64,000 nucleotides of DNA from Candidatus Doudnabacteria bacterium RIFCSPHIGHO2_02_FULL_42_25 (GTDB lineage Bacteria > Patescibacteriota > Doudnabacteria > UBA920 > O2-02-FULL-48-8): the NCBI GenBank assembly GCA_001777665.1, contig MFEQ01000003.1, positions 11,258 through 75,257 on the forward strand, in the 5' to 3' direction. Position numbers and translations under genes: made by a program. The notes under the pieces are model-generated. The model had not been told where the DNA came from. It saw nothing but the letters and a program-made list of their open reading frames with translations, and made no database searches. Numbering within the stretch: position 1 is the stretch's first letter; each line of letters opens with the position of its first letter. This document shows, in pieces, positions 1 through 64,000 of the stretch.

Positions 1-195
1 ATGCCGAAGCACAAAGTCGAAGATGCCATGCAACGCAGCCTTCAGAACTCCATGCTTTATTTTTTCCCGATTATTTTGTTTGTTTCAATTCTTGCATTGC
101 CAGCCGGCTTGGCATTATATATAGTAGTAACTACTCTATTTAGTATCGGGCAACAGTATTACATTTTAAGGCAAGAAGCGAAGCAATCTCTATGA
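1..195 (+). CDS. yidC: membrane protein insertase YidC, C-terminal fragment (5' partial)
   Basis: Hydrophobic C-terminal TM segment ending in a QQYY-like tail typical of YidC. It is followed by jag, as in the conserved yidC-jag arrangement. Confidence 0.55.
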   Translation: MPKHKVEDAMQRSLQNSMLYFFPIILFVSILALPAGLALYIVVTTLFSIGQQYYILRQEAKQSL

Positions 196-680
196 ATGAA
201 ACTCTAAAAAAGATGGTATTGGACTTACTCAAACAGATGGGGTTTGAGGCAGAAGTCTATGAACGACAAGAAGAAGGGCGCACTGTTTTTAATGTCAAAA
301 CTCATGACGCGCAACTTTTGATTGGCAAACAAGGTGCGAATCTGGAAGCCCTGCAACATATGATTCGAATTTTGTTTCGCAAACAAACCCAAGATGACAG
401 GTTTCCATTTGCTATCGACATTGATGACTACAGGGATAAACGAGTGTTGTATCTGAAAGAGTTAGCCAGAAAAGCCGCTCATCATGTCAGACAAACTAGG
501 AAGCCAGTCAGCCTGGAACCCATGCCAGCCTATGAACGACGAGTCGTGCATAGCTATCTTTCGCTTTACAATGATATTGGTTCAGAAAGTGTCGGAGTTG
601 ATCCAAATCGAAAGTTAATCATCAAACCGAAAGCCAAAGAAAAAAATCCCGATGACTTCAACTTTATTGAGAATATGTAG
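192..680 (+). CDS. jag: Jag/KhpB RNA-binding protein (KH + R3H domains)
   Basis: N-terminal Jag_N-like segment and a C-terminal R3H-like region (VHSYLSLYNDIGSESVG). Overlaps the yidC stop by 4 nt. Confidence 0.7.
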   Translation: MNETLKKMVLDLLKQMGFEAEVYERQEEGRTVFNVKTHDAQLLIGKQGANLEALQHMIRILFRKQTQDDRFPFAIDIDDYRDKRVLYLKELARKAAHHVRQTRKPVSLEPMPAYERRVVHSYLSLYNDIGSESVGVDPNRKLIIKPKAKEKNPDDFNFIENM

Positions 681-719
681 CGCTCTGTCCATTCCGAGCA
701 AAGCGAGGAATCGCTCCTC

Positions 720-735
720 CGAGGGTGACCCTCGT
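720..735. repeat. REP-like palindrome cgagggtgaccctcgt (copy 1 of 3)
   Basis: An identical 16-nt palindromic core recurs at 47135-47150 and 47779-47794, where the two copies flank a Y1 transposase gene. Confidence 0.7.
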
Positions 736-875
736 AAGAGGGGTCCCTCCGCTCCTGCTTGACTTAGCCCTTACGAGGTCGGTCGGGATGACAGGACAAG
801 GTCACAAATTGTGACCTTGAATTGAATCAGTGTAAAATGTTTTGACAATTTTAGAAGATAGTTTTAAAATTAAAA

Positions 876-904
876 TAAGTCGGAAAGCCGACTTTTTATT
901 TTTA
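876..904 (+). terminator. rho-independent terminator-like hairpin (aagtcggaaagccgactttttattttt)
   Basis: 7-bp GC-containing stem followed by a T-run. It ends a roughly 200 nt structured intergenic segment. Confidence 0.5.
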
Positions 905-911
905 TACAATC

Positions 912-1427
912 ATGAAAAATAATTTATTAATTTCTGAGCGAATTGAAAGCAAAATTTATCTTATCCGTGGGAAAAAAGTAATGTTTGATGGTGATTTGGC
1001 CGAGCTTTATGGGGTAGAAACGAAAATGTTGAATCGTGCGGTGAGAAGAAACAGAGATCGTTTTCCTGTCGATTTTATGTTTCAATTAAACCAGAAGGAA
1101 ATCAAGATTTGGGAAAACTTGAGGTTCCAATTTGGCACCTCAAGTTTAGGTCATGGAGGTCGCAGATATCCACCAATGGTCTTTACAGAGCAAGGCATTG
1201 CAATGCTTTCAAGTGTCTTAAACAGCAAGGGAGCAATCCAAGTTAACATCCAAATCATGCGAACGTTTACAAAGCTACGTGAGATGCTGGCAACTAATAG
1301 AGAATTACGAGAAAAAATAGAAAAACTTGAACGCAAGTATGATCAGCGGTTCAAAATTGTCTTTAATGCGATTAGAAATTTGTTATCTACTGAAACCAAA
1401 CCAACGAAAGAGATTGGTTTTAAGTAG
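912..1427 (+). CDS. ORF6N (KilA-N-like) domain protein
   Basis: The N-terminal segment (IYLIRGKKVMFDGDLAELYGVETKMLNRAVRRNRDRFP...FQL) matches the ORF6N/antirepressor-like domain, followed by a coiled-coil tail. Confidence 0.6.
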   Translation: MKNNLLISERIESKIYLIRGKKVMFDGDLAELYGVETKMLNRAVRRNRDRFPVDFMFQLNQKEIKIWENLRFQFGTSSLGHGGRRYPPMVFTEQGIAMLSSVLNSKGAIQVNIQIMRTFTKLREMLATNRELREKIEKLERKYDQRFKIVFNAIRNLLSTETKPTKEIGFK

Positions 1428-2606
1428 TTATTGTTTTATATAAAATAGACTGATGGCGAACCAAAAGAGTAAGGCTAAGTCGTTTTTGAAATAAGAAGTG
1501 TCGACGAGGCCGTGAATTAAAACAGTTAGAATAAAAATACTCGCAGCGAATTTAATCAGCTGCGGGTGCTTGTCCGCCGAAGCTTTAGCGAAGGCGGATT
1601 TTTGATACTGCTTCAGGGCCAGATTAATTATCCATGCAAAACTTAGGATGCCCAATAATCCTAGCTCCACCCACAGAGCCAAAAATAAATTATGCGGATA
1701 GTTATGAATTTCTCCCGTGTAACCTGCTTCTGCTTGGGTTGTTCGAAATCCATAGAGACCATTACCCAAAAACGGATTATCCAGGATTTTATTGACCCCG
1801 ATCCCCATTAGCTCTAATCTCGCATTGGTCGAGGAATCAGAAATTCCGAGTGTTATTCGATCACGAATCGAGCTGATCAGGAGTAAGGCCAGGACTCCTA
1901 TAACTGCAGGAATTATTATTTTTTTTAAGCCAAATTGATTGATAAGGACGACAAAAATGCTCAAAGCTACGGCCAACCAAGCGCCTCTAGAAAAAGTTAC
2001 GATTAATGCTGTTCCAATAATTAACAATCCAATTCCTGATATCCAAATATTTTTTGTTAATTTATAGCCATTGAGCCAGAGAGTCACAAAAAATGCAAAC
2101 AACGGAGCTAAATATAAACTTAAAGCATTCGGATGAGCAAAAATCGAAACGATGCGACGTGGTTCATCTCCATAGCCCCAGAACTTGGGCAGTAAATGAA
2201 TAAAACTATAATACTGAAAAATTCCAAAAGCAGAAATTAGCACTGTCACCCAGAATAGGGGTTTTATGATAACTGTTATCTGTTTACTGTTAACTGTCAG
2301 AACAATGGCGTAGAAAATTAAAATAGGTTCGATAATAAACGCTCGCAACAACCCAAGAGCTTTAATTGGTTCAGGCGAAAATGCCGTGCTGATAATTCCC
2401 GCAATTACAAAAAGAATTATCGCATAATTTATATTTCCCAAAGATTTTATTTTTTGCTTGATATCTGATAACTGATATCTGATAACTGACCCAACTAAAA
2501 AGCCCACGATCAGAATTTCTAGGAGCGTCGTGGGCAGTGGTCCGATTTGGAATCGGACCAGATAGATTGGAGCAAAAGCTAGGATGAGAGCTAGAAACCA
2601 GACCAT
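1428..2606 (-). CDS. O-antigen ligase (Wzy_C)-like polytopic membrane protein
   Basis: About ten TM helices and a Wzy_C-like motif region (FSRGAWLAVALSIFV). Confidence 0.55.
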   Translation of the reverse strand: MVWFLALILAFAPIYLVRFQIGPLPTTLLEILIVGFLVGSVIRYQLSDIKQKIKSLGNINYAIILFVIAGIISTAFSPEPIKALGLLRAFIIEPILIFYAIVLTVNSKQITVIIKPLFWVTVLISAFGIFQYYSFIHLLPKFWGYGDEPRRIVSIFAHPNALSLYLAPLFAFFVTLWLNGYKLTKNIWISGIGLLIIGTALIVTFSRGAWLAVALSIFVVLINQFGLKKIIIPAVIGVLALLLISSIRDRITLGISDSSTNARLELMGIGVNKILDNPFLGNGLYGFRTTQAEAGYTGEIHNYPHNLFLALWVELGLLGILSFAWIINLALKQYQKSAFAKASADKHPQLIKFAASIFILTVLIHGLVDTSYFKNDLALLFWFAISLFYIKQ

Positions 2607-2608
2607 AG

Positions 2609-5209
2609 TTATGAGCCAGTATTAATATTGATTCTTATTGATTTTTGGATGGAGCCACCATTCGTAAGTCGCACGAGGGCGGTAAGCGTCTGCCACCCAT
2701 TTTTAGCTTGAGTTATTGTAAAGCTATAAGGTGCCGAAGCTTTGCTCCCAATAAATTCACCTTCCAGTATTAAATCCACAGCGATGACCGAGCCATTAGA
2801 AACATTGACCTGGACTGTCATTGGGAGGGAAGTAATTTCTTGATTATCGCTAGGAGTCACGAAGTTAACTGACTGTTCAATGATGAAGTCCGGATTGACA
2901 CTTCCATCATCCAATTCATCTGGTGGATAGGTATAACCGGCTGATTTGGCCCAATAAACAACAGGAGCTTCCCAAGCAGCATTGTTCGGCATTTCTGAAT
3001 GGATGGGTGTGTAGACTCTGGTTTCGACTAGTTCAGGAGGCGTCTGATCAGTAGCTTTTTTCCCGTTTAATTTATTGATTTTCACAGCGACATGGACATC
3101 ATCGAATGTTTGAGGCAATCCAAAGCTGGAAAAAACTTCAGATTTGGTGTTGGGGGTGTATTCAGTGGGCAGTTTACCCGAAATAGTATCGACGAAGACA
3201 TGCTGGATCCCTGATGGTTCTAAGAATTGTTCAGGTGGCATGGATTTGGCTTTCAATGCTTCGCGCATAAATTGATTCCAGATCGGAGCGGCAACGATTA
3301 CCCCATCAGCGCCAGCACGCATTTTTGTATGATCATTGTTCCCAGCCCAGACTCCGGCCACGAGTGAAGGAGTAAACCCAAGAGTCCAACCATCCCGCCA
3401 TTCGTTGGTCGTCCCCGTTTTGGCAGCCACCACTCTGTCTGACAAAATCAGTGGAGACTTCGCCCCAAAGATAAAAGTTCTAGCGTCATTGTCTGTCATG
3501 ACACTGATAGTTTGATAAGCGACTTGCGGATCGATTACCTGCTGCCCTGGATTTTCTTGGTATTCTTCCAAAACTTCACCTTTACTATCCTCAACTCGTA
3601 GAATCGGCGTTTGTTGTTGTTTAACTCCCATGTTCGCAAAAGTTCCCATAGCTGCGACGTGATCTATTAATTTAACTTCACAGCCACCAAGCACCAACGA
3701 TAGACCACAGCGATCAGCGCTGATATCAGAAGTAATCCCCATATCTTTAGCGGTATCGATGGCATCAGATACTCCAACCAAGGCTAAAGTTTTCACTGCG
3801 GGGATGTTAAGGGAGCCTGCGAAGGCTTTACGAATATTTATGACTCCATAGTTGCTGCCATCATAGTTGTTTGGTGAGTAATCTTTCCCACCATAAGTGC
3901 CAAAACTAGTTTTAACATCCACAAGCATCGTGGCTGGGCTCATCCCTTCTTTGAAAGCGGTTGCGTAAATATAAGGTTTGATAGAGGATCCAGGCTGGAG
4001 CTCACTTAGTGCGACGTTGAGCTGACAGTAACCGCAATCTTCTTTAAAGTACTCTCTGGACCCGACCATGGCCAAGATTTGCCCCGTCTTTGGGTCTTGT
4101 GCCACCAATCCCGCATTGGTGGCTTTATTAAACTTTTCGTTGCGTGTTACACCTTCAGATACAGCTTTTTCGGCAATTTGCTGCATATCCCAGTCGAGAG
4201 TTGTGATAACTTTGAGTCCCCCTTCTTCTAGGGCTTTTTCCCCGTATTTTTCCGCGAGCAAATCCACAGTATAGAGCACAAAATGCGGAGCGAGGATCGC
4301 ATCTCTGATTTTACTAAAGACCACAACTTCTTTTTTGGAAACATCTCTTTCTTCAGAGGTGATGTAGCCTTGTTCAGCCATCAAATCCAAGATTCGTTCG
4401 TGACGGGCATCGAGTGCTTCGCGGTGAGGGCCGTTGGGATTATAAAAAGTTGGAGCTTGCGGTAGGGCTGCTAAGTAAGCTGCTTCGGCCAGGGTGATAT
4501 TTTTGGCTTGTTTGTTGAAATAAGTTTGGGCAGCAGCTTCCACGCCATAAGCGTTTTGGCCATATGGGATTTCGTTGAGGTAGAGTTGGAGAATTTCATC
4601 CTTACTAAATTTCTGTCCGATTTCGATGGCCAGTACTGCCTCTTTGATTTTACGGGTAAAAGTTTTTTCCCGAGTTAAAATCGCGTTACGTACAAATTGC
4701 TGGGTAATGGTCGAACCACCTTGGGAGGTACTACCACTGGTGATGTCGACCCAAACCGAACGGACAATTCCTCGCCAGTCCACGCCAGGGTTGCTATAGA
4801 AATTTTTATCTTCAATCGCGATCGAAGCTTGCTTGACATAGTCTGGCAAGTCGTCGAGTTTAATCAAGGTTCGTTTGGCCTCGCCGTGGACTTCATAGAG
4901 TAGGGTGGTGCCATCGCGAGCGTAGATTTTTGTGGATTGCGGGACGATCCGAGCGTTGAGTTTATTTGGATCAGGCAGACTCAACGAAATCATGGCAAAA
5001 GTTAGGCTGCCCAAAAGCAGCATCGCAGCACCAAAGTAAAGACAAGCCATAAAAATTCTTTTTTGCCAGCTTTTTTGTTGACGCAAATGATCCCAAAGAT
5101 ACTTGGGGAGTTTCAAAATAGTAGCCAGAACACCTTTCAGTGTAGGTTTGTTATTTCTGTTCCAATTGGAGTAATAGTATGACATGTTAACGCTTTCTAA
5201 TTTTACCAA
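2609..5209 (-). CDS. class A penicillin-binding protein (transglycosylase + transpeptidase), PBP1A-like
   Basis: GT51 motifs (EDKNFYSNPGVD, RKIKE), a transpeptidase SxxK (SIKP) with KTG, and a long C-terminal extension. Confidence 0.85.
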   Translation of the reverse strand: MVKLESVNMSYYYSNWNRNNKPTLKGVLATILKLPKYLWDHLRQQKSWQKRIFMACLYFGAAMLLLGSLTFAMISLSLPDPNKLNARIVPQSTKIYARDGTTLLYEVHGEAKRTLIKLDDLPDYVKQASIAIEDKNFYSNPGVDWRGIVRSVWVDITSGSTSQGGSTITQQFVRNAILTREKTFTRKIKEAVLAIEIGQKFSKDEILQLYLNEIPYGQNAYGVEAAAQTYFNKQAKNITLAEAAYLAALPQAPTFYNPNGPHREALDARHERILDLMAEQGYITSEERDVSKKEVVVFSKIRDAILAPHFVLYTVDLLAEKYGEKALEEGGLKVITTLDWDMQQIAEKAVSEGVTRNEKFNKATNAGLVAQDPKTGQILAMVGSREYFKEDCGYCQLNVALSELQPGSSIKPYIYATAFKEGMSPATMLVDVKTSFGTYGGKDYSPNNYDGSNYGVINIRKAFAGSLNIPAVKTLALVGVSDAIDTAKDMGITSDISADRCGLSLVLGGCEVKLIDHVAAMGTFANMGVKQQQTPILRVEDSKGEVLEEYQENPGQQVIDPQVAYQTISVMTDNDARTFIFGAKSPLILSDRVVAAKTGTTNEWRDGWTLGFTPSLVAGVWAGNNDHTKMRAGADGVIVAAPIWNQFMREALKAKSMPPEQFLEPSGIQHVFVDTISGKLPTEYTPNTKSEVFSSFGLPQTFDDVHVAVKINKLNGKKATDQTPPELVETRVYTPIHSEMPNNAAWEAPVVYWAKSAGYTYPPDELDDGSVNPDFIIEQSVNFVTPSDNQEITSLPMTVQVNVSNGSVIAVDLILEGEFIGSKASAPYSFTITQAKNGWQTLTALVRLTNGGSIQKSIRININTGS

Positions 5210-5232
5210 AAAATTGCTATAATATCCACATT

Positions 5233-6387
5233 ATGACTGAAGAATTATTGACGAGAGGGGTAGCTGAAGTTATTGACAGGAAGCATTTAGAAGAATCATT
5301 GCGATCCGGCAAGAAGCTTCGGGTTAAACTTGGAATCGATCCAACCGGTGCGAAGTTACATTTGGGACATGCTGTAGTCTTACGCATTTTGCGTCGATTC
5401 CAGGATCTGGGACATACTGCAGTTTTGATTATAGGTGATACCACAGCTGCGATAGGTGACCCGTCTGGAAAAAACGAGACTCGACCACAGATGAGTGCTG
5501 AAGAGATTGAAAAAAACTATGCAACTTTTGAAAAGCAAGCTTTAAAGATTTTAGATAAGAAACTGCTCGAAGTACATCGTCAATCTGAATGGTTTGGTAA
5601 GTTTGGGTTAATTGATGTGATCAACGAAGCTTCGAAATTATCTGCTGGCTGGATTACTTCGCACGAAACTTTCCGCAGACGTTTAGCTGAAGGTCAACCT
5701 CTCGCCTTTCATGAACTCCTCTACCCGCTGGTCCAAGCTTATGATTCAGTGGCGATCAAAGCCGATGTCGAATTGGGCGGCATGGATCAGAAATTTAATT
5801 TACTTACCGGAAGAGAATTAATGCGCGCGCATCAGATGTCTCCACAAGACATCGTGCTTTCGAAATATTTGATTGGGACGGATGGTCAGAAGATGGGAAA
5901 ATCTTTGGGTAACTTTATCGCGATAGAAGAAGAACCAAATGAAATGTTTGCCAAAGCCATGACCATCGATGACTCTTTGATTTTGGAATACTTCGAACTG
6001 GCTACCAATGTTTCTATGGATGAAATCCAAGTAATTGCCAAAGAACTGAAAGCCGGAACCAACCCTCGTGATATCAAGATACGATTGAGCATACAACTCG
6101 TAACAGAATACCATGATGAAAAAGCCGCGGAAGTAGCTGCTGCCGAGTGGCAAAAAGTCTTTTCTCAGAAAGAAAAACCAAGTGAGATTGAAGAAGTGAA
6201 AGTGAAATCGAAAAATATCGTGGATGTATTGGTTGAAACAGAATTGGCATCCAGCAAAAGCGAAGCGAAACGATTGATTGAACAAAGTGGAGTGAAAGTC
6301 GATGACCAGATAGCAAATGAAGAAACAGAAATCTCGTCTGGTAACCTCCTCCAAGTCGGCAAACGAAAGTTTATAAGAATAAAGTAG
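5233..6387 (+). CDS. tyrS: tyrosyl-tRNA synthetase
   Basis: HIGH-type motif (HLGH), GDPSGK, KMGKS (the KMSKS signature), and a C-terminal S4 domain. Confidence 0.9.
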   Translation: MTEELLTRGVAEVIDRKHLEESLRSGKKLRVKLGIDPTGAKLHLGHAVVLRILRRFQDLGHTAVLIIGDTTAAIGDPSGKNETRPQMSAEEIEKNYATFEKQALKILDKKLLEVHRQSEWFGKFGLIDVINEASKLSAGWITSHETFRRRLAEGQPLAFHELLYPLVQAYDSVAIKADVELGGMDQKFNLLTGRELMRAHQMSPQDIVLSKYLIGTDGQKMGKSLGNFIAIEEEPNEMFAKAMTIDDSLILEYFELATNVSMDEIQVIAKELKAGTNPRDIKIRLSIQLVTEYHDEKAAEVAAAEWQKVFSQKEKPSEIEEVKVKSKNIVDVLVETELASSKSEAKRLIEQSGVKVDDQIANEETEISSGNLLQVGKRKFIRIK

Positions 6388-6402
6388 CCCTAATATGAAC
6401 CA

Positions 6403-6421
6403 CCCGGGACTTGATCCGGGG
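6403..6421. repeat. hairpin repeat CCCGG(G)ACTTGATCCGGG (copy 1 of 3)
   Basis: The same 17-nt hairpin core also occurs at 30602-30618 and 45137-45153. Copies 1 and 2 share a gaacca prefix. Confidence 0.65.
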
Positions 6422-6459
6422 TCTTATTTATGGTAAAGTTCCTGACGTTCGGAGGAACT

Positions 6460-6714
6460 ATGGATTTGGAAGCTGCGGTTAGTGACTTCCTGCAAAAAGT
6501 TGCGGGAAATGTAGATCTGGGTACTCGGCAGAAGATTGCACGGGGTTTTCTGCGGTTCATCGACGACGTCTCGGAGCGATCGCATATACCGAGAGAAGCA
6601 TTCGAACACGCTTCTTTTGTCGAGGGGACCGACGAAAGCGGCAATCTGACTATTGAGACGCGCATCGCGGCACCGAGCAGGAGGTGGGCGGATAGCACGG
6701 AGCCGGGTCCGTAA
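6460..6714 (+). CDS. hypothetical protein, high-GC ORF (84 aa from the ATG preceded by GGAGG; the ORF-track frame opens at 6430)
   Basis: Strong SD (ggagg) 5 nt upstream of ATG 6460. Acidic, protein-like composition. A hairpin plus T-run lies at 6721-6760. GC is much higher than in the flanks. Confidence 0.4.
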   Translation: MDLEAAVSDFLQKVAGNVDLGTRQKIARGFLRFIDDVSERSHIPREAFEHASFVEGTDESGNLTIETRIAAPSRRWADSTEPGP

Positions 6715-6804
6715 ACGTTCGCGGTTGGCACCAGTGCCAGCCTTTTTTATTTACTCGACCTATAATTTATTAGGCATTTAAAAAATCCTGACAGAAGTCA
6801 GGAT

Positions 6805-7014
6805 TTAAGCAGTTGGATGGGATTGATGATGCTCTTCGTCGGCGAGCACCCAAAGTACCAGATATGCTATGAGCCCGAGTCCATTGAGGAATATTCCGAG
6901 GACAAATCCGAGACGAACAAGAGTTGGATCAATATTAAAATAGTGAGCTAGTCCACCAGCTACACCTGCGATTTTCCGATTATTTTTGGAGCGATAAAAT
7001 TTTCTCTCATTCAT
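6805..7014 (-). CDS. PspC-domain membrane protein
   Basis: [25 protein letters not shown] matches the PspC domain signature, followed by one TM helix. Confidence 0.7.
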
Positions 7015-7106
7015 AGAATCTTAGTATATATTTTAAAGAGTGCTTTGTAAACTATCATGCCACTGCTGTATCGAACATTGCTCGGCCGAGCAATACAGGA
7101 CATAGA

Positions 7107-7586
7107 TTACTTATTAAATTTTAGTCTTGAAATTCCGCTCCATGCGATGGCTACTGCGTCAGCTGCGTCATCAGGCTTGGGGTTTTTTTTTAGTTTCAAA
7201 ACAGTCTGCATCATACGATGCACTTGAGCTTTGTCTGCTTTACCGTAGCCCGTGGCAGAAATTTTTACTTGTAGTGGGGTAACCTCGATTATTTTCAGTT
7301 TGTGTTCTGCGGCGGTAACCACGATCACTCCTCTGGCTTGGCCGACACTCATAGCAGTTTTCGCATTCGCGGCAAAAAATAATGATTCGATACAGACCGC
7401 ATCTGGTTTATATTTTTTTATAATCGAATCCAAATCTTGCTTGATTTCCAGCAGTCGTTGATACTCTGCGTCACCGACTTTAGTCGTGATGCATCCGACA
7501 ACTTTTAGTACGATATTATTGCCAGTTTGTTCGAGTATGGCATAACCAGTTCGCCCGATGCCTGGATCTATTCCTAGTATCTTCAT
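7107..7586 (-). CDS. ruvC: Holliday junction resolvase RuvC
   Basis: MKILGIDPGIGRTGYAIL N-terminus and the RuvC fold length. Confidence 0.9.
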   Translation of the reverse strand: MKILGIDPGIGRTGYAILEQTGNNIVLKVVGCITTKVGDAEYQRLLEIKQDLDSIIKKYKPDAVCIESLFFAANAKTAMSVGQARGVIVVTAAEHKLKIIEVTPLQVKISATGYGKADKAQVHRMMQTVLKLKKNPKPDDAADAVAIAWSGISRLKFNK

Positions 7587-8299
7587 AGGTTTACGTTAGA
7601 ATGAATATTAACCACATCGTCATCGTCATTCAGTGCATCGATGAGGGTTTGAACTTTTTGCTTATCTTCCTCAGGAATCTCCACACTCTGTGCTGGGCGC
7701 ATGATTAATTCAGAAGAAAGAATCTTTATTCCTTTGCTTTCTATAAACTTCTTAGTTTTTTCTAAATCTATAGGTAAGGTATAAATTTCTAAGCCTTCTT
7801 CAGTCTCTTTGACATCTTCCACTCCTTGATCTATTAGCTCTAGTGGTAAATCTTCGATTCCTTTTTGATGGGCCACCAGGATTTCCCCTTTGGATTCAAA
7901 CATCCAAGCGACTGATCCTTGTTCCCCCATCCGGCCATGGTTTTTGGTAAAGATTGTCCGGATATTTTGAGTAGTCCGATTAGTATTATCAGTAACTCCT
8001 TCTACAATAAAAGCTGAACCAGCTGGACCATAACCTTCTACTGTGACCTTGGAAATAGCGTCTTTTCCTTCACCTGTTCCTTTTTTTACAGCACGTTCGA
8101 TGTTGTCCTTCGGCATCCCCGCTTCTTTGGCTCGATCTATCGCCATGCGGAGTTTGAAATTAAATTCTGGATCAGGACCGCCTCCAGTTTTGACCGCAAT
8201 ACTAATGTTGCGACCGAGTTTGGTAAAAACACCACCGCGTTTCGCATCGATGATGGCTTTCGATCTTTTAATTTGCGCCCATTTCGAATGTCCAGACAT
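7583..8299 (-). CDS. YebC/PmpR family DNA-binding regulator
   Basis: MSGHSKWAQIKRSK...GGPDPEFN signature. Overlaps ruvC by 4 nt. Confidence 0.9.
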   Translation of the reverse strand: MSGHSKWAQIKRSKAIIDAKRGGVFTKLGRNISIAVKTGGGPDPEFNFKLRMAIDRAKEAGMPKDNIERAVKKGTGEGKDAISKVTVEGYGPAGSAFIVEGVTDNTNRTTQNIRTIFTKNHGRMGEQGSVAWMFESKGEILVAHQKGIEDLPLELIDQGVEDVKETEEGLEIYTLPIDLEKTKKFIESKGIKILSSELIMRPAQSVEIPEEDKQKVQTLIDALNDDDDVVNIHSNVNL

Positions 8300-8313
8300 G
8301 AGAATAAGATTGT

Positions 8314-8559
8314 TTATTTAGGATGTTCACGTAGGCTGTGAAGATAATAAGTATGATCCTCGATGGTAAAATAAAAGCGCCAGGAGCGAGTAACCCTGGC
8401 TTGCCAAAGATTAATTGTTTTATTAAATTTTTTAGCGCGTAGCGATGGATGTCGAAGGTTAGTAAGCAACAGGCGTTGTTGCTTATCGAATGCTTTTTGG
8501 ACTTCGGCCGGAGCAGTCGCATACTGTTTTTCAAATCTGGCTGAATGGATGACCTGCAT
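8314..8559 (-). CDS. RelE/ParE family type II toxin
   Basis: 81 aa with a C-terminal RelE/ParE-like segment (WRFYFTIEDHTYYLHSLREHPK). Translationally coupled to the upstream antitoxin. Confidence 0.6.
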   Translation of the reverse strand: MQVIHSARFEKQYATAPAEVQKAFDKQQRLLLTNLRHPSLRAKKFNKTINLWQARVTRSWRFYFTIEDHTYYLHSLREHPK

Positions 8560-8864
8560 TATTTTTTTATCTGGTGAGTGCGAGCGGCTTTGTGAAGGGA
8601 TCGAGCCGCTTTGTCAGCAGTATCAAATGGGCCAGAAAAGCGTCCGTTTCTGATATCTTCCATGCTCGCTTGTACATCTTCCAGGATTTTTTTATCAATC
8701 AGGGTTTTTGGTTTGAATATTACTACGCCCTTGGATAATTCTACCTGTAAGTAGTCTCCTGGCTGTAATCCTAAAGCATCATGAATACGCTTTGGAATTA
8801 CCACCTGACGACTCGCCCCAATTTTTACTGCTGAACTTAAATTTTCTTTGACTTGTATTTTCAT
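8559..8864 (-). CDS. AbrB/MazE-type (SpoVT/AbrB) antitoxin
   Basis: Swapped-hairpin motif QVVIPKRIHDALGLQPGDYL. Its stop shares 1 nt with the toxin start. Confidence 0.6.
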   Translation of the reverse strand: MKIQVKENLSSAVKIGASRQVVIPKRIHDALGLQPGDYLQVELSKGVVIFKPKTLIDKKILEDVQASMEDIRNGRFSGPFDTADKAARSLHKAARTHQIKK

Positions 8865-8896
8865 ATATTCATATTACTATAAAATTATCACCAATG

Positions 8897-9652
8897 TCAA
8901 CTATACTCTTTTACTACTTTCTCATAAGGCTCGGCTTGTGTCCAGGCCATGTTGAATAATGTTTTGAGAGATTGATAAATGGTTTTGCTTTGGATAACCA
9001 CGGCAAAGATGTGTGGTTCGTAAGAGAAAAATGCAACGTTACCGTCGTAGAGAGCATTATCAGTTAAGAACTCTTCATCCTTTTTAGAAAATCTTTGCTG
9101 GTAGAACTCGCTTTGAGGGACTGTCTTCGCATAGCCGATGTCAGCTTCGTTTTGAGTTAGTATTTCTCTGGTCTTAATTTCTTTTCTCTGCGTTTTTGCT
9201 ATTAGCTGAGAAGTGTATTCAGGATAGACATTTAAGAAATCTCGAATCGTCGCGAACCAATCCACTTCTTTTGATTCTAGAATTTTGTCATATAGATCTT
9301 TGACAGCCTGCCTGCCCTCGTAAAGAAGGACTTGGGGTTTATTTTTTGGTTCGTTATACACTGCTAATAAATTTGGTAGAAATCGTTTCATCAATTCTTG
9401 TTTTCGATTCAGGTCCGAAATAATTTTGTCCGGAGATTCTGGCATGTAAAGTATTTTTTTTGAACGTGGGACCAGTGTCGCTAACCCCTTTTTTTGTAAA
9501 TCATCCAGAATCAAATAAGTAGTAGGTCTTTTAGTCCCTGCTTTATGTGCAATAGCCTCAACTGAAGCAGTGCCCAACTCTAATAGAGCCATGTAAACGA
9601 TGGCTTCTTTTTGGTTTAAACCGGTTTTTTCAAGGATTTCTGGGATTTCCAT
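8897..9652 (-). CDS. TrmB family HTH transcriptional regulator
   Basis: N-terminal TrmB wHTH (LNQKEAIVYMALLELGTASVEAIAHKAG) and a C-terminal TrmB-like domain. Confidence 0.6.
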   Translation of the reverse strand: MEIPEILEKTGLNQKEAIVYMALLELGTASVEAIAHKAGTKRPTTYLILDDLQKKGLATLVPRSKKILYMPESPDKIISDLNRKQELMKRFLPNLLAVYNEPKNKPQVLLYEGRQAVKDLYDKILESKEVDWFATIRDFLNVYPEYTSQLIAKTQRKEIKTREILTQNEADIGYAKTVPQSEFYQQRFSKKDEEFLTDNALYDGNVAFFSYEPHIFAVVIQSKTIYQSLKTLFNMAWTQAEPYEKVVKEYS

Positions 9653-9847
9653 ATATATTAGTATATATTAAAATCCGTAAATTGTCAATATTTCTGACAA
9701 CATATCACTAAATATCAAATATTACTTTATCTAAGCCAAAATTTGGCCATTATTTAAGTCAGTTTGATTGACTAGGAACCGAATATATGATATTATTTCC
9801 GGTTATGCTAGATAACCTAGCTAACATTTCAAAGCCCAAAGGAGGGC

Positions 9848-10552
9848 ATGATGGATATTAGAGAGTTCGCGAAACGGCACGGGATTTCAGTCATCGTTCG
9901 TCGTCACTTCGGGTACCGCAAGCCGGTCACAGACGCTCAGCTCACCCCACCGGTTCGCGCAGCACTGACCTACTCGCGCAATCTCGACGATCGAAAGCTT
10001 GGTCTGTTGTCCTCTGAAGTTGTGAAGGCGATGGATCAGGGTCGTCTGCTCGTCGCCATGGGGATCACTCCGCGTCTCGTCATCGTCGGTGACAACCAGC
10101 GCAATTGGGATGGCGGTCGTTCCACAGCGGAAGCGATCACCGATCTCACCGGCCTCACGGTCGACGTCTGGACCTCGCCTGCCGTCACCTACCCCCACTA
10201 CGCGAACTACGAGCAGAGCCTCGTCGAGTTCGGTGGGCCTGACAAGGGTGACTTTTCGCCCCACCGGTACCTCGCAGGCAAGACAGCCGGATCATTCTGG
10301 TCCGAGCCACCGCACGTCTTCGCCGATCGGGTCTCCCAGTCGGTACTCGCCGATTACGGTGTCGAACCCGTGCTCTTCGATCTCAACTTCGAGCAGGTGA
10401 CACTGTGCTACTACAAGCACGTCAAGAAGTTGATGCTCGAGCAGATCCCGACCGAGGGCGCTTGGATCCCCACCATGGGTGGCGGGATCGTGTACTCCAG
10501 CGATCGCCAGATCGCGATGGAGTTCCGACCCGACCTCACCATCAACGAATAG
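9848..10552 (+). CDS. hypothetical protein encoded by a high-GC gene-sized insert
   Basis: SD aaggaggg upstream. GC-rich codon usage is unlike the host. A GC-rich hairpin follows at 10575-10608. Confidence 0.5.
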   Translation: MMDIREFAKRHGISVIVRRHFGYRKPVTDAQLTPPVRAALTYSRNLDDRKLGLLSSEVVKAMDQGRLLVAMGITPRLVIVGDNQRNWDGGRSTAEAITDLTGLTVDVWTSPAVTYPHYANYEQSLVEFGGPDKGDFSPHRYLAGKTAGSFWSEPPHVFADRVSQSVLADYGVEPVLFDLNFEQVTLCYYKHVKKLMLEQIPTEGAWIPTMGGGIVYSSDRQIAMEFRPDLTINE

Positions 10553-10662
10553 TCGCTCCCCGCGACTCCCACCTTCAGGGAACGATTGAGACGCCAGTCT
10601 CTTCGTTCCCTCCCTTCCCTGAATTTGGTAATTAATACTAATTTGAGTGAAGGAGAATAAAT

Positions 10663-10992
10663 ATGAATAAATTAATGTTAAAAGGGTTACCAGCATCAAA
10701 TGGAATCATTGAAGGAATTGCAAAAGTTTTTTTACCTGGAGATGACGCAAAAGAATTTCCTCAAGATGCAATCATGGTCACCACTCTAACAGATCCAACT
10801 ATGGTTATGGCTATGATGAAAGCATCTGCTATTGTCACTGATATGGGCGGGATTACGTCTCATCCCGCGATTTTAAGCCGTGAAATGGGGATTCCCTGTA
10901 TTGTTAATACTAAATTAGGTACAAAGCTAATCAAAGATGGTCAGAGAATTAAAGTCGATGCGATCACAGGAGAAATATATGACTTGGATTAA
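10663..10992 (+). CDS. stand-alone PEP-utilising-enzyme mobile (phosphohistidine swivel) domain protein
   Basis: GGITSHPAILSREMGIPCIV is the swivel-domain signature with the catalytic His. Confidence 0.7.
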   Translation: MNKLMLKGLPASNGIIEGIAKVFLPGDDAKEFPQDAIMVTTLTDPTMVMAMMKASAIVTDMGGITSHPAILSREMGIPCIVNTKLGTKLIKDGQRIKVDAITGEIYDLD

Positions 10993-12049
10993 AGATTTTG
11001 CCAAAGCTTCTTATGGAATTTATGCGGGGAATACAATTGATGCATTCCAGCCATTAGATTTTTTCCATTTTTTTGGACTTTGGTATGATCTCTGGCTAAT
11101 CGAGGTTTTAAAAGCCTTCGATAAGTTAGATGTCGATAAAAAACACTATAAAGACTTAAAGCACTTGTTACCAATGCCTTCGAACATGAGAGCTATTTTA
11201 ATTAAAGCTATTCCTTCATATGTTGGGGCAGGCAAAAAGAACAAAGAAGTATATCGGAGATTTACTAATTTCAAAGCTAGAATGTTGCAAGAAGCATGTA
11301 TCGAAGATCCCTTCGGGAAATATAGCACTCCGCTTCATAGACGTGAGGAAGTAGAACAAATTATGAAAACAATCCTGTGGAGAACAGCTACGGAGTCAGA
11401 TGCCCGGGTATTAGGAAAGTTAATCACGGCTGCGGCATCGATCGTACATGGTTTATACAACGACGTGGTTACGGATTTTGGCTGGGACGCATATGGTCCT
11501 TATCATAAACATAGGGCTGGTAAAAATTTAACTTTATTGATTCGCGATTTCCCTGATTTGCAACCACACCCATTATGGCCCAAAGAATTGATGCCTGAAA
11601 TAAAAAAGTTTCAGATCTACCAGCTTTTCGAAAAAGTAGAATGGGAAATAAGTTGTGTCGGCTGTCATACGATTTTGAAAAGTGGCAATCCGATTTCTGG
11701 ATTGAGATACTTTGCAGTAATTGCTGATGGGAAACCTTTAACATTAGAAGAAATTAAAAAATTAACTTTTCATTTAGCTACAAAGGCCGAGAGCTTATAT
11801 AAAGAAATTAGAAAGAAAGACTTTGAAGAATTGAAACTAATGGTTATGTGGCAAGAATGTTATCAGTTAAAAGCTTTATTAGAAGCAGCAGGAATGGATT
11901 GGAGACCTACTGCAGAAATGTTGGATGCAATCAAAAATCAGCCTCTACAGACAGGTGTTCTGCCACACGGTGTCATGATGACGAGCCTCGATCAATACAT
12001 GAAAGAATTTCACTTGGAAACATTTGAAAAAGAAGTTCTTAAGAATTAA
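10979..12049 (+). CDS. hypothetical protein, partner of the swivel-domain gene
   Basis: ATG 10979 overlaps the upstream stop by 14 nt in another frame. 356 aa, no recognised motif. Confidence 0.45.
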   Translation: MTWIKDFAKASYGIYAGNTIDAFQPLDFFHFFGLWYDLWLIEVLKAFDKLDVDKKHYKDLKHLLPMPSNMRAILIKAIPSYVGAGKKNKEVYRRFTNFKARMLQEACIEDPFGKYSTPLHRREEVEQIMKTILWRTATESDARVLGKLITAAASIVHGLYNDVVTDFGWDAYGPYHKHRAGKNLTLLIRDFPDLQPHPLWPKELMPEIKKFQIYQLFEKVEWEISCVGCHTILKSGNPISGLRYFAVIADGKPLTLEEIKKLTFHLATKAESLYKEIRKKDFEELKLMVMWQECYQLKALLEAAGMDWRPTAEMLDAIKNQPLQTGVLPHGVMMTSLDQYMKEFHLETFEKEVLKN

Positions 12050-12080
12050 AAAAACTGCCCATGGGGCAGTTTTTTGTGAG

Positions 12081-14543
12081 CTATATCAATGTTGTAGTTG
12101 CGACTTTGTCGCCGGCATCCAGGGTCATGACCCTGACACCTTGGGTCGCACGTCCCAGGGTCGAGATTTTACCTACTGGGGTACGGAGAGTTTGCCCTAG
12201 TTTCGAGATCACCACTAAGTCATGGTCTTCGGCTTTGTTGATTACGTGGAGAGAGACGATGCGTCCAGTCTTAGGGGTGACTTTCAAAGTTTTGATTCCC
12301 GATCCCCCACGATGTTGGATTTTGTAGAATTTCAAATCAGTTTTCTTACCCAGTCCGTTTTCAGTCACAACCAAGATTTGGAGATTATCGATATTATCTT
12401 TTTCTGAAATCAAATCCATACTCATGAGATGATCATCTTTCTTGAGTCGCATACCTTTGACTCCAGCAGCAGTACGACCCATGGGTCTGACATCTTTTTC
12501 GTTAAAGCGGATAGCTTGGCCATTGGACGTGGATAGGATGACGTTATCAGCACCACCCGAGCGTTTGACCCACTTTAATTCATCTCCTGGTTTAATCTTA
12601 ATCGCGATCAATCCGGAGCGTCTAACTTTTGCAAATTCTTCGATCGGGGTTTTCTTAATCAAACCCTGCTTGGTTGCGAGCATTAAATATTTGGCTGAAG
12701 TTTTTTTGGATATCGTCAGAATTGATGAGACAGTTTCGTCATTGGGGAGTTCCAAGAAGTTAACCAAAGCCTGGCCCCGGGCAGTTCTTGAGCCTTCTGG
12801 TAATTCATAAACTTTAGTTTGGAACACGCGTCCTTTCGTAGTAAAGAATAGGATATCATCATGAGTATTGGTTGTGTTGAGCCATTCCACGACATCTTCT
12901 TCTTTAGTAGTCATGCCGATCACGCCCTTCCCACCACGGCCTTGTGTTTTGTAAGTTTCAGGCGGCAGACGTTTTACATACCCAGATTTGGTGATGATAA
13001 CCATGGCCTGTTCTTCAGGGATCAGATCTTCCACTTTGAATTCACCTATTGGCTGCTTGACCAAAGTTGTTTTGCGAGGATTGCCGTATTTATCTTTCAA
13101 TTCTGTAAGTTCAGTTTTAACTACTCCACGCATTTTCTTTTCGCTTTTGAGCAAGTCTTCCAATTCTTCGATCAACGCATATTTTTCTTTCAACTCATCA
13201 TTGATTTTTTTGCGTTCCAGTCCAGCCAATGCTCGAAGTTGCATTTGTAAAATAGCTGAAGCTTGTTTATCCGATAATTTAAATTTGCTCATCAAAGCCG
13301 CATGAGCTTCTTCTGTAGTCTCCGATTTTTTGATTGTCGCGATTATCGCATCAATATGATCGAGGGCTTTTTTTAAACCTTCCAAAATATGAGCACGATC
13401 TTTGGCTTTGTTCAGATCAAAAACCGTTCTGCGTTTGATGATTTCCAGTCGGTGCTTGATGTAGTATTCAAGAATATTTTTCAGATTCAGGACCTGTGGT
13501 TCGATGCCATCCACTAGTGCCAACATGTTGACGTGGAAGGTTTCCTGGAGAGAAGAAAATTTGAAAAGCTGGTTTAAGATTTTATTGGGCAATCCTTCTT
13601 TTTTCAGTTCTATCACTACGCGCACCCCATCTTTGTCAGATTCATCGCGAATATCTTTGATTCCTTCCACGCGTTTATCTTTGACTAATTCTGCGAATTG
13701 TTCAAGGAGGGATGCTTTGTTGACCTGATACGGAATTTCATTGATGATAATTTTATGCATACCCTTCTCTTCGATGATTTCCGTGCGGGCGCGCATAACC
13801 ACTGGACCTTTGCCAGTGGCATACATTTGTTTGATCGTGTTCCAGTCGTAAATATATCCACCAGTTGGAAAATCCGGTCCTTTTACAAATTCTAATAAAT
13901 CTTCAGTGGTTGAAGTCGGTTCATCTATTAATTTAATCGTGGCGTCGACAACTTCCCCCAAATTATGCGGTGGAATATTGGTGGCCATACCTACCGCAAT
14001 GCCGAGTGTTCCGTTGAGTAAAAGTTGGGGTGCTTTTGCTGGTAAAACTTTCGGTTCTTTCTTGGTGGCATCGTAGTTGTCCATCCAGTCCACAGTTTCT
14101 TTATCGAGGTCAGCGAGCATTTCTTCAGCCAAAGCCATCATGCGAGCTTCGGTATAACGCATGGCAGCTGGAGCATCGCCGTCCATGGATCCGAAGTTGC
14201 CTTGGCCATCCACTAACGGATACCGCATAGCGAATTCTTGGGCCAATCTGACCATGGAATCATAAACAGCGGCATCACCGTGAGGGTGATATTTGGCCAA
14301 CACTTCTCCGACGACAGCGGCGGATTTACGGAATTTGACGTTTGAGCGCAGTCCCAATTCAGACATCGCATATAGAATCCGACGATGGACTGGTTTTAGC
14401 CCATCGCGGACATCAGGAAGAGCCCTGGCCACAATTACGCTCATCGCGTAGTCGAGGTAGGATTCTTCCATCTCCCGCTCGATTGGACGGAGATTGATTT
14501 TCCCTATAGTGCTAGATTCTTTTGTTGGTTCTTGGTTGGCCAT
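12081..14543 (-). CDS. gyrA: DNA gyrase subunit A
   Basis: Active-site region AAMRYTE (catalytic Tyr), the quinolone-resistance region [11 protein letters not shown], and C-terminal beta-pinwheel repeats. Confidence 0.95.
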
Positions 14544-14636
14544 AGTTATTATCTACGAACTTACGAAACTTTTACGAAATTACGAAGTGGACTAACCCTT
14601 TTGTATTTTCGTAGTTCTTTCGTACTTTCGTAGCCG
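14544..14636. repeat. array of eight TACGAA/TTCGTA hexamers in two inverted arms upstream of gyrA
   Basis: ctacgaacttacgaaacttttacgaaattacgaag ... ttttcgtagttctttcgtactttcgtagcc. Confidence 0.6.
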
Positions 14637-15191
14637 TCAGTTTCTGACATTGGCTGGATTATTTAATTCTTCTAGATTCAGATCAAGGGTTTGTTGAAAT
14701 ATATTTGACGCGTCGTTTTCTAGTGACATATTACTTAAAATAAGTTGCGCAGTTTTGGCATTGGTCGGCTCAAAGTAGAGGATGCCGAAATTTTGCGTCT
14801 TGGAGAGGATTTTTTGGACAAATGGTTTGCCTTGGCGATCGGTGATTTGTTGAGCTGTGATTATTTTATCATTAATCACCAAACTGATATCAGATATTTT
14901 TGAAACATTTAGAATGTCATTAGTATTGTTATTCAGATTAAAATAAACCTTGAGTCCATTTTCGCCCTGTTCGACTCTTTCAACTTTTGCAAATTCTTGC
15001 GGGCTATTCGGCAGGGTGGTTTTGGAATTATTAAGCTCAATTAAATTTTCACCGCTACTGTTCTCTACTGTATTGCGAATGCTTTGAGTAAATAAAATAA
15101 TCAGCCCAATCGCTGCGATAGCCGATGCAACCCAAAGAATTTTTACCCGGGTATTATAAGGAAGTTTTTGGAGTCGATCTAAGGGAATCAT
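14637..15191 (-). CDS. hypothetical membrane-anchored protein
   Basis: N-terminal TM helix and an Asn-rich extracytoplasmic region. Overlaps the upstream gene by 4 nt. Confidence 0.45.
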   Translation of the reverse strand: MIPLDRLQKLPYNTRVKILWVASAIAAIGLIILFTQSIRNTVENSSGENLIELNNSKTTLPNSPQEFAKVERVEQGENGLKVYFNLNNNTNDILNVSKISDISLVINDKIITAQQITDRQGKPFVQKILSKTQNFGILYFEPTNAKTAQLILSNMSLENDASNIFQQTLDLNLEELNNPANVRN

Positions 15192-15802
15192 CGTTGTGGG
15201 GTCAGAATAATTAATTGCGTTTGCTCCCCGACCAATTCTTTCTTCTTCAGAGTTAGTTTGTCCATTTCTTGGTGTTTTCCGCCCATTTCCTGTAAAAACT
15301 TATCTAATTTATCTAAATTCAAACTTACCCCAGGAATTTTGTAACTATGCGGGATAACGACAAATGGTTCTAGTTTGGTTGCTACTTTCGCTGCTGTCTC
15401 AAAATCCATAACATCTTTTCCACCAACAGGTACTAAAATAATATCTGCTCCCTCCAGGCTTTCTTTTTGGTCATCAGTGAGCTCGGTTTGTTTGATCTGA
15501 CCTAAGAAAGCGATCCGGATCCCCTCAACCTCAATACTATAGATCGTCCCACCTTTTCCTGGGGCACCAATAATAAAGGCACCTTTAATATCATACTCAC
15601 CAGGCCCAGTGATGATAAAAGGAGTTCCTGTAATTGAAGAAAAATTATTCGCAATTTCTAAGCTGGGATTAGAAGAAATAACGATATCAGCCCCACCCCG
15701 AACTGGCGACAAACCAGAGCCACTCCCAAATGGATCAGTGATAATAGTTAGATCTTTGCCGATGATTTTGAAACTTGATAGCCCGTACCAGGATATGGTC
15801 AT
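15188..15802 (-). CDS. MBL-fold metal-dependent hydrolase (UPF0173-like)
   Basis: About 200 aa with MBL-like architecture (WYGLSSFKI...IITDPF...VISS...IPHSY). Motifs are degenerate, so confidence is limited. Confidence 0.45.
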   Translation of the reverse strand: MTISWYGLSSFKIIGKDLTIITDPFGSGSGLSPVRGGADIVISSNPSLEIANNFSSITGTPFIITGPGEYDIKGAFIIGAPGKGGTIYSIEVEGIRIAFLGQIKQTELTDDQKESLEGADIILVPVGGKDVMDFETAAKVATKLEPFVVIPHSYKIPGVSLNLDKLDKFLQEMGGKHQEMDKLTLKKKELVGEQTQLIILTPQR

Positions 15803-15879
15803 AAAATAGCCTTATTTTCAACAAAAAATGCTGCTATAAAGCGCATCTTTCTGCCTCTATATTTTACCATTTTTCGGTC

Positions 15880-15908
15880 TTGATTTCAATGCTGTTTTGG
15901 AGTATAAT
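15880..15908 (+). promoter_or_regulatory. sigma70-like promoter of rpsA (TTGATT-17-TATAAT)
   Basis: -35 at 15880-15885 and -10 at 15903-15908, followed by a structured roughly 120-nt leader. Confidence 0.55.
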
Positions 15909-15923
15909 GCCTCAAGCGTAAGA

Positions 15924-15943
15924 CCTGCCTGCCGGCAGGCAGG
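15924..15943. repeat. perfect 20-nt palindrome CCTGCCTGCCGGCAGGCAGG (copy 1 of 2)
   Basis: An identical copy lies at 46989-47008. Confidence 0.7.
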
Positions 15944-16033
15944 AAGGGGTTTAGTCAATCGCAGCGCCTGCCTCGCCTTGAGGTAGGGCTCGTCTGAGTC
16001 AAGGCGGGCCGAATTGCTAAACACTAGAAAATC

Positions 16034-17164
16034 ATGACAACTGCTACTGCCTCAGTAAAGACTATGCAAGACTTGCTGGCTTTAGAAGGAGTAGAAATAA
16101 AGGTGCCGAAAGTTGACGACGTATTAGAAGGTCGTGTTTTGTCAGTTGGTAAAAACGAAGTTTACATCGACATCGAAGGTTATGGACTTGGAGTAGTCCG
16201 GGGACGAGAGCTTTATGACGAATCAGTTCGATTAAGCAGTCTCAAAATTGGTGACCCAGTGGTGGCTTCGGTCGTTGAACCTGAAAACAAAGAAGGCAAC
16301 ATCGAGCTTTCTTTCCGCCAAGCTGGCCAAGAACGTGTCTGGCAAACTTTGATTGGTCGCATGCAAACTCGCGAAGTGATCAAAACCAAGATTATGGAAG
16401 CGAATAAGGGCGGTTTGATCGTGGAAGTTAACGGAGTAATTGGCTTTTTACCAGTTTCCCAGCTATCTTCTGAACATTACCCTCGCGTTGAAGAAGGCGA
16501 TAAAACCAAGATTTTGGAAGTACTGAAGAGCTATGTCGGTAACCAATTTGATGTCCAAATCATTACAGCTGATCCTCGCGATGAGAAACTAATCGTTTCG
16601 GAAAAAGCTGTAGGTGAAGACGAGCTCCGTGGTAAAATCTCCAAATTGACCATCGGTATGAATGTCGAAGGCGAAGTCTCCGGTATTGTCGATTTCGGAA
16701 TTTTCTTGAAGTTTGGACAGGGGTTAGAAGGATTGGTCCACATTTCCGAATTGGCTTGGAGCCGCATCGAGCATCCAAAAGATCTATATAAAGTTGGTCA
16801 GAAAGTTCAAGCTCAAGTAATTTCTATCGACAAAGATCGCATTTCTCTCTCCATCAAACGATTGCAACCTGATCCTTGGGTAGAATCAATCAAGAAATAC
16901 CAAGTCGGTCAAATCGTCAAAGGTAAAGTTAGTAAAGTTATGCCATTTGGTGCATTCGTAGAATTGGACCCAGAAATTTTTGGGTTAGTCCACTCTGTTG
17001 AATTATCAAATGAAGAAGTCAAAGACACGAATGATATTCTAAAAGTTGGTGAAGAACGAGAATTTAAAATCATCTCGATCGAACCTCAAGAACATCGTTT
17101 GGGACTTTCTCTCCGTGCCGTAACAAATCCAGTACCTCCAGCTGAACCAGAAAAGCAATCATAA
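16034..17164 (+). CDS. rpsA: 30S ribosomal protein S1 (four S1 domains)
   Basis: Repeated S1 OB-fold motifs (G.V..V...G.FV.L). Confidence 0.9.
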   Translation: MTTATASVKTMQDLLALEGVEIKVPKVDDVLEGRVLSVGKNEVYIDIEGYGLGVVRGRELYDESVRLSSLKIGDPVVASVVEPENKEGNIELSFRQAGQERVWQTLIGRMQTREVIKTKIMEANKGGLIVEVNGVIGFLPVSQLSSEHYPRVEEGDKTKILEVLKSYVGNQFDVQIITADPRDEKLIVSEKAVGEDELRGKISKLTIGMNVEGEVSGIVDFGIFLKFGQGLEGLVHISELAWSRIEHPKDLYKVGQKVQAQVISIDKDRISLSIKRLQPDPWVESIKKYQVGQIVKGKVSKVMPFGAFVELDPEIFGLVHSVELSNEEVKDTNDILKVGEEREFKIISIEPQEHRLGLSLRAVTNPVPPAEPEKQS

Positions 17165-17165
17165 C

Positions 17166-17199
17166 AAAAAACCGTCCCGATAAATCGGGACGGTTTTTT
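17166..17199 (+). terminator. rho-independent terminator after rpsA
   Basis: aaaaaccgtcccgataaatcgggacggtttttta. Confidence 0.85.
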
Positions 17200-17818
17200 A
17201 AATACTTTTTTCGATATTGTTCAGATCGTCGTAGATGACTTGGACGTTGTAGAGCCAGTGTGCTTTTGCTGGCTGTTTATATAATCCATTCATCTGCTTA
17301 AATGTCATTTGTGCATACTTCACATTTGAGCGTAGTGGATAATTTTCTAAAAATTTATTCATTTCCATAATTCCATCACCGAGGTTATTACCCATATCCC
17401 AAAGATTGGATCCACCAACGCCCCAGCAATTTGCCAGACTCACCGGATATTTGCGACACATACTACTTTCAGCATTAGCTAGCGCGACTATTCGTTTCCA
17501 ATTCGGCATAGTGATCAGAATATCAGTGTGCTCAGCAAGCGGAGATTTTTTAGTTTCCAAATAATTTTTTACTTTGATTCGTAAATGCCCCTGGCGGACT
17601 GCTTGCTTGCGAACTTCTTCGTTGTTTTGTTTGCCGCGAAGAACGTAATTAATGGAATCAATAATATCTTGGTAAGCTTTATCATTCTCATCAAAAACTA
17701 AAATTGGCTCTTTCGAAGTTGGAGCTTTAATTGTCCACGCATGCGATTGATGCGGGATTAAATTCAAGAGTAATGCAAACAAAAACAACTGCAAGAAAAA
17801 TTTTTGTTTTGGTTTCAT
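17198..17818 (-). CDS. secreted hypothetical protein (possible lysozyme-like E-S motif)
   Basis: Start moved to the ATG at 17818 (MKPKQKFF... signal peptide), because the longer frame would overlap tRNA-Cys. ALANAESS...CWGVGG weakly resembles muramidase motifs. Confidence 0.45.
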   Translation of the reverse strand: MKPKQKFFLQLFLFALLLNLIPHQSHAWTIKAPTSKEPILVFDENDKAYQDIIDSINYVLRGKQNNEEVRKQAVRQGHLRIKVKNYLETKKSPLAEHTDILITMPNWKRIVALANAESSMCRKYPVSLANCWGVGGSNLWDMGNNLGDGIMEMNKFLENYPLRSNVKYAQMTFKQMNGLYKQPAKAHWLYNVQVIYDDLNNIEKSI

Positions 17819-17951
17819 CGTGGCAAAACTTGCTTTGATTTGCGGGATACCGTTAGTTAAAGTAAGTTTTCGAACTATATCCATCGTATGTATTATTATA
17901 GCAAAAATTGCGCAAAATGTCAATAATACGCTATAATATTTGCTGCAACGA

Positions 17952-18025
17952 GGCGTGATGTCCGAGCAGTTAGGAAGCGGTCTGCAAAACCGCGTAGACG
18001 GGTGCAACTCCCGTTCACGCCTCCA
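17952..18025 (+). tRNA. tRNA-Cys(GCA), non-canonical T-loop
   Basis: Acceptor GGCGTGA/TCACGCC, discriminator U then CCA. Anticodon loop CTGCAAA. T-loop TGCAACT has G55 in place of T/Psi55, which is unusual. Confidence 0.55.
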
Positions 18026-18164
18026 CGAGTCAATTAACCCTTAGGCCTACGCGTATCCGACTAGTCGTCGAATTCGCTCCGGCCTTCGGGATTAATGCCT
18101 CTTTCAAATAAAAATTTCTTGGAGAATGCTTCTGGTTAAATTTTTATTTGTTTTTAACTCAAAT

Positions 18165-18251
18165 GCCCTGGTGGTGGAACTGGCATACACGCAGCACTTA
18201 AAATGCTGTGGCCGAAAGGCCTTGAGGGTTCGAGTCCCTCCCTGGGCACCA
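18165..18251 (+). tRNA. tRNA-Leu(TAA), type II
   Basis: Anticodon loop CTTAAAA. Variable arm GGCC-GAAA-GGCC. T-arm GAGGGTTCGAGTCCCTC, followed by CCA. Confidence 0.85.
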
Positions 18252-18270
18252 AATTCATGGAAATAATTTT

Positions 18271-18308
18271 AAAAGCCCCGCTTAGTAGCGGGGCTTTATG
18301 TTTTGTTT
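18271..18308. terminator. bidirectional terminator hairpin (aaagccccgcttagtagcggggcttt)
   Basis: Flanked by A/T runs on both strands. Terminates tRNA-Leu on the + strand and the lysozyme-like gene on the - strand. Confidence 0.7.
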
Positions 18309-18936
18309 AATTGATTAAAGGTTCAACTGGAGCTGTTTCTGCAATTATTTTTGCAGAAGCTAAGACTGCTGGCAAATGTTTTAGGTAAGCTCCTTTAGTA
18401 TAAGCATACCAAGGTTGGAATCCACGTCGAGAATACATTTCTAACGCGACATCCAAGTTATACTTACAATCCTGTAACTGTTCGAATGTGTGCCATGGAT
18501 TTCCTGGTCTCCAGTTAATCTGGGCCAATCCGATGTCGACTGAACCGTTGCGGTTCAATCCACGATTATCTCTGGTACATTCATGAGTACCATTTTCTGC
18601 CTTGAGGACGGCAATAAAGATATTACATTTATTGATGTCGCCAATTTTTGGACAGATATATGCTCGAATTTCTGGTTCGTGCATATAGACTCGAGCGTCA
18701 CCTACTGTTTTTGGAGGTAAAGCATATTTAGATGCTGACTTTGCAACTGGTGTCGGGGTCACAACTGGTTCAGGTTTTGGTTCAGTCTTTTTTCCTTCGA
18801 GAATTTTAGTTAAATCAGAAATTTTTATTTCAAAGACAAGGGTTGTTTTGTTTTCGGTAGCAGCTGACACATGAATTGGGAACACCATAGTGCTCACGAC
18901 CATGATCAGCATTACCCAGACAAAACGTCTAGTCAT
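18307..18936 (-). CDS. secreted lytic transglycosylase/lysozyme-like (GH23-like) protein
   Basis: Signal peptide, Pro-rich linker, and SVDIGLAQIN, the SLT-type catalytic motif. Confidence 0.6.
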   Translation of the reverse strand: MTRRFVWVMLIMVVSTMVFPIHVSAATENKTTLVFEIKISDLTKILEGKKTEPKPEPVVTPTPVAKSASKYALPPKTVGDARVYMHEPEIRAYICPKIGDINKCNIFIAVLKAENGTHECTRDNRGLNRNGSVDIGLAQINWRPGNPWHTFEQLQDCKYNLDVALEMYSRRGFQPWYAYTKGAYLKHLPAVLASAKIIAETAPVEPLIN

Positions 18937-19170
18937 TGAATAATGCTTTCTTAGCTTTGGTTATTCATAGCTCCTGGCTACGGATAAACAAAGTTGGTTA
19001 GACCTTATAATTTATAAAGAGCTTGATTTTGTTTGCGTAACCCTGCAAATATGGGCTTTTTGACAACATTAGGCTTTTATGGCGTAATGTTGCCTGCCCC
19101 GCCCTGTCCGGAGACAGGGTCGGGTACGCAACTATCAATCTTAGCATAAAACGCCAGCTTTGTCAAGGCT

Positions 19171-19200
19171 TGATCATTGCCCCATATTTGGGCTATAATC
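19171..19200 (+). promoter_or_regulatory. promoter of tRNA cluster (TTGATC-18-TATAAT)
   Basis: -10 TATAAT lies 12 nt upstream of tRNA-Leu(GAG). Confidence 0.5.
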
Positions 19201-19212
19201 AACCAGTTGTAT

Positions 19213-19299
19213 GCGCGGGTGCTGTAACTGGTAGCCAGGCTGCCTTGAGGTGGCAGTGCTCTTACGAGCGTGGAGGTTCGAGTCCTCTCCCGCGCACCA
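19213..19299 (+). tRNA. tRNA-Leu(GAG), type II
   Basis: Anticodon loop TTGAGGT. Variable arm GCTC-TTAC-GAGC, then CCA. Confidence 0.85.
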
Positions 19300-19300
19300 C

Positions 19301-19377
19301 GGACGGTTAGCTCAGCTGGTTAGAGCGCCTCGTTTACACCGAGGAGGTCGCAGGTTCGAATCCTGCACCGTCCACCA
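19301..19377 (+). tRNA. tRNA-Val(TAC)
   Basis: GGACGGTTAGCTCAGCTGGTTAGAGC..., anticodon loop TTTACAC, T-arm GCAGGTTCGAATCCTGC, then CCA. Confidence 0.85.
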
Positions 19378-19403
19378 GAAGAATTTGGTATAATGTACAT
19401 CAC

Positions 19404-19690
19404 GCCGCGGTAGCTCAGCGGTAGAGCGCAGCCCTAAATATCTTTGGGGCCAGAATCAGTAATGGTTCTTGAGAAAAATTGGGTGAATTCGGGGGAACCC
19501 CAGTCATGCTGGACAATCCCGAGCCAAGCCAGAAAGGGCAATGGTTTTCTGGAAGGTGTAGAGACTAGCAAGTGAGTCCCAACAATAATCTTGCAAACAG
19601 CGCCCAACTCCTTTAGTAAGGATGATGATATAGTCCACATAGCTTCGGAAGAGGCTGGCGTCGGGTGTTCGACTCACCCCCGCGGCACCA
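19404..19690 (+). tRNA. tRNA-Phe(GAA) interrupted by a group I intron after U33 (exons 19404-19435 and 19648-19690)
   Basis: Exons assemble to GCCGCGGTAGCTCAGCGGTAGAGCGCAGCCCU|GAAGAGGCUGGCGTCGGGTGTTCGACTCACCCCCGCGGCACCA. P1 (GCCCU/GGGGC) and P10 (GAAGA/UCUUU) pairings fix the splice sites. Confidence 0.75.
19436..19647 (+). ncRNA. group I (IC3-like) self-splicing intron in the tRNA-Phe anticodon loop
   Basis: Conserved blocks match the Azoarcus tRNA-Ile intron: GAAGGTGTAGAGACTAG, CGAGCCAAGC, GCAAAC. The 5' exon ends in U and the intron ends in G. Confidence 0.8.
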
Positions 19691-19763
19691 GAAATATTTG
19701 ATGTTCTTTAAAAACCGAACCCTTAATGGTATAATAGACAGGTAAATAACTATAGTTTTAATT

Positions 19764-20432
19764 ATGGCTAGAAACGATAAACATTTAGCACTGCTATTAA
19801 GAAAATCTGGGAAAAGTTATGGTTTTATAAGTCGAGAGTTGCAAATTCCCAAAAGCACTTTATCAGAATGGTTTAGTGGTCTTAAGTGGTCAGGTATTGT
19901 AAAAAATAAACTTATCACAAAGGCCAACTTGCTAGCACAAAAGCGGATGCGTTTAATGGCGAAAGCTAATCAAAAACGCTGGCTAGATTGGAGAGCAGGA
20001 TATCGGTTACAAGCTATAGAAGAATTTGAGCTATTGAAGAATAACCCTTTATTTATCTCGGGTGTAATGCTTTATTGGGCAGAGGGAGATAATGGTAAAA
20101 AAAGTAGTAATGTTCGACTAGCCAATATTGATCCACGAATGATCCGAATTTTTATCAAATTCGCTTTAAAGATTTGCAAAGTTTCAAAAGCAAATATTAG
20201 AATCGGTTTGATTTTATATCCTGATTTAAAGGATACAGTATGCAAAAGTTTTTGGAGTAAATATTTAAAAATACCTATCGTTCAGTTTCATAAAACTCAA
20301 GTGATTAAAGGGAATCATCCTACAAAAAGACTCGAATACGGCATTTGTATGGTCAGAATTGGTGGAGCAGGACTAAAGGAAAAAATAAAAGTTTGGATAG
20401 ATCTATGTTCAAAAGAAATTATGCGGGTATAG
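19764..20432 (+). CDS. free-standing LAGLIDADG-like homing endonuclease-like protein with N-terminal HTH
   Basis: FISGVMLYWAEGDNGKK...VRLANIDPRMIRIFIKF resembles the second LAGLIDADG block of I-DmoI (FIKGLYVAEGDKT...LRIWNKNKALLEIV). 3' end overlaps tRNA-Gly by 10 nt. Confidence 0.45.
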   Translation: MARNDKHLALLLRKSGKSYGFISRELQIPKSTLSEWFSGLKWSGIVKNKLITKANLLAQKRMRLMAKANQKRWLDWRAGYRLQAIEEFELLKNNPLFISGVMLYWAEGDNGKKSSNVRLANIDPRMIRIFIKFALKICKVSKANIRIGLILYPDLKDTVCKSFWSKYLKIPIVQFHKTQVIKGNHPTKRLEYGICMVRIGGAGLKEKIKVWIDLCSKEIMRV

Positions 20433-20496
20433 TATAGGGGTAATACACTTGCTTGCCAAGCAAGACAGGCGGGTTCGAGTCCCGCTACCCGCTCCA
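20423..20496 (+). tRNA. tRNA-Gly(GCC)
   Basis: GCGGGTATAGTATAGGGGTAATAC..., anticodon loop TTGCCAA, T-arm GCGGGTTCGAGTCCCGC, then CCA. Confidence 0.85.
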
Positions 20497-20625
20497 ACAA
20501 AGGCACTCAATGTTTCATTGGGTGTTTTTGTTTACAGGTAATAATAATTAGAACCGAAGCTAAATAATGGCATAGTAGGATGTGCTAAGTCGCTTTGCTA
20601 AGAACTTTCTGATAAACTATGAAAT

Positions 20626-21459
20626 ATGCCAGATAAATATAATCCAACTGAAGATGAAATGAAAGCTGCAGAAGCGATGCTGACTGATGAGCAGAGAGCA
20701 ATGTCAGAGGAAAGAGAAAATGATATAGAAAAATTTAAGCCAGTTCCTATTGTAAAAGTTAGTGAACTAATAAAAGGAATAAACACCGAAAATCTGCCAG
20801 ATGACTTGGAGGGACAAGCTAAGATAAATATGACGAAGATTAGAGAATTGGGACTAAACGAGGGGGGTGATTCAACATCACCATTCACTGATAGCCTAAC
20901 CGCCTCTTTTTCCGCAGACCTAGAAAGCATTTATAAAGGTGAAAGAAAAATGAAAGAATTATTCAGTGACTGGAAAGACCAAATTGTTGTAGACTTAGGT
21001 GCAGGAAGTTATCCATCGGCTTATCATATTGCAGGGAAATATAAAGCCAAAGGATTTGTAGCTGTTGAAGCATTTCATCCTCATAATTTAGCAAGCTATT
21101 TTTCACGAGCACAGAACCCCTATGACCGTTCAGATAAAAGCGGAATTAACAAACACTCATATTGGTATAGGTTTCCTGAAAGAATTCCTGTGGCTATCGT
21201 GCCAGAGGATATGTTGTCTTTCCTGAAAAGATTGCCAGATAATTCTGTAAGTGTTTATGCGGGTAATATTGATTTAGACTTAATACCTCGGAAATATCAT
21301 AATCAGGTCGCAGCAGAAATTGCCAGAGTTTTAGACCCTAATGGCTCATTTGTTTCAGCAGGGTCTGATTTTCACTTGGATAAAGACAATGATTTTTCAG
21401 TTGACCATTTTTCACAAGGTAGCGGTGGATATGATATAGATATTTTTAAAAAAAAGTGA
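20626..21459 (+). CDS. hypothetical protein (possible Rossmann/SAM-MTase-like motif VVDLGAGSY)
   Basis: 277 aa, acidic N-terminus. The DLGAG motif alone is weak evidence. Confidence 0.45.
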   Translation: MPDKYNPTEDEMKAAEAMLTDEQRAMSEERENDIEKFKPVPIVKVSELIKGINTENLPDDLEGQAKINMTKIRELGLNEGGDSTSPFTDSLTASFSADLESIYKGERKMKELFSDWKDQIVVDLGAGSYPSAYHIAGKYKAKGFVAVEAFHPHNLASYFSRAQNPYDRSDKSGINKHSYWYRFPERIPVAIVPEDMLSFLKRLPDNSVSVYAGNIDLDLIPRKYHNQVAAEIARVLDPNGSFVSAGSDFHLDKDNDFSVDHFSQGSGGYDIDIFKKK

Positions 21460-21591
21460 AAGAACAATCTTAGTAATGCGGGCAGCCATTTTTAATTGAT
21501 TTTAGCTGTTTCCAATGTTAGGCTTGGGATAAAGAAGCGGTCGGCAGTGGTCTGCCAATAGGTTCTAACGTTCTCCACTAACCCGCTCAAA

Positions 21592-21624
21592 GAAAAAACT
21601 CCACTTAGTGTGGAGTTTTTTCTT
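21592..21624 (+). terminator. rho-independent terminator (actccacttagtgtggagttttttc)
   Basis: Perfect 8-bp stem plus a T-run. Confidence 0.75.
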
Positions 21625-21697
21625 TGTAAAGTTATGTTACGATCCCTAAGACATTTTAACAATTGCCAAATAGCTTCTGAAAAGCTATTGTTACCAT

Positions 21698-22048
21698 ATG
21701 TTAAACATAATATTAATTTTAATCTTGGGCTTACTAGTCACTTTTTTTGCGATTCAAAATAGCGCCATAGTTACCATCAAACTTGGGAACTATAGTTTTG
21801 ACCAAGTGCCTCAATATCTGGTCATTATTTTGTCCTTAATTTTAGGATTCCTTATTTCTTGGCTTTTAAGCTTAGTTGATTTTATTTCTTCTTGGTTTAA
21901 GATTTTTGGTAAAGATAGAAAAATCAATGAAAGTAAAATAATCGTGACGGACTTAAAGAATAAAATTCATGAACTGGAAATTGAAAATGTGCAGTTGAAG
22001 GAAAGAATCAAAACTGCACCTTTCAAGGGCCCGACACATCAGGTCTAA
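21698..22048 (+). CDS. LapA/DUF1049-family small membrane protein
   Basis: Two N-terminal TM helices followed by a coiled-coil tail. Confidence 0.5.
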   Translation: MLNIILILILGLLVTFFAIQNSAIVTIKLGNYSFDQVPQYLVIILSLILGFLISWLLSLVDFISSWFKIFGKDRKINESKIIVTDLKNKIHELEIENVQLKERIKTAPFKGPTHQV

Positions 22049-22087
22049 AAAGCCTCTCTGCCTCACCGATATAAAATATCAGGAACC

Positions 22088-22873
22088 CTAAAATTTTCTC
22101 TCTTTGCCGACGATCATTTTTAGGGCTTTTGGTAATAGCTCTATGGTCGCTGGAGTTTTGGCGACTATTTTTCCGTTGAGTGTCAGCGGCAATCCTTCTG
22201 GTAGAACTAGTTCCATTTTCATCACATGCAAAACCGATGTCAGAGCTATTTGCTCATAATATTTAGCCTTCAGGATTCGACGTTTGAGAAAAGCCGTGAC
22301 TTTGGAAATTGATGGCATTAATAGAACGTCCAGTACCCCATCTGTCGGATCCCCGATTTTGCTGTAAGATTCATTATATCTCATGTTTATAATCGCACCG
22401 AGTGTGAAATTCTGGCGAGCTTGGAATCGATCATCAGCTCGAAAACTAATTTCAGAAAGAGTTTCAGCGTCACCCAGAGCTATTTGAGTTAGAAATAAAT
22501 ATTCATTAACCATAGCTAGATCGATAGATTCGACTCGCCGGAAAGCAATGGTTTGCGCTGCTTGCGGGATATCTTTGATCCCGAGGATTTTGGCAATTTC
22601 ACTATCCACCAGGGGGATAAAGCCTATGACCATATCACGTCTGCCAACGGCGTTGATAACTTCATGGAGTGTCGCTTCACTCCCTACCGCCACTATTGTT
22701 TTTGCTTCGTGGGCAAATGCATTTTCGACTAATTGGGGAATGGTTCGGACTCCAGTTGCTCGCACGACTTCGCCAGAAATTCGAAATTCAGACAAAGACG
22801 AGTACAAAATACTTTGTACTCGTTCAAATTCTTTTTGTGTTAGTTGTTCTGGATCAACGATATAGTAGTACAT
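22088..22873 (-). CDS. diacylglycerol/lipid kinase catalytic-domain-like protein with degenerate GGDGT motif
   Basis: AVGSEATLHEVINAV sits where AVGGDGTLHEVVNG is expected. Confidence 0.45.
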   Translation of the reverse strand: MYYYIVDPEQLTQKEFERVQSILYSSLSEFRISGEVVRATGVRTIPQLVENAFAHEAKTIVAVGSEATLHEVINAVGRRDMVIGFIPLVDSEIAKILGIKDIPQAAQTIAFRRVESIDLAMVNEYLFLTQIALGDAETLSEISFRADDRFQARQNFTLGAIINMRYNESYSKIGDPTDGVLDVLLMPSISKVTAFLKRRILKAKYYEQIALTSVLHVMKMELVLPEGLPLTLNGKIVAKTPATIELLPKALKMIVGKERKF

Positions 22874-22874
22874 A

Positions 22875-23237
22875 TCATTCCTGCGGTTCCATTATCGGTA
22901 GCTTTGGTTCATTCATCTTACACGCACCAGAAAAGTATGCACCTTCTCTGACACTAAGCGTGCCACAACTGATGTTGCCGATAATTTTTCCGGTTTCGAG
23001 AATCATCAATGCACCTTTCACGATAACATTGCCTTGAATAGTGCCGGCGATGGTAGCATTTGCTGCATTCACATCAGCTTCGATTCTTGCATTTGGACCG
23101 ATCATTAGATCACGACTGGTTTGGACTTTGCCATGAACCACGCCATCTATACTTATATTGCCATTCGATTTCAACTCTCCTTCAATCCGCATTGAAGATG
23201 AGACGACGGTATCTGGATGTTCTTGAATCTTGGCCAT
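22875..23237 (-). CDS. bactofilin
   Basis: Beta-helical repeat pattern (I.G.V.G.V...D..IG..A...). Confidence 0.7.
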   Translation of the reverse strand: MAKIQEHPDTVVSSSMRIEGELKSNGNISIDGVVHGKVQTSRDLMIGPNARIEADVNAANATIAGTIQGNVIVKGALMILETGKIIGNISCGTLSVREGAYFSGACKMNEPKLPIMEPQE

Positions 23238-23701
23238 TATTTTGCTTTTTTAATTGCTTCTACTTCTTCTTCAGTGAGTTGTGATTCAGATAATCCGCTT
23301 CGAACTACTTTTGCGTAAACTCTAGTTCCATCACGACCATGTAATGAGGAAAGCACAAATCCATCATTGTGTGAATTCAGCAGAGCTAAAGCAAAACTGA
23401 TATTGCCACCTGCATCATCAAACGGATTAAATCGGATAAAACCAATTTTTTGAAAATTTTGGGTGTTGTCTTTCTGGCCTTGAGCGATTTCTTTTTCGAT
23501 TTGTCGAATGTCTTTATTGATAATACTGATGGAGCGGTTTTGCTCGACTAAAATTTGCTCCAAATCTTTCTTGATTCCAGAAGAAAAAAATTCTTTTCGG
23601 ACTTGGTTGAGCTTGGTCACCCTGATCACTAACCAAATTACAGCCAATAGCAACAAGCCGGATAAACCTAGCGATAAATATAGCAAATTTGTCTCATTCA
23701 T
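23237..23701 (-). CDS. DUF4446-like hypothetical protein with N-terminal TM helix
   Basis: FNPFDDAGGNISFALALLN...GFVLSSLHGRDGTRVYAK. Overlaps bactofilin by 1 nt. Confidence 0.45.
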   Translation of the reverse strand: MNETNLLYLSLGLSGLLLLAVIWLVIRVTKLNQVRKEFFSSGIKKDLEQILVEQNRSISIINKDIRQIEKEIAQGQKDNTQNFQKIGFIRFNPFDDAGGNISFALALLNSHNDGFVLSSLHGRDGTRVYAKVVRSGLSESQLTEEEVEAIKKAK

Positions 23702-23899
23702 GCCGACATTATATACTAATGCAATGGATATAGTAAATCAACGGGAACAAGAAGAGTACGACCAGGTTCGCAGAGATTTGATTTTTGTGGTCACTATGAA
23801 CGCAATTTTCTTTGCGATTTTGATCGGACTTTATTTCTTCAATCGTTCGACTGGTTCAGTCGACCAATTCTTCGCCCAAGTTCTGAAATTTTAATCTGA

Positions 23900-23970
23900 G
23901 GGCTTATGGTCCAGTGGTAAGACGCCACATTCGCATTGTGGAGACGTGGGTTCGATTCCCGCTAAGTCCA
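23900..23970 (+). tRNA. tRNA-Ala(CGC), no encoded CCA
   Basis: GGGCTTA...TAAGTCC acceptor with G3:U70. Anticodon loop TTCGCAT. T-arm GTGGGTTCGATTCCCGC. Confidence 0.75.
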
Positions 23971-24033
23971 AAGCAGTAGATTTGGTTCAAATATGTATGG
24001 ATTCCATTTGAGGTCTGTGGTATAAAAACAAAC

Positions 24034-24963
24034 ATGAAAATGAAAAATTTCAAACTCAAGAAATATTTACCGAACACCAAGGCCAGTGCGATTATTCTTG
24101 CGTGTTTTTTAATACTCGGCCTTTGGCAGCAGACTCGTTCGAGTTGGAGTGCAACTCTAATCCATCTCAATCGCCTCCTCAATAAAAATATTTTTCAATC
24201 GGGCGCTGTAAATGGCCATGCGATCACGACCAGACTAGATGTCCCATTCCATCGCCAAGAGCATTCGCTTAGCTGTGAAATTGCAGCACTAAAGATGGCG
24301 CTATCTGCTTATGGGTTAGACATTCCTGAATCAGAATTGATCGACAGGATGCCATTTGGTCCCATGAACTCTGATCCGAACGAAGTGTTTGTTGGTAATA
24401 TTGATGGGCGCATGCCAACTACCGGGTATGGAGTTTATTGGTCACCGATTGCCAAAGTCGGCAATGCTTATTTGCGCTCAGAAATTTTTCAAGCATCGCC
24501 AGCTACTGTCGCGGAACACATCAATGCCGGTCGCCCCATAGTCATGTGGGGATACTTCGGCCGTGGCAGTAGAATTGATTGGACAACTCCAGAGGGCAAA
24601 AGGATCCCAGCGGTGATGGGTGAACATGCCCGAACGATTATTGGTTTTAGTGGTGATATCGATGCTCCAGATGGGTTTGTGGTCATGGACCCGATCTACG
24701 GTGAACAATTCTGGTCCACATCTGATCTATTTAGTAATTGGTTACCATTTGATAAAATGGGAGTAGTCATCTATCCCCATAGCAAATGGGTCAGAATTGA
24801 GGGAAGTCCGACAATTTGGGAAATTTCCTCTGATGCCAAGATTAAATACCCTCTAGCTATGAATTGGGCCCGATTTCTCGAATATGGCGGAGTCCCCGAT
24901 GGAGTAAAGCTTATCTCAAGTCAGGAATTAAGCACTATGACCAATGGTTTCTTGATTTACTAA
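24034..24963 (+). CDS. membrane-anchored C39-like (papain-fold) cysteine peptidase domain protein
   Basis: N-terminal TM helix. VPFHRQEHSLSCEIAALKMAL carries the Cys, and a downstream His lies in HARTIIGF. Confidence 0.55.
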   Translation: MKMKNFKLKKYLPNTKASAIILACFLILGLWQQTRSSWSATLIHLNRLLNKNIFQSGAVNGHAITTRLDVPFHRQEHSLSCEIAALKMALSAYGLDIPESELIDRMPFGPMNSDPNEVFVGNIDGRMPTTGYGVYWSPIAKVGNAYLRSEIFQASPATVAEHINAGRPIVMWGYFGRGSRIDWTTPEGKRIPAVMGEHARTIIGFSGDIDAPDGFVVMDPIYGEQFWSTSDLFSNWLPFDKMGVVIYPHSKWVRIEGSPTIWEISSDAKIKYPLAMNWARFLEYGGVPDGVKLISSQELSTMTNGFLIY

Positions 24964-24969
24964 CCCCCT

Positions 24970-25692
24970 ATGAAACGATTAATTTTTATTATTCTACTTG
25001 GTATCGCTGCTGCGGCCGGTTTTAACTATTATCAGAATATGAGGGGTTCGAATGTCGATTTACCCAAGCCTAAACCATATACCACTCCAAATCCAGCTAT
25101 TCCACCACCGACGACTTTGCCTGTGGAAATCAATCTCAAAGTCCCCTTCACTTCTCAAGCTCCACACGCGAACTGGGAAGATCCTTACGGAGAATTTTGT
25201 GAAGAAGCGTCAGCTTTAATGGCGGCGTTTTATTTGCAAAATAAATCGATCGCATCTGCGAATCTGGCTGATCAGGAATTACTGAAAATAAAAGCGTTTG
25301 AAGAGGGTTGGTTTGGTTATTACAAAGACACCACAGCCAAAGAAACTATGACAATTTTGAAAGAGTATTTTGGGATTTCTGATTCCAAGTTAGAATTGAT
25401 ATATCGCCCAAGTTCCACTCAAATGAAAGAATTTCTTGCCGAAGGCAAAATTATTCTTGTCCCAGCAGCTGGAAGATTACTCCCCAACCCGAATTATCGA
25501 TCCCCTGGCCCTCTTTATCACATGATTGTAGTCAAGGGCTATACCAAAGATGACCAGTTTATCACGAATGATCCGGGCACTAGAAATGGTGCAGATTTCT
25601 TATTTGATTATAATGATGTCTTAAATGCCATGCACGATTGGAATGGCGGCGATGTCATGTTTGGCGACAAAGTGATTATCGTTGTCGGATAA
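24970..25692 (+). CDS. membrane-anchored C39-like cysteine peptidase domain protein (paralog)
   Basis: VPFTSQAPHANWEDPYGEFCEEASALMAAFYL and HMIVVKGYTKDD. Tandem with the previous gene. Confidence 0.55.
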   Translation: MKRLIFIILLGIAAAAGFNYYQNMRGSNVDLPKPKPYTTPNPAIPPPTTLPVEINLKVPFTSQAPHANWEDPYGEFCEEASALMAAFYLQNKSIASANLADQELLKIKAFEEGWFGYYKDTTAKETMTILKEYFGISDSKLELIYRPSSTQMKEFLAEGKIILVPAAGRLLPNPNYRSPGPLYHMIVVKGYTKDDQFITNDPGTRNGADFLFDYNDVLNAMHDWNGGDVMFGDKVIIVVG

Positions 25693-26962
25693 TTTCTCTT
25701 ACAATTTTTCTATCATCCCACGGAATATAGCCGTCCTTCACGGCTATTTTTTGTTCAGCACCTTTGCCTGTGAGAATTATTAAATCATTTTCTTGGGCCA
25801 GCGAAATTGCTTTCATAATTGCTTGGCGCCGATCTAAAATTTTAAAAAGATTTTGATCCAGAATTTTATTTTTTTCTAAAGCCCCAGCAGCCACATCATC
25901 AATAATTTTTCGCGGATCATCATTGTATGGATCTTCGTTAGTGACGATGACTGTATCAGCATTCTCGCCAGCTATGTTGCCGAGAATTTTTCGTCGATCT
26001 ATGTCTCGCCCGCCACCAGTGGAACCAAGTACATGAATAATTTTTGCATGTTGCCAGTTTTGTACTGTGGCGTACATTTGTGTCAATCCGATCGGTTCTG
26101 GTGCATAGTCGACTAAGACTTTGAAATTCTGTCCTTCATCGATTAGTTCCATTCGTCCAGGTATCCCCGGAATTTTTTCCAATGCGGATTTAGAAGTTGC
26201 CAAATCGATGTCAAAAATCTTAGCAGTAGTTATAGCAGCTAGTGAATTATAAATATCAAAAAGACCTTTTAAATGCAGGTTAAAATCAACATTTTCAAAA
26301 GTGAAACCAATCCCCGCTTCGGTATTATTTATATTCCTCAATCCGTGTCTACTAAACGTAATTTTTTTATCCACTCGGAAGTTTAAAAATTCTTGCGCAT
26401 ACAGATCGTCAGCATTGACCACGATCGCTTTTGGAATTTTTTTGTTGTCTATAATTTTTTCAGGCAAATTTTCTAAGTAGTGAAAGTATTCAAGTTTCGC
26501 CGCTTTATATTTTTCAAATCCACCGTGAGCTTGGAGATGTTCCGGTGTGAGGTTGGTAAAGACCATGCAATCATATGCTACACCAATCTGTCGGTGCTGC
26601 AAAATTCCTTCAGAGGACGATTCTATAATCATGAACTGACAACCGGTCGTAACTGCTTGGCGCATCAAGTGTTGGAGAAATAATCTACCAGGCATAGTCA
26701 TTTTTAGATTGTTCAACTTATCATCATCCCCTACTTTAAAGTTGACTGTGGAACTAATCGCAGTTTTGTACCCTGCTTCTTCTAAAATTTTTGAAATTAA
26801 ATTTACTGTCGTACTTTTTCCGTTCGTGCCAGTGACCCCGATCACAATTAAATTCTTCGATGGATGACCATATGCCAGCGCAGCCAAATTCGCCAATACT
26901 AAATGGTAGATACTTAGTAAAGAATTCGGAACAAATAGTTTAATGAAGTTCTTGAGTGTCAT
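25676..26962 (-). CDS. Mur ligase family protein (MurE-like)
   Basis: P-loop VIGVTGTNGKSTT and TNLTPEHLQAHGGFEKYKAAK. Shorter than canonical MurE. Confidence 0.65.
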   Translation of the reverse strand: MTLKNFIKLFVPNSLLSIYHLVLANLAALAYGHPSKNLIVIGVTGTNGKSTTVNLISKILEEAGYKTAISSTVNFKVGDDDKLNNLKMTMPGRLFLQHLMRQAVTTGCQFMIIESSSEGILQHRQIGVAYDCMVFTNLTPEHLQAHGGFEKYKAAKLEYFHYLENLPEKIIDNKKIPKAIVVNADDLYAQEFLNFRVDKKITFSRHGLRNINNTEAGIGFTFENVDFNLHLKGLFDIYNSLAAITTAKIFDIDLATSKSALEKIPGIPGRMELIDEGQNFKVLVDYAPEPIGLTQMYATVQNWQHAKIIHVLGSTGGGRDIDRRKILGNIAGENADTVIVTNEDPYNDDPRKIIDDVAAGALEKNKILDQNLFKILDRRQAIMKAISLAQENDLIILTGKGAEQKIAVKDGYIPWDDRKIVREIIRQR

Positions 26963-28265
26963 TTGTAATTTGTGATTTGTTATTTATGTTCGGCAGTGCT
27001 GCTAGCATTCCCAATACCACGCCGAACATTAGTCTTCCTTGTTGAATTGTAACAAAATAATGATCCATTTGTCCCAATGCTAAAAATAAAATGCCAAGCA
27101 ACGTCAAACTAAAAACTAATGGGTCAGAGAAAATATTTTTTAGTTTGGAAAAAATTTCGTAAAGGATCATTATAAATAATCCCAAACCGAGTACTCCTAG
27201 TTCTGCTGCGGTAAAAATAAAAATATTATGCGGTGGTTGATATTGCCAAGGTTGCATGTGAAACAAATCTTGTTGTGCAACTGTGTAATTCCCCACTCCC
27301 ACACCTAGTATCGGAAATTTTTTGATTATCTCCACCCCTTTATCATTGAAAAATTCTCTGTCAGTGACACTTCTTGGATCAGGATTATATATTCTTGATT
27401 CAAAACTCGAATTGTAAAGCAAAAATATAGTTACACATGAAACAAGTACTATAAAAAGAAGAAATCCTACTTTTCTTTTTTGGTCTCTTAGCCAAAAGAA
27501 TCCCATGAAACTAATTATAGAGATTCCTGAGGCTAGCCAAGCCATTCGTGAAAAGGATGTAAAAATCCCGATTAAGATAACAATAAGCACACCCTCAAGG
27601 GCAAAATGCCTTATTTTAGCCTTTTTTTGGTCAGATGTTTCCTGTGAAACAAAGAATAAGCCCAGGATAAGACCCAAAATTAGGAAAGCTCCTAAAATAT
27701 TTGGGTGAGGCATGGTTCCATAGGCACGGATCACCTTCCCACTAATAGTTTCAATGGTAGAGAGGCCAGCCGTGCCTAAAGGGGCAATATATTCCCCTAG
27801 CCAACCCAAACCAACCATATGTTGCATGTGAAACTGTGCCCATCCTAGTCCGGCTTGAAGCAATGCACCGATAAACAATATCCAAGCAGAAGCCTTAAAT
27901 GACAATGTTTCATTAAATGTTTCACGGATATATAGGATAATTCCGAGGAATTCTAGCCATTTGAATGTTCCATACCATCCAAGTTCCACATGTTTCACGT
28001 GAAAGAGGGTGACAATGATGAGTGAAACAAGTCCTAAACAAAGTAAGAACAGCCTTGATTGGACAAGTTTCGTGAAACTAGGACGGTCAAAGATAAGCCA
28101 ACTTGTGAAACAAGCGACAAGAATAATATCAGTTAGATATAAAAATATGGCTAAATGGTAATCAAAATACCATGAAACATAGGATTGGTCTGCGTTAAGC
28201 AGAATCCGAGTCTGAAACGGTAGAGTAAATAAGAATAAATAGAATAATAATCGATGAAGTTTCAT
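26940..28265 (-). CDS. O-antigen ligase (Wzy_C)-like polytopic membrane protein (second copy)
   Basis: Multi-TM protein with a Wzy_C-like region (FSRMAWLASGISIISF). Confidence 0.55.
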   Translation of the reverse strand: MKLHRLLFYLFLFTLPFQTRILLNADQSYVSWYFDYHLAIFLYLTDIILVACFTSWLIFDRPSFTKLVQSRLFLLCLGLVSLIIVTLFHVKHVELGWYGTFKWLEFLGIILYIRETFNETLSFKASAWILFIGALLQAGLGWAQFHMQHMVGLGWLGEYIAPLGTAGLSTIETISGKVIRAYGTMPHPNILGAFLILGLILGLFFVSQETSDQKKAKIRHFALEGVLIVILIGIFTSFSRMAWLASGISIISFMGFFWLRDQKRKVGFLLFIVLVSCVTIFLLYNSSFESRIYNPDPRSVTDREFFNDKGVEIIKKFPILGVGVGNYTVAQQDLFHMQPWQYQPPHNIFIFTAAELGVLGLGLFIMILYEIFSKLKNIFSDPLVFSLTLLGILFLALGQMDHYFVTIQQGRLMFGVVLGMLAALPNINNKSQITNDTQELH

Positions 28266-28437
28266 GTGGAACTATATTAGACCATAAATTTGTTTAATTA
28301 TCAAGTTTATGGCTTAGTAAAGAGATCTGATTAAATTATAGAATAGTTTGTATTGATTGTCTGCGATTAACTATTGATTGGAGAATCTTTTTATGATAAC
28401 ATTTCCACACTGTCACAACAGAAAGGAGGGTAGAAAC

Positions 28438-28641
28438 GTGACTGACATTAGGCGAAAAAACAGCCTGTTCATACAGGGGCCTCTTATCTTGAATGATTCA
28501 CCAGACGCCGAACTCACTGCAGGCGAATGGATTGACATCCTTCTGGATGAGAAGGACAACCTTGTAGCCGAACAGGTATTCAAGGCTGCCGAACTGCTTT
28601 CCAAACTCACCCAGAAGCTTTCCACCGAACTTGCTGCCTGA
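28438..28641 (+). CDS. hypothetical small protein (GTG start after aaaggaggg SD), moderately GC-rich
   Basis: Strong SD 7 nt upstream of GTG 28438. 67 aa, acidic. Confidence 0.3.
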   Translation: MTDIRRKNSLFIQGPLILNDSPDAELTAGEWIDILLDEKDNLVAEQVFKAAELLSKLTQKLSTELAA

Positions 28642-28669
28642 GGTCCAACATGTCACACGTCGTTCGCTC

Positions 28670-28746
28670 AACGCCAGACTGCCTACCGACAGGGAAAAAA
28701 CCCATTTTCTGCATGCTGCAGATTACCTGTCAACCAGTCTGGCGTT
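28670..28746. repeat. 12-bp inverted repeat AACGCCAGACTG/CAGTCTGGCGTT enclosing 53 nt
   Basis: Perfect arms at 28670-28681 and 28735-28746. Confidence 0.6.
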
Positions 28747-28800
28747 CTCTTGTCTGGAAATAAATTGAAATAAAAATTATAATTAAATCGTGATTAATAA

Positions 28801-28874
28801 CGGGGTGTCGTATACCGGTAGTACGCACGATTCGGGTTCGTGTAGACTGGGTTCAATTCCCAGCACCCCGACCA
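28801..28874 (+). tRNA. tRNA-Pro(CGG)
   Basis: Acceptor CGGGGTG/CACCCCG, discriminator A, CCA. Anticodon loop TTCGGGT. T-arm CTGGGTTCAATTCCCAG. Confidence 0.8.
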
Positions 28875-29004
28875 GTAAACGCTCGGCATATTTGTAAAAA
28901 TTACCGGCCATAAAATTCTGCTGAATTTTTGGCCTACGCGCTCGCACCGTCGTGCTGCGCAAGTTAATTTATTACAAAAATGCCTCGCTACAGAAGTTTA
29001 ATGT

Positions 29005-29442
29005 ATGAAACAGGGATTTGATTTTATAGGGAATTCAGTAGTGTATTTTTGTCATGATGGGAAGGGGAATGTGGTTATGGCAAAAAGAAGTCAAAATGCT
29101 CGCGATGAAAAAGGACGGTGGGATATAGGTGGGGGAGCGTTGGAACTTTATGAAACAGTTGATCAAGCTCTGCGTAAAGAAATTAAAGAAGAATATAATT
29201 GTGAAGTTATAAGTTATGAGTTTATAGGTTTCCGTGAAGTCCATCGTGAGATTGACGGGCGAAAAACTCATTGGATTAGTTTAGATTTTAAAGTATTGGT
29301 TGATGTTTCAGATTTGAAAACCAATGAGCCGCATAAGTTTGATGAGGTGAAACTATTTCCGATTAGCGAAATGATACGCGAACCTGAACAGGTCCATTCG
29401 CAGCTCCCAGAGTTTTTAGAAAAGTATAAAGATAGATTGTAA
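29005..29442 (+). CDS. NUDIX hydrolase
   Basis: Nudix box GGGALELYETVDQALRKEIKEEYN. Confidence 0.8.
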   Translation: MKQGFDFIGNSVVYFCHDGKGNVVMAKRSQNARDEKGRWDIGGGALELYETVDQALRKEIKEEYNCEVISYEFIGFREVHREIDGRKTHWISLDFKVLVDVSDLKTNEPHKFDEVKLFPISEMIREPEQVHSQLPEFLEKYKDRL

Positions 29443-29550
29443 TGAAACAATGAAACATTTGACAAAGAACCCCAACAAAAAAGACTTCACTGGGTTTACA
29501 GGACATCACTTTTCCAGTAAAATAAACTGCAAGATGTTGTAGAGAATTTT

Positions 29551-29625
29551 GCCCTTATCGTTCAATGGATAGGACAGGGATTTCCTAAATCTCAAACCCA
29601 GGTTCGACTCCTGGTAAGGGCACCA
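29551..29625 (+). tRNA. tRNA-Arg(CCT)
   Basis: GCCCTTA...TAAGGGC acceptor. Anticodon loop TTCCTAA. T-arm CCAGGTTCGACTCCTGG, then CCA. Confidence 0.85.
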
Positions 29626-29780
29626 GAAGCTCGCAATTTACCGTTCGAAACACGGCGTCAAATTTCGCTAGTCGCTAAATTTGCGCCTAAGCTCTCGTCC
29701 TCGTTGCGGTTATGCAACTTCGGACTGCGAGATTGTTTCTCACTCGGCAAATTGCTCGCCGGAAATTTATTGATAGACGT

Positions 29781-29854
29781 GGGCCCATAGTATAATGGTA
29801 ATACGCGACTATGGCATAGTTGAGTCTGGGGTTCGATTCCCCATGGGTCCACCA
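29781..29854 (+). tRNA. tRNA-Ala(GGC)
   Basis: GGGCCCA/TGGGTCC acceptor with G3:U70. Anticodon loop ATGGCAT. T-arm CTGGGGTTCGATTCCCCAT, then CCA. Confidence 0.85.
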
Positions 29855-29861
29855 AAGAAGA

Positions 29862-29895
29862 CTTCGTGAAAGATTCGTGAAGTCTTTTTTGTTTT
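29862..29895 (+). terminator. terminator hairpin after tRNA-Ala (aagacttcgtgaaagattcgtgaagtcttttttg)
   Basis: 8-bp stem plus a T-run. The rnhB -10 box (tataat) follows directly. Confidence 0.65.
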
Positions 29896-29910
29896 TGCTA
29901 TAATACAATC

Positions 29911-30612
29911 ATGAAATTTCCGACATATAAATACGAAACAAAAAAGATGGATGAGGGATTTCGAGTTGTGGCTGGATGTGATGAAGTGGGGATAGCACCA
30001 ATTGCTGGTCCTGTGGTTGCAGCAACGGTAATTTTAGATGCGACATCGATAGGGAAGCAGAGATCGAAAAGTAAATGGTGGTATCGCGTGAGAGATTCCA
30101 AAACAGTTGATGAAAAAGAACGCAATGAATTAGTTAGTTTTATCAAAGATCACTGCATTGATTTTGGTGTCGGTGTCGTGTCACACGAAACGATTGATGA
30201 AATAAATATTTACCAAGCTTCACTCCTCGCCATGGAAAAATCTGTGAGTGAATTAAACACTGTTCCGGATTTTCTTTTCTTAGATGGCATCCATAAGTTA
30301 ACAAAGCTTTCTATCGTGCAACAACCAGTCATCAGTGGTGACGCAAAAATTTTGTCGATCAGTGCCGCATCGCTCGTCGCGAAAGTTGCACGCGATAAAA
30401 TTTTGCATGAGATGCATGAAATTTTTCCTGAATACGGATTTGATAAACATAAAGGTTACGGTACCCAGTTCCACAAGACCGCCCTGATGAAACACGGCGT
30501 GACGCCGATGCATCGCCAAACTTTTGGCTTTGTAGCTTTGTGTTTGAAGCGGATGAAGTCAATGAATAATTTTAAGAAAATTTTTCTAGCCCCAGAACCA
30601 TCCCGGACTTGA
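29911..30612 (+). CDS. rnhB: ribonuclease HII
   Basis: VAGCDEVGIAPIAGPVVAA active-site motif. Confidence 0.9.
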   Translation: MKFPTYKYETKKMDEGFRVVAGCDEVGIAPIAGPVVAATVILDATSIGKQRSKSKWWYRVRDSKTVDEKERNELVSFIKDHCIDFGVGVVSHETIDEINIYQASLLAMEKSVSELNTVPDFLFLDGIHKLTKLSIVQQPVISGDAKILSISAASLVAKVARDKILHEMHEIFPEYGFDKHKGYGTQFHKTALMKHGVTPMHRQTFGFVALCLKRMKSMNNFKKIFLAPEPSRT

Positions 30613-30647
30613 TCCGGGATCCATACCATATTAAAATAAGATGATAC

Positions 30648-30737
30648 GGTGGGTTGTGCCGAATTGGCTAAGGCACCGGTTTCGAAAACCGGCGCCCCTC
30701 ACGGGGCTTACAGGTTCGAGTCCTGTACCCACCGCCA
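30648..30737 (+). tRNA. tRNA-Ser(CGA), type II
   Basis: GGTGGGT...ACCCACC acceptor, discriminator G, CCA. Anticodon loop TTCGAAA. Long variable arm. Confidence 0.85.
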
Positions 30738-30757
30738 GTAAATTTTTAACTTGCTCA

Positions 30758-31120
30758 ATGATCTACAGATTCTATAAAAATGAGACGGGTTGGTTTATAG
30801 ATCTGCCTAACTACCCACTTTCCAAAGCACATTTAGCCATGGTTAAAGGTGCCGATATACTGCTCAATCAGCTCTCGGAAAATGGCAATGAAATTTACGC
30901 AGAGATTTCCACCCAACCCATCCCTGATTACACGGACGTATTGGATAGAGTAAAAAAGCTCGGCCTTAGTAAAGGCGCGATATACAAAGGAAATAAAATC
31001 AAAATAAACTATAAAATCTTAGAAGAAAATAACCTTTGGTTATGTCCAGTGACGCTCTTTGTATTTTGGTATTATCCGAAGAGAATATATTATAGAATCC
31101 TCCCGTCTCCGCCAAAATGA
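30758..31120 (+). CDS. hypothetical protein
   Basis: Frame trimmed to the ATG at 30758, because the longer frame overlaps tRNA-Ser. 120 aa. Confidence 0.4.
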   Translation: MIYRFYKNETGWFIDLPNYPLSKAHLAMVKGADILLNQLSENGNEIYAEISTQPIPDYTDVLDRVKKLGLSKGAIYKGNKIKINYKILEENNLWLCPVTLFVFWYYPKRIYYRILPSPPK

Positions 31121-31145
31121 TATATCCAAAGGTCCCTTTTCGTAA

Positions 31146-31174
31146 TTGACATTTGTATCCGTGTTTGCTATCAT
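31146..31174 (+). promoter_or_regulatory. promoter TTGACA-17-TATCAT driving a leaderless TrpR-like gene
   Basis: -10 ends 8 nt before ATG 31183. Confidence 0.5.
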
Positions 31175-31182
31175 GCAAACAA

Positions 31183-31695
31183 ATGAGGACAGTAGGATAT
31201 AAGCTTAATAAACAGCAGCAGGAAGGGCTTTTTGTTAAATTGGCGAGAGCTGTAGCTTTGTTGCGCAATCCGGTCGAAGGAGCGGAGTTTATCAAGGATT
31301 TACTTTCTGAATCCGAAGTAATTATGTTGGCGCGAAGACTGCAGGTAGCGGAATTGCTGATTGAGGGTAAAACTTACCGTGAGATTAGCAAGGAACTAAA
31401 AGTTGGGTTAAATACAATAGTAAAAATTCAAACTTGGCTGAATCTTTACGGGGAGGGTTACCGAAGTGTTGTTGCCAAAATGAGTAAACAAGCGAAAGAT
31501 CGCCAGGAACCCGATCCGCATAGGCCTTTTGCTGAACTTAAACGCAAGTATCCACTATATTTTTGGCCACAGCTGTTGTTAGAGGAATTAGTAAAAACTG
31601 CCAATAAACGTGAAAAAGAAAGACTGCGGAAGATTATAAGTCAATCAAAAGAAAAGACGCAGTTATCCAGACAGTTATCAAAACTGCTACAATAA
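31183..31695 (+). CDS. TrpR/YerC-family (Trp repressor-like) DNA-binding protein
   Basis: LSESEVIMLARRLQVAELLIEGKTYREISKELKVGLNTIVKI. The TTG-start extension in the ORF track lies inside the promoter and was trimmed. Confidence 0.6.
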   Translation: MRTVGYKLNKQQQEGLFVKLARAVALLRNPVEGAEFIKDLLSESEVIMLARRLQVAELLIEGKTYREISKELKVGLNTIVKIQTWLNLYGEGYRSVVAKMSKQAKDRQEPDPHRPFAELKRKYPLYFWPQLLLEELVKTANKREKERLRKIISQSKEKTQLSRQLSKLLQ

Positions 31696-31699
31696 CCAC

Positions 31700-32854
31700 A
31701 TGGCAAAAACAAAAATTCTAGTATTGTGCACAGCCGTCGGATATGGCATCAAAGCCACAGCTGACAATATCGCCCAGCAGTTAAGTAAATCTGAAGAATA
31801 TGAAGTCCGCTCGGAAACAGTGGAAAAAGTTGAAAGCGGCATGGCGAGTTCGGCGGTTATAAAAATTTATTTAATGCTCCTAGATAAAATTTCACCGGTC
31901 TGGGGGTATTTGTATAGTTCGCGTCTGGTTATGGCGATAAGTTTGCCGATGCGAAAATTTCTGGCATCATTCAAGGTCAAAAATGTTTTACAAATTTTGC
32001 GAGAGTTCCAACCAGCGATCGTCATCTCGACTCAAACCGTGCCATCCGGGATTATCGCTTATCTGAAATCCAAAGGTCTGTATTTGGGAAAATTAGTTAT
32101 AGTTTTTTCGGATTATCATTTGCACTCTTTCTGGTTGTATGATGAAGCGGATTTGTATATTTGTAATATTCCAGAACAAGTAGACGAACTGAAAAAATTA
32201 GGAGTGCCAGAATCTAAAATTCGTTTGACTGGAACCTTGGTTGCTGAAAAGTTTTTTCAGGACATCAGTAAAGATAACGCACGTGATCAGCTGGGGTTGC
32301 TAAAAAGTATGCCTATGGTACTCATGGGTGGGGCGGGGAGAGCCAGAGCCTCGAACAAAGAAGTATTCAAACAGTTACTGCGGAGCTCCAGGTCATTTCA
32401 AGTCGTAGTTATATGTGGGAAGAACGAAGAGTTGCGCGAGGAGCTGTCAGCCATATCAGCTCCAGCGCCACATCCGGTTCGAATTTTGGGCTATGTCGAT
32501 AACATGGAAGTACTGATGTCTGCGGCTGACGTTTTGATTTATAAAACCGGGGGACCGAGTATGGCCGAAGCTGTGATTAAGAAGCTACCTATGATCTTAA
32601 CCGATATTCGGCCAGGGCATGAATTGATCAATCTGAATTATTTAGTAAATAATGGGATAGCGAAGTATGCCAGGATTCCCAGAGAAGCCGTTTTTATGGC
32701 TGAACAAGTTTTGGATGGAAAAACTGTATTTAATCACGAAAAAAATTATGAAAAAATCGTTAAGCCCCCTGGAGCAGTGACATTAGTGGAAGCTATCAAA
32801 GATATTATCCCCGAACCAGAGGGTCTAAAAATCAAGAATTATCAAGAAAATTGA
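31700..32854 (+). CDS. GT28-family glycosyltransferase (MGDG synthase/UgtP-like)
   Basis: N-terminal MGDG_synth-like region (ILVLCTAVGYG...) and a C-terminal GT-B domain. Confidence 0.55.
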   Translation: MAKTKILVLCTAVGYGIKATADNIAQQLSKSEEYEVRSETVEKVESGMASSAVIKIYLMLLDKISPVWGYLYSSRLVMAISLPMRKFLASFKVKNVLQILREFQPAIVISTQTVPSGIIAYLKSKGLYLGKLVIVFSDYHLHSFWLYDEADLYICNIPEQVDELKKLGVPESKIRLTGTLVAEKFFQDISKDNARDQLGLLKSMPMVLMGGAGRARASNKEVFKQLLRSSRSFQVVVICGKNEELREELSAISAPAPHPVRILGYVDNMEVLMSAADVLIYKTGGPSMAEAVIKKLPMILTDIRPGHELINLNYLVNNGIAKYARIPREAVFMAEQVLDGKTVFNHEKNYEKIVKPPGAVTLVEAIKDIIPEPEGLKIKNYQEN

Positions 32855-32859
32855 ACCAT

Positions 32860-32888
32860 TTGACATTCATTGGCCAATAAATTAATAT
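32860..32888 (+). promoter_or_regulatory. promoter TTGACA-17-TAATAT upstream of hsp20
   Basis: -35 32860-32865, -10 32883-32888. Confidence 0.5.
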
Positions 32889-32908
32889 CAAGCTACAAGT
32901 TAAATCCT

Positions 32909-33370
32909 ATGGCCAAAGATAAGAATTTAATCAACAAACTAATGGGGACACAAACTATGGAAGACGAGCAAGAAACCGATTTGGAAACCACCAATGTACA
33001 GCAGGAGGGGAGTTCGGAAGATTGGCTTTCAGAGTATGAAGGACAGCTGACTATAGATATGTATCAGACGAAAGATAATGTCATTATCAAATCCACAATT
33101 GCTGGGGTGAAACCAGAAGATATCGATGTCACGATAGCCAATGACATGGTCACTGTTCGAGGCGAGCGAAAGCGAGACTTCGAAGCTTCTAGTGAAGATT
33201 ATTTCTATCAAGAATGTTATTGGGGATCGTTTAGCCGATCAGTGGTACTGCCAGTAGATGTAGATATCGAGAATGTCAGTGCTGATCTCAAAGATGGAAT
33301 TCTCACCGTGGTACTTCCAAAGGCTGCGAAATCCAAAGCCAAGAAGATCCGAGTTGGCGCTCGAACCTAA
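32909..33370 (+). CDS. Hsp20/alpha-crystallin small heat-shock protein
   Basis: ACD signature ...VTVRGER...DGILTVVLPKA. Start placed at ATG 32909, downstream of the promoter. Confidence 0.85.
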   Translation: MAKDKNLINKLMGTQTMEDEQETDLETTNVQQEGSSEDWLSEYEGQLTIDMYQTKDNVIIKSTIAGVKPEDIDVTIANDMVTVRGERKRDFEASSEDYFYQECYWGSFSRSVVLPVDVDIENVSADLKDGILTVVLPKAAKSKAKKIRVGART

Positions 33371-33449
33371 ATTTAGTAAAACAAAACTTAATAAAACAAA
33401 CAATTAATGTGAGAGAGAATTAAAGGCGGCGGATAGTCGCTTTTAATTT

Positions 33450-33848
33450 ATGTATAAAAATGATTTTGATAAATGGAACGAAATAAAAAAACGAGTTCAT
33501 TCTCAGAAAATTTTTCACCATCCGTTCCCAAAAGAGGGAGAAGTCTGGATGAGCATCCTAGGTAGAAATGTAGGATTTGAACAGAATGGTGGAGGTAATA
33601 ATTTTTCCCGACCGATCTTAGTAATCAAAAAGTTTAATAATCAAATGTTTTGGATAGCTCCATTAAGTACGAAACAAAAAAATTTGGACTTTTATTATAA
33701 TTTTATAGATTCAGATCATCGAAAGGTATCAGTGATTTTAGCCCAACTAAGATTGATAAGTGTGAAAAGATTTAAACGTAAAATGTACGAATTATCAGCT
33801 TCGAAGTTTGAAAATATTAAACAGATTTTAAAAAGTTTCATAGCCTAA
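33450..33848 (+). CDS. PemK/MazF-fold toxin-like protein (solitary)
   Basis: GEVWMSILGRNVGFEQNGGGNNFSRPILVIKK...IAPLSTKQKN parallels the MazF core. No adjacent antitoxin recognised. Confidence 0.45.
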   Translation: MYKNDFDKWNEIKKRVHSQKIFHHPFPKEGEVWMSILGRNVGFEQNGGGNNFSRPILVIKKFNNQMFWIAPLSTKQKNLDFYYNFIDSDHRKVSVILAQLRLISVKRFKRKMYELSASKFENIKQILKSFIA

Positions 33849-33851
33849 AAA

Positions 33852-33885
33852 TCGAAACCCCGCTATAAGCGGGGTTTCTCGGAGC
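33852..33885. terminator. terminator hairpin gaaaccccgctataagcggggtttc (functional mainly for the - strand)
   Basis: On the - strand the hairpin is followed by gattttta. Confidence 0.55.
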
Positions 33886-34093
33886 CCGAAGGCACTTTAT
33901 ATTGACATTATATAGTTAACGTATATTTTTGTCAATGAATGGTATATTATATTTTTACTATCAAACTCTATGAGCGAATTACCTTTTTGGAGAAAAGCGC
34001 TATTAATTATAGTCCTTGTAATTGCAGCTATACTAGCAGCAGCTTTTGTCCTGACATTTTTCTTATAAAAAAGGGCGAGTCGCAAGACTTGCC

Positions 34094-34669
34094 TTAGTGT
34101 CTGATCGTGGCAACAATGTAGTTGCGCATTATCAGATGTCCTCTGAGATCTGTATAAGCCACGGTGGCAACCGATAACCAGGCAATTTTTGGAACCGTAA
34201 AACTTATTCGCGGCCCCACAAGTGCTTGGTTTTTTATGTTCCCGTTCAGCCCGGTTACAGCTTCGAATTCGAATCCAGATCGGAACACGAAGTTTTTGAT
34301 CTGTAAGGGAGATGTTACAAAGACACTGGCTAAGGTCAGATTCGGCCGAATCTGGAATTCGGTATAGAGGTCCGTCCGTTTGTTCCGGTTATAGGCTCGA
34401 ACATTTATTAAAGGAGTCCGCGTACTTGCGGTAAAAACTCCACCGGACATGATCTCTAACCAATTCTGCCCATCTTTCATCAGCCAGCCTGCCACTATGA
34501 CCGTGCGAAAAGGCTGTGTGATATCTGGGAAAATTGTCCAGCCAGCAATCCCTCTTCCTTCATTGTTAGGGATTTGCCAGTGAACCAAGGGACGGAGTTG
34601 ATAGTCACTATGTTGTCCTGCAAAAAGCGGGGAAGTAACCAAGAGCAAGGCGAGCACGAGTTTGTACAC
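34094..34669 (-). CDS. secreted hypothetical protein (GTG start with AGGAGG SD)
   Basis: ggcttaaaGGAGGattcGTG start context, then a signal peptide VYKLVLALLLVTSPLFAG. Confidence 0.5.
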   Translation of the reverse strand: MYKLVLALLLVTSPLFAGQHSDYQLRPLVHWQIPNNEGRGIAGWTIFPDITQPFRTVIVAGWLMKDGQNWLEIMSGGVFTASTRTPLINVRAYNRNKRTDLYTEFQIRPNLTLASVFVTSPLQIKNFVFRSGFEFEAVTGLNGNIKNQALVGPRISFTVPKIAWLSVATVAYTDLRGHLIMRNYIVATIRH

Positions 34670-34775
34670 GAATCCTCCTTTAAGCCAATAGTCAGTTTGA
34701 CTCTTGACGCCAAAGCATATATTATGTATAAAGAGTGGCCAATAGCACCATATGGTGATAATTAACACCACATAA

Positions 34776-35537
34776 ATGTATCAAGAAACATTCCAATTGT
34801 TGGGTTTAAGCCCAAATGAAGCTAAAATTTATGAAACTTTAGTTAGTTCCGGCGAATCTTCCGTTGGTGATATAGCGATTAATGCTAAGATTCACCGACG
34901 GAACGTATACGATTCGATCCAAAGACTAATTGAGAAGGGGCTGTGTTTCGAAATTCTTTCAAGTAGCGAAAACAAATATAGCGCAGTTGATCCAGGCAAG
35001 CTTTCTGAATTGATAGCAGAGAAACAGCAGAAACTAAATTTAATTCTGCCGGAACTTCAAAAGAAATTTCGACAAGGGACTTCGAAAGAAGAGGCTTATA
35101 TTTATCGTGGTTTTGAAGGCCAAAAAAATATTTGGAGAGATATTTTAAGAGTGGGGAAGGACAGTTTTTACATTGGAGCCAAAGGCGCGTGGTTTGATCC
35201 AAAACTAGATAAAATAGCCCGTGATGCATTTTTCAAAGAAGCTAATCGCAAAAAAATAAAATTTATCCAATTATTTGATTACGAAGTACAGTACGAAATT
35301 CCTGACTTTCCACATCATTTTCCAGGGAATTTGAAATACAGATTTTTGCCGAAGGAATATTCAACTAGTTCAGGTCTGGGAATTTATGGGGATTATATTG
35401 TTACGTATACGGGTATGAGTATTAAACATATCAATGAAGACACGGTGTTTTTTATTATGAAAAGCAAAGATCTAGCGGAAAGCTATCGTACTTGGTTTTG
35501 GTACATGTGGGAGCAGTCAACACCAGCAAAGAAATGA
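34776..35537 (+). CDS. TrmB family HTH transcriptional regulator (second copy)
   Basis: LSPNEAKIYETLVSSGESSVGDIAINAKIHRRNVYDSIQRLIEKG wHTH. Confidence 0.6.
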   Translation: MYQETFQLLGLSPNEAKIYETLVSSGESSVGDIAINAKIHRRNVYDSIQRLIEKGLCFEILSSSENKYSAVDPGKLSELIAEKQQKLNLILPELQKKFRQGTSKEEAYIYRGFEGQKNIWRDILRVGKDSFYIGAKGAWFDPKLDKIARDAFFKEANRKKIKFIQLFDYEVQYEIPDFPHHFPGNLKYRFLPKEYSTSSGLGIYGDYIVTYTGMSIKHINEDTVFFIMKSKDLAESYRTWFWYMWEQSTPAKK

Positions 35538-35595
35538 TCCTTGATTTTTGTTCGGGATTCTGGCATAATAACCTGTAAATTAATTTTACGGACGC

Positions 35596-37518
35596 ATGGA
35601 TATCTCTACACTATCTAAGCAATTGAATATGCCGGTTACACAGCTGCGATATAAAATTCGTGAAGCTGGTTTTTTCGTATCACCTAAAGCGAATAAGATT
35701 GATAATCAGATGGCGAAGCAAATAATCAATGCTTTGACTCAGACAAAGACTGAAGTCCCGACAGTTGCCCAGACGAAAGAAGTTTCTCTGCCAAAAGTTT
35801 TGAGTGTCAAAGAATTATCTACCAAATTGGGACTGGATGTAACAGTGGTCATCAAAAAGCTGATCCAAAATGGTGTGATGGCCACGATTAATGAAGAGAT
35901 TGATTATGATACTGCTGCGATAATTGCTGCAGATTTGGGCTTTAATGTTTCTGAAAAAACCGAAACCACTACTCGCTTGGGATTAGGTTATGTTTCAGAA
36001 GCAATAAAAAAAGAATCAGAAGAGAAGAATGAAGAGTTTATCATTCGCCCGCCGATCGTGGCGATTATGGGCCATGTTGACCATGGGAAAACTACACTTT
36101 TAGACACTATTCGCTCGACCAAGGTCGTGGACACTGAAGCTGGCCGAATTACTCAACATATAGGTGCATACCAAGTAGAACGTAATGGAAAATTTATTAC
36201 CTTCTTGGATACTCCAGGACATGAAGCTTTCGCGGCAATGCGCGCTCGTGGTGCAAATGTCACAGACATTATCGTATTAGTCGTGGCTGCAGATGATGGA
36301 GTGAAACCACAAACTATCGAAGTCATCAATCGCGCGAAGTTAACCGGCACACCATTAATCGTTGCGATTAATAAAGTGGATAAACCAGATTCGAATATTG
36401 AACGAGTCAAAAAAGAATTGTCTGACTATGGAGTACTGATCGAAGAGTGGGGTGGGAAGGTCCCGATTGCGAAACTATCCGCTTTAACAGGACAAGGCGT
36501 TGATGATTTATTGGATTTGATTTTATTGCAAGCAGAAGTTTTAGATTTAAAAGCCAATCCTAAAGGGGTAACATTAGCTACTGTCATCGAATCCCATGTT
36601 TCTCGAACTTTAGGATCTGTTGCTACTATTGTCGTGCAAAACGGAACTCTGAATCTGTCGGATTTCGTGGCGGCTGGAAAAGCTCATGGCAAAATTCGGT
36701 CCATGATGGATGCTAGGGGAGCGAAAATGAAATCAGCTGGGCCAGCTGCCGCTGTGCAAATTACAGGACTTTCTGATGTACCACAAGCCGGAGATATTTT
36801 GAAAACTTATGAAACTCAAGAAGAGGCACGAACTTATGCTGGAGATGTCATTAAATCTGATAGAGCTAAAAAAATTGCTGGTTCTAGAAGGTTGAATGTT
36901 ACTGGCAAAGATTTGAATTTAATTATCAAAGTTGATGTGAAGGGGAGTTTGGAAGCCATCAATGAGGCACTGAATAAACTGAAAAATGAAGAAGTCAAAA
37001 TCAATATCCTCGAAGAAGGTGTCGGTGAGATCAATGAAAACGATGTCTTGCGAGCGGCTTCGGCTGGGGGGACAATCATCGGGTTTCATACCAGACTTAG
37101 TCCGCAAGCTGCCAAATTAGCTCAAACAAAAAAAGTTATCGTCCAGCAATACGATATTATTTATGAATTACTCGAAGATATAACCAGACAAGTTGTCGAA
37201 ATGTTAACGCCGGAAGTTCTCCGCACTGATTTGGGCCGGGTCAAAATTTTGGGGATTTTCCGCACAGAAAAAGATCGAATGGTTATTGGCGGTGATGTGG
37301 CTGAAGGAAAAATTCGAGACAATGCGCAGTTTGAAATCAAACGCAATGATGAAATAGTTGGTAAGGGTCAAGTTTTGGAATTACAGCAAAATAAAGTTGC
37401 GGCGAAAGAAGTTTTGCGGGGTAGCCAGTTCGGCGCCAGTGTCAAAGCCAGCCCGAACGTCGAAGAAGGTGATGTATTGGTTTTGTTTGAAGAAACGATT
37501 AAGAAAAAGAGCTTATAA
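35596..37518 (+). CDS. infB: translation initiation factor IF-2
   Basis: GHVDHGKTTLLD, DTPGHEAF, NKVD G-domain motifs. Confidence 0.9.
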   Translation: MDISTLSKQLNMPVTQLRYKIREAGFFVSPKANKIDNQMAKQIINALTQTKTEVPTVAQTKEVSLPKVLSVKELSTKLGLDVTVVIKKLIQNGVMATINEEIDYDTAAIIAADLGFNVSEKTETTTRLGLGYVSEAIKKESEEKNEEFIIRPPIVAIMGHVDHGKTTLLDTIRSTKVVDTEAGRITQHIGAYQVERNGKFITFLDTPGHEAFAAMRARGANVTDIIVLVVAADDGVKPQTIEVINRAKLTGTPLIVAINKVDKPDSNIERVKKELSDYGVLIEEWGGKVPIAKLSALTGQGVDDLLDLILLQAEVLDLKANPKGVTLATVIESHVSRTLGSVATIVVQNGTLNLSDFVAAGKAHGKIRSMMDARGAKMKSAGPAAAVQITGLSDVPQAGDILKTYETQEEARTYAGDVIKSDRAKKIAGSRRLNVTGKDLNLIIKVDVKGSLEAINEALNKLKNEEVKINILEEGVGEINENDVLRAASAGGTIIGFHTRLSPQAAKLAQTKKVIVQQYDIIYELLEDITRQVVEMLTPEVLRTDLGRVKILGIFRTEKDRMVIGGDVAEGKIRDNAQFEIKRNDEIVGKGQVLELQQNKVAAKEVLRGSQFGASVKASPNVEEGDVLVLFEETIKKKSL

Positions 37519-37584
37519 AGTATTAAGGGGTGAGTATAAAGGGGTAAGGAACTCCTTAATACTTACTACTTAGCCCTTATCCCT

Positions 37585-37920
37585 ATGTCACGAAGAACCG
37601 AGAAAGTGGCGTCATTGATCCAACATGAGGTTGGAGAGTTTATTATCAAACTCGAACTGCCAGCACTGACGACAATTAGTAAAGTGGAAATTACTCCAGA
37701 CCTCAAGTGGGGAAAGCTTTGGGTTACCGTAATGGGTGATGATAAAGAGCAGAAAGAAGTATTAAGTATATTGGGTGAAAATTTACCAGAACTCCAAAGA
37801 TCACTGAATCAAAAATTAGAAATGAAATTTGTACCCAGAATAAAATTTGTCCTCGATCACGGGGAAGAGTACGCGGCCAAAATTAATGAGTTGTTGAGAA
37901 AAGCTCATGAATCCCGTTAG
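37585..37920 (+). CDS. rbfA: ribosome-binding factor A
   Basis: MSRRTEKVASLIQHEVGEFI signature, directly after infB. Confidence 0.85.
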   Translation: MSRRTEKVASLIQHEVGEFIIKLELPALTTISKVEITPDLKWGKLWVTVMGDDKEQKEVLSILGENLPELQRSLNQKLEMKFVPRIKFVLDHGEEYAAKINELLRKAHESR

Positions 37921-38012
37921 AAATTTTACATCGTTAGTGAGTCGTAATATTATACTCGAATCGGGATATTATAATAAATTTAATTATTTAACTAATCATT
38001 ATTTCTAACGGG

Positions 38013-38966
38013 ATGAAGACCAATAAACTACCATTTAAAAAAGCTCTAGAATTAATTAATAACTCCAACAGAGTGCTGTTGACCATGCATGAAGGACCAG
38101 ATGGCGATGATTTAGGTTCGCTTTTGGCCATGCGTTATTTCCTGAAGCAGTTGGGCAAAGAACCGACAGCAATCATCAAAGGGGATGTGCCTGATAATTT
38201 AAGTTTTCTTCCTGATGTAAATGTCATCAAGCAAGAGATCGATCATCTTAACTTTGATTTGGTGATTTTTTTTGGGTGTAATTTAGCAGCCCGAACTGGG
38301 TTTAAGCAATTAGAGAATTTAAAATTGTCTTCAATTAGTTTTGATCATCATCCGGACAATCAAGAATTTGCGATTGTCAATGTCGTGGATCCGGAGACTT
38401 CGGCTGTGGCAGAATTGGTTTATTATTTTTTGGAATTTGCTGATGCGGAGCTGACGAAAGAAATGGCAACGTGTTTACTAACGGGAATTTTTACAGACAC
38501 CGGTGGGTTCAAGCATGCCAATACTTCGTCTGAAGCTCTGGAAGTGGCGGCTCACTTGCTGAAAAAAGGGGCCAGGATAGATAAGATCGCCATCCAAACC
38601 ATGGGGAAGAAACGACCATCAGCCATTAAAGCTTGGGCCAAAGGCTTAGAGAATGCCCGATTTGATCCGGAAAAGAAAATGGTGTTTTCGGTACTAACTG
38701 AAGAAGATTTGCGAGAGATTGGGGCGACTGACGAAGATTTAGACGGGTTTGTGGAATTACTCAATAACATGCCACAATCTCGATTTGCTCTTTTACTTCG
38801 GCAAGATGGCGATGTAGTCCGAGGCAGTCTTCGTTCCGAACCCCAGAAAAAAGTAGATGTTTCGAAAATCGCCAAATCATTCGGCGGCGGCGGCCATAAA
38901 CTCGCCTCCGGGTTCAAGATCAAAGGCAAACTCAAAAAAGAAGGAGACGCGTGGTCTATTCAGTAG
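38013..38966 (+). CDS. DHH-family phosphoesterase (NrnA-like)
   Basis: DGDDLGS and FDHHPDN motifs. Confidence 0.75.
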   Translation: MKTNKLPFKKALELINNSNRVLLTMHEGPDGDDLGSLLAMRYFLKQLGKEPTAIIKGDVPDNLSFLPDVNVIKQEIDHLNFDLVIFFGCNLAARTGFKQLENLKLSSISFDHHPDNQEFAIVNVVDPETSAVAELVYYFLEFADAELTKEMATCLLTGIFTDTGGFKHANTSSEALEVAAHLLKKGARIDKIAIQTMGKKRPSAIKAWAKGLENARFDPEKKMVFSVLTEEDLREIGATDEDLDGFVELLNNMPQSRFALLLRQDGDVVRGSLRSEPQKKVDVSKIAKSFGGGGHKLASGFKIKGKLKKEGDAWSIQ

Positions 38967-39025
38967 TTTTTGATTCAGGCTTCACGTTTCAGGTTTCATG
39001 ACTTTTATGGTAGAATTAGTCACGT

Positions 39026-41230
39026 ATGGCAAGAAAAAAACATCAAGAACAATTCGATTATTCCAATTTTAAAAGACCACAGTTAAACCTCAAACGAGAA
39101 ACCAGGCGGGGGGTGGCTGTGGTAGTTTTTATAGTTTTAGCGATTTTGTTCGCGCTTAGCCTAGCGAATTTAGCTGGTCCATTTGGCGGAATCGCTAATC
39201 AAGTTTTGAAATTAGCGTTTGGGTGGGTGGCTTATGTGACACCAATTATCTTTTTAATTGTCTCGATTGCATTGTTTCGGCAAGATCCTGATGAAGAATC
39301 GTCTACAGTTTCCACTCATGCATATGTAGGTGCAGTTTTGTTAACACTGACCCTGACTGGGTTTTTACATTTAATAGTCATTAGACCTGATATCACAGAA
39401 GCCTTTGATTTAGTAAAAGATGGCCGAGGAGGGGGATACTTAGGTGTACTGTCTTCTTACCCACTCATGAATTTTTTAGGGTTTATCGCCAGTCTGGTAA
39501 TTTTGTTAGCCGGAATAATTGTTTCGGTATTAGTCACATTTAATATTTCATTTACTAATTTATTTAAAAAGTCAGTAAGCAGTAAACAGGAAACAGTAAA
39601 CAAGGAACCCAGCAAACTCAAAATCAATAATGCGGGGAATATTGGGTTTACTAAAGAAGTAATTAGCGAACCAAACAAGGTTGCTTCGAGAGAAAAACAG
39701 GAAATCGAGATTAATGCTTTCGAAGATATCAAAGTTTCGAAAGTAAAAATGACTTCGACAATAGATAAGAATTGGAAGTTTCCCTCCATTGATTTATTGG
39801 AAGACGCGTCGAGTAAAGTTGATTCTGGTAATATCGAAACGAATGTCGCTGTTATTCAAAAAACTCTCAATGACTTCGGGATCGATGTCGAGATGGGTGA
39901 AGTCAATGTTGGACCAACAGTGACCCAATATACTTTCCGGCCAGCAGTTGGCGTCAAACTTTCGCAAATTGCCAGTCTACAAAATGATTTAGCACTGGCA
40001 TTGGCAGCACCTTCAGTGAGAATGGAACTGCCGATTCCGGGGAAAGCTTTGGTGGGTATTGAAATTCCGAACAAAACTAAAGCCGCAGTTCGCATCAAAG
40101 AAATTATTGGGCATCAAATGTTCATGGAACAGCCCTCGAAGTTGGCGTTTGCTTTGGGCCGCGATGTTGCTGGACATCCGATGATAGCCGAGTTGGGGCG
40201 CATGCCGCATTTGTTAATAGCTGGAGCGACTGGCAGTGGGAAATCCATTGCCATCAATACGCTTTTGATCAGTTTATTGTATCGATCAACTCCACAAGAA
40301 GTGAAATTTATTCTAATCGATCCCAAGCGAGTTGAATTGAATTTGTATAATGGATTGCCGCACTTATTAACTGGAGTAATTATTGATCACCAAAAAGCCG
40401 TAAATGCTCTGAAGTGGGCAGTAGCAGAAATGGATCGACGCTACAAACTTCTTTCGGAAGTTCATAAACGAAATATTGGTGAATATAATAATGCATCTGC
40501 CAGCAAACTACCCTATCTGGTAGTTATTGTAGATGAGTTAGCGGATTTGATGTCTGTGGCGCAAAATGATGTGGAAGCGGCAATCGTGCGGCTCGCCCAA
40601 ATGGCCAGAGCCGTGGGGATTCATTTGGTGGTCGCGACTCAACGTCCATCAGTGGATGTTATTACCGGATTGATCAAAGCCAACATCACGGCACGCATGG
40701 CATTCGCTGTCGCATCACAAGTTGATTCACGAACTATTCTAGATTCTGCAGGAGCGGAAAAACTTTTGGGCCAGGGAGATATGTTGTATGTCACTTCTGA
40801 ATTACCAAAGCCAAAACGTATTCAAGGAACCTATGTTGCTGAAAAAGAAATTAAGAAAGTTGTGGAGTTTATTAAAGGCCAAACCGGTTCGGTGATTTAT
40901 GACGAACAGATAACTGAAAAACCACAACGCGGTTCCAGTACTCCTGGATTTGATAATGGTGGTGATGATGAAGAAGATGAAATGTTTGCAGAAGCAGTGG
41001 AATTAGTCCGCCAAGCAGGTAAAGCATCGGCGTCATTACTACAAAGAAGATTACGACTTGGTTATGCCAGAGCTGCGCGCATATTAGACATCATGGAAGA
41101 TAAAGGAATCGTCGGCCCTGCCGAAGGTGCAAAGCCACGAGAAGTATATGGAGTTAGTGAAGGAGCTGTCGAAGCATCAACAGATCCTGAAGCTGAAGAG
41201 TTTGAAAAATCACAAAAAGGGCAATACTAG
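39026..41230 (+). CDS. ftsK: DNA translocase FtsK/SpoIIIE
   Basis: N-terminal TM helices, Walker A GATGSGKS, VVIVDELADLM, and a C-terminal gamma domain. Confidence 0.9.
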   Translation: MARKKHQEQFDYSNFKRPQLNLKRETRRGVAVVVFIVLAILFALSLANLAGPFGGIANQVLKLAFGWVAYVTPIIFLIVSIALFRQDPDEESSTVSTHAYVGAVLLTLTLTGFLHLIVIRPDITEAFDLVKDGRGGGYLGVLSSYPLMNFLGFIASLVILLAGIIVSVLVTFNISFTNLFKKSVSSKQETVNKEPSKLKINNAGNIGFTKEVISEPNKVASREKQEIEINAFEDIKVSKVKMTSTIDKNWKFPSIDLLEDASSKVDSGNIETNVAVIQKTLNDFGIDVEMGEVNVGPTVTQYTFRPAVGVKLSQIASLQNDLALALAAPSVRMELPIPGKALVGIEIPNKTKAAVRIKEIIGHQMFMEQPSKLAFALGRDVAGHPMIAELGRMPHLLIAGATGSGKSIAINTLLISLLYRSTPQEVKFILIDPKRVELNLYNGLPHLLTGVIIDHQKAVNALKWAVAEMDRRYKLLSEVHKRNIGEYNNASASKLPYLVVIVDELADLMSVAQNDVEAAIVRLAQMARAVGIHLVVATQRPSVDVITGLIKANITARMAFAVASQVDSRTILDSAGAEKLLGQGDMLYVTSELPKPKRIQGTYVAEKEIKKVVEFIKGQTGSVIYDEQITEKPQRGSSTPGFDNGGDDEEDEMFAEAVELVRQAGKASASLLQRRLRLGYARAARILDIMEDKGIVGPAEGAKPREVYGVSEGAVEASTDPEAEEFEKSQKGQY

Positions 41231-41400
41231 CTCGGAACGAAATTTTAGCGAACGTAAAAATCTGCAATTTGTTATGTACTTCAGAGTGGATTTTTACTCG
41301 CGTTGCGATTTTTGAGGAAATACGCAAAGCGTCCTAAAATTTGTTCCTCGCTTGACACCGCAAATTAGCGGGAGCATAATAAATATATAAATGAATAAAC

Positions 41401-41430
41401 AAAGGCGGTCGGAAGGCCGCTTTTATTTGT
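41401..41430 (+). terminator. terminator hairpin aaaggcggtcggaaggccgcttttatttg
   Basis: Hairpin plus a T-run. Preceded by TTGACA-17-CATAAT at 41352-41380. Confidence 0.5.
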
Positions 41431-41524
41431 ATGCCCGCCTCGTCTCGAGCTAAAGCTCGACGGCGAGATCGAGACGGGATATTATTTCTTTAATGGAAAT
41501 AGTTGGTGTCGGAGAAAGGTAAAA

Positions 41525-42538
41525 ATGTCAGAAAATCAAGAAAATAAGGGCGAAATCATTATTTATAAGGGACAAGATTCACCTCAAATACAGGTCAATC
41601 TTGTTGATGAGACTGTTTGGCTCACGCAAGCTCAAATGGCCGAGCTTTTTGATAAAGATGTTAATACTATTGGTGAGCATATTCAGAACGTCTATAAAAC
41701 CGCAGAACTAAGCCAAAATCGAACTACCCGGAAATTCCGGGTAGTTCAAACTGAAGGAAAAAGGGAGGTTAATCGTGAATTAGAGCATTATAACCTCGAT
41801 ATGATCATTTCCGTAGGGTATCGGGTGAACTCCAAGCGCGGGACACAGTTTAGAATTTGGGCGACTCAAAGACTTCGAGATTTCTTACTTAAGGGGTATC
41901 TGATCAACGAAAAACGACTTCAAGAGAACCAGCAATTAAAGTTGAAAGAGTTGCAACAGGCGATCACTCTGATGCAACAAGCTCTGGAAGTGAAACGTCT
42001 GGAAGGCTACGAAAAAGAATTACTTCACATCATTACTGATTACACCAATACTTGGATTACATTAAACGAGTTCGATAAAGGGGATTTGAAGTTAGATCAA
42101 GTTACGAAGAAAGTTGTAAAGCATCTGGATTATGATCAAGTTAAAAAATCAATTGAACGATTTAAGACTCGATTAATCAAAGATGACGAAGCTTCAGATT
42201 TGTTTGGTTCTGAAGTCGGAAAAAAGTTGGCACAGGTTTTAGGCAGCATCGGCCAAACTTATGGCGGTAAAGATCTGTATCCAAGCCTTGATGAAAAAGC
42301 TGCGCACATCTTATACTTTGCGGTGAAGGATCATCCGTTTGTCGATGGCAACAAAAGAATTGGTGCGTTGTTATTTTTACTTTTCTTAATCAACAATAAT
42401 TATTTGATTAACAAAAAAGGTGAGCGCAAAGTAAATGATACAGCACTGACTGTTTTGACTTTGCTCGTGGCAGCCAGCAAACCAGACCAAAAAGATGTTA
42501 TGATAAAGTTAATAGTCAATTTGATAAACAAGAAATAG
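41525..42538 (+). CDS. RhuM-family N-terminal domain fused to Doc/Fic-family toxin domain
   Basis: RhuM-like IIIYKGQDSPQIQVNLVDETVWLTQAQMAELF...SVGYRVNSKRGTQFRIWATQ. C-terminal Doc-type motif HPFVDGNKR. Confidence 0.6.
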   Translation: MSENQENKGEIIIYKGQDSPQIQVNLVDETVWLTQAQMAELFDKDVNTIGEHIQNVYKTAELSQNRTTRKFRVVQTEGKREVNRELEHYNLDMIISVGYRVNSKRGTQFRIWATQRLRDFLLKGYLINEKRLQENQQLKLKELQQAITLMQQALEVKRLEGYEKELLHIITDYTNTWITLNEFDKGDLKLDQVTKKVVKHLDYDQVKKSIERFKTRLIKDDEASDLFGSEVGKKLAQVLGSIGQTYGGKDLYPSLDEKAAHILYFAVKDHPFVDGNKRIGALLFLLFLINNNYLINKKGERKVNDTALTVLTLLVAASKPDQKDVMIKLIVNLINKK

Positions 42539-42567
42539 TAATTAGTAAATAGTAAGCAGTAATCAGA

Positions 42568-43503
42568 ATGTCTGACCCCTTATTTAAAACCAAGCAAGTT
42601 AAGATTGATACTCTGGGTGAGTATTTGCAGCAAGTCCGGAAGCAACTGAATTTGGATATAAAGACTGTGAGTATCTTGGCTCAAATCAAACCTAACTATT
42701 TGGAGCTACTTGAAGCCGGGGCTTATTCGAAATTGCCCGCAGAAGTTTACATCCGTGGCTTTCTTAAAAGTTTAGCTGATTTTTATCACATCAAAGAACA
42801 AATGTTAATTGATCAGTATGAAAAAGAGCGAGGCGAGAATATCCAGCCAATTCCGATTTCGAAAATGGGAAAAAATAGTTGGCTGTCATTTACACCCCGT
42901 ACATTAATTGTTGGATCAAGTTTGTTGGTTGCCCTGATCGCGATAATTTATGTAGGCCTGGAAATTCGTTCAGTGCTGGCACCTCCCTATTTAAATTTGG
43001 AAGAGCCAGGTTCTGATGTCACCGTGGACGGTAATAGTGTGGTAGTGGCTGGAACTGGCGAAATAGGGGCGGCGGTATTTATCAACAACCAACCGGTGCT
43101 GATGGATCAAAATGGGAATTTTACAGAAACGTTACTTTTGAGCCCAGGGGTAAATATCATAGAGGTTACGGAGAAGAACAAGTTTGATAAGGTCAGTAAA
43201 ATCACCAGACAAGTCACTTCGCAAGCACTTCCAGAACAACCAGTTACTGCCCAAGATTTGAGTTTAATTGTGGAAATCGGTCCGAACAGTGCTTGGGTGA
43301 ATTTACAAGCTGATGGAGTATTGATCTACCGCGGCACCATGCTTCCAGGTTCGACGAAGTCAATAGCTGCGAAAAATGAAATTATTTTAACTTCCGCCAA
43401 TGCGGGGTCGACGAAAATTATCTACAACGGAAAGGATTTGGGATTAATGGGGCGGGAAGGTGAAGTTATTCGGAATGTTGAGTTTTCAAGTTCGGGTCAA
43501 TAG
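42568..43503 (+). CDS. RodZ-like protein (HTH + TM + DUF4115)
   Basis: N-terminal XRE-type HTH (LGEYLQQVRKQLNLDIKTVS), one TM helix, and a C-terminal beta-rich domain. Confidence 0.55.
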   Translation: MSDPLFKTKQVKIDTLGEYLQQVRKQLNLDIKTVSILAQIKPNYLELLEAGAYSKLPAEVYIRGFLKSLADFYHIKEQMLIDQYEKERGENIQPIPISKMGKNSWLSFTPRTLIVGSSLLVALIAIIYVGLEIRSVLAPPYLNLEEPGSDVTVDGNSVVVAGTGEIGAAVFINNQPVLMDQNGNFTETLLLSPGVNIIEVTEKNKFDKVSKITRQVTSQALPEQPVTAQDLSLIVEIGPNSAWVNLQADGVLIYRGTMLPGSTKSIAAKNEIILTSANAGSTKIIYNGKDLGLMGREGEVIRNVEFSSSGQ

Positions 43504-43558
43504 AATATAATTAACTCATGAGTTCATGAAACATGGATCATGAAACATATATAAATTT

Positions 43559-44608
43559 ATGGCTAAAGGTTCAAACAAAATTGATTCAAGTAATAAAAAC
43601 CTCGAAGAGACTCTTACTTCTATAAGAGATAAATTTGGGGAAGGTTCAATCATGACTTTGCAAAAAGCTAAGACTATGAATGTAGAAGTTGTTCCAACGG
43701 GTAGCATATCGTTGGACTTAGCTTTGGGTGCTGGTGGAATTCCTATAGGGAGAGTCATCGAAATCTTCGGGCCGGAAGCGTCTGGGAAAACAACGCTGGC
43801 CATGCACATAGTCGCTGAAGTTCAAAAGAAGGGTGGAGTGGCGGCGTTTGTGGATGCGGAACATGCGCTCGACCCGGATCGAGCCAAAGCGGTGGGAGTG
43901 AAAATTGATAAGCTTTTAATTTCCCAGCCAGACAACGGTGAGCAAGCGCTAGACATTGTGGAGGCATTAGTCCGATCCGGAACTGTGGATATCATCGTTG
44001 TGGATTCAGTGGCCGCGCTCACTCCTCGGGCAGAGATCGAGGGTGAGATGGGGGATTCTCATATGGGACTTCATGCCCGACTCATGAGTCAGGCACTCCG
44101 CAAGCTGACTGCGATTATTTCCAAGACCAATTGCACCGTAATTTTCATAAACCAGATCCGAATGAAGATCGGCGTAATGTTTGGCAACCCTGAAACAACT
44201 ACCGGTGGCCAAGCATTGAAGTTTTATTCTTCAGTTCGCATCGAAATTCGGAGATTGGCACAAATCAAACAGGGCGAATCGATAGTCGGCAGTCGAGTCA
44301 AAGTTAAAATTGTGAAAAATAAGGTTGGAGCACCTTTCAAATCCACGGAATTCGATATTATGTTCTCCGAAGGTGGTATTTCTCACACTGGTGACCTACT
44401 CGATACAGGTATAACCTACAAAGTGATTGAAAAAACTGGGAACACTTACAATTTTGGGGATAACAAACTCGGAGTGGGCAGGGAAAATGCTAAAACTTTC
44501 CTCAAAGAGAATCCAAAAGTTGCTCAAGAGATCGAAAAAGCTATCCGTCGCCAGGCCAAAGACGTAGACTTGGCCTTGGTCGACTCGAATCCAGCACCAG
44601 TTTTGTAA
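43559..44608 (+). CDS. recA: recombinase RecA
   Basis: GPEASGKTT Walker A and conserved L1/L2 regions. Confidence 0.95.
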
Positions 44609-44624
44609 AAAAACTGGTGCTGGA

Positions 44625-44653
44625 TTGACAGCGCTTATTTTTTTTGCTATAAT
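44625..44653 (+). promoter_or_regulatory. promoter TTGACA-17-TATAAT immediately after recA, leading into about 600 nt without ORFs
   Basis: -35 44625-44630, -10 44648-44653. Confidence 0.5.
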
Positions 44654-45023
44654 AGTTGTATTGAAAGTCGGATTAGGGATTAGAACCTTGAAAACTGAAT
44701 AAACGAGGATAGCGGGGAAAGCCGAAGCCTTAAAAATCTGAAATATTTGAGTCTTTGACGTTCTTCACTATTCGTCATAGCTGTTCTAACCCAGCTGCTT
44801 GCAAAACAAAAATAAAAATCGTTTGAATAAAAAAATAAAACAAACATAAAACAAAAATTGTTAGGGTGATTTCGATCACCACAAGAACAGTGAAGAAATC
44901 TCTTATAGAGTGGTTAGATATATAAGCGTTCTTTTTCGGTTTTATCATCGTGATGTTTACCACTGCTTCAGGCTTTGGAGCTTGAAACTTTTGAACAAAA
45001 TTTTCAAAAGATAAATTTCAAGC

Positions 45024-45165
45024 CCCGGATCCTGTAAGCGGTGATAAGCTTGATGCTAAGGCCGCCTACAGGGCGGACTCGCTACAATATAAAATATTTA
45101 GAGCGGCATGTCCGCTCTGTAATCAACTAAACTTGTCCCGGACTTGATCCGGGATTACAGAGCAC
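45024..45165 (+). other. GC-enriched cluster of nested hairpins (candidate structured RNA or REP-like element)
   Basis: CCTGTAAGCGG...CCGCCTACAGG, GAGCGGcatgtCCGCTC, and CTCTGTAATC...GATTACAGAG enclosing copy 3 of the CCCGGACTTGATCCGGG hairpin. Confidence 0.4.
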
Positions 45166-45253
45166 AGAAATATAAACACTTGAGCCTACAAAGAAGAAGG
45201 CTTTTTTTGTTGCCCAAATTTTGGTATAATAAGATTAATTAATTTTTGAATAT

Positions 45254-45616
45254 ATGACCTCGAAGAGTTTAATTGAAGAGAATAAGAAAAAATTATTAGC
45301 TGAAGCAAAACGGTTGCGAGCGATTTTGAACAAAGAAGATATCAAAGATGGTCCCGGAGAATTTCCCGGTGAGTACAAACCGAAGTATGATGATGTCGGT
45401 CGTGAGGACGGCGAGAACGCAACTGAAGTAGAAAATTTTCAGAACCAACTTTCCGTGACGTACGATTTGGAAGCGAAACTGCAGAAAATAAAAATCGCAC
45501 TCGCAAGAATGGAAGATGGAAGTTATGGCACGTGTGCTGTTGGTGGTGAAGAGATCGAAGAAGAAAGATTGCGAGCCGAGCCATCAGCAGATACTTGTGT
45601 TGCTCATGCATTGTAG
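45254..45616 (+). CDS. DksA/TraR-family C4 zinc-finger protein
   Basis: C-terminal DGSYGTCAVGGEEIEEERLRAEPSADTCVAH. Confidence 0.7.
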   Translation: MTSKSLIEENKKKLLAEAKRLRAILNKEDIKDGPGEFPGEYKPKYDDVGREDGENATEVENFQNQLSVTYDLEAKLQKIKIALARMEDGSYGTCAVGGEEIEEERLRAEPSADTCVAHAL

Positions 45617-46009
45617 ATGATGCTGAAAAAAATATTATTTTTATTTTTAGTTGATCAAGTCACGAAATTAATTTTTGATTATCGTGAAGTAAAAAACTTT
45701 GGGTTGTCGTTTGCGATAAACTTAGGACCGATACCAAATTTGATTCTGGTAATTTTGGGCCTAAGTTTTTTCATTTATTATTATTGGCAACGCCGCGAAA
45801 AATTTACTTATGTCGGCGAGCTAACTTTTGTTTTTATTTTTGCCGGGGCGTTGTCTAATATTTTTGATCGAGCATACTTTGGTTACGTCAGAGATTTTAT
45901 GGATTTGGGCTGGGGTTTTACTTTTAATTTAGCTGACATATTTGTGGTGGTCGGATTGATTTTGTTTTTATATCTGCCTGATAAAGATAAGTATCAAAAT
46001 TTTGGCTGA
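45617..46009 (+). CDS. lspA: lipoprotein signal peptidase II
   Basis: DQVTK, NLGP, SNIFDR, FNLADIF motifs across four TM helices. Confidence 0.8.
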   Translation: MMLKKILFLFLVDQVTKLIFDYREVKNFGLSFAINLGPIPNLILVILGLSFFIYYYWQRREKFTYVGELTFVFIFAGALSNIFDRAYFGYVRDFMDLGWGFTFNLADIFVVVGLILFLYLPDKDKYQNFG

Positions 46010-46068
46010 AATGCCAATTGTGATTTTGGGAAGTAGGAGTAGTATGAAGTCGAAAGGGGGTGGGCATC

Positions 46069-46185
46069 ATGGAAAAATCACAAGGTCGGGGTTGGCATGG
46101 AGATTCTGAAGGCCATAGACGAGCAGGCAGACTAGGGGGTCGGGCAAGAGGCAAGAAAAGAGGGAGAACTAGCACAAGTCCTTAG
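46069..46185 (+). CDS. small KGG-repeat stress-protein-like ORF (38 aa), not in the ORF track
   Basis: MEKSQGRGWHGDSEGHRRAGRLGGRARGKKRGRTSTSP. SD aaggggg upstream and an intrinsic terminator directly downstream. Confidence 0.4.
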   Translation: MEKSQGRGWHGDSEGHRRAGRLGGRARGKKRGRTSTSP

Positions 46186-46195
46186 GATTTCTTTA

Positions 46196-46224
46196 GAAAC
46201 CCCGCCTATTAGGCGGGGTTTTGC
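46196..46224 (+). terminator. rho-independent terminator gaaaccccgcctattaggcggggttttg
   Basis: 9-bp GC stem plus a T-run. Confidence 0.8.
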
Positions 46225-46242
46225 TAATGTTATAATTAGTTC

Positions 46243-47013
46243 ATGGCTAAAATTTTAGGAATTGATGTCGGGGGCACGAAAGTCGCGTCAGGAATAGTCA
46301 CCGATGGTTTGAACGTGGAAAATTTAGAGATAAATAAAACTTCACAAGTCGATTTGGTAGGCCAACTTCAAGATATCATACGCGATAAAGGTAGTTTTGA
46401 CGCGATTGGGCTCGCGATGCCGGGTCCTGTGCTTGCTGACGGGACAGTTATGAGGTTGCCCAATGTGCCGCAATTTCAGAAAAGTAATATTAAACAAATT
46501 TTAGAAAATCAATTCCATATTCCAGTGGCAGTCATGAATGATGCGAAGGCATTTGCTTTGGCGGAAAGTATAGTCGGGCAGGGCAAGGGTCATAATGTGG
46601 TGGCGGCTGCGGTCTTGGGTACAGGTATCGGAGTTGGGATCGTCATCAACAAACAAATTTATTTCGGGAAAGACGGAGTGGCTGGGGAACTTGAGCATGT
46701 GCAGTTGCTAGATGGGATGTTGTTTCGGGAGCACCGACATGCAGCAGGACCATTTGTAAAAGCAATTGATGCTAAAAAATATCTAAAGACTTTGTTGGAC
46801 ATGATCGTCCTTAGCTTCAATCCGGATATAATTGTTTTAAGTGGTGGCTGGTCGACACTGCCTGGAATGGAAGAGATGGCAAATGAGCTGACGAAAGGAG
46901 CTGGGAATTATGAGAGTCAAACTCCAGTTAAGATTTCTGAGCTAATGTATCCGTCTCTGATCGGAGCGGCTTTGATGGCCGAGCAAGGCCTGCCTGCCGG
47001 CAGGCAGGCTTGA
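46243..47013 (+). CDS. ROK-family sugar kinase/regulator-like protein
   Basis: ILGIDVGGTKVASGIV N-terminus and a glycine-rich ROK core. Confidence 0.75.
   Translation: MAKILGIDVGGTKVASGIVTDGLNVENLEINKTSQVDLVGQLQDIIRDKGSFDAIGLAMPGPVLADGTVMRLPNVPQFQKSNIKQILENQFHIPVAVMNDAKAFALAESIVGQGKGHNVVAAAVLGTGIGVGIVINKQIYFGKDGVAGELEHVQLLDGMLFREHRHAAGPFVKAIDAKKYLKTLLDMIVLSFNPDIIVLSGGWSTLPGMEEMANELTKGAGNYESQTPVKISELMYPSLIGAALMAEQGLPAGRQA
46989..47008. repeat. perfect 20-nt palindrome CCTGCCTGCCGGCAGGCAGG (copy 2 of 2), inside the ROK gene 3' end
   Basis: Identical to 15924-15943. Confidence 0.7.
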
Positions 47014-47047
47014 AGTAAAATCGAGTTAGCAATATAATAATATCCAC

Positions 47048-47122
47048 GCGCGTGTAGCTCAGCGGTAGAGCGATTGTCTTATACACAATTGGCCCCAGGT
47101 TCGAATCCTGGCACGCGCACCA
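47048..47122 (+). tRNA. tRNA-Ile(TAT)
   Basis: GCGCGTG/CACGCGC acceptor, discriminator A, CCA. Anticodon loop CTTATAC (UAU). T-arm CCAGGTTCGAATCCTGG. Confidence 0.8.
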
Positions 47123-47131
47123 GTGAAGTAA

Positions 47132-47794
47132 TACGAGGGTGACCCTCGTATTTTAGAATCCTTCGAAGTCGAAGGTTTTTTTAATTTCTTCATTTCGGTT
47201 CTGATGACTCATGACAAAGTCTTCATAGTGGGTTGTTGAGTTTTCAAACCAACTTAGTAGTATAGAACGATCGCAAATCGATTCAGGCGAGATACCTAAA
47301 ATTTCTTGAAAACTAGAGTATTCATATGTTTTGACATTAGAGGGGTTATTGTGAATATATGCTGAGAGGTATGAGGCATATTCACTGGTATCCACTAACT
47401 TGGCCTTAAATCTATCTTGAAATAAATTTCCAATACGAGAATATTTTTTATTTATATAGCATACATAGCTCGTGCATAACTTAAGAATTAGTTTATCAAT
47501 ATTTATCAAAGTATTTTGTTTGATAAGAAAATGGAAATGATTAGGCATGAGACAATATGCTAATATAGTGAATGTTCCTGGTGCAAATGGCTGAATTCTA
47601 GATTTACTTGGAGGCAATACTAACTTACCAAGAATAATTCTAAGGCGTTTTAGAAATTGAGTATAATCTTGATCATCAAAAAATATAAGTTGTTTATTAA
47701 CCCCACGATTGAAAATGTGATAATAATTACCAGCGCTAAATAGTTTATAGTCTCTGTATTGCATAAAATAAAGGGATACGAGGGTGACCCTCGT
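47132..47794 (-). mobile_element. REP - RAYT (IS200/IS605-type Y1 transposase) - REP unit
   Basis: Palindromes tacgagggtgaccctcgta at 47132-47150 and 47777-47794 bracket the transposase ORF. Confidence 0.7.
47153..47764 (-). CDS. REP-associated tyrosine transposase (IS200-like Y1 HUH transposase)
   Basis: HUH motif NHFHFLI. YHIFNRGVNKQLIFFDDQDY N-terminal region. Tyr-containing C-terminal helix (YVCYINKKYSRIGNLFQDRF). Confidence 0.75.
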   Translation of the reverse strand: MQYRDYKLFSAGNYYHIFNRGVNKQLIFFDDQDYTQFLKRLRIILGKLVLPPSKSRIQPFAPGTFTILAYCLMPNHFHFLIKQNTLINIDKLILKLCTSYVCYINKKYSRIGNLFQDRFKAKLVDTSEYASYLSAYIHNNPSNVKTYEYSSFQEILGISPESICDRSILLSWFENSTTHYEDFVMSHQNRNEEIKKTFDFEGF

Positions 47795-47797
47795 GGA

Positions 47798-49318
47798 TTA
47801 TTCGACTTTCGGCCGGTATTGAACTGCTTCGGCAAGGTGAGTGACTGTAATCGATTGAGCATCTTCTAAGTCAGCAATGGTTCGAGCGAGTTTCAAAACA
47901 CGATGGTATGACCGAGCAGAAAGATACATTTTTACTACAACAGCCTTCATGAATGCTTGTTCGGCTTCTCCTAGCTGGCAAAACTCTTTAATCTCTTTTA
48001 TCGTCATCTCCGAATTAGTTTTAAGACCTGGAAGATTTGAAAACCTCTTTGTTTGAATGTCCCGTGCTCGCTGAACACGTGATTGAACTTCCTCGGATGA
48101 TTCTCCACCAGCATCTGACGCTAATTTGTCATATTCAATCCGTCCTACTTCCACATGGAGATCAATTCGATCCATCATCGGACCCGAAATTTTCTTATGA
48201 TACTTCGCGATTTGTGATGGTGAACAAATACAAGGCTTAGTCGGATCAGAAAAATATCCGCAAGGACAAGGATTCTGTGCTGCGACCAAAGTAAACTGTG
48301 CAGGAAATTCTACGGTGGCAGCAGCCCTAGCCACAGTCACGACCCCGTCTTCCAAAGGCTGACGTAAATTTTCCAAAACTGATCGATTAAATTCTGGAAA
48401 CTCATCCATAAACAACACACCCCGGTGAGCCAGCGATATCTCTCCAGGTTTCGGATTAGAACCTCCTCCAACCAAAGCCACTGAAGAAGAGCTGTGATGA
48501 GGACTCCGAAAAGGTCTCATCGTGATCATAGTTTTGTTTAAATTGAGCAACCCAGCTACACTATAGATTTTTGTAATTTCTAAAACCTCATCGACTGTCG
48601 GTTTGGGTAGAATCGAGGGCAGCGCCTTGGCCAACAATGTCTTACCAGTCCCCGGAGGACCAGAAAGCAGAACATTGTGTCCACCCGAAGCGGCAATCTC
48701 CAAAGCGCGTTTAGCAGATTCCTGGCCTTTGATCAATTTCAGGTCAAAAATCTCTTTCGGGGTACTTAGAATCTCTTCCCAATCAATTGCTTGGATGGGT
48801 TTTATCTTTATCAAATTCTGTAAGTACCCGATTACTTCGTATAAATTTTTTATAGGAATGATCGTGATTCCAGAAACCAGGCTCGCCTCTCTGCTATTTT
48901 CTTTTGGTACAAAAACTTTTTTAAATCCTTGCTCTTTCGCTGACAGCAACATTGAAAGCACTCCTGAAACTGCTCTGACACTACCGTCCAGAGCCAACTC
49001 ACCAAGAAATATTTTATCTTTTGGTTCAAAAAATATTTGACCAGAATTCAGTAAAATTGAAAGTGCAATGGGTAAATCATAATGCGTCCCATTTTTGGGT
49101 AGATCGGCTGGTGCTAGGTTAATGGCAACATGAGACCTGGGGAAAATTGCATTGGAATTTTTAATCGCAGACTTTACGCGTTCTTTCGCTTCTTGGACTG
49201 CGGTATCTGGTAACCCGACAATTATCGTTTTCGGTAACCCTCCCGAAATATCAACCTCAACCTCTATCGGAGCTGCGTCTAATCCTACTAAAGCAGTAGC
49301 ATAAACTTTCGCTGGCAT
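47798..49318 (-). CDS. comM: YifB/ComM family Mg-chelatase-like AAA+ ATPase
   Basis: ChlI-like N-terminal domain, Walker A SGPPGTGKT, and a C-terminal Mg_chelatase_C region. Confidence 0.85.
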   Translation of the reverse strand: MPAKVYATALVGLDAAPIEVEVDISGGLPKTIIVGLPDTAVQEAKERVKSAIKNSNAIFPRSHVAINLAPADLPKNGTHYDLPIALSILLNSGQIFFEPKDKIFLGELALDGSVRAVSGVLSMLLSAKEQGFKKVFVPKENSREASLVSGITIIPIKNLYEVIGYLQNLIKIKPIQAIDWEEILSTPKEIFDLKLIKGQESAKRALEIAASGGHNVLLSGPPGTGKTLLAKALPSILPKPTVDEVLEITKIYSVAGLLNLNKTMITMRPFRSPHHSSSSVALVGGGSNPKPGEISLAHRGVLFMDEFPEFNRSVLENLRQPLEDGVVTVARAAATVEFPAQFTLVAAQNPCPCGYFSDPTKPCICSPSQIAKYHKKISGPMMDRIDLHVEVGRIEYDKLASDAGGESSEEVQSRVQRARDIQTKRFSNLPGLKTNSEMTIKEIKEFCQLGEAEQAFMKAVVVKMYLSARSYHRVLKLARTIADLEDAQSITVTHLAEAVQYRPKVE

Positions 49319-49367
49319 AAATTTATCTTATATAAAAGCCCCGCACTCCGACGAACAGGGCTTTCGC

Positions 49368-49598
49368 TTAGTTATTCTGTTTACTCATGAACCCCATAAC
49401 ATCTTCTAACGCTTTCGTAAACTCACCTACTTCGCTTTCGAAAACATTGAGATAGCTTTTCTTTCTCTCTTCCCCATTTAATTCTGATTGGGTAATTTTC
49501 AGAAATGGTTTGGCATTTTTAGCCGATTTCACATCGAAAAAATATGTTCGACGGCCGGCTGAAACTTTGGTAGAGAAAAGTGCTGGTGCAAATTCCAT
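49368..49598 (-). CDS. DUF3276/PUR-like small nucleic-acid-binding protein
   Basis: YFFDVKSAKNAKPFLKITQSE segment. Confidence 0.45.
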   Translation of the reverse strand: MEFAPALFSTKVSAGRRTYFFDVKSAKNAKPFLKITQSELNGEERKKSYLNVFESEVGEFTKALEDVMGFMSKQNN

Positions 49599-49603
49599 AT
49601 GTT

Positions 49604-49792
49604 TTATACTCTAATTACTGTTAACAATCCGTTGAATCTATCATTAACGATCAGTGGGACTCCAGACAGTCTAGCCACTTCTGTAACTATTGGTTGCAGT
49701 CGGCAGTTGTGGCTTACCTCATTAGTGCAGTGCGCACACAAACCCTTTAACTGACTAATGATGGTATATTTTTGTTGTTCAAATTCGCTCAT
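49604..49792 (-). CDS. hypothetical small protein downstream of lexA
   Basis: 62 aa, Cys/His-containing (CAHCTNEVSHNC). Overlaps the lexA stop region. Confidence 0.3.
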   Translation of the reverse strand: MSEFEQQKYTIISQLKGLCAHCTNEVSHNCRLQPIVTEVARLSGVPLIVNDRFNGLLTVIRV

Positions 49793-49793
49793 A

Positions 49794-50408
49794 TTACTCT
49801 AGCCTTCTAATGACTCCGATTACTTTCCCCTGAATCGACCATTCATGTTCAGGGTATATATTAGGATATTCCTTATTTTCTGCTTTTAGATAAAACTTTC
49901 CTTCTTTCTTTACCAGTCGTTTAACTGTAGCTTCGTCTTCGAGAAGTGCGACGACGATGTCATTGATGTCTGCAATTTTTTGTTGTTTGACCAAAACCAA
50001 ATCTCCATTCAAAATTCCAGCATCCTTCATACTCATTCCCTGAACTTTGAGTAAGAACACATCTTTTCGTCCTCGGACTAAACTTACTGGGAGATTTAAC
50101 CAATCCTCTATCTGTTCTTCGGCTAGCATCGGCAGTCCAGCTGTGATGCGTCCCAACACCGGAAGACTAACCATCCCAAGTCCGATGGGGTCCCCTTCTG
50201 GATTGAGAACTTCTATTCCTCGAGCTTTACTCGATCTGCGGATATAACCCTTATCTTCCAAAACCCGAAGTAATTTTGCCACTGCATTTTTTGATTTGAG
50301 TTTGAGGCTCCTGGCCATTTCTGAAAAAGAGGGAGGTAAGCCTTTGTCTTGAATTTCATGCTGAAGTAGTTCTAATAATTGTTTTTGCTTAGGAGTAAGT
50401 TCATTCAT
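49794..50408 (-). CDS. lexA: LexA repressor
   Basis: N-terminal wHTH. Ser (VQGMSMKDAGI) and Lys (ATVKRL) catalytic dyad context. Confidence 0.85.
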   Translation of the reverse strand: MNELTPKQKQLLELLQHEIQDKGLPPSFSEMARSLKLKSKNAVAKLLRVLEDKGYIRRSSKARGIEVLNPEGDPIGLGMVSLPVLGRITAGLPMLAEEQIEDWLNLPVSLVRGRKDVFLLKVQGMSMKDAGILNGDLVLVKQQKIADINDIVVALLEDEATVKRLVKKEGKFYLKAENKEYPNIYPEHEWSIQGKVIGVIRRLE

Positions 50409-50556
50409 AGTATTCCGGAGGATTTCGAAGGAATCAGTAGACTCGGGGCGGCTTCCTCACCCACCAACTCCTTCGTTTTTGTCATCCGTATAAGTAATGG
50501 TATACGATCGTTCACCTATTGTCAAGATAGGGAATTCTTTAGAAAAATTCAAAGGA

Positions 50557-50586
50557 TTGATTAGTTATTCACAGTCGAGCTATAAT
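50557..50586 (+). promoter_or_regulatory. promoter TTGATT-18-TATAAT upstream of galU
   Basis: -10 ends 9 nt before ggag and ATG 50596. Confidence 0.5.
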
Positions 50587-50595
50587 ATTGGAGTT

Positions 50596-51471
50596 ATGAT
50601 AAACGCTAAAAAAGTACGTAAGGCGGTTATTCCTGCCGCTGGGTTTGGAACTAGATTTCTTCCAGCCACTAAGGCCCAACCCAAAGAAATGTTACCGATT
50701 GTTGATAAACCGGTTATTCAATATGTAGTAGAGCAAGCGGTAGCAGCTGGAATTGAACAAATTGTGATCGTCACAGGTTGGCATAAACGAGCAATCGAGG
50801 ATCACTTCGATCGTCATTTTGAATTGGAAGCGAGATTAGAAAAAGACGGGAAAATTGAACAATTGCAATCAATAAAAAAGATTTCCGATTTAGCTGATTT
50901 TGTTTATGTTAGGCAAAAAGAAGCGTTGGGGAATGGCCATGCAGTACTCATGGCAAAAGATATAATTGGTAACGAACCTTTCGTTGTCATGTGGGGTGAT
51001 GAATTTTTTGAGGCAGATCCACCATCTTTGAAGCAATTAATTTCAGTTTATGAACAAACTGGTTCGCCAGTCATAGCTGGAATAAAAGTTGATAAAGCTG
51101 ACGTATCACGTTATGGAATCGGAAAAGTTACGAATATAAAAGACAATTTATTCAAGCTGCATGAAATAGTCGAAAAACCGACCCCGGAAGAAGCCCCTTC
51201 TAACTTGGCAGTTCATGGCAATTATCTATTTACTCCGGATATTTTTGATATGCTCAAAGATTTAAAACCATCTAAGAGTGGAGAGATTTGGCAAGTTGAT
51301 GCAATTAATAAACTTGCAGCACAAAAAGATGTTCATGTTCTGGAGTTAAAAAATTCCCACTACTATGATTGCGGGAATAAATTAGGATACCTCAAAGCTG
51401 TCGTAGAGTTTGGACTCAAACACGATGATCTTCGGGATGAATTTGCCGAATACCTCAGAAATATTGTATAA
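50596..51471 (+). CDS. galU: UTP--glucose-1-phosphate uridylyltransferase
   Basis: AVIPAAGFGTRFLPATKAQPKEMLPIVDKPVIQY signature. ATG preceded by a ggag SD. Confidence 0.85.
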   Translation: MINAKKVRKAVIPAAGFGTRFLPATKAQPKEMLPIVDKPVIQYVVEQAVAAGIEQIVIVTGWHKRAIEDHFDRHFELEARLEKDGKIEQLQSIKKISDLADFVYVRQKEALGNGHAVLMAKDIIGNEPFVVMWGDEFFEADPPSLKQLISVYEQTGSPVIAGIKVDKADVSRYGIGKVTNIKDNLFKLHEIVEKPTPEEAPSNLAVHGNYLFTPDIFDMLKDLKPSKSGEIWQVDAINKLAAQKDVHVLELKNSHYYDCGNKLGYLKAVVEFGLKHDDLRDEFAEYLRNIV

Positions 51472-51515
51472 TACAGGTAGTAAAAATTGATTTTTTCTGA
51501 CACAAACATTAAAAC

Positions 51516-52814
51516 ATGGATCGCAAATATATCCTCATAGGCGGAATTGGAGTCCTGCTATTAATTCTAATAATAGTTGCAGTTTTTGCGTTCTCAGGCG
51601 ATTCAAAAAATAATCAACCAACGAACGAAAATATCGAACTGATTTGGTGGAAACCATTTGAGGATTCCCAGAATGTTCAGGAATTAATTAACAATTACCA
51701 GCAATTACATGGAAACGTTCAAATAAAGTATGTCAAGAAAGATTCAGCGGAATATGAGAATGAGCTCCTAAAAGCAATTGCCACCGGGAATGCTCCAGAC
51801 ATTTTTTCGATACACAACGATTGGTTGCCAGCTTATGAAAGTATAATTGCACCAGCACCAGAATCCCTGATTAGTCCTAAGGCATACAAAGATAATTTTG
51901 CTGATGTAGCCTATAATGATTTTGTGAAGGGCAATCGAATTTACGGCGTACCATTATCGATTGATGCCTTGGCTCTGTTTTATAACAAAGACATTTTGGG
52001 TTCGGCAGGATTACTTCCTCCGACAACGTGGCCAGAATTGGTAAATATGGTGCCAAAGCTGACCCAAGTTTCGAAAACTGGAGTTTTTGCGCAATCGGGT
52101 GTAGCGCTGGGAACTTCGGAGAATGTTAACCGCGGTGTGGATATTTTGACTTTGATGATGCTCCAAAACGGCACGAAATTTTATTCCGATGATTTCACAT
52201 CTGCAGAATTTGATCAATCACAGGAAGATTTTAATCCAGGCGTCTATGCTCTAACTCTCTACACACAGTTTGCCAATCCATCGAAGCAATCGTATAGTTG
52301 GAATGTCCGAAATGATCAAAGTGTTGACGCCTTTACCCAAGGCAAACTGGCGATGATGCTGGCGTATCAATATTTGCAGCCATTGATCAAAGCTAAAGCT
52401 CCAAATTTGGGCTGGGATACTGCCCCTGTTCCTCAAATCAGTCCGGAGGTTTTGAAAGTTAACTTTGCGAATTATTGGGGAGAAGCTGTCACCAGCGCTT
52501 CCAAAAATCAAGCCGCGGCTTGGGATTTTCTGAATTTTATCACTTCCAAGGAGGAATTGGAAAAGTATTACGCTAAACATAAAGTACCAGCATCAAGAAA
52601 AGATATATTGCCGCAGCAACAAGGGGATGCTGATATAGGAGTATTTGCCGAAGCCATCTTCACAGCCAAAAGTGTTTACAAAAAGGACGCCCGTATTTAC
52701 GAAGGTGTATTTAAAACAATGATTGATAGTGTGGTACTGAATGGGGTCCCGATCGATGATGCTCTACGAAATGCCGCGGAACAAATCAATCTTAATTTAA
52801 GAAAAAATGAATAG
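51516..52814 (+). CDS. membrane-anchored ABC-transporter solute-binding protein (SBP family 1), orphan
   Basis: N-terminal TM anchor and an SBP_bac_1-like fold. No permease or ATPase genes adjacent. Confidence 0.7.
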   Translation: MDRKYILIGGIGVLLLILIIVAVFAFSGDSKNNQPTNENIELIWWKPFEDSQNVQELINNYQQLHGNVQIKYVKKDSAEYENELLKAIATGNAPDIFSIHNDWLPAYESIIAPAPESLISPKAYKDNFADVAYNDFVKGNRIYGVPLSIDALALFYNKDILGSAGLLPPTTWPELVNMVPKLTQVSKTGVFAQSGVALGTSENVNRGVDILTLMMLQNGTKFYSDDFTSAEFDQSQEDFNPGVYALTLYTQFANPSKQSYSWNVRNDQSVDAFTQGKLAMMLAYQYLQPLIKAKAPNLGWDTAPVPQISPEVLKVNFANYWGEAVTSASKNQAAAWDFLNFITSKEELEKYYAKHKVPASRKDILPQQQGDADIGVFAEAIFTAKSVYKKDARIYEGVFKTMIDSVVLNGVPIDDALRNAAEQINLNLRKNE

Positions 52815-53238
52815 AACTAAATTAAATATTATTTTTGGTATGGTTATTCTGGGGTTAGCCATTGCACCCATAGCTTCAGCCGCATTGGTCACATGTGGTG
52901 GTAATAATCCAGAGGTATCTTCAAAAGCATGCGAATTGGGAGATTTAATTCAGACTTTACGATTAATAGTAAATACTTTGTTGTCGTGGGCTTGGTTAGT
53001 TTGTATCTTGTTTATTGTCTATGCGGGTATTCGAATGGTGACTTCGCGTGGTAATGATGAAGAGGTGAGTAATGCCAAAACAATTCTAACTAATGCCATC
53101 CTGGGATTTCTTGTCATTTTGCTGTCATTTGTTTTGGTAAATTTCTTAGTCGGATTACTTACGGGTTCGGGTGGATTTAATCCTGGAGCAATTTTTGATG
53201 CTTTTCAACTAGTTCCATCAAGTAGCTCAAAACCATGA
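52807..53238 (+). CDS. TrbC/VirB2-like (T4SS-type) pilin paralog 1
   Basis: Signal peptide, Cys pair (VTCGG...ACELGD), TM1, loop YAGIRMVTSRGNDEEVSNAK, TM2. Confidence 0.6.
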   Translation: MNRTKLNIIFGMVILGLAIAPIASAALVTCGGNNPEVSSKACELGDLIQTLRLIVNTLLSWAWLVCILFIVYAGIRMVTSRGNDEEVSNAKTILTNAILGFLVILLSFVLVNFLVGLLTGSGGFNPGAIFDAFQLVPSSSSKP

Positions 53239-53822
53239 TTAACTATTTAATTTTAGCTCAAACTGCCAACACAATTTGCAACAACACAGTCGATAAACTT
53301 TGCAATCCCGTTAAAGTTGCAACTTTGCCACTGTTTATTTCCAAGATTTTGATTGCCGCCGGTGCCGTTGTCGGTGTACTCACGATAATAATGGTGGTGT
53401 ATAGCGGTACGAGAATGATTCTTTCTCAAGGAAATGAAGAGGACGTTACAAAAGCAAAAAGTTCTTTGCAATGGAGTATTTCAGGTTTTGTTCTAACACT
53501 GTTTGCTTACATTATTGTTTATGCAGTAAGTGGATTTTTCCAAACCAGACCTTTTGGAGCCAATCCAGGGCAAATAGAAAATCCACTTCAGAGTCCAGAC
53601 ATATTCTCTCTGATTCAAACCGTGCTAACTAGTTTTCTGGGAGTCGTCGGATTATTGGCGATACTGTTTATAATCATTAATGGGTTTCGATACATCACCT
53701 CCAGAGGGAATGAGGAGCAATCAGGTCAAGCTAAACAAGGTTTAACCTGGTCAGTATTAGGATTAATTGTTAGTCTTTTGGCTTACGTGATTGTGGCGGC
53801 AACCGCTAACTTTTTTAAATAA
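53235..53822 (+). CDS. TrbC/VirB2-like pilin paralog 2 (two fused pilin modules)
   Basis: Loops YSGTRMILSQGNEEDVTKAK and INGFRYITSRGNEEQSGQAK, each between hydrophobic helices. Confidence 0.6.
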   Translation: MINYLILAQTANTICNNTVDKLCNPVKVATLPLFISKILIAAGAVVGVLTIIMVVYSGTRMILSQGNEEDVTKAKSSLQWSISGFVLTLFAYIIVYAVSGFFQTRPFGANPGQIENPLQSPDIFSLIQTVLTSFLGVVGLLAILFIIINGFRYITSRGNEEQSGQAKQGLTWSVLGLIVSLLAYVIVAATANFFK

Positions 53823-53828
53823 AATTAT

Positions 53829-54212
53829 ATGAAACAATTATTTATAAGTTTAGTTTTGGTGACTATTCTGATGGTTCCTTTATTTAGTGTAAATGCACAG
53901 GTATGCGATACGACTAAGCCAGTTACTAGTGCCGTTTGCAACCCAGCTCCTGGTTGGTTTATTTCATACCAGGATAACAGCGTAAGAGGTGTGATAACTA
54001 TGATTATCCAGTTTCTGTTACTGATTGTCGGACTTGTAGCTATCGCCTTTATTATTTATGGCGGTTTCCAGTTTATTACTTCGAGAGGGGACGAAGAGCA
54101 GGCCACCGCTGGTAAAAGAACCTTGACTAATGCTATAATAGGTCTAGTAATAGTTATCCTGTCCTATATAATAGTAGCCGTAATAGTAAATGCCCTGAAA
54201 GGGAGTGCTTAA
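53829..54212 (+). CDS. TrbC/VirB2-like pilin paralog 3
   Basis: Signal peptide, Cys pair, and loop YGGFQFITSRGDEEQATAGK. Confidence 0.6.
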   Translation: MKQLFISLVLVTILMVPLFSVNAQVCDTTKPVTSAVCNPAPGWFISYQDNSVRGVITMIIQFLLLIVGLVAIAFIIYGGFQFITSRGDEEQATAGKRTLTNAIIGLVIVILSYIIVAVIVNALKGSA

Positions 54213-54258
54213 TTAACAAAACTATTAAAAGGTCGAAGAATATTAAGAAAGGACTTAT

Positions 54259-54630
54259 ATGAAAAAAATATCAACATCTAAAATTGCTTCAATTGTGATG
54301 GTTGCCTTCGTTTTGACTATGGCTATCGCCCCGGTCGGATCAGCTGCGTGGGTAAATCCACAATGTACTGGTACTGGACTGCCATGTCAAACATCTATTA
54401 CGGATTTCATCATGAACATCATCAACATTGCTTTAACTGTTGCTGGTTTGATCGCAGTGTTGTTCCTGATCATTGGTGGTTTCCGCTACATCACATCTGC
54501 GGGCAATGAAGAAACAGCGGAGAACGCGAAGAAGATTATCATCAATGCCATTATCGGTATTGTGATAATCATTCTCTCATTCGTGATTGTCAGAGTGATC
54601 TCTGAAGCTTTGGTAAGAGGTAATACTTAA
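54259..54630 (+). CDS. TrbC/VirB2-like pilin paralog 4
   Basis: Signal peptide, Cys pair (QCTGTGLPC), and loop IGGFRYITSAGNEETAENAKK. Confidence 0.6.
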   Translation: MKKISTSKIASIVMVAFVLTMAIAPVGSAAWVNPQCTGTGLPCQTSITDFIMNIINIALTVAGLIAVLFLIIGGFRYITSAGNEETAENAKKIIINAIIGIVIIILSFVIVRVISEALVRGNT

Positions 54631-54641
54631 ACCAACATTTC

Positions 54642-54986
54642 ATGAGTAGAATTAAATACATCTCGTTAATATTATTGTCTTTACCATCTGTTGCATTTGC
54701 GCAGATTATTCCGGATCGAATTCCAGGACTGCCTGGAGATCAGTATAGTACAGTTTCCAATGCATTAACTGAAATCATCCAAACAGTTTTAGTTGTGGTC
54801 GGCCTGATAGCTGTCGCATTTTTGATATACGGTGGGTTCCGTTATATCACATCTGCTGGAAACGAAGAGACTGCGGAATCAGCAAAAAAGACAATCCAAA
54901 ACGCTATTATAGGGCTAGTAGTTATTATTTTGTCTTATATAATAGTAGTGGTTATATCGAACGCTCTACTTACAAGCGATATATAA
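54642..54986 (+). CDS. TrbC/VirB2-like pilin paralog 5
   Basis: Signal peptide and loop YGGFRYITSAGNEETAESAKK. Confidence 0.6.
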   Translation: MSRIKYISLILLSLPSVAFAQIIPDRIPGLPGDQYSTVSNALTEIIQTVLVVVGLIAVAFLIYGGFRYITSAGNEETAESAKKTIQNAIIGLVVIILSYIIVVVISNALLTSDI

Positions 54987-55005
54987 TTCCGAAATAAAAA
55001 AAGAG

Positions 55006-55054
55006 AGCCGGGACCCCTGTGGAGCCCCGGCTTTTTTGCGTTGACTTCAACGCG
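55006..55054. terminator. bidirectional terminator at the pilin-array / high-GC island junction
   Basis: agccgggacccctgtggagccccggctttttt, plus a second small hairpin gcGTTGActTCAACgc. Confidence 0.7.
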
Positions 55055-56045
55055 AGGATGCTTCGCAGTCTTTCTTTACAGTTGACTGGTCGAACACTCG
55101 CTGTTCCTTGAAGTGGTCGTCAGTTATGACGATGGTCATGTGGCGACCACCGACGACCTCGTTCTCAGCCTGTGAGTACGCCCTCACTGGCCAAGTGTAG
55201 TAATGCCCATCGCTGATCCGAACGGCAGTCAGGTCTGCGTATTCGCCAGCGATTAGCGGTACTTTTTGATCGACGATACCGTCGATCTGGTTCGCCGCAC
55301 CGATGTAGCAACCCCGCAGGTAGATCTCGACACCTTTGGTCCTGCCCTGAGTCTTCAAGCCGCCGATCGTACCACGGTTCCTGACAGTTCTGGAGACCTC
55401 GGCGTAGAACGGGTCGACGTAGCCCACGGTTCCTGGCTGCATATAACCCACAGCTCCGTAGCCAACCGCAGCGGGGTAACCGATGCTGCCGTAGGCAAAT
55501 CGATTCTGTTTGGCCAGGAAACTCTCGCATCCGTAATCGCCGTAAAAGCAGGGATTATAACCCGGCAAACTCCGGCGACGTCGGTACATCTCGTCTGGAT
55601 CCATCTGCGGAGGCTGGATGGCAGCAGATCTTGCTTGAACTGCTGGACCTGACACGACAGGATTCGCGTTCTGAGTCGCTGTGACTTCTGGGACTGTTGC
55701 TTCCTGTAGGCTCCCCGGTTTGACTTTGCGAATGTAGGTAAGAGGTGGCTTCACCTCCACGTAGCACCCGATTCGACCCGCGACTTGCTTCAGCACCTCG
55801 TATACCGGGAAGTCATCGTAAGGCACGAGCGGCGGAACGATGCGCGATGCTTCACAGCCTGCGGTGTGAGCGACAATACCGATACGGCTGTTTGCGCCGT
55901 CACCCGAAAGCTCGGTCACGATCTCCCCGAACGTTTTCGATTTCGTGAGGTCGATGGTGACGCGCTCCTGCTGTGCCGCTGGAATCTGCGCGTAAACCGG
56001 CATTGCGAACGCCAGTGCGCTGAGAACGAAAAAGAAACACTTCAT
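55047..56045 (-). CDS. high-GC island gene 1: secreted hypothetical protein with GY-rich region
   Basis: SD ggagggg, ATG at 56045, signal peptide MKCFFFVLSALAFAMPVYAQ. Own promoter at 56113-56141. Confidence 0.55.
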   Translation of the reverse strand: MKCFFFVLSALAFAMPVYAQIPAAQQERVTIDLTKSKTFGEIVTELSGDGANSRIGIVAHTAGCEASRIVPPLVPYDDFPVYEVLKQVAGRIGCYVEVKPPLTYIRKVKPGSLQEATVPEVTATQNANPVVSGPAVQARSAAIQPPQMDPDEMYRRRRSLPGYNPCFYGDYGCESFLAKQNRFAYGSIGYPAAVGYGAVGYMQPGTVGYVDPFYAEVSRTVRNRGTIGGLKTQGRTKGVEIYLRGCYIGAANQIDGIVDQKVPLIAGEYADLTAVRISDGHYYTWPVRAYSQAENEVVGGRHMTIVITDDHFKEQRVFDQSTVKKDCEASSR

Positions 56046-56112
56046 TGTTTGCCCCTCCATTGAGGCTGTTAACGCATACTTCGTTGAGAGCTGGGCGGGA
56101 AATTTAATAAAA

Positions 56113-56141
56113 CAGTATAGCAAAAATAAGCAATTTTGTCA
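56113..56141 (-). promoter_or_regulatory. promoter TTGACA-17-TATACT in an AT-rich spacer inside the high-GC island
   Basis: Read on the - strand. Preceded by a terminator hairpin at 56196-56236 for the upstream operon. Confidence 0.45.
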
Positions 56142-56266
56142 ATAATAGCACGAAAATATTAGTTTGTAAGTAAAAAAAGACCGGCCTCTCTAAAGCGAGA
56201 AGCCGGGGCGACGCTACTAATGAGCGTCGAAAATACTCTTATTTGTTCATCCTCCTTGGATGCTAC

Positions 56267-57139
56267 CTAGTTGATTTTGACTAGCAGTTCGCCCGGGTGG
56301 GCTTTGCAGACGTCGGTAGAAAACGTCTGTCCTAACTGCGGGTTGTCAGGTGTGATCACGAACTTGCGCTTGCCGGAACCGATGAAGTAACCGCTTCCTT
56401 CGGCGCCGTCTAGCACGACTAACCCGTTGAACCACCCCTGAAAGTGTCCGCCCTCGTAGTACTTCGGTCCGACGCAAAGTACAGCGTCAGAGAACAGAGG
56501 GAAACCGGCTTCGCAGGAGTCGCCGTCCTCGTCGCAGAACCGGCCGATCGCTTGATTGAGTTTGCCGGTTTCTGGAGTCGGATTATCGAGTCCGCGTTCG
56601 TGCATCAGGACTGTTCGGTCCCGAGCATTGGGATTACGTATCCACGTAATTCCATCCGGACCAGATTCGTGGGTCGGGTAGTACTTCGGTCGAACCTTCC
56701 CAAAAACCTGGATCCTTGTCGGTACTCGGATCTCCCGAAGGTAAGCCCAGTCTGTATCGTCGGCTTCGACCTCGGTAGACAGATACGACTCGTCACGGTC
56801 GGCGGCGTGAGCGTCCCATGCTTTTTCGACACGGACTAGATCCCGTGATCGATTGGCAGATGGCCACAAAATCGCCAGTAGTTCGTTCGAGTTAGTGACC
56901 TTCCGCTGTCTTTCGGCACGTCTCACGATCTTTTCGCTCTCGTCGTTGAGCTGAAGAGCGTTGACATGGTGTTCGCGGCTGAGCTTGGTCTGCATCTCCT
57001 TCTGCGCTTCCCAGTACCGCGGGCGGTTACGTTGCTCGTAGTACTGATAAAGCGCGAAGCCGATGGCAATCACTGCGAGGACCTTCATGATCGCGCGCAA
57101 GTTGACAGAACTGGTTTTCTTTTTGTCTTCTCTCGCCAT
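56267..57139 (-). CDS. high-GC island gene 2: N-terminally membrane-anchored hypothetical protein
   Basis: SD gaggag, one TM helix (LAVIAIGFALYQYY), and a Cys-containing extracytoplasmic domain. Confidence 0.55.
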   Translation of the reverse strand: MAREDKKKTSSVNLRAIMKVLAVIAIGFALYQYYEQRNRPRYWEAQKEMQTKLSREHHVNALQLNDESEKIVRRAERQRKVTNSNELLAILWPSANRSRDLVRVEKAWDAHAADRDESYLSTEVEADDTDWAYLREIRVPTRIQVFGKVRPKYYPTHESGPDGITWIRNPNARDRTVLMHERGLDNPTPETGKLNQAIGRFCDEDGDSCEAGFPLFSDAVLCVGPKYYEGGHFQGWFNGLVVLDGAEGSGYFIGSGKRKFVITPDNPQLGQTFSTDVCKAHPGELLVKIN

Positions 57140-57149
57140 GTCAGTCTCC

Positions 57150-58181
57150 TCAGTGATGATGACTCGTGGACTTCATGGACCCCGCTAGAATGACAAGGCC
57201 TACCAGAAGAAGCAAAATCGGATGCTCTTCGAAGTAGTTTGTCCCTCGCGAGATCCAGCCTTCGGAGCTTTGATCTTCTTCAGGTTTGAGATCAGCCTTG
57301 ATCTCCTGGATCGCTTCCAGTTGCTGTTCGTCTTCAGCCGTCCAGGAATGACCGACTGGATCAAGTTTGTACTCGCGCTGTTTATTCAGCAGCTGGAGTT
57401 CTTGCTTGTCCACCCGTTCACGCCAGTACCGGTCGACGCCTTCCTTGGTTTCGATACTCTTCGCAGTCTGACGCTTTTCTGTCTGACTGTAGTGATACTT
57501 CGCCATGAGGTAGTCGTATGTTCCCGGTGCGATGGTCCGTACGGTCATTGGTCCCAGAAGGAACAGCGCGTATACGGTAACTGCGTATCCGAGCCGTCGC
57601 CGCCATTTCTTGATGTCGACGAAGTCCTCTGTAGCGACGAAGAAGAGGATCATCGTTGTGATCATCACCGTTGCGGAGAACCAGTCGTTCTCCCACACCG
57701 GGAAGATCCCACACACCATCAGGAAGACTTCCGACCACATGAAGATGGTCGAAATCAGATGGAACGCGATTCCACTGATGTACTTCTCGTGCCACAGGAC
57801 TTCCTGACTGCCTGCGTGCACTTCAGCGTGTACTTCCGGAGGCTGACCCACGATGTTGCGGAGCCAGTTCGGAATTACTTCGTTTACTCGACGCCATATC
57901 CCAATAAAGAGATCGACGCCGAGGAGAGGAACCGCGATCTTGCGCGAGACGTAGAGGTAAATCAGGTACCCGGTGAAAATTCCAATGCGGGCCGGGGTAT
58001 TACTCCCCAGGACCCGAGTGGCTGCTGCGAACACCACGATGTTCGCGATCATCAGGATCACGGCGATTTGCACGTCGCGAACCTGATCGCCGAACCAAAC
58101 CCTGAACTCGGTCATTCGGAGCCGGCCAATTCGCGCCCGCTCCTGAAGGTTCTCCCACAGTGCTTCGAACATCTCGAACAT
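57150..58181 (-). CDS. high-GC island gene 3: polytopic membrane protein (about 6 TM), His-rich C-terminus
   Basis: SD aagagga and multiple hydrophobic helices. Confidence 0.55.
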   Translation of the reverse strand: MFEMFEALWENLQERARIGRLRMTEFRVWFGDQVRDVQIAVILMIANIVVFAAATRVLGSNTPARIGIFTGYLIYLYVSRKIAVPLLGVDLFIGIWRRVNEVIPNWLRNIVGQPPEVHAEVHAGSQEVLWHEKYISGIAFHLISTIFMWSEVFLMVCGIFPVWENDWFSATVMITTMILFFVATEDFVDIKKWRRRLGYAVTVYALFLLGPMTVRTIAPGTYDYLMAKYHYSQTEKRQTAKSIETKEGVDRYWRERVDKQELQLLNKQREYKLDPVGHSWTAEDEQQLEAIQEIKADLKPEEDQSSEGWISRGTNYFEEHPILLLLVGLVILAGSMKSTSHHH

Positions 58182-58199
58182 TGCAGTAATCCTCTTAGG

Positions 58200-59084
58200 T
58201 TAACGGGAACGAATCCCGAAGTTGAAGTGAAAGCGCCGACGCGGCCGCTTGAGTTTCGTGACCTTGGTCACCCGATCCGTCTTCGCCGCTTCATGTACCC
58301 GGACTATCTCGACCTGGCTGTCAATGCGGTGTCTGCAGAGATCGTATTGACGCTTCTCCGCTCGCTCTTCACGCCGCAGTGCCCGCCATTCGCGGAATCG
58401 AGCCCAGCGCTGCTCCCACCAATTACTCAGTGAAGTCATGAGGTTGCGGTTGGCTCTGTGCTGTTTTGCAGCCAATTTTTGTTCGAGACCTTCCCGAACT
58501 CCACGCAGTCGCAGCGTGTCCTGTCGAACGCTCTGGGTAGCCTCGGTCAGTGCTTTCTGACCGTCTTTCTGGAGCCACTTCAGGAACGTCTGCCACGTCG
58601 TCTCCACTTTTGACTGATCGAGGTTCATGACATGCGCCCAGCGATCCCATTCGTCATCTGTCATGCGAGCATCCTTCTCGAGAGTATTCGCGATTTTCTC
58701 GGGAGTATCTTGCATGACAGTAATCCGATACCAGTCAGACTGCTCCGATGTGAGCTTAGCGAGGCGTTTCGACAACCTGGTGCGGTCGTTGTCTTCGAGG
58801 AGGTTCCTTGCGTCGTTGAAGCGTCGCTCGTCCTCGCTCTTCACGCCCCAGATCCGCAGCCCGATGTAGTCCGCTGCGGTTGCACTGATCTTTTCGCCGG
58901 TTTTCTCGGCGAAAGATCCGAGGAGCTTGTTTAGAATCGAAACGCCGCTCGCGGCCAGGAGCTTGACTATTGACGCGACGCCGATCGCGGAGGTGGCCGT
59001 ACCGAGGTGCTTCAGGAACTCGAATCCGTCGGCGCCTCCATGGTCCTTCGGTTTTTCTTGCGGTGTGTCTGCCATCTGTCTCAT
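58200..59084 (-). CDS. high-GC island gene 4: hypothetical protein (coiled-coil rich, Arg-rich C-terminus)
   Basis: ATGA start/stop overlap with gene 5. Confidence 0.55.
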   Translation of the reverse strand: MRQMADTPQEKPKDHGGADGFEFLKHLGTATSAIGVASIVKLLAASGVSILNKLLGSFAEKTGEKISATAADYIGLRIWGVKSEDERRFNDARNLLEDNDRTRLSKRLAKLTSEQSDWYRITVMQDTPEKIANTLEKDARMTDDEWDRWAHVMNLDQSKVETTWQTFLKWLQKDGQKALTEATQSVRQDTLRLRGVREGLEQKLAAKQHRANRNLMTSLSNWWEQRWARFREWRALRREERAEKRQYDLCRHRIDSQVEIVRVHEAAKTDRVTKVTKLKRPRRRFHFNFGIRSR

Positions 59085-59836
59085 GCCTCTTTGAGTAAAG
59101 TCTTCTTCACCAGCTCGTTGCTCTCCTCGTGGAGGAAAGAGCAGTACGCATCAGCTGTCAGGAGCTGGATATGAAGAGTGAGTTTGCCGTTGTCGAGAGT
59201 TTCGAACCCTTTTTCGCCGTCATACACCTCGTCATATCCACGCACCTTGAATTTCTGACCGGCGTTGATAGACACCGTCCCTTGCTCTGGCTTGCCGGTC
59301 TCGTCCTTACAAATGAACGTGACCGGATTCCAGTTGTCCAGGGACAGAGGATGGGGGATGACTTCGAATCGCTTCTTGTCGTCCTTCTTCGTCGTCGGTT
59401 CCGCCACGGGAGTGAACTTGCCCGTCGTGGGCAGAGGTTTGGTATCCTCCCAGCTGTAGACGCCGTGCACGGCAGTGATGTGCGTGAACTTCTCGTGTGC
59501 TGTCGTCAACGGGAATTTTCCCGCTGCGATGCCGCGCTCGTCGGTTTCGAGCACCCAGACACTCTTGCTCCCATCAGCTGCAGTCTTCTCGATCTGCTTC
59601 TGACGTTTCTGGGTATCGGCACCGAGCCAGAACCAGAGTTGTTCGCCTTTGATGGCTTTGCCGTCCTTCGTGATTCTGACAGAGAGTTCGACTGCTTCGC
59701 GCTTACCTCCGCACTCGAATTCGTACTTGAAGACGGGTGCCTTCGGTCGCTTGTCCTGTTGCTTCCCGCGATCTTGCTGACCGCGGTTTCTGTTCTGATC
59801 GCGCTGTCCTCCAGTGCGACCTTGGTCTCTTGCCAT
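59081..59836 (-). CDS. high-GC island gene 5: hypothetical protein with low-complexity N-terminus
   Basis: SD ggaaggag. First gene of the five-gene minus-strand operon. Confidence 0.55.
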   Translation of the reverse strand: MARDQGRTGGQRDQNRNRGQQDRGKQQDKRPKAPVFKYEFECGGKREAVELSVRITKDGKAIKGEQLWFWLGADTQKRQKQIEKTAADGSKSVWVLETDERGIAAGKFPLTTAHEKFTHITAVHGVYSWEDTKPLPTTGKFTPVAEPTTKKDDKKRFEVIPHPLSLDNWNPVTFICKDETGKPEQGTVSINAGQKFKVRGYDEVYDGEKGFETLDNGKLTLHIQLLTADAYCSFLHEESNELVKKTLLKEA

Positions 59837-60029
59837 GTCTGCTCCTTCCGCATTTAGCGGGAATTTGATGTTGATTTTTCTGTGAGACTACCTGATACCA
59901 ACCACACTTTCGTGTAGCCGATCTCAAACAATCTCGTGTACAAACCTAGGTTGTCAAAGGACTCTCATGTCCAAATGCCATATATGTGGCGGGCAGACAT
60001 GATTAACGTCAAATGATAGCAGATTTTGG

Positions 60030-60091
60030 CCATTTTGTCAATAGTTAGCGTTATCTGAAAGGTTGACAAAATGGGCTGTTTTTGCTACTAT
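60030..60091. promoter_or_regulatory. symmetric divergent promoters: CCATTTTGTCAA ... TTGACAAAATGG with -10 TACTAT (+ strand) and TATCAT (- strand)
   Basis: Both -35 hexamers lie in the arms of a 12-bp perfect inverted repeat (60030-60041 and 60063-60074). Confidence 0.5.
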
Positions 60092-60154
60092 TTGGGGTCG
60101 CAAGTTGGGAATGAGCCTGACTGCGCGTTCGTCCACAAATCACAGGGGGAAATA

Positions 60155-61585
60155 ATGCTGCCAACTCGAATTAAGGTTCTCTGGTTGACGGCGGCGGAAA
60201 TTATAGCGATGGCCGCAGGAAAACCCTCTGGGGTTTTCTGGGGTGTAGTCACTCACACTTCGCCACACCTCGACGAACTATGGGGCGTATTCCAACTTCG
60301 GCACTGGGGAGAACATCGATTCCCCGGAATCTGTAGTCCGGATTTCGTGCTCGTGCTCCTCATGGATCCGGATAGCATCACTTGGCAAGAACTCTCTGCG
60401 CTCGGTCTCATTCCCGTCGGTATCGGGGGAAAAGAAAATCCCTTCGATGAGCATGGTCTCGTAGACGAAGATGGCGAACGAGTCGAGACTTGCGCTGCGA
60501 TGTTAATCGAGCGTGGTCACCGGCCTCGGTATAAGAAAGACCCGGGTGGTTACAAGGCCTGGTTTCAGGATGCAATGAAACGCGGACTGGATCTTCTCAA
60601 TCGCGTGAAGTTCTTCCGGAGACTCTATCCGAACGCCCAGGTTTACATCCATGCCATCGACACAATCACCAAGTACGTCCGACAGGGTGATCTCAATCGG
60701 ACCGAAGACAAGCACGCGGCCGGCAATGACGTGAAGGACCGATGGTCCGTATACGAGGACTTGGCGCGTAAGAAGCTTCGTCTACCGAAGGACATGACTC
60801 CGCTGGCGGAATTTATTCCAAAGGACGAGCGAGAAGCCTTAAACGTCCTTGGAACACGCGTCGTCAATGACACATTCAGGGACCTTTGGCTTTACTTGGC
60901 TCGGGGAATATCGTTCGCAGATTGCATTCGCCGAGTTAAGGACAACCCCCCGGAGAAGCGCAAGTTCTACATCGAAGGTATCAAGCCTCCGATGTGGCTG
61001 AAGATTATTCGGGAGCATCATCCGCTTGCGAATTTGCGTGAAGTTCCTCCCGTGCTTCGACATCTCGGTGCGGACTGGACATATAAGCGGAACGCCTCGG
61101 GCCACATCCACATCGGCTTCCCCGACTACGTCATTAAGATCGTCGAGGAAGACGAGATTGACTCGGAAATGACGACGACAGAAGAGGAGTACGTTAGTCG
61201 GACACGCATCAAGGTCAAGTTCTTCATCCAGAACGTTCTCCGGGCCTTGCGACGTCTGGAGAAAGTTAAGTTCGGGAAGAATTGGACTGAAGAAGAAATG
61301 GGACGACCTCAGCTCGAAGGTTCGCTGTTTTCGACACCGAACCTAGAGGCTGGATTCATCCTGTGGGGTTCGACTTTCGCCGGGCAAGGAACCATAGCTT
61401 GTCCGTTTGAAGATGATGATCTGATCCAGCTCCTCATCGACAACATCGAGGGCGAGATCGTCGAGTCGCGCGAACTCCATCACGCCAAGAAACTCGCAAG
61501 GGAGGAGGACGAAGTAAGGCAGCAGATCGCGATAACCGCAGTGACTTCACTGGCAGATATGCCAGTGGACGTAACTGTCGGCTAA
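60155..61585 (+). CDS. high-GC island gene 6: cytoplasmic hypothetical protein (476 aa)
   Basis: SD aggggga plus ATG 60155. The longer ORF-track frame begins inside the promoter. Confidence 0.55.
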   Translation: MLPTRIKVLWLTAAEIIAMAAGKPSGVFWGVVTHTSPHLDELWGVFQLRHWGEHRFPGICSPDFVLVLLMDPDSITWQELSALGLIPVGIGGKENPFDEHGLVDEDGERVETCAAMLIERGHRPRYKKDPGGYKAWFQDAMKRGLDLLNRVKFFRRLYPNAQVYIHAIDTITKYVRQGDLNRTEDKHAAGNDVKDRWSVYEDLARKKLRLPKDMTPLAEFIPKDEREALNVLGTRVVNDTFRDLWLYLARGISFADCIRRVKDNPPEKRKFYIEGIKPPMWLKIIREHHPLANLREVPPVLRHLGADWTYKRNASGHIHIGFPDYVIKIVEEDEIDSEMTTTEEEYVSRTRIKVKFFIQNVLRALRRLEKVKFGKNWTEEEMGRPQLEGSLFSTPNLEAGFILWGSTFAGQGTIACPFEDDDLIQLLIDNIEGEIVESRELHHAKKLAREEDEVRQQIAITAVTSLADMPVDVTVG

Positions 61586-61591
61586 GTCGAT

Positions 61592-61643
61592 GGCCCGAGA
61601 TTCTGTTTCCCCGCAAGGGAGCAGTTCTCGGGCCTCGTTTTTA
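61592..61643 (+). terminator. GC-rich intrinsic terminator closing the island (GGCCCGAGA...TCTCGGGCC tcgttttta)
   Basis: 9-bp perfect stem plus a T-run. Confidence 0.75.
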
Positions 61644-61675
61644 TATATTGGATATTTTGATACAATACCTTACAT

Positions 61676-61762
61676 GCCGGGGTGGCGAAACTGGCAGACG
61701 CATCAGCTTTAGGAGCTGACGGAAGAAATTCCATGCAGGTTCAATTCCTGTCCCCGGCACCA
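61676..61762 (+). tRNA. tRNA-Leu(TAG), type II
   Basis: GCCGGGG/CCCCGGC acceptor, discriminator A, CCA. Anticodon loop TTTAGGA. Long variable arm. T-arm CAGGTTCAATTCCTG. Confidence 0.85.
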
Positions 61763-61929
61763 CTGCTTCGCTCCTAATCGGAGCTTCGCAGTGCAAGCAC
61801 GTTCTTGCATTGGGAGCGAAGCAGTGTCCTCCGAAGCTTTAGCGAAGGAGGGCATTATTGGTCAAGTTCACTGGTTGACATAAACAGCGCTTTCTCGTAA
61901 AATTTATAGGCATTAGGAAAGAATAAACT

Positions 61930-63825
61930 ATGAACAAGTTCTTCAGAAATCTATTTATAATTCTCGCGATCTTTTTAGTGGTTTCGGGAATTTTCATGTT
62001 ATTTAGTGGGGAAAAAGAGCCACAAAACGAAGTGACCTTGGGCAAATTGGCTGATGAAGTCATAGCGTCCCAAGTTAGTAAAATCGAAGTTGCTGACAAT
62101 AACCTGACCATTTATCTGAAAGATGGAACCAAGCAAGTTTCCACGAAAGAGCAGGAAGCCGCCTTGTCTGATACTTTGAGGAATAATTATTCAGTGGATC
62201 CCGCCAAAATCAAAGAAGCGAACATTGTTTCTGTGGACTCTGGTTCGTCTTCGATTTTTGTCTCGACGATTTTACCATTTGTCATTCCATTTTTGTTTAT
62301 TGCCGCTTTCATTTGGTTCCTTATGCGACAAGTTCAGGGTTCGAACAACCGAGCAATGTCGTTTGGCCAATCCGGAGCCAAACTCATGGAGCAGTCTGAT
62401 CGGCGCAAGCGAATAACGTTTGGAGATGTAGCTGGGATTAAAGAAGCAAAAGAAGAATTAAAAGAAATTGTGGAATTTTTACGATTTCCTCAAAAGTTTT
62501 TCTCTTTGGGTGCCAGGATTCCGAAAGGAGTATTATTGCTGGGTCCACCAGGAGTGGGAAAAACATTAGTGGCTCGGGCTGTAGCTGGAGAAGCGAATGT
62601 TCCGTTTTTTCATATTTCTGGTTCCGAATTCGTCGAGATGTTTGTCGGAGTTGGTGCTTCTCGAGTCCGTGATCTATTTAAACGAGCCAAGAAAAATGCT
62701 CCTTGCATTATTTTTATAGATGAAATTGATGCAGTCGGACGACAGCGTGGAGCGGGGTTAGGTGGCTCCCACGATGAACGAGAACAAACATTAAACCAAA
62801 TTTTGGTAGAAATGGATGGATTTGAAAATGAAACTAATGTCATTGTCATTGCCGCCACCAACCGCCCAGATGTATTAGATCCAGCCTTACTCCGTCCGGG
62901 TAGGTTTGATCGTCAAGTAATTCTCGATCAACCAGATATTAATGACCGCGAAGCGATTCTCAAAATCCATGGAAAAAATAAGCCATGGGCGAAAGATGTA
63001 AATATTCGGAAAATTGCTGAACGAACCCCTGGATTTTCAGGGGCAGATTTGGCGAATTTGATAAACGAAGCTGCAATTTTGGCTGCACGCCGTAATCTCA
63101 AAGAAGTTACACAGTCAGAATTAACTCAGGCCATAGAAAAGGTCATGCTCGGTCCTGAACGCAAGAGCCATCTCTTAACCAAGAAAGAAAAAGAAATTGT
63201 GGCCTGGCACGAAGCGGGGCACGCTTTAGTTGCGACAGTGCTCGATCACGCTGATCCAGTTCACAAAGTCTCGATTGTTTCTCGGGGGCGCGCCGGAGGT
63301 TTTACGATGAAGTTACCGACCGAGGATAAGAACTTACACTCCAAATCAGAATTCTTAGCTGATATCGCGGTGTCATTGGGTGGGTATGCCACAGAGCAGA
63401 TGATTTTCAACGAATTAACCACTGGCGCTTCCAATGATTTGAAAGTCGCGACAGCTCTGGCCCGGAAACTGATTACTAGTTATGGTATGTCAGAAACTTT
63501 AGGCCCCATGACCTTTGGCGATACTCACGAAATGGTTTTTCTGGGACGGGAAATTTCCGAATCAAAAAATTATTCGGAAAAAGTTGCTGCGAAAATTGAC
63601 GAAGAAGTATCTGGAATTATCGAAAGAGCCCACCGCACCGCTACTGACATCCTCAAAAAGTATCGCAAACATCTCACTGCTATCGCTCACACTTTGATGA
63701 AACAAGAAACTCTGGAACGGGATGAGTTCGAAACTTTGGTTGCGGATATAATTCCCAAACATAAGATTGGGAAAAAAGAAGAAATTTCATTACCGTCAGA
63801 TATTACCGCCACGGCCACAGCTTAA
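61930..63825 (+). CDS. ftsH: ATP-dependent zinc metalloprotease FtsH
   Basis: Walker [12 protein letters not shown] region, and HEAGHAL zinc-binding motif. Confidence 0.95.
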
Positions 63826-63828
63826 ATA

Positions 63829-64000
63829 ATGATTCCGTACGCTAAAATTTTTAGACAGGCTATTGAGATTACACGAAATAATAAATTCTTGTGGATCTTT
63901 GGCCCGCCCGCCATCGCAAGCCTGATTATAAGTCTTAAACTTGCTCAGGCGTTGCGGGCGGGCCTGTTTTTAAGTTTAGCGACGACATTTATCGTTCCAG
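63829..64000 (+). CDS. hypothetical membrane protein (3' partial at window end)
   Basis: ATG 63829, open to the window end. Hydrophobic, and contains an 11-bp GC inverted repeat. Confidence 0.35.
   Translation, partial: MIPYAKIFRQAIEITRNNKFLWIFGPPAIASLIISLKLAQALRAGLFLSLATTFIVP

Follow-up and report, generated by a model that had tools for sequence, protein, structure and literature searches.

The pilin arrays of other CPR lineages, taken here as a negative control, have no adjacent GC3-outlier genes. In contrast, a contig (MFEQ01000003.1) of a Candidatus Doudnabacteria MAG, from which we analysed a stretch of 64,000 nucleotides (the window), carries a block of six GC-rich genes, G1 to G6, at 55,041–61,645, between an array of VirB2-like pilin genes and tRNA-Leu(tag). 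We consider, with a probability of about 0.6, that this block is a Doudnabacteria operon of ancient origin, inherited for the most part vertically, and that it encodes an envelope module linked to the pilins, with coding sequences that are actively held GC-rich. The features of the region are listed in Table 1.

Table 1. Features of the GC-rich block and its neighbours (positions in the window)
Feature	Position	Strand	Remarks
Five VirB2-like pilin genes (PF18895 T4SS_pilin)	52807..54986	+	Pfam labels on called genes
Bidirectional intrinsic terminator	55006..55032	both	Common to pil5 (+) and G1 (-); left block edge; terminator scan
G1, secreted protein, 332 aa	55047..56045	-	ORF; GC3 0.635; own transcription unit
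G1 promoter	56114..56142	-	TTGACA-17-TATACT, extended -10 TG; copy of TTGACAAAAT-N10-TGCTA
Terminator hairpin with T-run, 3' of G2	56181..56206	-	Divides four-gene operon from G1
G2, bitopic membrane protein, 290 aa	56267..57139	-	N-terminal TM anchor, helical stretch
G3, polytopic membrane protein, 343 aa	57150..58181	-	~6 TM segments, charged coiled-coil stretch, C-terminal TM
G4, helical, highly charged protein, 294 aa	58200..59084	-	One hydrophobic segment near N-terminus; basic C-terminus
G5, first gene of operon, 251 aa	59081..59836	-	
G5-G4-G3-G2 operon promoter	60013..60041	-	TTGACA-17-TATCAT with TG
G6 promoter	60063..60091	+	Third motif copy; back to back with operon promoter; inverted repeat I1
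G6, cytoplasmic protein, 476 aa	60155..61585	+	DHH/DHHA1-type phosphoesterase fold
GC-rich terminator hairpin, 3' of G6	61592..61636	+	Right block edge
tRNA-Leu(tag)	61676..61762	+	Own promoter

Base composition

The G+C content of the block is 54.0%, compared with 41.1% for the remaining window. Six 1-kb windows within the block have GC values of 0.52–0.57 (z = 3.3–4.8), against a mean of 0.412 (sd 0.033) outside it, and the tetranucleotide distance from the window background is 0.42–0.59 in the block versus 0.17–0.30 elsewhere. At 200-nt resolution the GC content steps up at ~55,000–55,050 and down at ~61,800. GC3 is 0.61–0.68 across G1–G6 and 0.28–0.44 in the flanking genes (SBP, FtsH and the five pilins, the last being host-like in composition). 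These computed values bear out the sharply bounded high-GC block that the initial annotation had described by eye; its estimates of roughly 55–60% for the block and well under 40% for the flanks were, respectively, too high and too low, the measured averages being 54% and ~41%.

The block also has its own codon usage, as had been suggested, with preferences inverted relative to those of the host (TTC 0.85, TAC 0.83, AAG 0.66 and CAG 0.74). Amino-acid use is shifted as well, R/(R+K) being 0.40–0.58 in the block proteins versus 0.22–0.38, and the GC shift touches all three codon positions. It shows no strand asymmetry (coding-strand GC skew 0–0.05) and is limited to coding sequence: the block spacers, already described as AT-rich and host-like, have GC contents of 0.41–0.44, which is the host level. 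The well-expressed host genes for S1, IF2 and FtsH are not GC-shifted (GC3 0.36–0.39), and therefore the codons of the block have no known benefit.

Boundaries and transcription units

Terminator hairpins had been proposed at both block edges, and folding z-scores indicate that they are real: the stretch 54,990–55,050 gives -21.4 kcal/mol (z -3.0) on one strand and -24.8 kcal/mol (z -4.9) on the other, and 61,586–61,655 gives -33.2 kcal/mol (z -5.6). A stretch homologous to the latter, the G6 terminator, occurs in the related locus L004. The block had been thought to contain five coupled minus-strand genes; four of them (G5-G4-G3-G2) are indeed tightly coupled, but G1 is a transcription unit of its own, set apart by 221 nt that hold its promoter and the terminator hairpin of G2 (-19.9 kcal/mol, z -3.7). 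The reported Shine-Dalgarno sites and ATGA overlap were confirmed, the former on all six genes and the latter as a 4-nt overlap of G5 and G4.

The three promoters of the block are near-copies of a single motif, TTGACAAAAT-N10-TGCTA, and a conserved element (…ATCATGTCTGCCCGC…) at ~59,985–60,005 comes after the operon promoter. The motif TTGACAAAA-N11-TGCTA was found in ~20 related loci, where it heads the minus-strand operon and stands 5' of G1-like genes (the latter in L008, L014, L018 and L021), and it is nearly missing from the remainder of those loci.

Predicted gene products

The six genes had been called unrecognisable, and they are ORFans without a family match in Pfam, PHROGs or PADLOC. 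Domain or fold assignments were obtained for G1 and G6. Behind its signal peptide (MKCFFFVLSALAFAMPVYAQ), G1 has an N-terminal domain resembling secretin N0/STN, which a G/Y/P-rich linker connects to a β-rich domain at the C-terminus. The STN profile (PF07660) matches two of the 11 members of the G1 family (alignment A2; best E 9.9e-5) and PilQ N0 domains in the PDB match at E 0.002–0.03; with these borderline E-values, the sequences suggest that G1 carries a secretin-N0/STN-like domain.

The earlier view that the products are secreted or envelope proteins was borne out. The extracytoplasmic domain at the C-terminus of G2 contains conserved Cys residues (IGRxCxxxxCxxxFP); G2 had been described as Cys-rich, but contains four cysteines. 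The exact G2 protein occurs on 24+ contigs, and hhalign comparison with position-2 families of other loci gave 93% (F12) and 91% (F24). The G3 family (F05) occurs in five loci, its homologue in L006 being 28% identical over 345 aa (E 7e-37), and the sole detectable relative of G4, in L018, is 27% identical. In G5 a disordered N-terminal tail, rich in Arg, Gln and Gly, precedes two β-rich domains, and the protein has neither a signal peptide nor a TM segment; its family HMM has 11 members, including one in the outgroup L029 (E 1e-9). Profile searches of the PDB with the G2 and G5 families gave no match, and among the 97 block ORFs scanned in relatives a single one matches Big_1 (PF02369; E 4.6e-6).

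G6 belongs to the accessory part of the locus and occurs in some relatives but not in others. It has the DHH/DHHA1-type fold with conserved His/Asp/Glu motifs (H34, H38, D40, E41, D98, E99, H100 and D179), and would be a DHH-type phosphoesterase whose substrate is probably a nucleotide or a short nucleic acid. Its relatives are Patescibacteria proteins, one of which sits in a housekeeping context.

Conservation among relatives

The same block, which the initial annotation had proposed to seek in relatives, was found in all ~23 related loci checked, GC-enriched and with the same architecture, the VirB2-like pilin array lying on one side of it and tRNA-Leu(tag)/FtsH on the other. In all 14 FtsH-anchored Doudnabacteria species the stretch from the last pilin gene to tRNA-Leu is GC-richer than both flanks (GC 0.49–0.59 versus 0.37–0.53; GC3 0.53–0.77 versus 0.34–0.69). 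The blocks of L004 and L143 (the latter 0.60–0.63 versus 0.41–0.52) are likewise enriched, as are those on metagenome contigs L088, L094, L095, L097 and L098. Block and flank GC correlate weakly (r = 0.40, n = 14), a value that fits genome-plus-offset and shared-external-pool models alike.

The gene order is kept: secreted, bitopic, polytopic and soluble products, the series ending with the product of the first gene, which carries either a basic tail or a cold-shock domain. Profile comparison by hhalign links the proteins in the place of G1 at 83–98% probability and those at position 2 at 91–95%. Two or more unrelated types of first operon gene exist, one G5-like and another with a cold-shock domain; profile homology covers positions 1–2, and at positions 3–5 replacement, not divergence, may explain some of the genes. 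Between species, the block proteins have a global identity of 21–32%, the flanks 35–74% and FtsH 73–84%; among relatives block proteins are 21–49% identical, and near-identical DNA was not seen. Sister species have block families in common (L013/L015, L008/L020 and L012/L014, and in part the present genome and L006).

The pilin array adjoins the high-GC operon in every relative and is its likely functional partner. In the outgroup L029 the site between the pilin array and tRNA-Leu is empty, and a homologous three-gene operon, divergent in orientation, lies on the other side of the array, with GC 0.52–0.55 versus 0.41–0.46 in its neighbours. The conserved right-hand neighbours of the block are tRNA-Leu, FtsH and tRNA-Val; the tRNA–FtsH pair directly follows the pilin array in L029, L099 and L100, and tRNA-Leu(tag) is a conserved neighbour, not an integration scar. 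Contigs L099, L100 and L105 stop at the pilin array, and the operon may either be lacking there or lie beyond the array. A second locus in the window, the gene at 9848–10552, has the same lasting high GC: its orthologues are syntenic in three other Doudnabacteria genomes, with 38–43% identity and GC 0.56–0.60 versus 0.40–0.42.

Origin and maintenance of the block

The locus comprises the four-gene unit G5-G4-G3-G2, the separately transcribed G1, and a variable accessory slot, here occupied by G6. Together the proteins may form an envelope-spanning module, in which G5, β-rich and with its basic tail, would be cytoplasmic and G4 a helical protein, followed outward by polytopic G3, bitopic G2 with a disulfide-type outer domain, and secreted G1, with its STN-like domain, outermost. 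Most likely such a module would work with the VirB2-like pilin array, forming for instance a surface complex associated with the pilus or used in host contact. Its proteins evolve very fast and have become nearly unrecognisable between species, while the architecture and the strong extended -10 promoter have been retained. The high GC is inherited with the block coding sequences and belongs to the genes themselves: every relative has retained it, it moves with the operon when this changes place, and it is missing from the spacers. A continuing force must therefore maintain it. This force would act either on the transcript or on the coding sequence itself; its likeliest form is selection at the level of coding sequence or mRNA, the alternative being a gene-targeted GC-biased process.

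The anomaly is not left over from a recent transfer. The initial annotation had read the block as an island, perhaps from a high-GC host of an episymbiont, and the sharp composition edges, foreign codon usage, ORFan content and position beside tRNA-Leu are what an unameliorated acquisition would show. However, the equally GC-shifted orthologous blocks of the relatives, which the initial annotation had itself named as evidence that would refute an island, the promoter conserved between species and the ancestral tRNA-Leu/FtsH adjacency make this highly improbable; as had been remarked, no integrase or att site was found, nor was a tRNA fragment at the left edge, and searches of 5.8 billion and 1.8 billion proteins gave no homologue in any high-GC taxon or elsewhere outside Patescibacteria, which leaves the proposed host donor unsupported. 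A cassette-like mobile element is likewise unsupported, since the 97 block ORFs of relatives contain no mobility genes (integrase, transposase) or phage domains, no att site was seen, and no viral contig gave a match. The abrupt change at both edges would also suit a chimera joining DNA of a GC-rich organism to a CPR contig, and a chimeric assembly had been raised as a possibility. This was rejected, its probability being negligible: block and junctions are 100% identical on the separately assembled ENA 107-kb scaffold and JGI contig and, N gaps apart, 99.5% identical in the NCBI MAG, the architecture recurs in MAGs from many unrelated studies, and host-type promoters, Shine-Dalgarno sites and terminators are common to both sides of the junctions.

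A single acquisition no later than the base of the lineage, with a high-GC organism or element as donor and vertical descent thereafter, would account for a clade-wide block absent from the pilin arrays of other CPR lineages and for a composition that, amino acids included, resembles a genome of ~55% GC. The old acquisition with domesticated promoters proposed earlier is possible at that depth, but some lasting force would still be required to keep GC3 high. That the GC is itself a relic decaying slowly under constraint is unlikely: the block proteins are among the least constrained of the locus (21–32% identity), and synonymous sites are therefore saturated, yet GC3, the fastest-ameliorating class, has the largest excess in every species. 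Moreover, blocks of the GC-richest genomes (L014 and L143) are still richer than those genomes, and a relic would not hold 0.54 ± 0.03 across genomes of 0.37 to 0.53. A GC-biased process targeted to the locus or transcript, either hotspot gene conversion or transcription-coupled A/T-to-G/C hypermutation, would accelerate divergence and raise GC together and would require no selection on GC; quick protein divergence coincides with high GC, all codon positions and amino acids are shifted, strong promoters imply high transcription, and GC tracks genes rather than position. It is nevertheless very doubtful, because block spacers and 5' leaders are not enriched, strands are symmetrical, nothing that could feed conversion (repeats, paralogues, donor cassettes) was found, and no candidate enzyme is encoded nearby. 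Scarcely more probable is a hypervariable locus whose operon alleles are swapped among Doudnabacteria from a GC-rich mobile pool by recombination in the flanks. The flanks are conserved and the surface proteins extremely divergent, families are distributed as a mosaic (this genome shares G1/G3 with L006, G5/G6 with L010, L004 and L143, and G4 with L018), and the tRNA-side slot carries G6, toxin-antitoxin pairs, 23S-IVP genes or kinases. Against it, the L029 operon lies elsewhere and is still GC-rich, the single-gene locus at 9848–10552 behaves alike in fixed synteny, viral contigs hold no G6 relative, and every sampled genome is less GC-rich than its own block, so that a donor pool is not visible. 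Allele swapping of this kind would liken the locus to O-antigen or capsule loci, whereas the sharing of block families by sister species is what vertical descent predicts.

Composition and boundaries of the block

The block at 55,041–61,645 has a G+C content of 54.0%, compared with 41.1% in the remaining 57 kb of the window, and the six 1-kb windows inside it (G+C contents of 0.52–0.57) lie 3.3–4.8 standard deviations above the others (mean 0.412, s.d. 0.033). At a resolution of 200 nt, the G+C content climbs between 55,000 and 55,050 and drops at around 61,800. The G+C content of third codon positions (GC3) is 0.61–0.68 in the six block genes, G1–G6, versus 0.28–0.44 in the genes for a sugar-binding protein, the five VirB2-like pilins and FtsH, and in tetranucleotide usage the block lies at a distance of 0.42–0.59 from the window background, compared with 0.17–0.30 elsewhere. 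The sharply bounded high-GC island proposed in the initial annotation is therefore confirmed by windowed G+C content, GC3 and tetranucleotide distance, and the terminators placed at its boundaries are borne out by hairpins that fold well at both edges. The figures given there by eye, 55–60% for the block and "well under 40%" for its flanks, have to be corrected to a mean of 54% and to approximately 41%, respectively. The positions of all these features are given in the table.

Features of the block and other window features mentioned in the text
Feature	Position (nt)	Strand	Remarks
Region of high G+C content	6390–6731		G+C content ~54%
234-aa ORF	9848–10,552	+	Second GC-rich locus
209-aa ORF	18307–18936	−	Signal-peptide-like start
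Near-match to block promoter motif	19142–19166	−	Two mismatches; upstream of the 209-aa ORF
tRNA-Val(tac)	19301–19377
Group I intron match	19426–19657	+	RF00028, 72 bits
222-aa ORF	19764–20432		Next after the intron match
Y1 transposase gene	47153–47764	−	IS200/IS605 type (PF01797); G+C content 0.31
Left boundary hairpin	54,990–55,050		Folds on both strands
G1	55,047–56,045	−	Shine–Dalgarno sequence; own promoter
G1 promoter	56,114–56,142		In 221-nt spacer between G2 and G1
Terminator hairpin	56,181–56,206		In the same spacer
G2	56,267–57,139	−	Shine–Dalgarno sequence
G3	57,150–58,181	−	Shine–Dalgarno sequence
G4	58,200–59,084	−	Shine–Dalgarno sequence
G5	59,081–59,836	−	Shine–Dalgarno sequence
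Element …GTCATCATGTCTGCCCGC…	59,985–60,012	−	Directly after operon promoter
G6	60,155–61,585	+	Divergent; Shine–Dalgarno sequence
Right boundary hairpin	61,586–61,655		Folding −33.2 kcal/mol, z −5.6
tRNA-Leu(tag)	61,676–61,762		Right-hand neighbour of block

The spacers inside the block have G+C contents of 0.41 and 0.44, compared with 0.41 for spacers elsewhere, so that only coding sequence shows the excess. Codon usage in the block is a mirror image of that of the host, with TTC at 0.85, TAC at 0.83 and ATC at 0.66 (host 0.31, 0.36 and 0.34), and AAG at 0.66, CAG at 0.74 and CTC plus CTG at 0.68 (host 0.22, 0.29 and 0.26). The ratio R/(R+K) of the encoded proteins is shifted in every species, to 0.40–0.58 in the block versus 0.22–0.38.

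A chimeric assembly had been considered as a source of the block. Across both junctions, the window is 100% identical to an ENA scaffold of 107 kb and to a JGI contig, and the NCBI metagenome-assembled genome GCA_001777775.1 matches it at 99.5%, N gaps aside, the differences being almost all N gaps plus seven SNPs beside gaps. With matching junctions in separate assemblies, an assembly artefact is ruled out. At least 24 contigs carry a gene for a protein identical to G2.

Gene layout and promoters

The initial annotation described five coupled minus-strand genes as one operon. This holds for G5-G4-G3-G2, which are tightly packed, with one 4-nt overlap and gaps of 18 and 10 nt, and fails for G1, which is separated from G2 by a 221-nt spacer with a terminator and has a promoter of its own. 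The three promoters of the block are copies of one motif, TTGACAAAAT-N10-TGCTA, which comprises a consensus −35, a 17-nt spacer and an extended −10, and of which the window contains only one further, imperfect occurrence. A promoter motif TTGACAAAA-N11-TGCTA heads the operon in around 20 loci, often also precedes the G1-like gene, and is nearly missing from the other ~15 kb of each locus.

Many of the loci have a short conserved element or an inverted repeat (…GTCATCATG…) behind the operon promoter. The element …GTCATCATGTCTGCCCGC… of the window, often a short inverted repeat or hairpin, is kept at equivalent positions in seven related loci (L004, L006, L008, L010, L016, L019 and L020) and includes an ATG from which a mini-ORF (MSAR…) would be read. 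Conceivable roles are those of a stabilising hairpin at the 5' end, an operator or a leader peptide.

Conservation of the block in Doudnabacteria

Among 5.8 billion proteins only two close relatives of G6 were found, and one of them is on contig L004. This contig is syntenic with the window: it carries three pilin genes (53–66% identity to the window's pil3–pil5), four minus-strand genes, a divergent G6 homologue (49%), a terminator and the start of tRNA-Leu, and its block has a G+C content of 55–63% versus 37–40%. Scanning one genome per GTDB species with FtsH as the anchor yielded 16 loci of Doudnabacteria (candidate phylum Doudnaibacteriota in NCBI), with FtsH 73–84% identical to that of the window, and tRNA-Leu(tag), FtsH and tRNA-Val follow in that order in all 16. 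In 14 of these loci, plus the window and L004, the DNA separating the last pilin gene from the tRNA could be examined, and it is 3–8 kb long. It is GC-richer than both flanks in 14 of 14 measured loci, window and L004 included, with a G+C content of 0.49–0.59 (mean 0.541, s.d. 0.027) versus 0.37–0.53 (mean 0.430) for the left flank and a GC3 of 0.53–0.77 versus 0.34–0.69. The six-gene layout of locus L143, from a further species (GCA_001777575.1), is identical to that of the window, its block genes having G+C contents of 0.60–0.63 and GC3 of 0.73–0.80, compared with 0.41–0.52. The same jump in G+C content is seen just past the pilin arrays of five metagenome contigs (L088, L094, L095, L097 and L098), and in the negative control, no GC3-outlier genes adjoin the pilin arrays of other CPR lineages. 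The reading of the block as a recently acquired island is overturned by the presence of an equally GC-shifted orthologous block in all Doudnabacteria loci examined.

All of the blocks have a gene order in common. From the pilin side, it runs from a signal-peptide protein (position 1) through an N-terminally anchored protein of ~280 aa, a polytopic protein and a soluble protein of ~250 aa to the first gene of the operon, which starts with "MA…" and encodes a basic tail or a cold-shock domain (the latter in six of 97 block ORFs). Global identity of block proteins between species is 21–32%, which is at noise level, and that of flanking proteins is 35–74%. Profile–profile comparison linked the position-1 proteins at 83–98% probability and the position-2 proteins at 91–95%, and gave no link across all loci for positions 3–5. 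The position-1 ORF at 2985–4169 of L019, which has a masked N-run and a fused Proton_antipo_N segment and is probably a scaffolding join, was left out of the conclusions.

In a tree of FtsH, the species with block families in common are sisters (L013/L015, L008/L020 and L012/L014), as vertical descent predicts. The window has its G1 and G3 families in common with its sister L006, G5 and G6 with L010, L004 and L143, and G4 with L018; this split among different relatives shows that genes have in part been replaced or differentially lost. All Doudnabacteria loci examined have the block, and an empty pilin/tRNA-Leu site occurs in outgroups only. The best-supported reading, with a probability of roughly 85%, is that the block is an ancient operon of the lineage, inherited mainly vertically, and neither a recent island nor an artefact.

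In the outgroup contigs L099 and L100 (FtsH 64–67% identical), tRNA-Leu lies ~100 nt past the last pilin gene; both contigs stop where the pilin array begins, so that only the pilin/tRNA-Leu side is visible. This junction is also empty in L029 (FtsH 62%), where a divergent three-gene operon (1948–4872, minus strand) is located upstream, on the opposite side of the pilin array. Its products are a member of the G5 family (HMM E = 1e-9), a helical protein resembling G4, and a fusion of the polytopic and outer-domain proteins that carries a β domain at its C-terminal end (451 aa, C-terminus …GYSDGNNSGGFHVTIRIVHK). This arrangement indicates that the link between operon and pilin array outlived a rearrangement. 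The L029 operon genes have G+C contents of 0.52–0.55 (GC3 0.57–0.63), compared with 0.41–0.46 (GC3 0.38–0.39) in their neighbours, and thus the GC excess follows the genes and not the chromosomal position.

Additional genes accompany the operon in some loci. In L009 (4263–9021) and L088 (16251–19989) the GC-rich block is extended on the tRNA side by signalling genes, namely those for a zinc-ribbon membrane Ser/Thr kinase and a zinc-ribbon PP2C phosphatase in L009, and for a zinc-ribbon Ser/Thr kinase and a VWA-domain protein in L088. The block of L098 contains an SLT transglycosylase gene. The slot between the operon promoter and tRNA-Leu, which is the place of G6 in the window, holds differing small plus-strand genes elsewhere (L007 1897–2382; L009 9291–9765; L008 8830–9207; L016 9412–9789; L010 8636–9307), which suggests a local hot spot for accessory genes. 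Among them are paired genes of 71–85 aa, possibly toxin–antitoxin pairs, and 125-aa genes that are probably the source of two 23S-rRNA-IVP/bAvd-like matches.

Proteins encoded in the block

Searches of Pfam, PHROGs and PADLOC gave nothing significant for any of the six block proteins. G1 consists of a signal peptide, an N-terminal domain, a G/Y/P-rich linker and a β-rich C-terminal domain. The N-terminal ~75 residues of its family align to the N0 domains of PilQ (E = 0.002–0.03), and the Pfam STN domain is matched by two of 11 family members (best E = 9.9e-5), most members falling below the Pfam threshold; judged by these borderline alignments, the G1 N-terminus may be a secretin N0/STN-like domain. 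The C-terminal secretin pore domain (PF00263) is absent from every G1 family member searched. "Prion" matches to the G1 linker in a PDB profile search were rejected as compositional, and a word-indexed search of proteins with the alignment of 11 G1 sequences gave just two proteins and is uninformative on distribution.

G2 has a single transmembrane helix as an anchor and a conserved Cys motif in its outer domain; it had been called Cys-rich, and contains four cysteines only. G3 is polytopic, G4 is helical and charged, and G5 combines an Arg/Gln/Gly-rich tail with two β-rich domains. PDB sequence profile searches for the G2 and G5 families gave nothing meaningful. Among the 97 block ORFs of relatives that were scanned, one matches Big_1 (PF02369).

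When 1.84 billion representative proteins were searched with a profile, 116 relatives of G6 emerged, most of them 300–470 aa long, and G6 itself is ~150 residues longer than its nearest relatives. Those with names are Doudnabacteria or Patescibacteria proteins, and the gene for one distant relative sits between those for RNase HII and L32/NusB/RNase III/SMC. The aligned relatives have the motifs THxxxHxDE and GxGGxxFDEHG in common, and H34, H38, D40, E41, D98, E99, H100 and D179, candidate metal-binding positions, are invariant or near-invariant in 56 sequences of the family. An AlphaFold model of G6, built from the alignment of 56 relatives (pLDDT 86, pTM 0.84), matched a "DHH family phosphohydrolase" in a viral structure library (E = 1.1e-4), and G6 is modelled with a two-domain DHH/DHHA1 fold. 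No Pfam family, including DHH (PF01368), DHHA1 (PF02272) and UPF0160, matched G6 at E ≤ 1 or ten of its relatives at E ≤ 0.01; G6 had no PDB sequence match, and a viral-contig scan found no relative. G6 would be an accessory DHH-type phosphoesterase in the variable slot beside the tRNA.

A second GC-rich locus and other features of the window

The 234-aa ORF listed in the table is a sharply bounded ORFan with a G+C content of 0.60 and a GC3 of 0.75, preceded by AT-rich 5' DNA and followed by a GC-rich hairpin. It has 27 homologues, of which the three with a source name are from Doudnabacteria or Magasanikbacteria, and homologues were found in CPR genomes only. In three other Doudnabacteria (L148–L150, 5001–5714) the gene occupies an equivalent position, between TrmB regulator and PEP-utilizer genes; these homologues are 38–43% identical and have G+C contents of 0.556–0.564 and a GC3 of 0.67, in a locus of 0.40–0.42. 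This ORF behaves like the block, and the GC anomaly is kept at a second, separate locus.

Three other features of the window were recorded. The group I intron match begins ~50 nt past tRNA-Val(tac) and is outside all detected tRNA and rRNA genes. The short region of high G+C content near the left end contains a sole, implausible ORF (GC2 above GC1), matches no Rfam family and may be an undescribed structured RNA. The transposase gene adjoins tRNA-Ile(tat) and a ComM/Mg-chelatase-like gene.

Maintenance and possible function of the block

A lineage-specific envelope operon and a compositional island are both known kinds of feature; what is unusual and unexplained here is the lineage-wide persistence of the anomaly. 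Compositional islands are routinely taken as recent horizontal transfer, and amelioration theory holds that such signals fade. The explanation that we tentatively favour is that continuing selection on the coding sequence or mRNA keeps the G+C content of the block high, because GC3 is high in every species despite saturated synonymous sites, and because the excess is limited to coding sequence and followed the genes when they moved. A slowly decaying relic is improbable in our estimation, and even less credence is given to a GC-biased process targeted to these genes. Recurrent import from an unseen GC-rich pool is just as unlikely as the latter: every genome sampled is poorer in G+C than its own block, so that no donor is visible within the lineage.

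Several other causes were rejected. A regional mutational effect dependent on position conflicts with the spacers at host G+C content and with the L029 operon, which is GC-rich elsewhere. Translational selection for host-optimal codons is contradicted by the GC3 of host S1, IF2, RecA and FtsH genes (0.36–0.45), the values being 0.37 for S1, 0.36 for IF2 and 0.39 for FtsH, which are expected to be well expressed. Antisense genes do not account for the composition either, long antisense ORFs (e.g. 57,222–58,433) being no longer than those in synonymous-codon shuffles (p = 0.09–0.92).

It is conceivable, if rather doubtful, that a subset of genes, comprising at least the pilin-linked envelope operon and the 234-aa family, has been in a GC equilibrium of its own over phylum-scale time, independently of position and without horizontal transfer. 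Such an equilibrium implies an undescribed gene-specific force. This might be selection on the G+C content of transcripts, e.g. for resistance to AU-directed RNases or toxins or for chaperone-dependent translation, or else a transcript-targeted GC-biased pathway of repair or mutation. Most radically, the genes might be tuned to the expression machinery of a GC-rich partner cell, which they might reach via a T4SS-like apparatus.

A strong anomaly in G+C content and codon usage is kept in orthologues across an entire candidate phylum, at two separate loci, together with spacers of host type and conserved promoters. Judged on composition alone, the genes would wrongly be called foreign, and methods of island detection would systematically go astray in these genomes. 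An anomaly under active maintenance would be a clean natural system in which to study what holds genes off mutational equilibrium.

As for function, the conserved linkage that outlived a rearrangement, together with predicted locations running from inside to outside, makes it a real possibility, at somewhat less than even odds, that the block is an envelope-spanning module working with the VirB2-like pilin array. Because the operon is a fixed partner of the array, five uncharacterised envelope proteins and a putative enzyme of DHH type become candidate parts of the pilus or host-contact apparatus in uncultured, ultrasmall bacteria. In the summary given in PMC12102498, a VirB2-like pilin gene set is reported to be essential for the epibiotic lifestyle of a cultivated relative.

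Comparison with known systems

The block resembles tRNA-linked genomic islands in its sharp compositional edges, atypical codon usage, ORFan cargo and adjacent tRNA. However, it has no integrase or att duplication, in agreement with what had been noted from the sequence, and no tRNA fragment: no mobility genes were found among G1–G6 with Pfam, PHROGs or PADLOC, no integrase, transposase or phage structural domains in the 97 block ORFs of relatives, no direct repeats spanning the block in a repeat search, and no piece of tRNA-Leu 14 nt or longer between 54,700 and 55,400. Furthermore, such islands are sporadic, whereas the block is present in all relatives with promoters conserved across species, lies beside an ancestral tRNA–FtsH pair, and has an anomaly that is un-ameliorated despite saturating divergence.

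O-antigen and capsule loci are usually GC-poor, encode glycosyltransferases and sugar pathways, and are swapped among strains. The block has in common with them conserved flanks, atypical G+C content, surface products and very divergent or non-homologous alleles, but its G+C content is high, its products are non-enzymatic envelope proteins, and its inheritance appears mainly vertical.

The DHH/DHHA1 phosphoesterases comprise RecJ, NrnA, GdpP, PPX1 and Cdc45, as well as MYG1-like proteins; the G6 motifs THxxxHxDE … GxGGxxFDEHG are not the canonical motifs of DHH proteins. The G1 family may resemble the secretin N0/STN proteins (PilQ, GspD and the FecA signalling domain) in its N-terminal domain, and differs from them in lacking the C-domain, in consisting otherwise of a linker of low complexity and a β-rich domain that is unrelated, and in belonging to a monoderm-type CPR bacterium.

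In Patescibacteria, 441 arrays of 2–11 VirB2-like pilin genes have been described (PMC12102498). The block fits this setting, since it adjoins a five-gene PF18895 array and encodes membrane and secreted products, and it adjoins the pilin array in every relative, in rearranged form in L029. No VirB3/4/6/8 or other T4SS profile of Pfam matched G1–G6 at E ≤ 1, Pfam revealed no T4SS components among the block ORFs of relatives save one SLT transglycosylase, and no VirB4 was recognised among the Pfam-labelled genes within ~10 kb either side of the block. PMC12102498 describes neither such an operon nor a GC anomaly, and we found no GC-rich island or operon described in CPR in the literature.

The nearest precedent for a G+C content that is maintained, not inherited from a donor, is the vls locus of Borrelia, a lineage-wide surface-protein locus with ~49% G+C in a genome of ~28.6%, for which the authors credit strong selective pressure (PMC11499132). 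The two are alike in that the G+C content of the locus is well above that of the genome. The vls locus has a coding-strand GC skew of ~0.52, G-runs and silent cassette arrays for gene conversion (PMC11499132), whereas the coding-strand skew of the block genes is 0.00–0.05, and no silent donor cassettes were found in the 64-kb window, with no internal repeats in a repeat search of the block and no paralogues of its genes in the window. In contrast to vls, the block is a multi-gene operon for different proteins.
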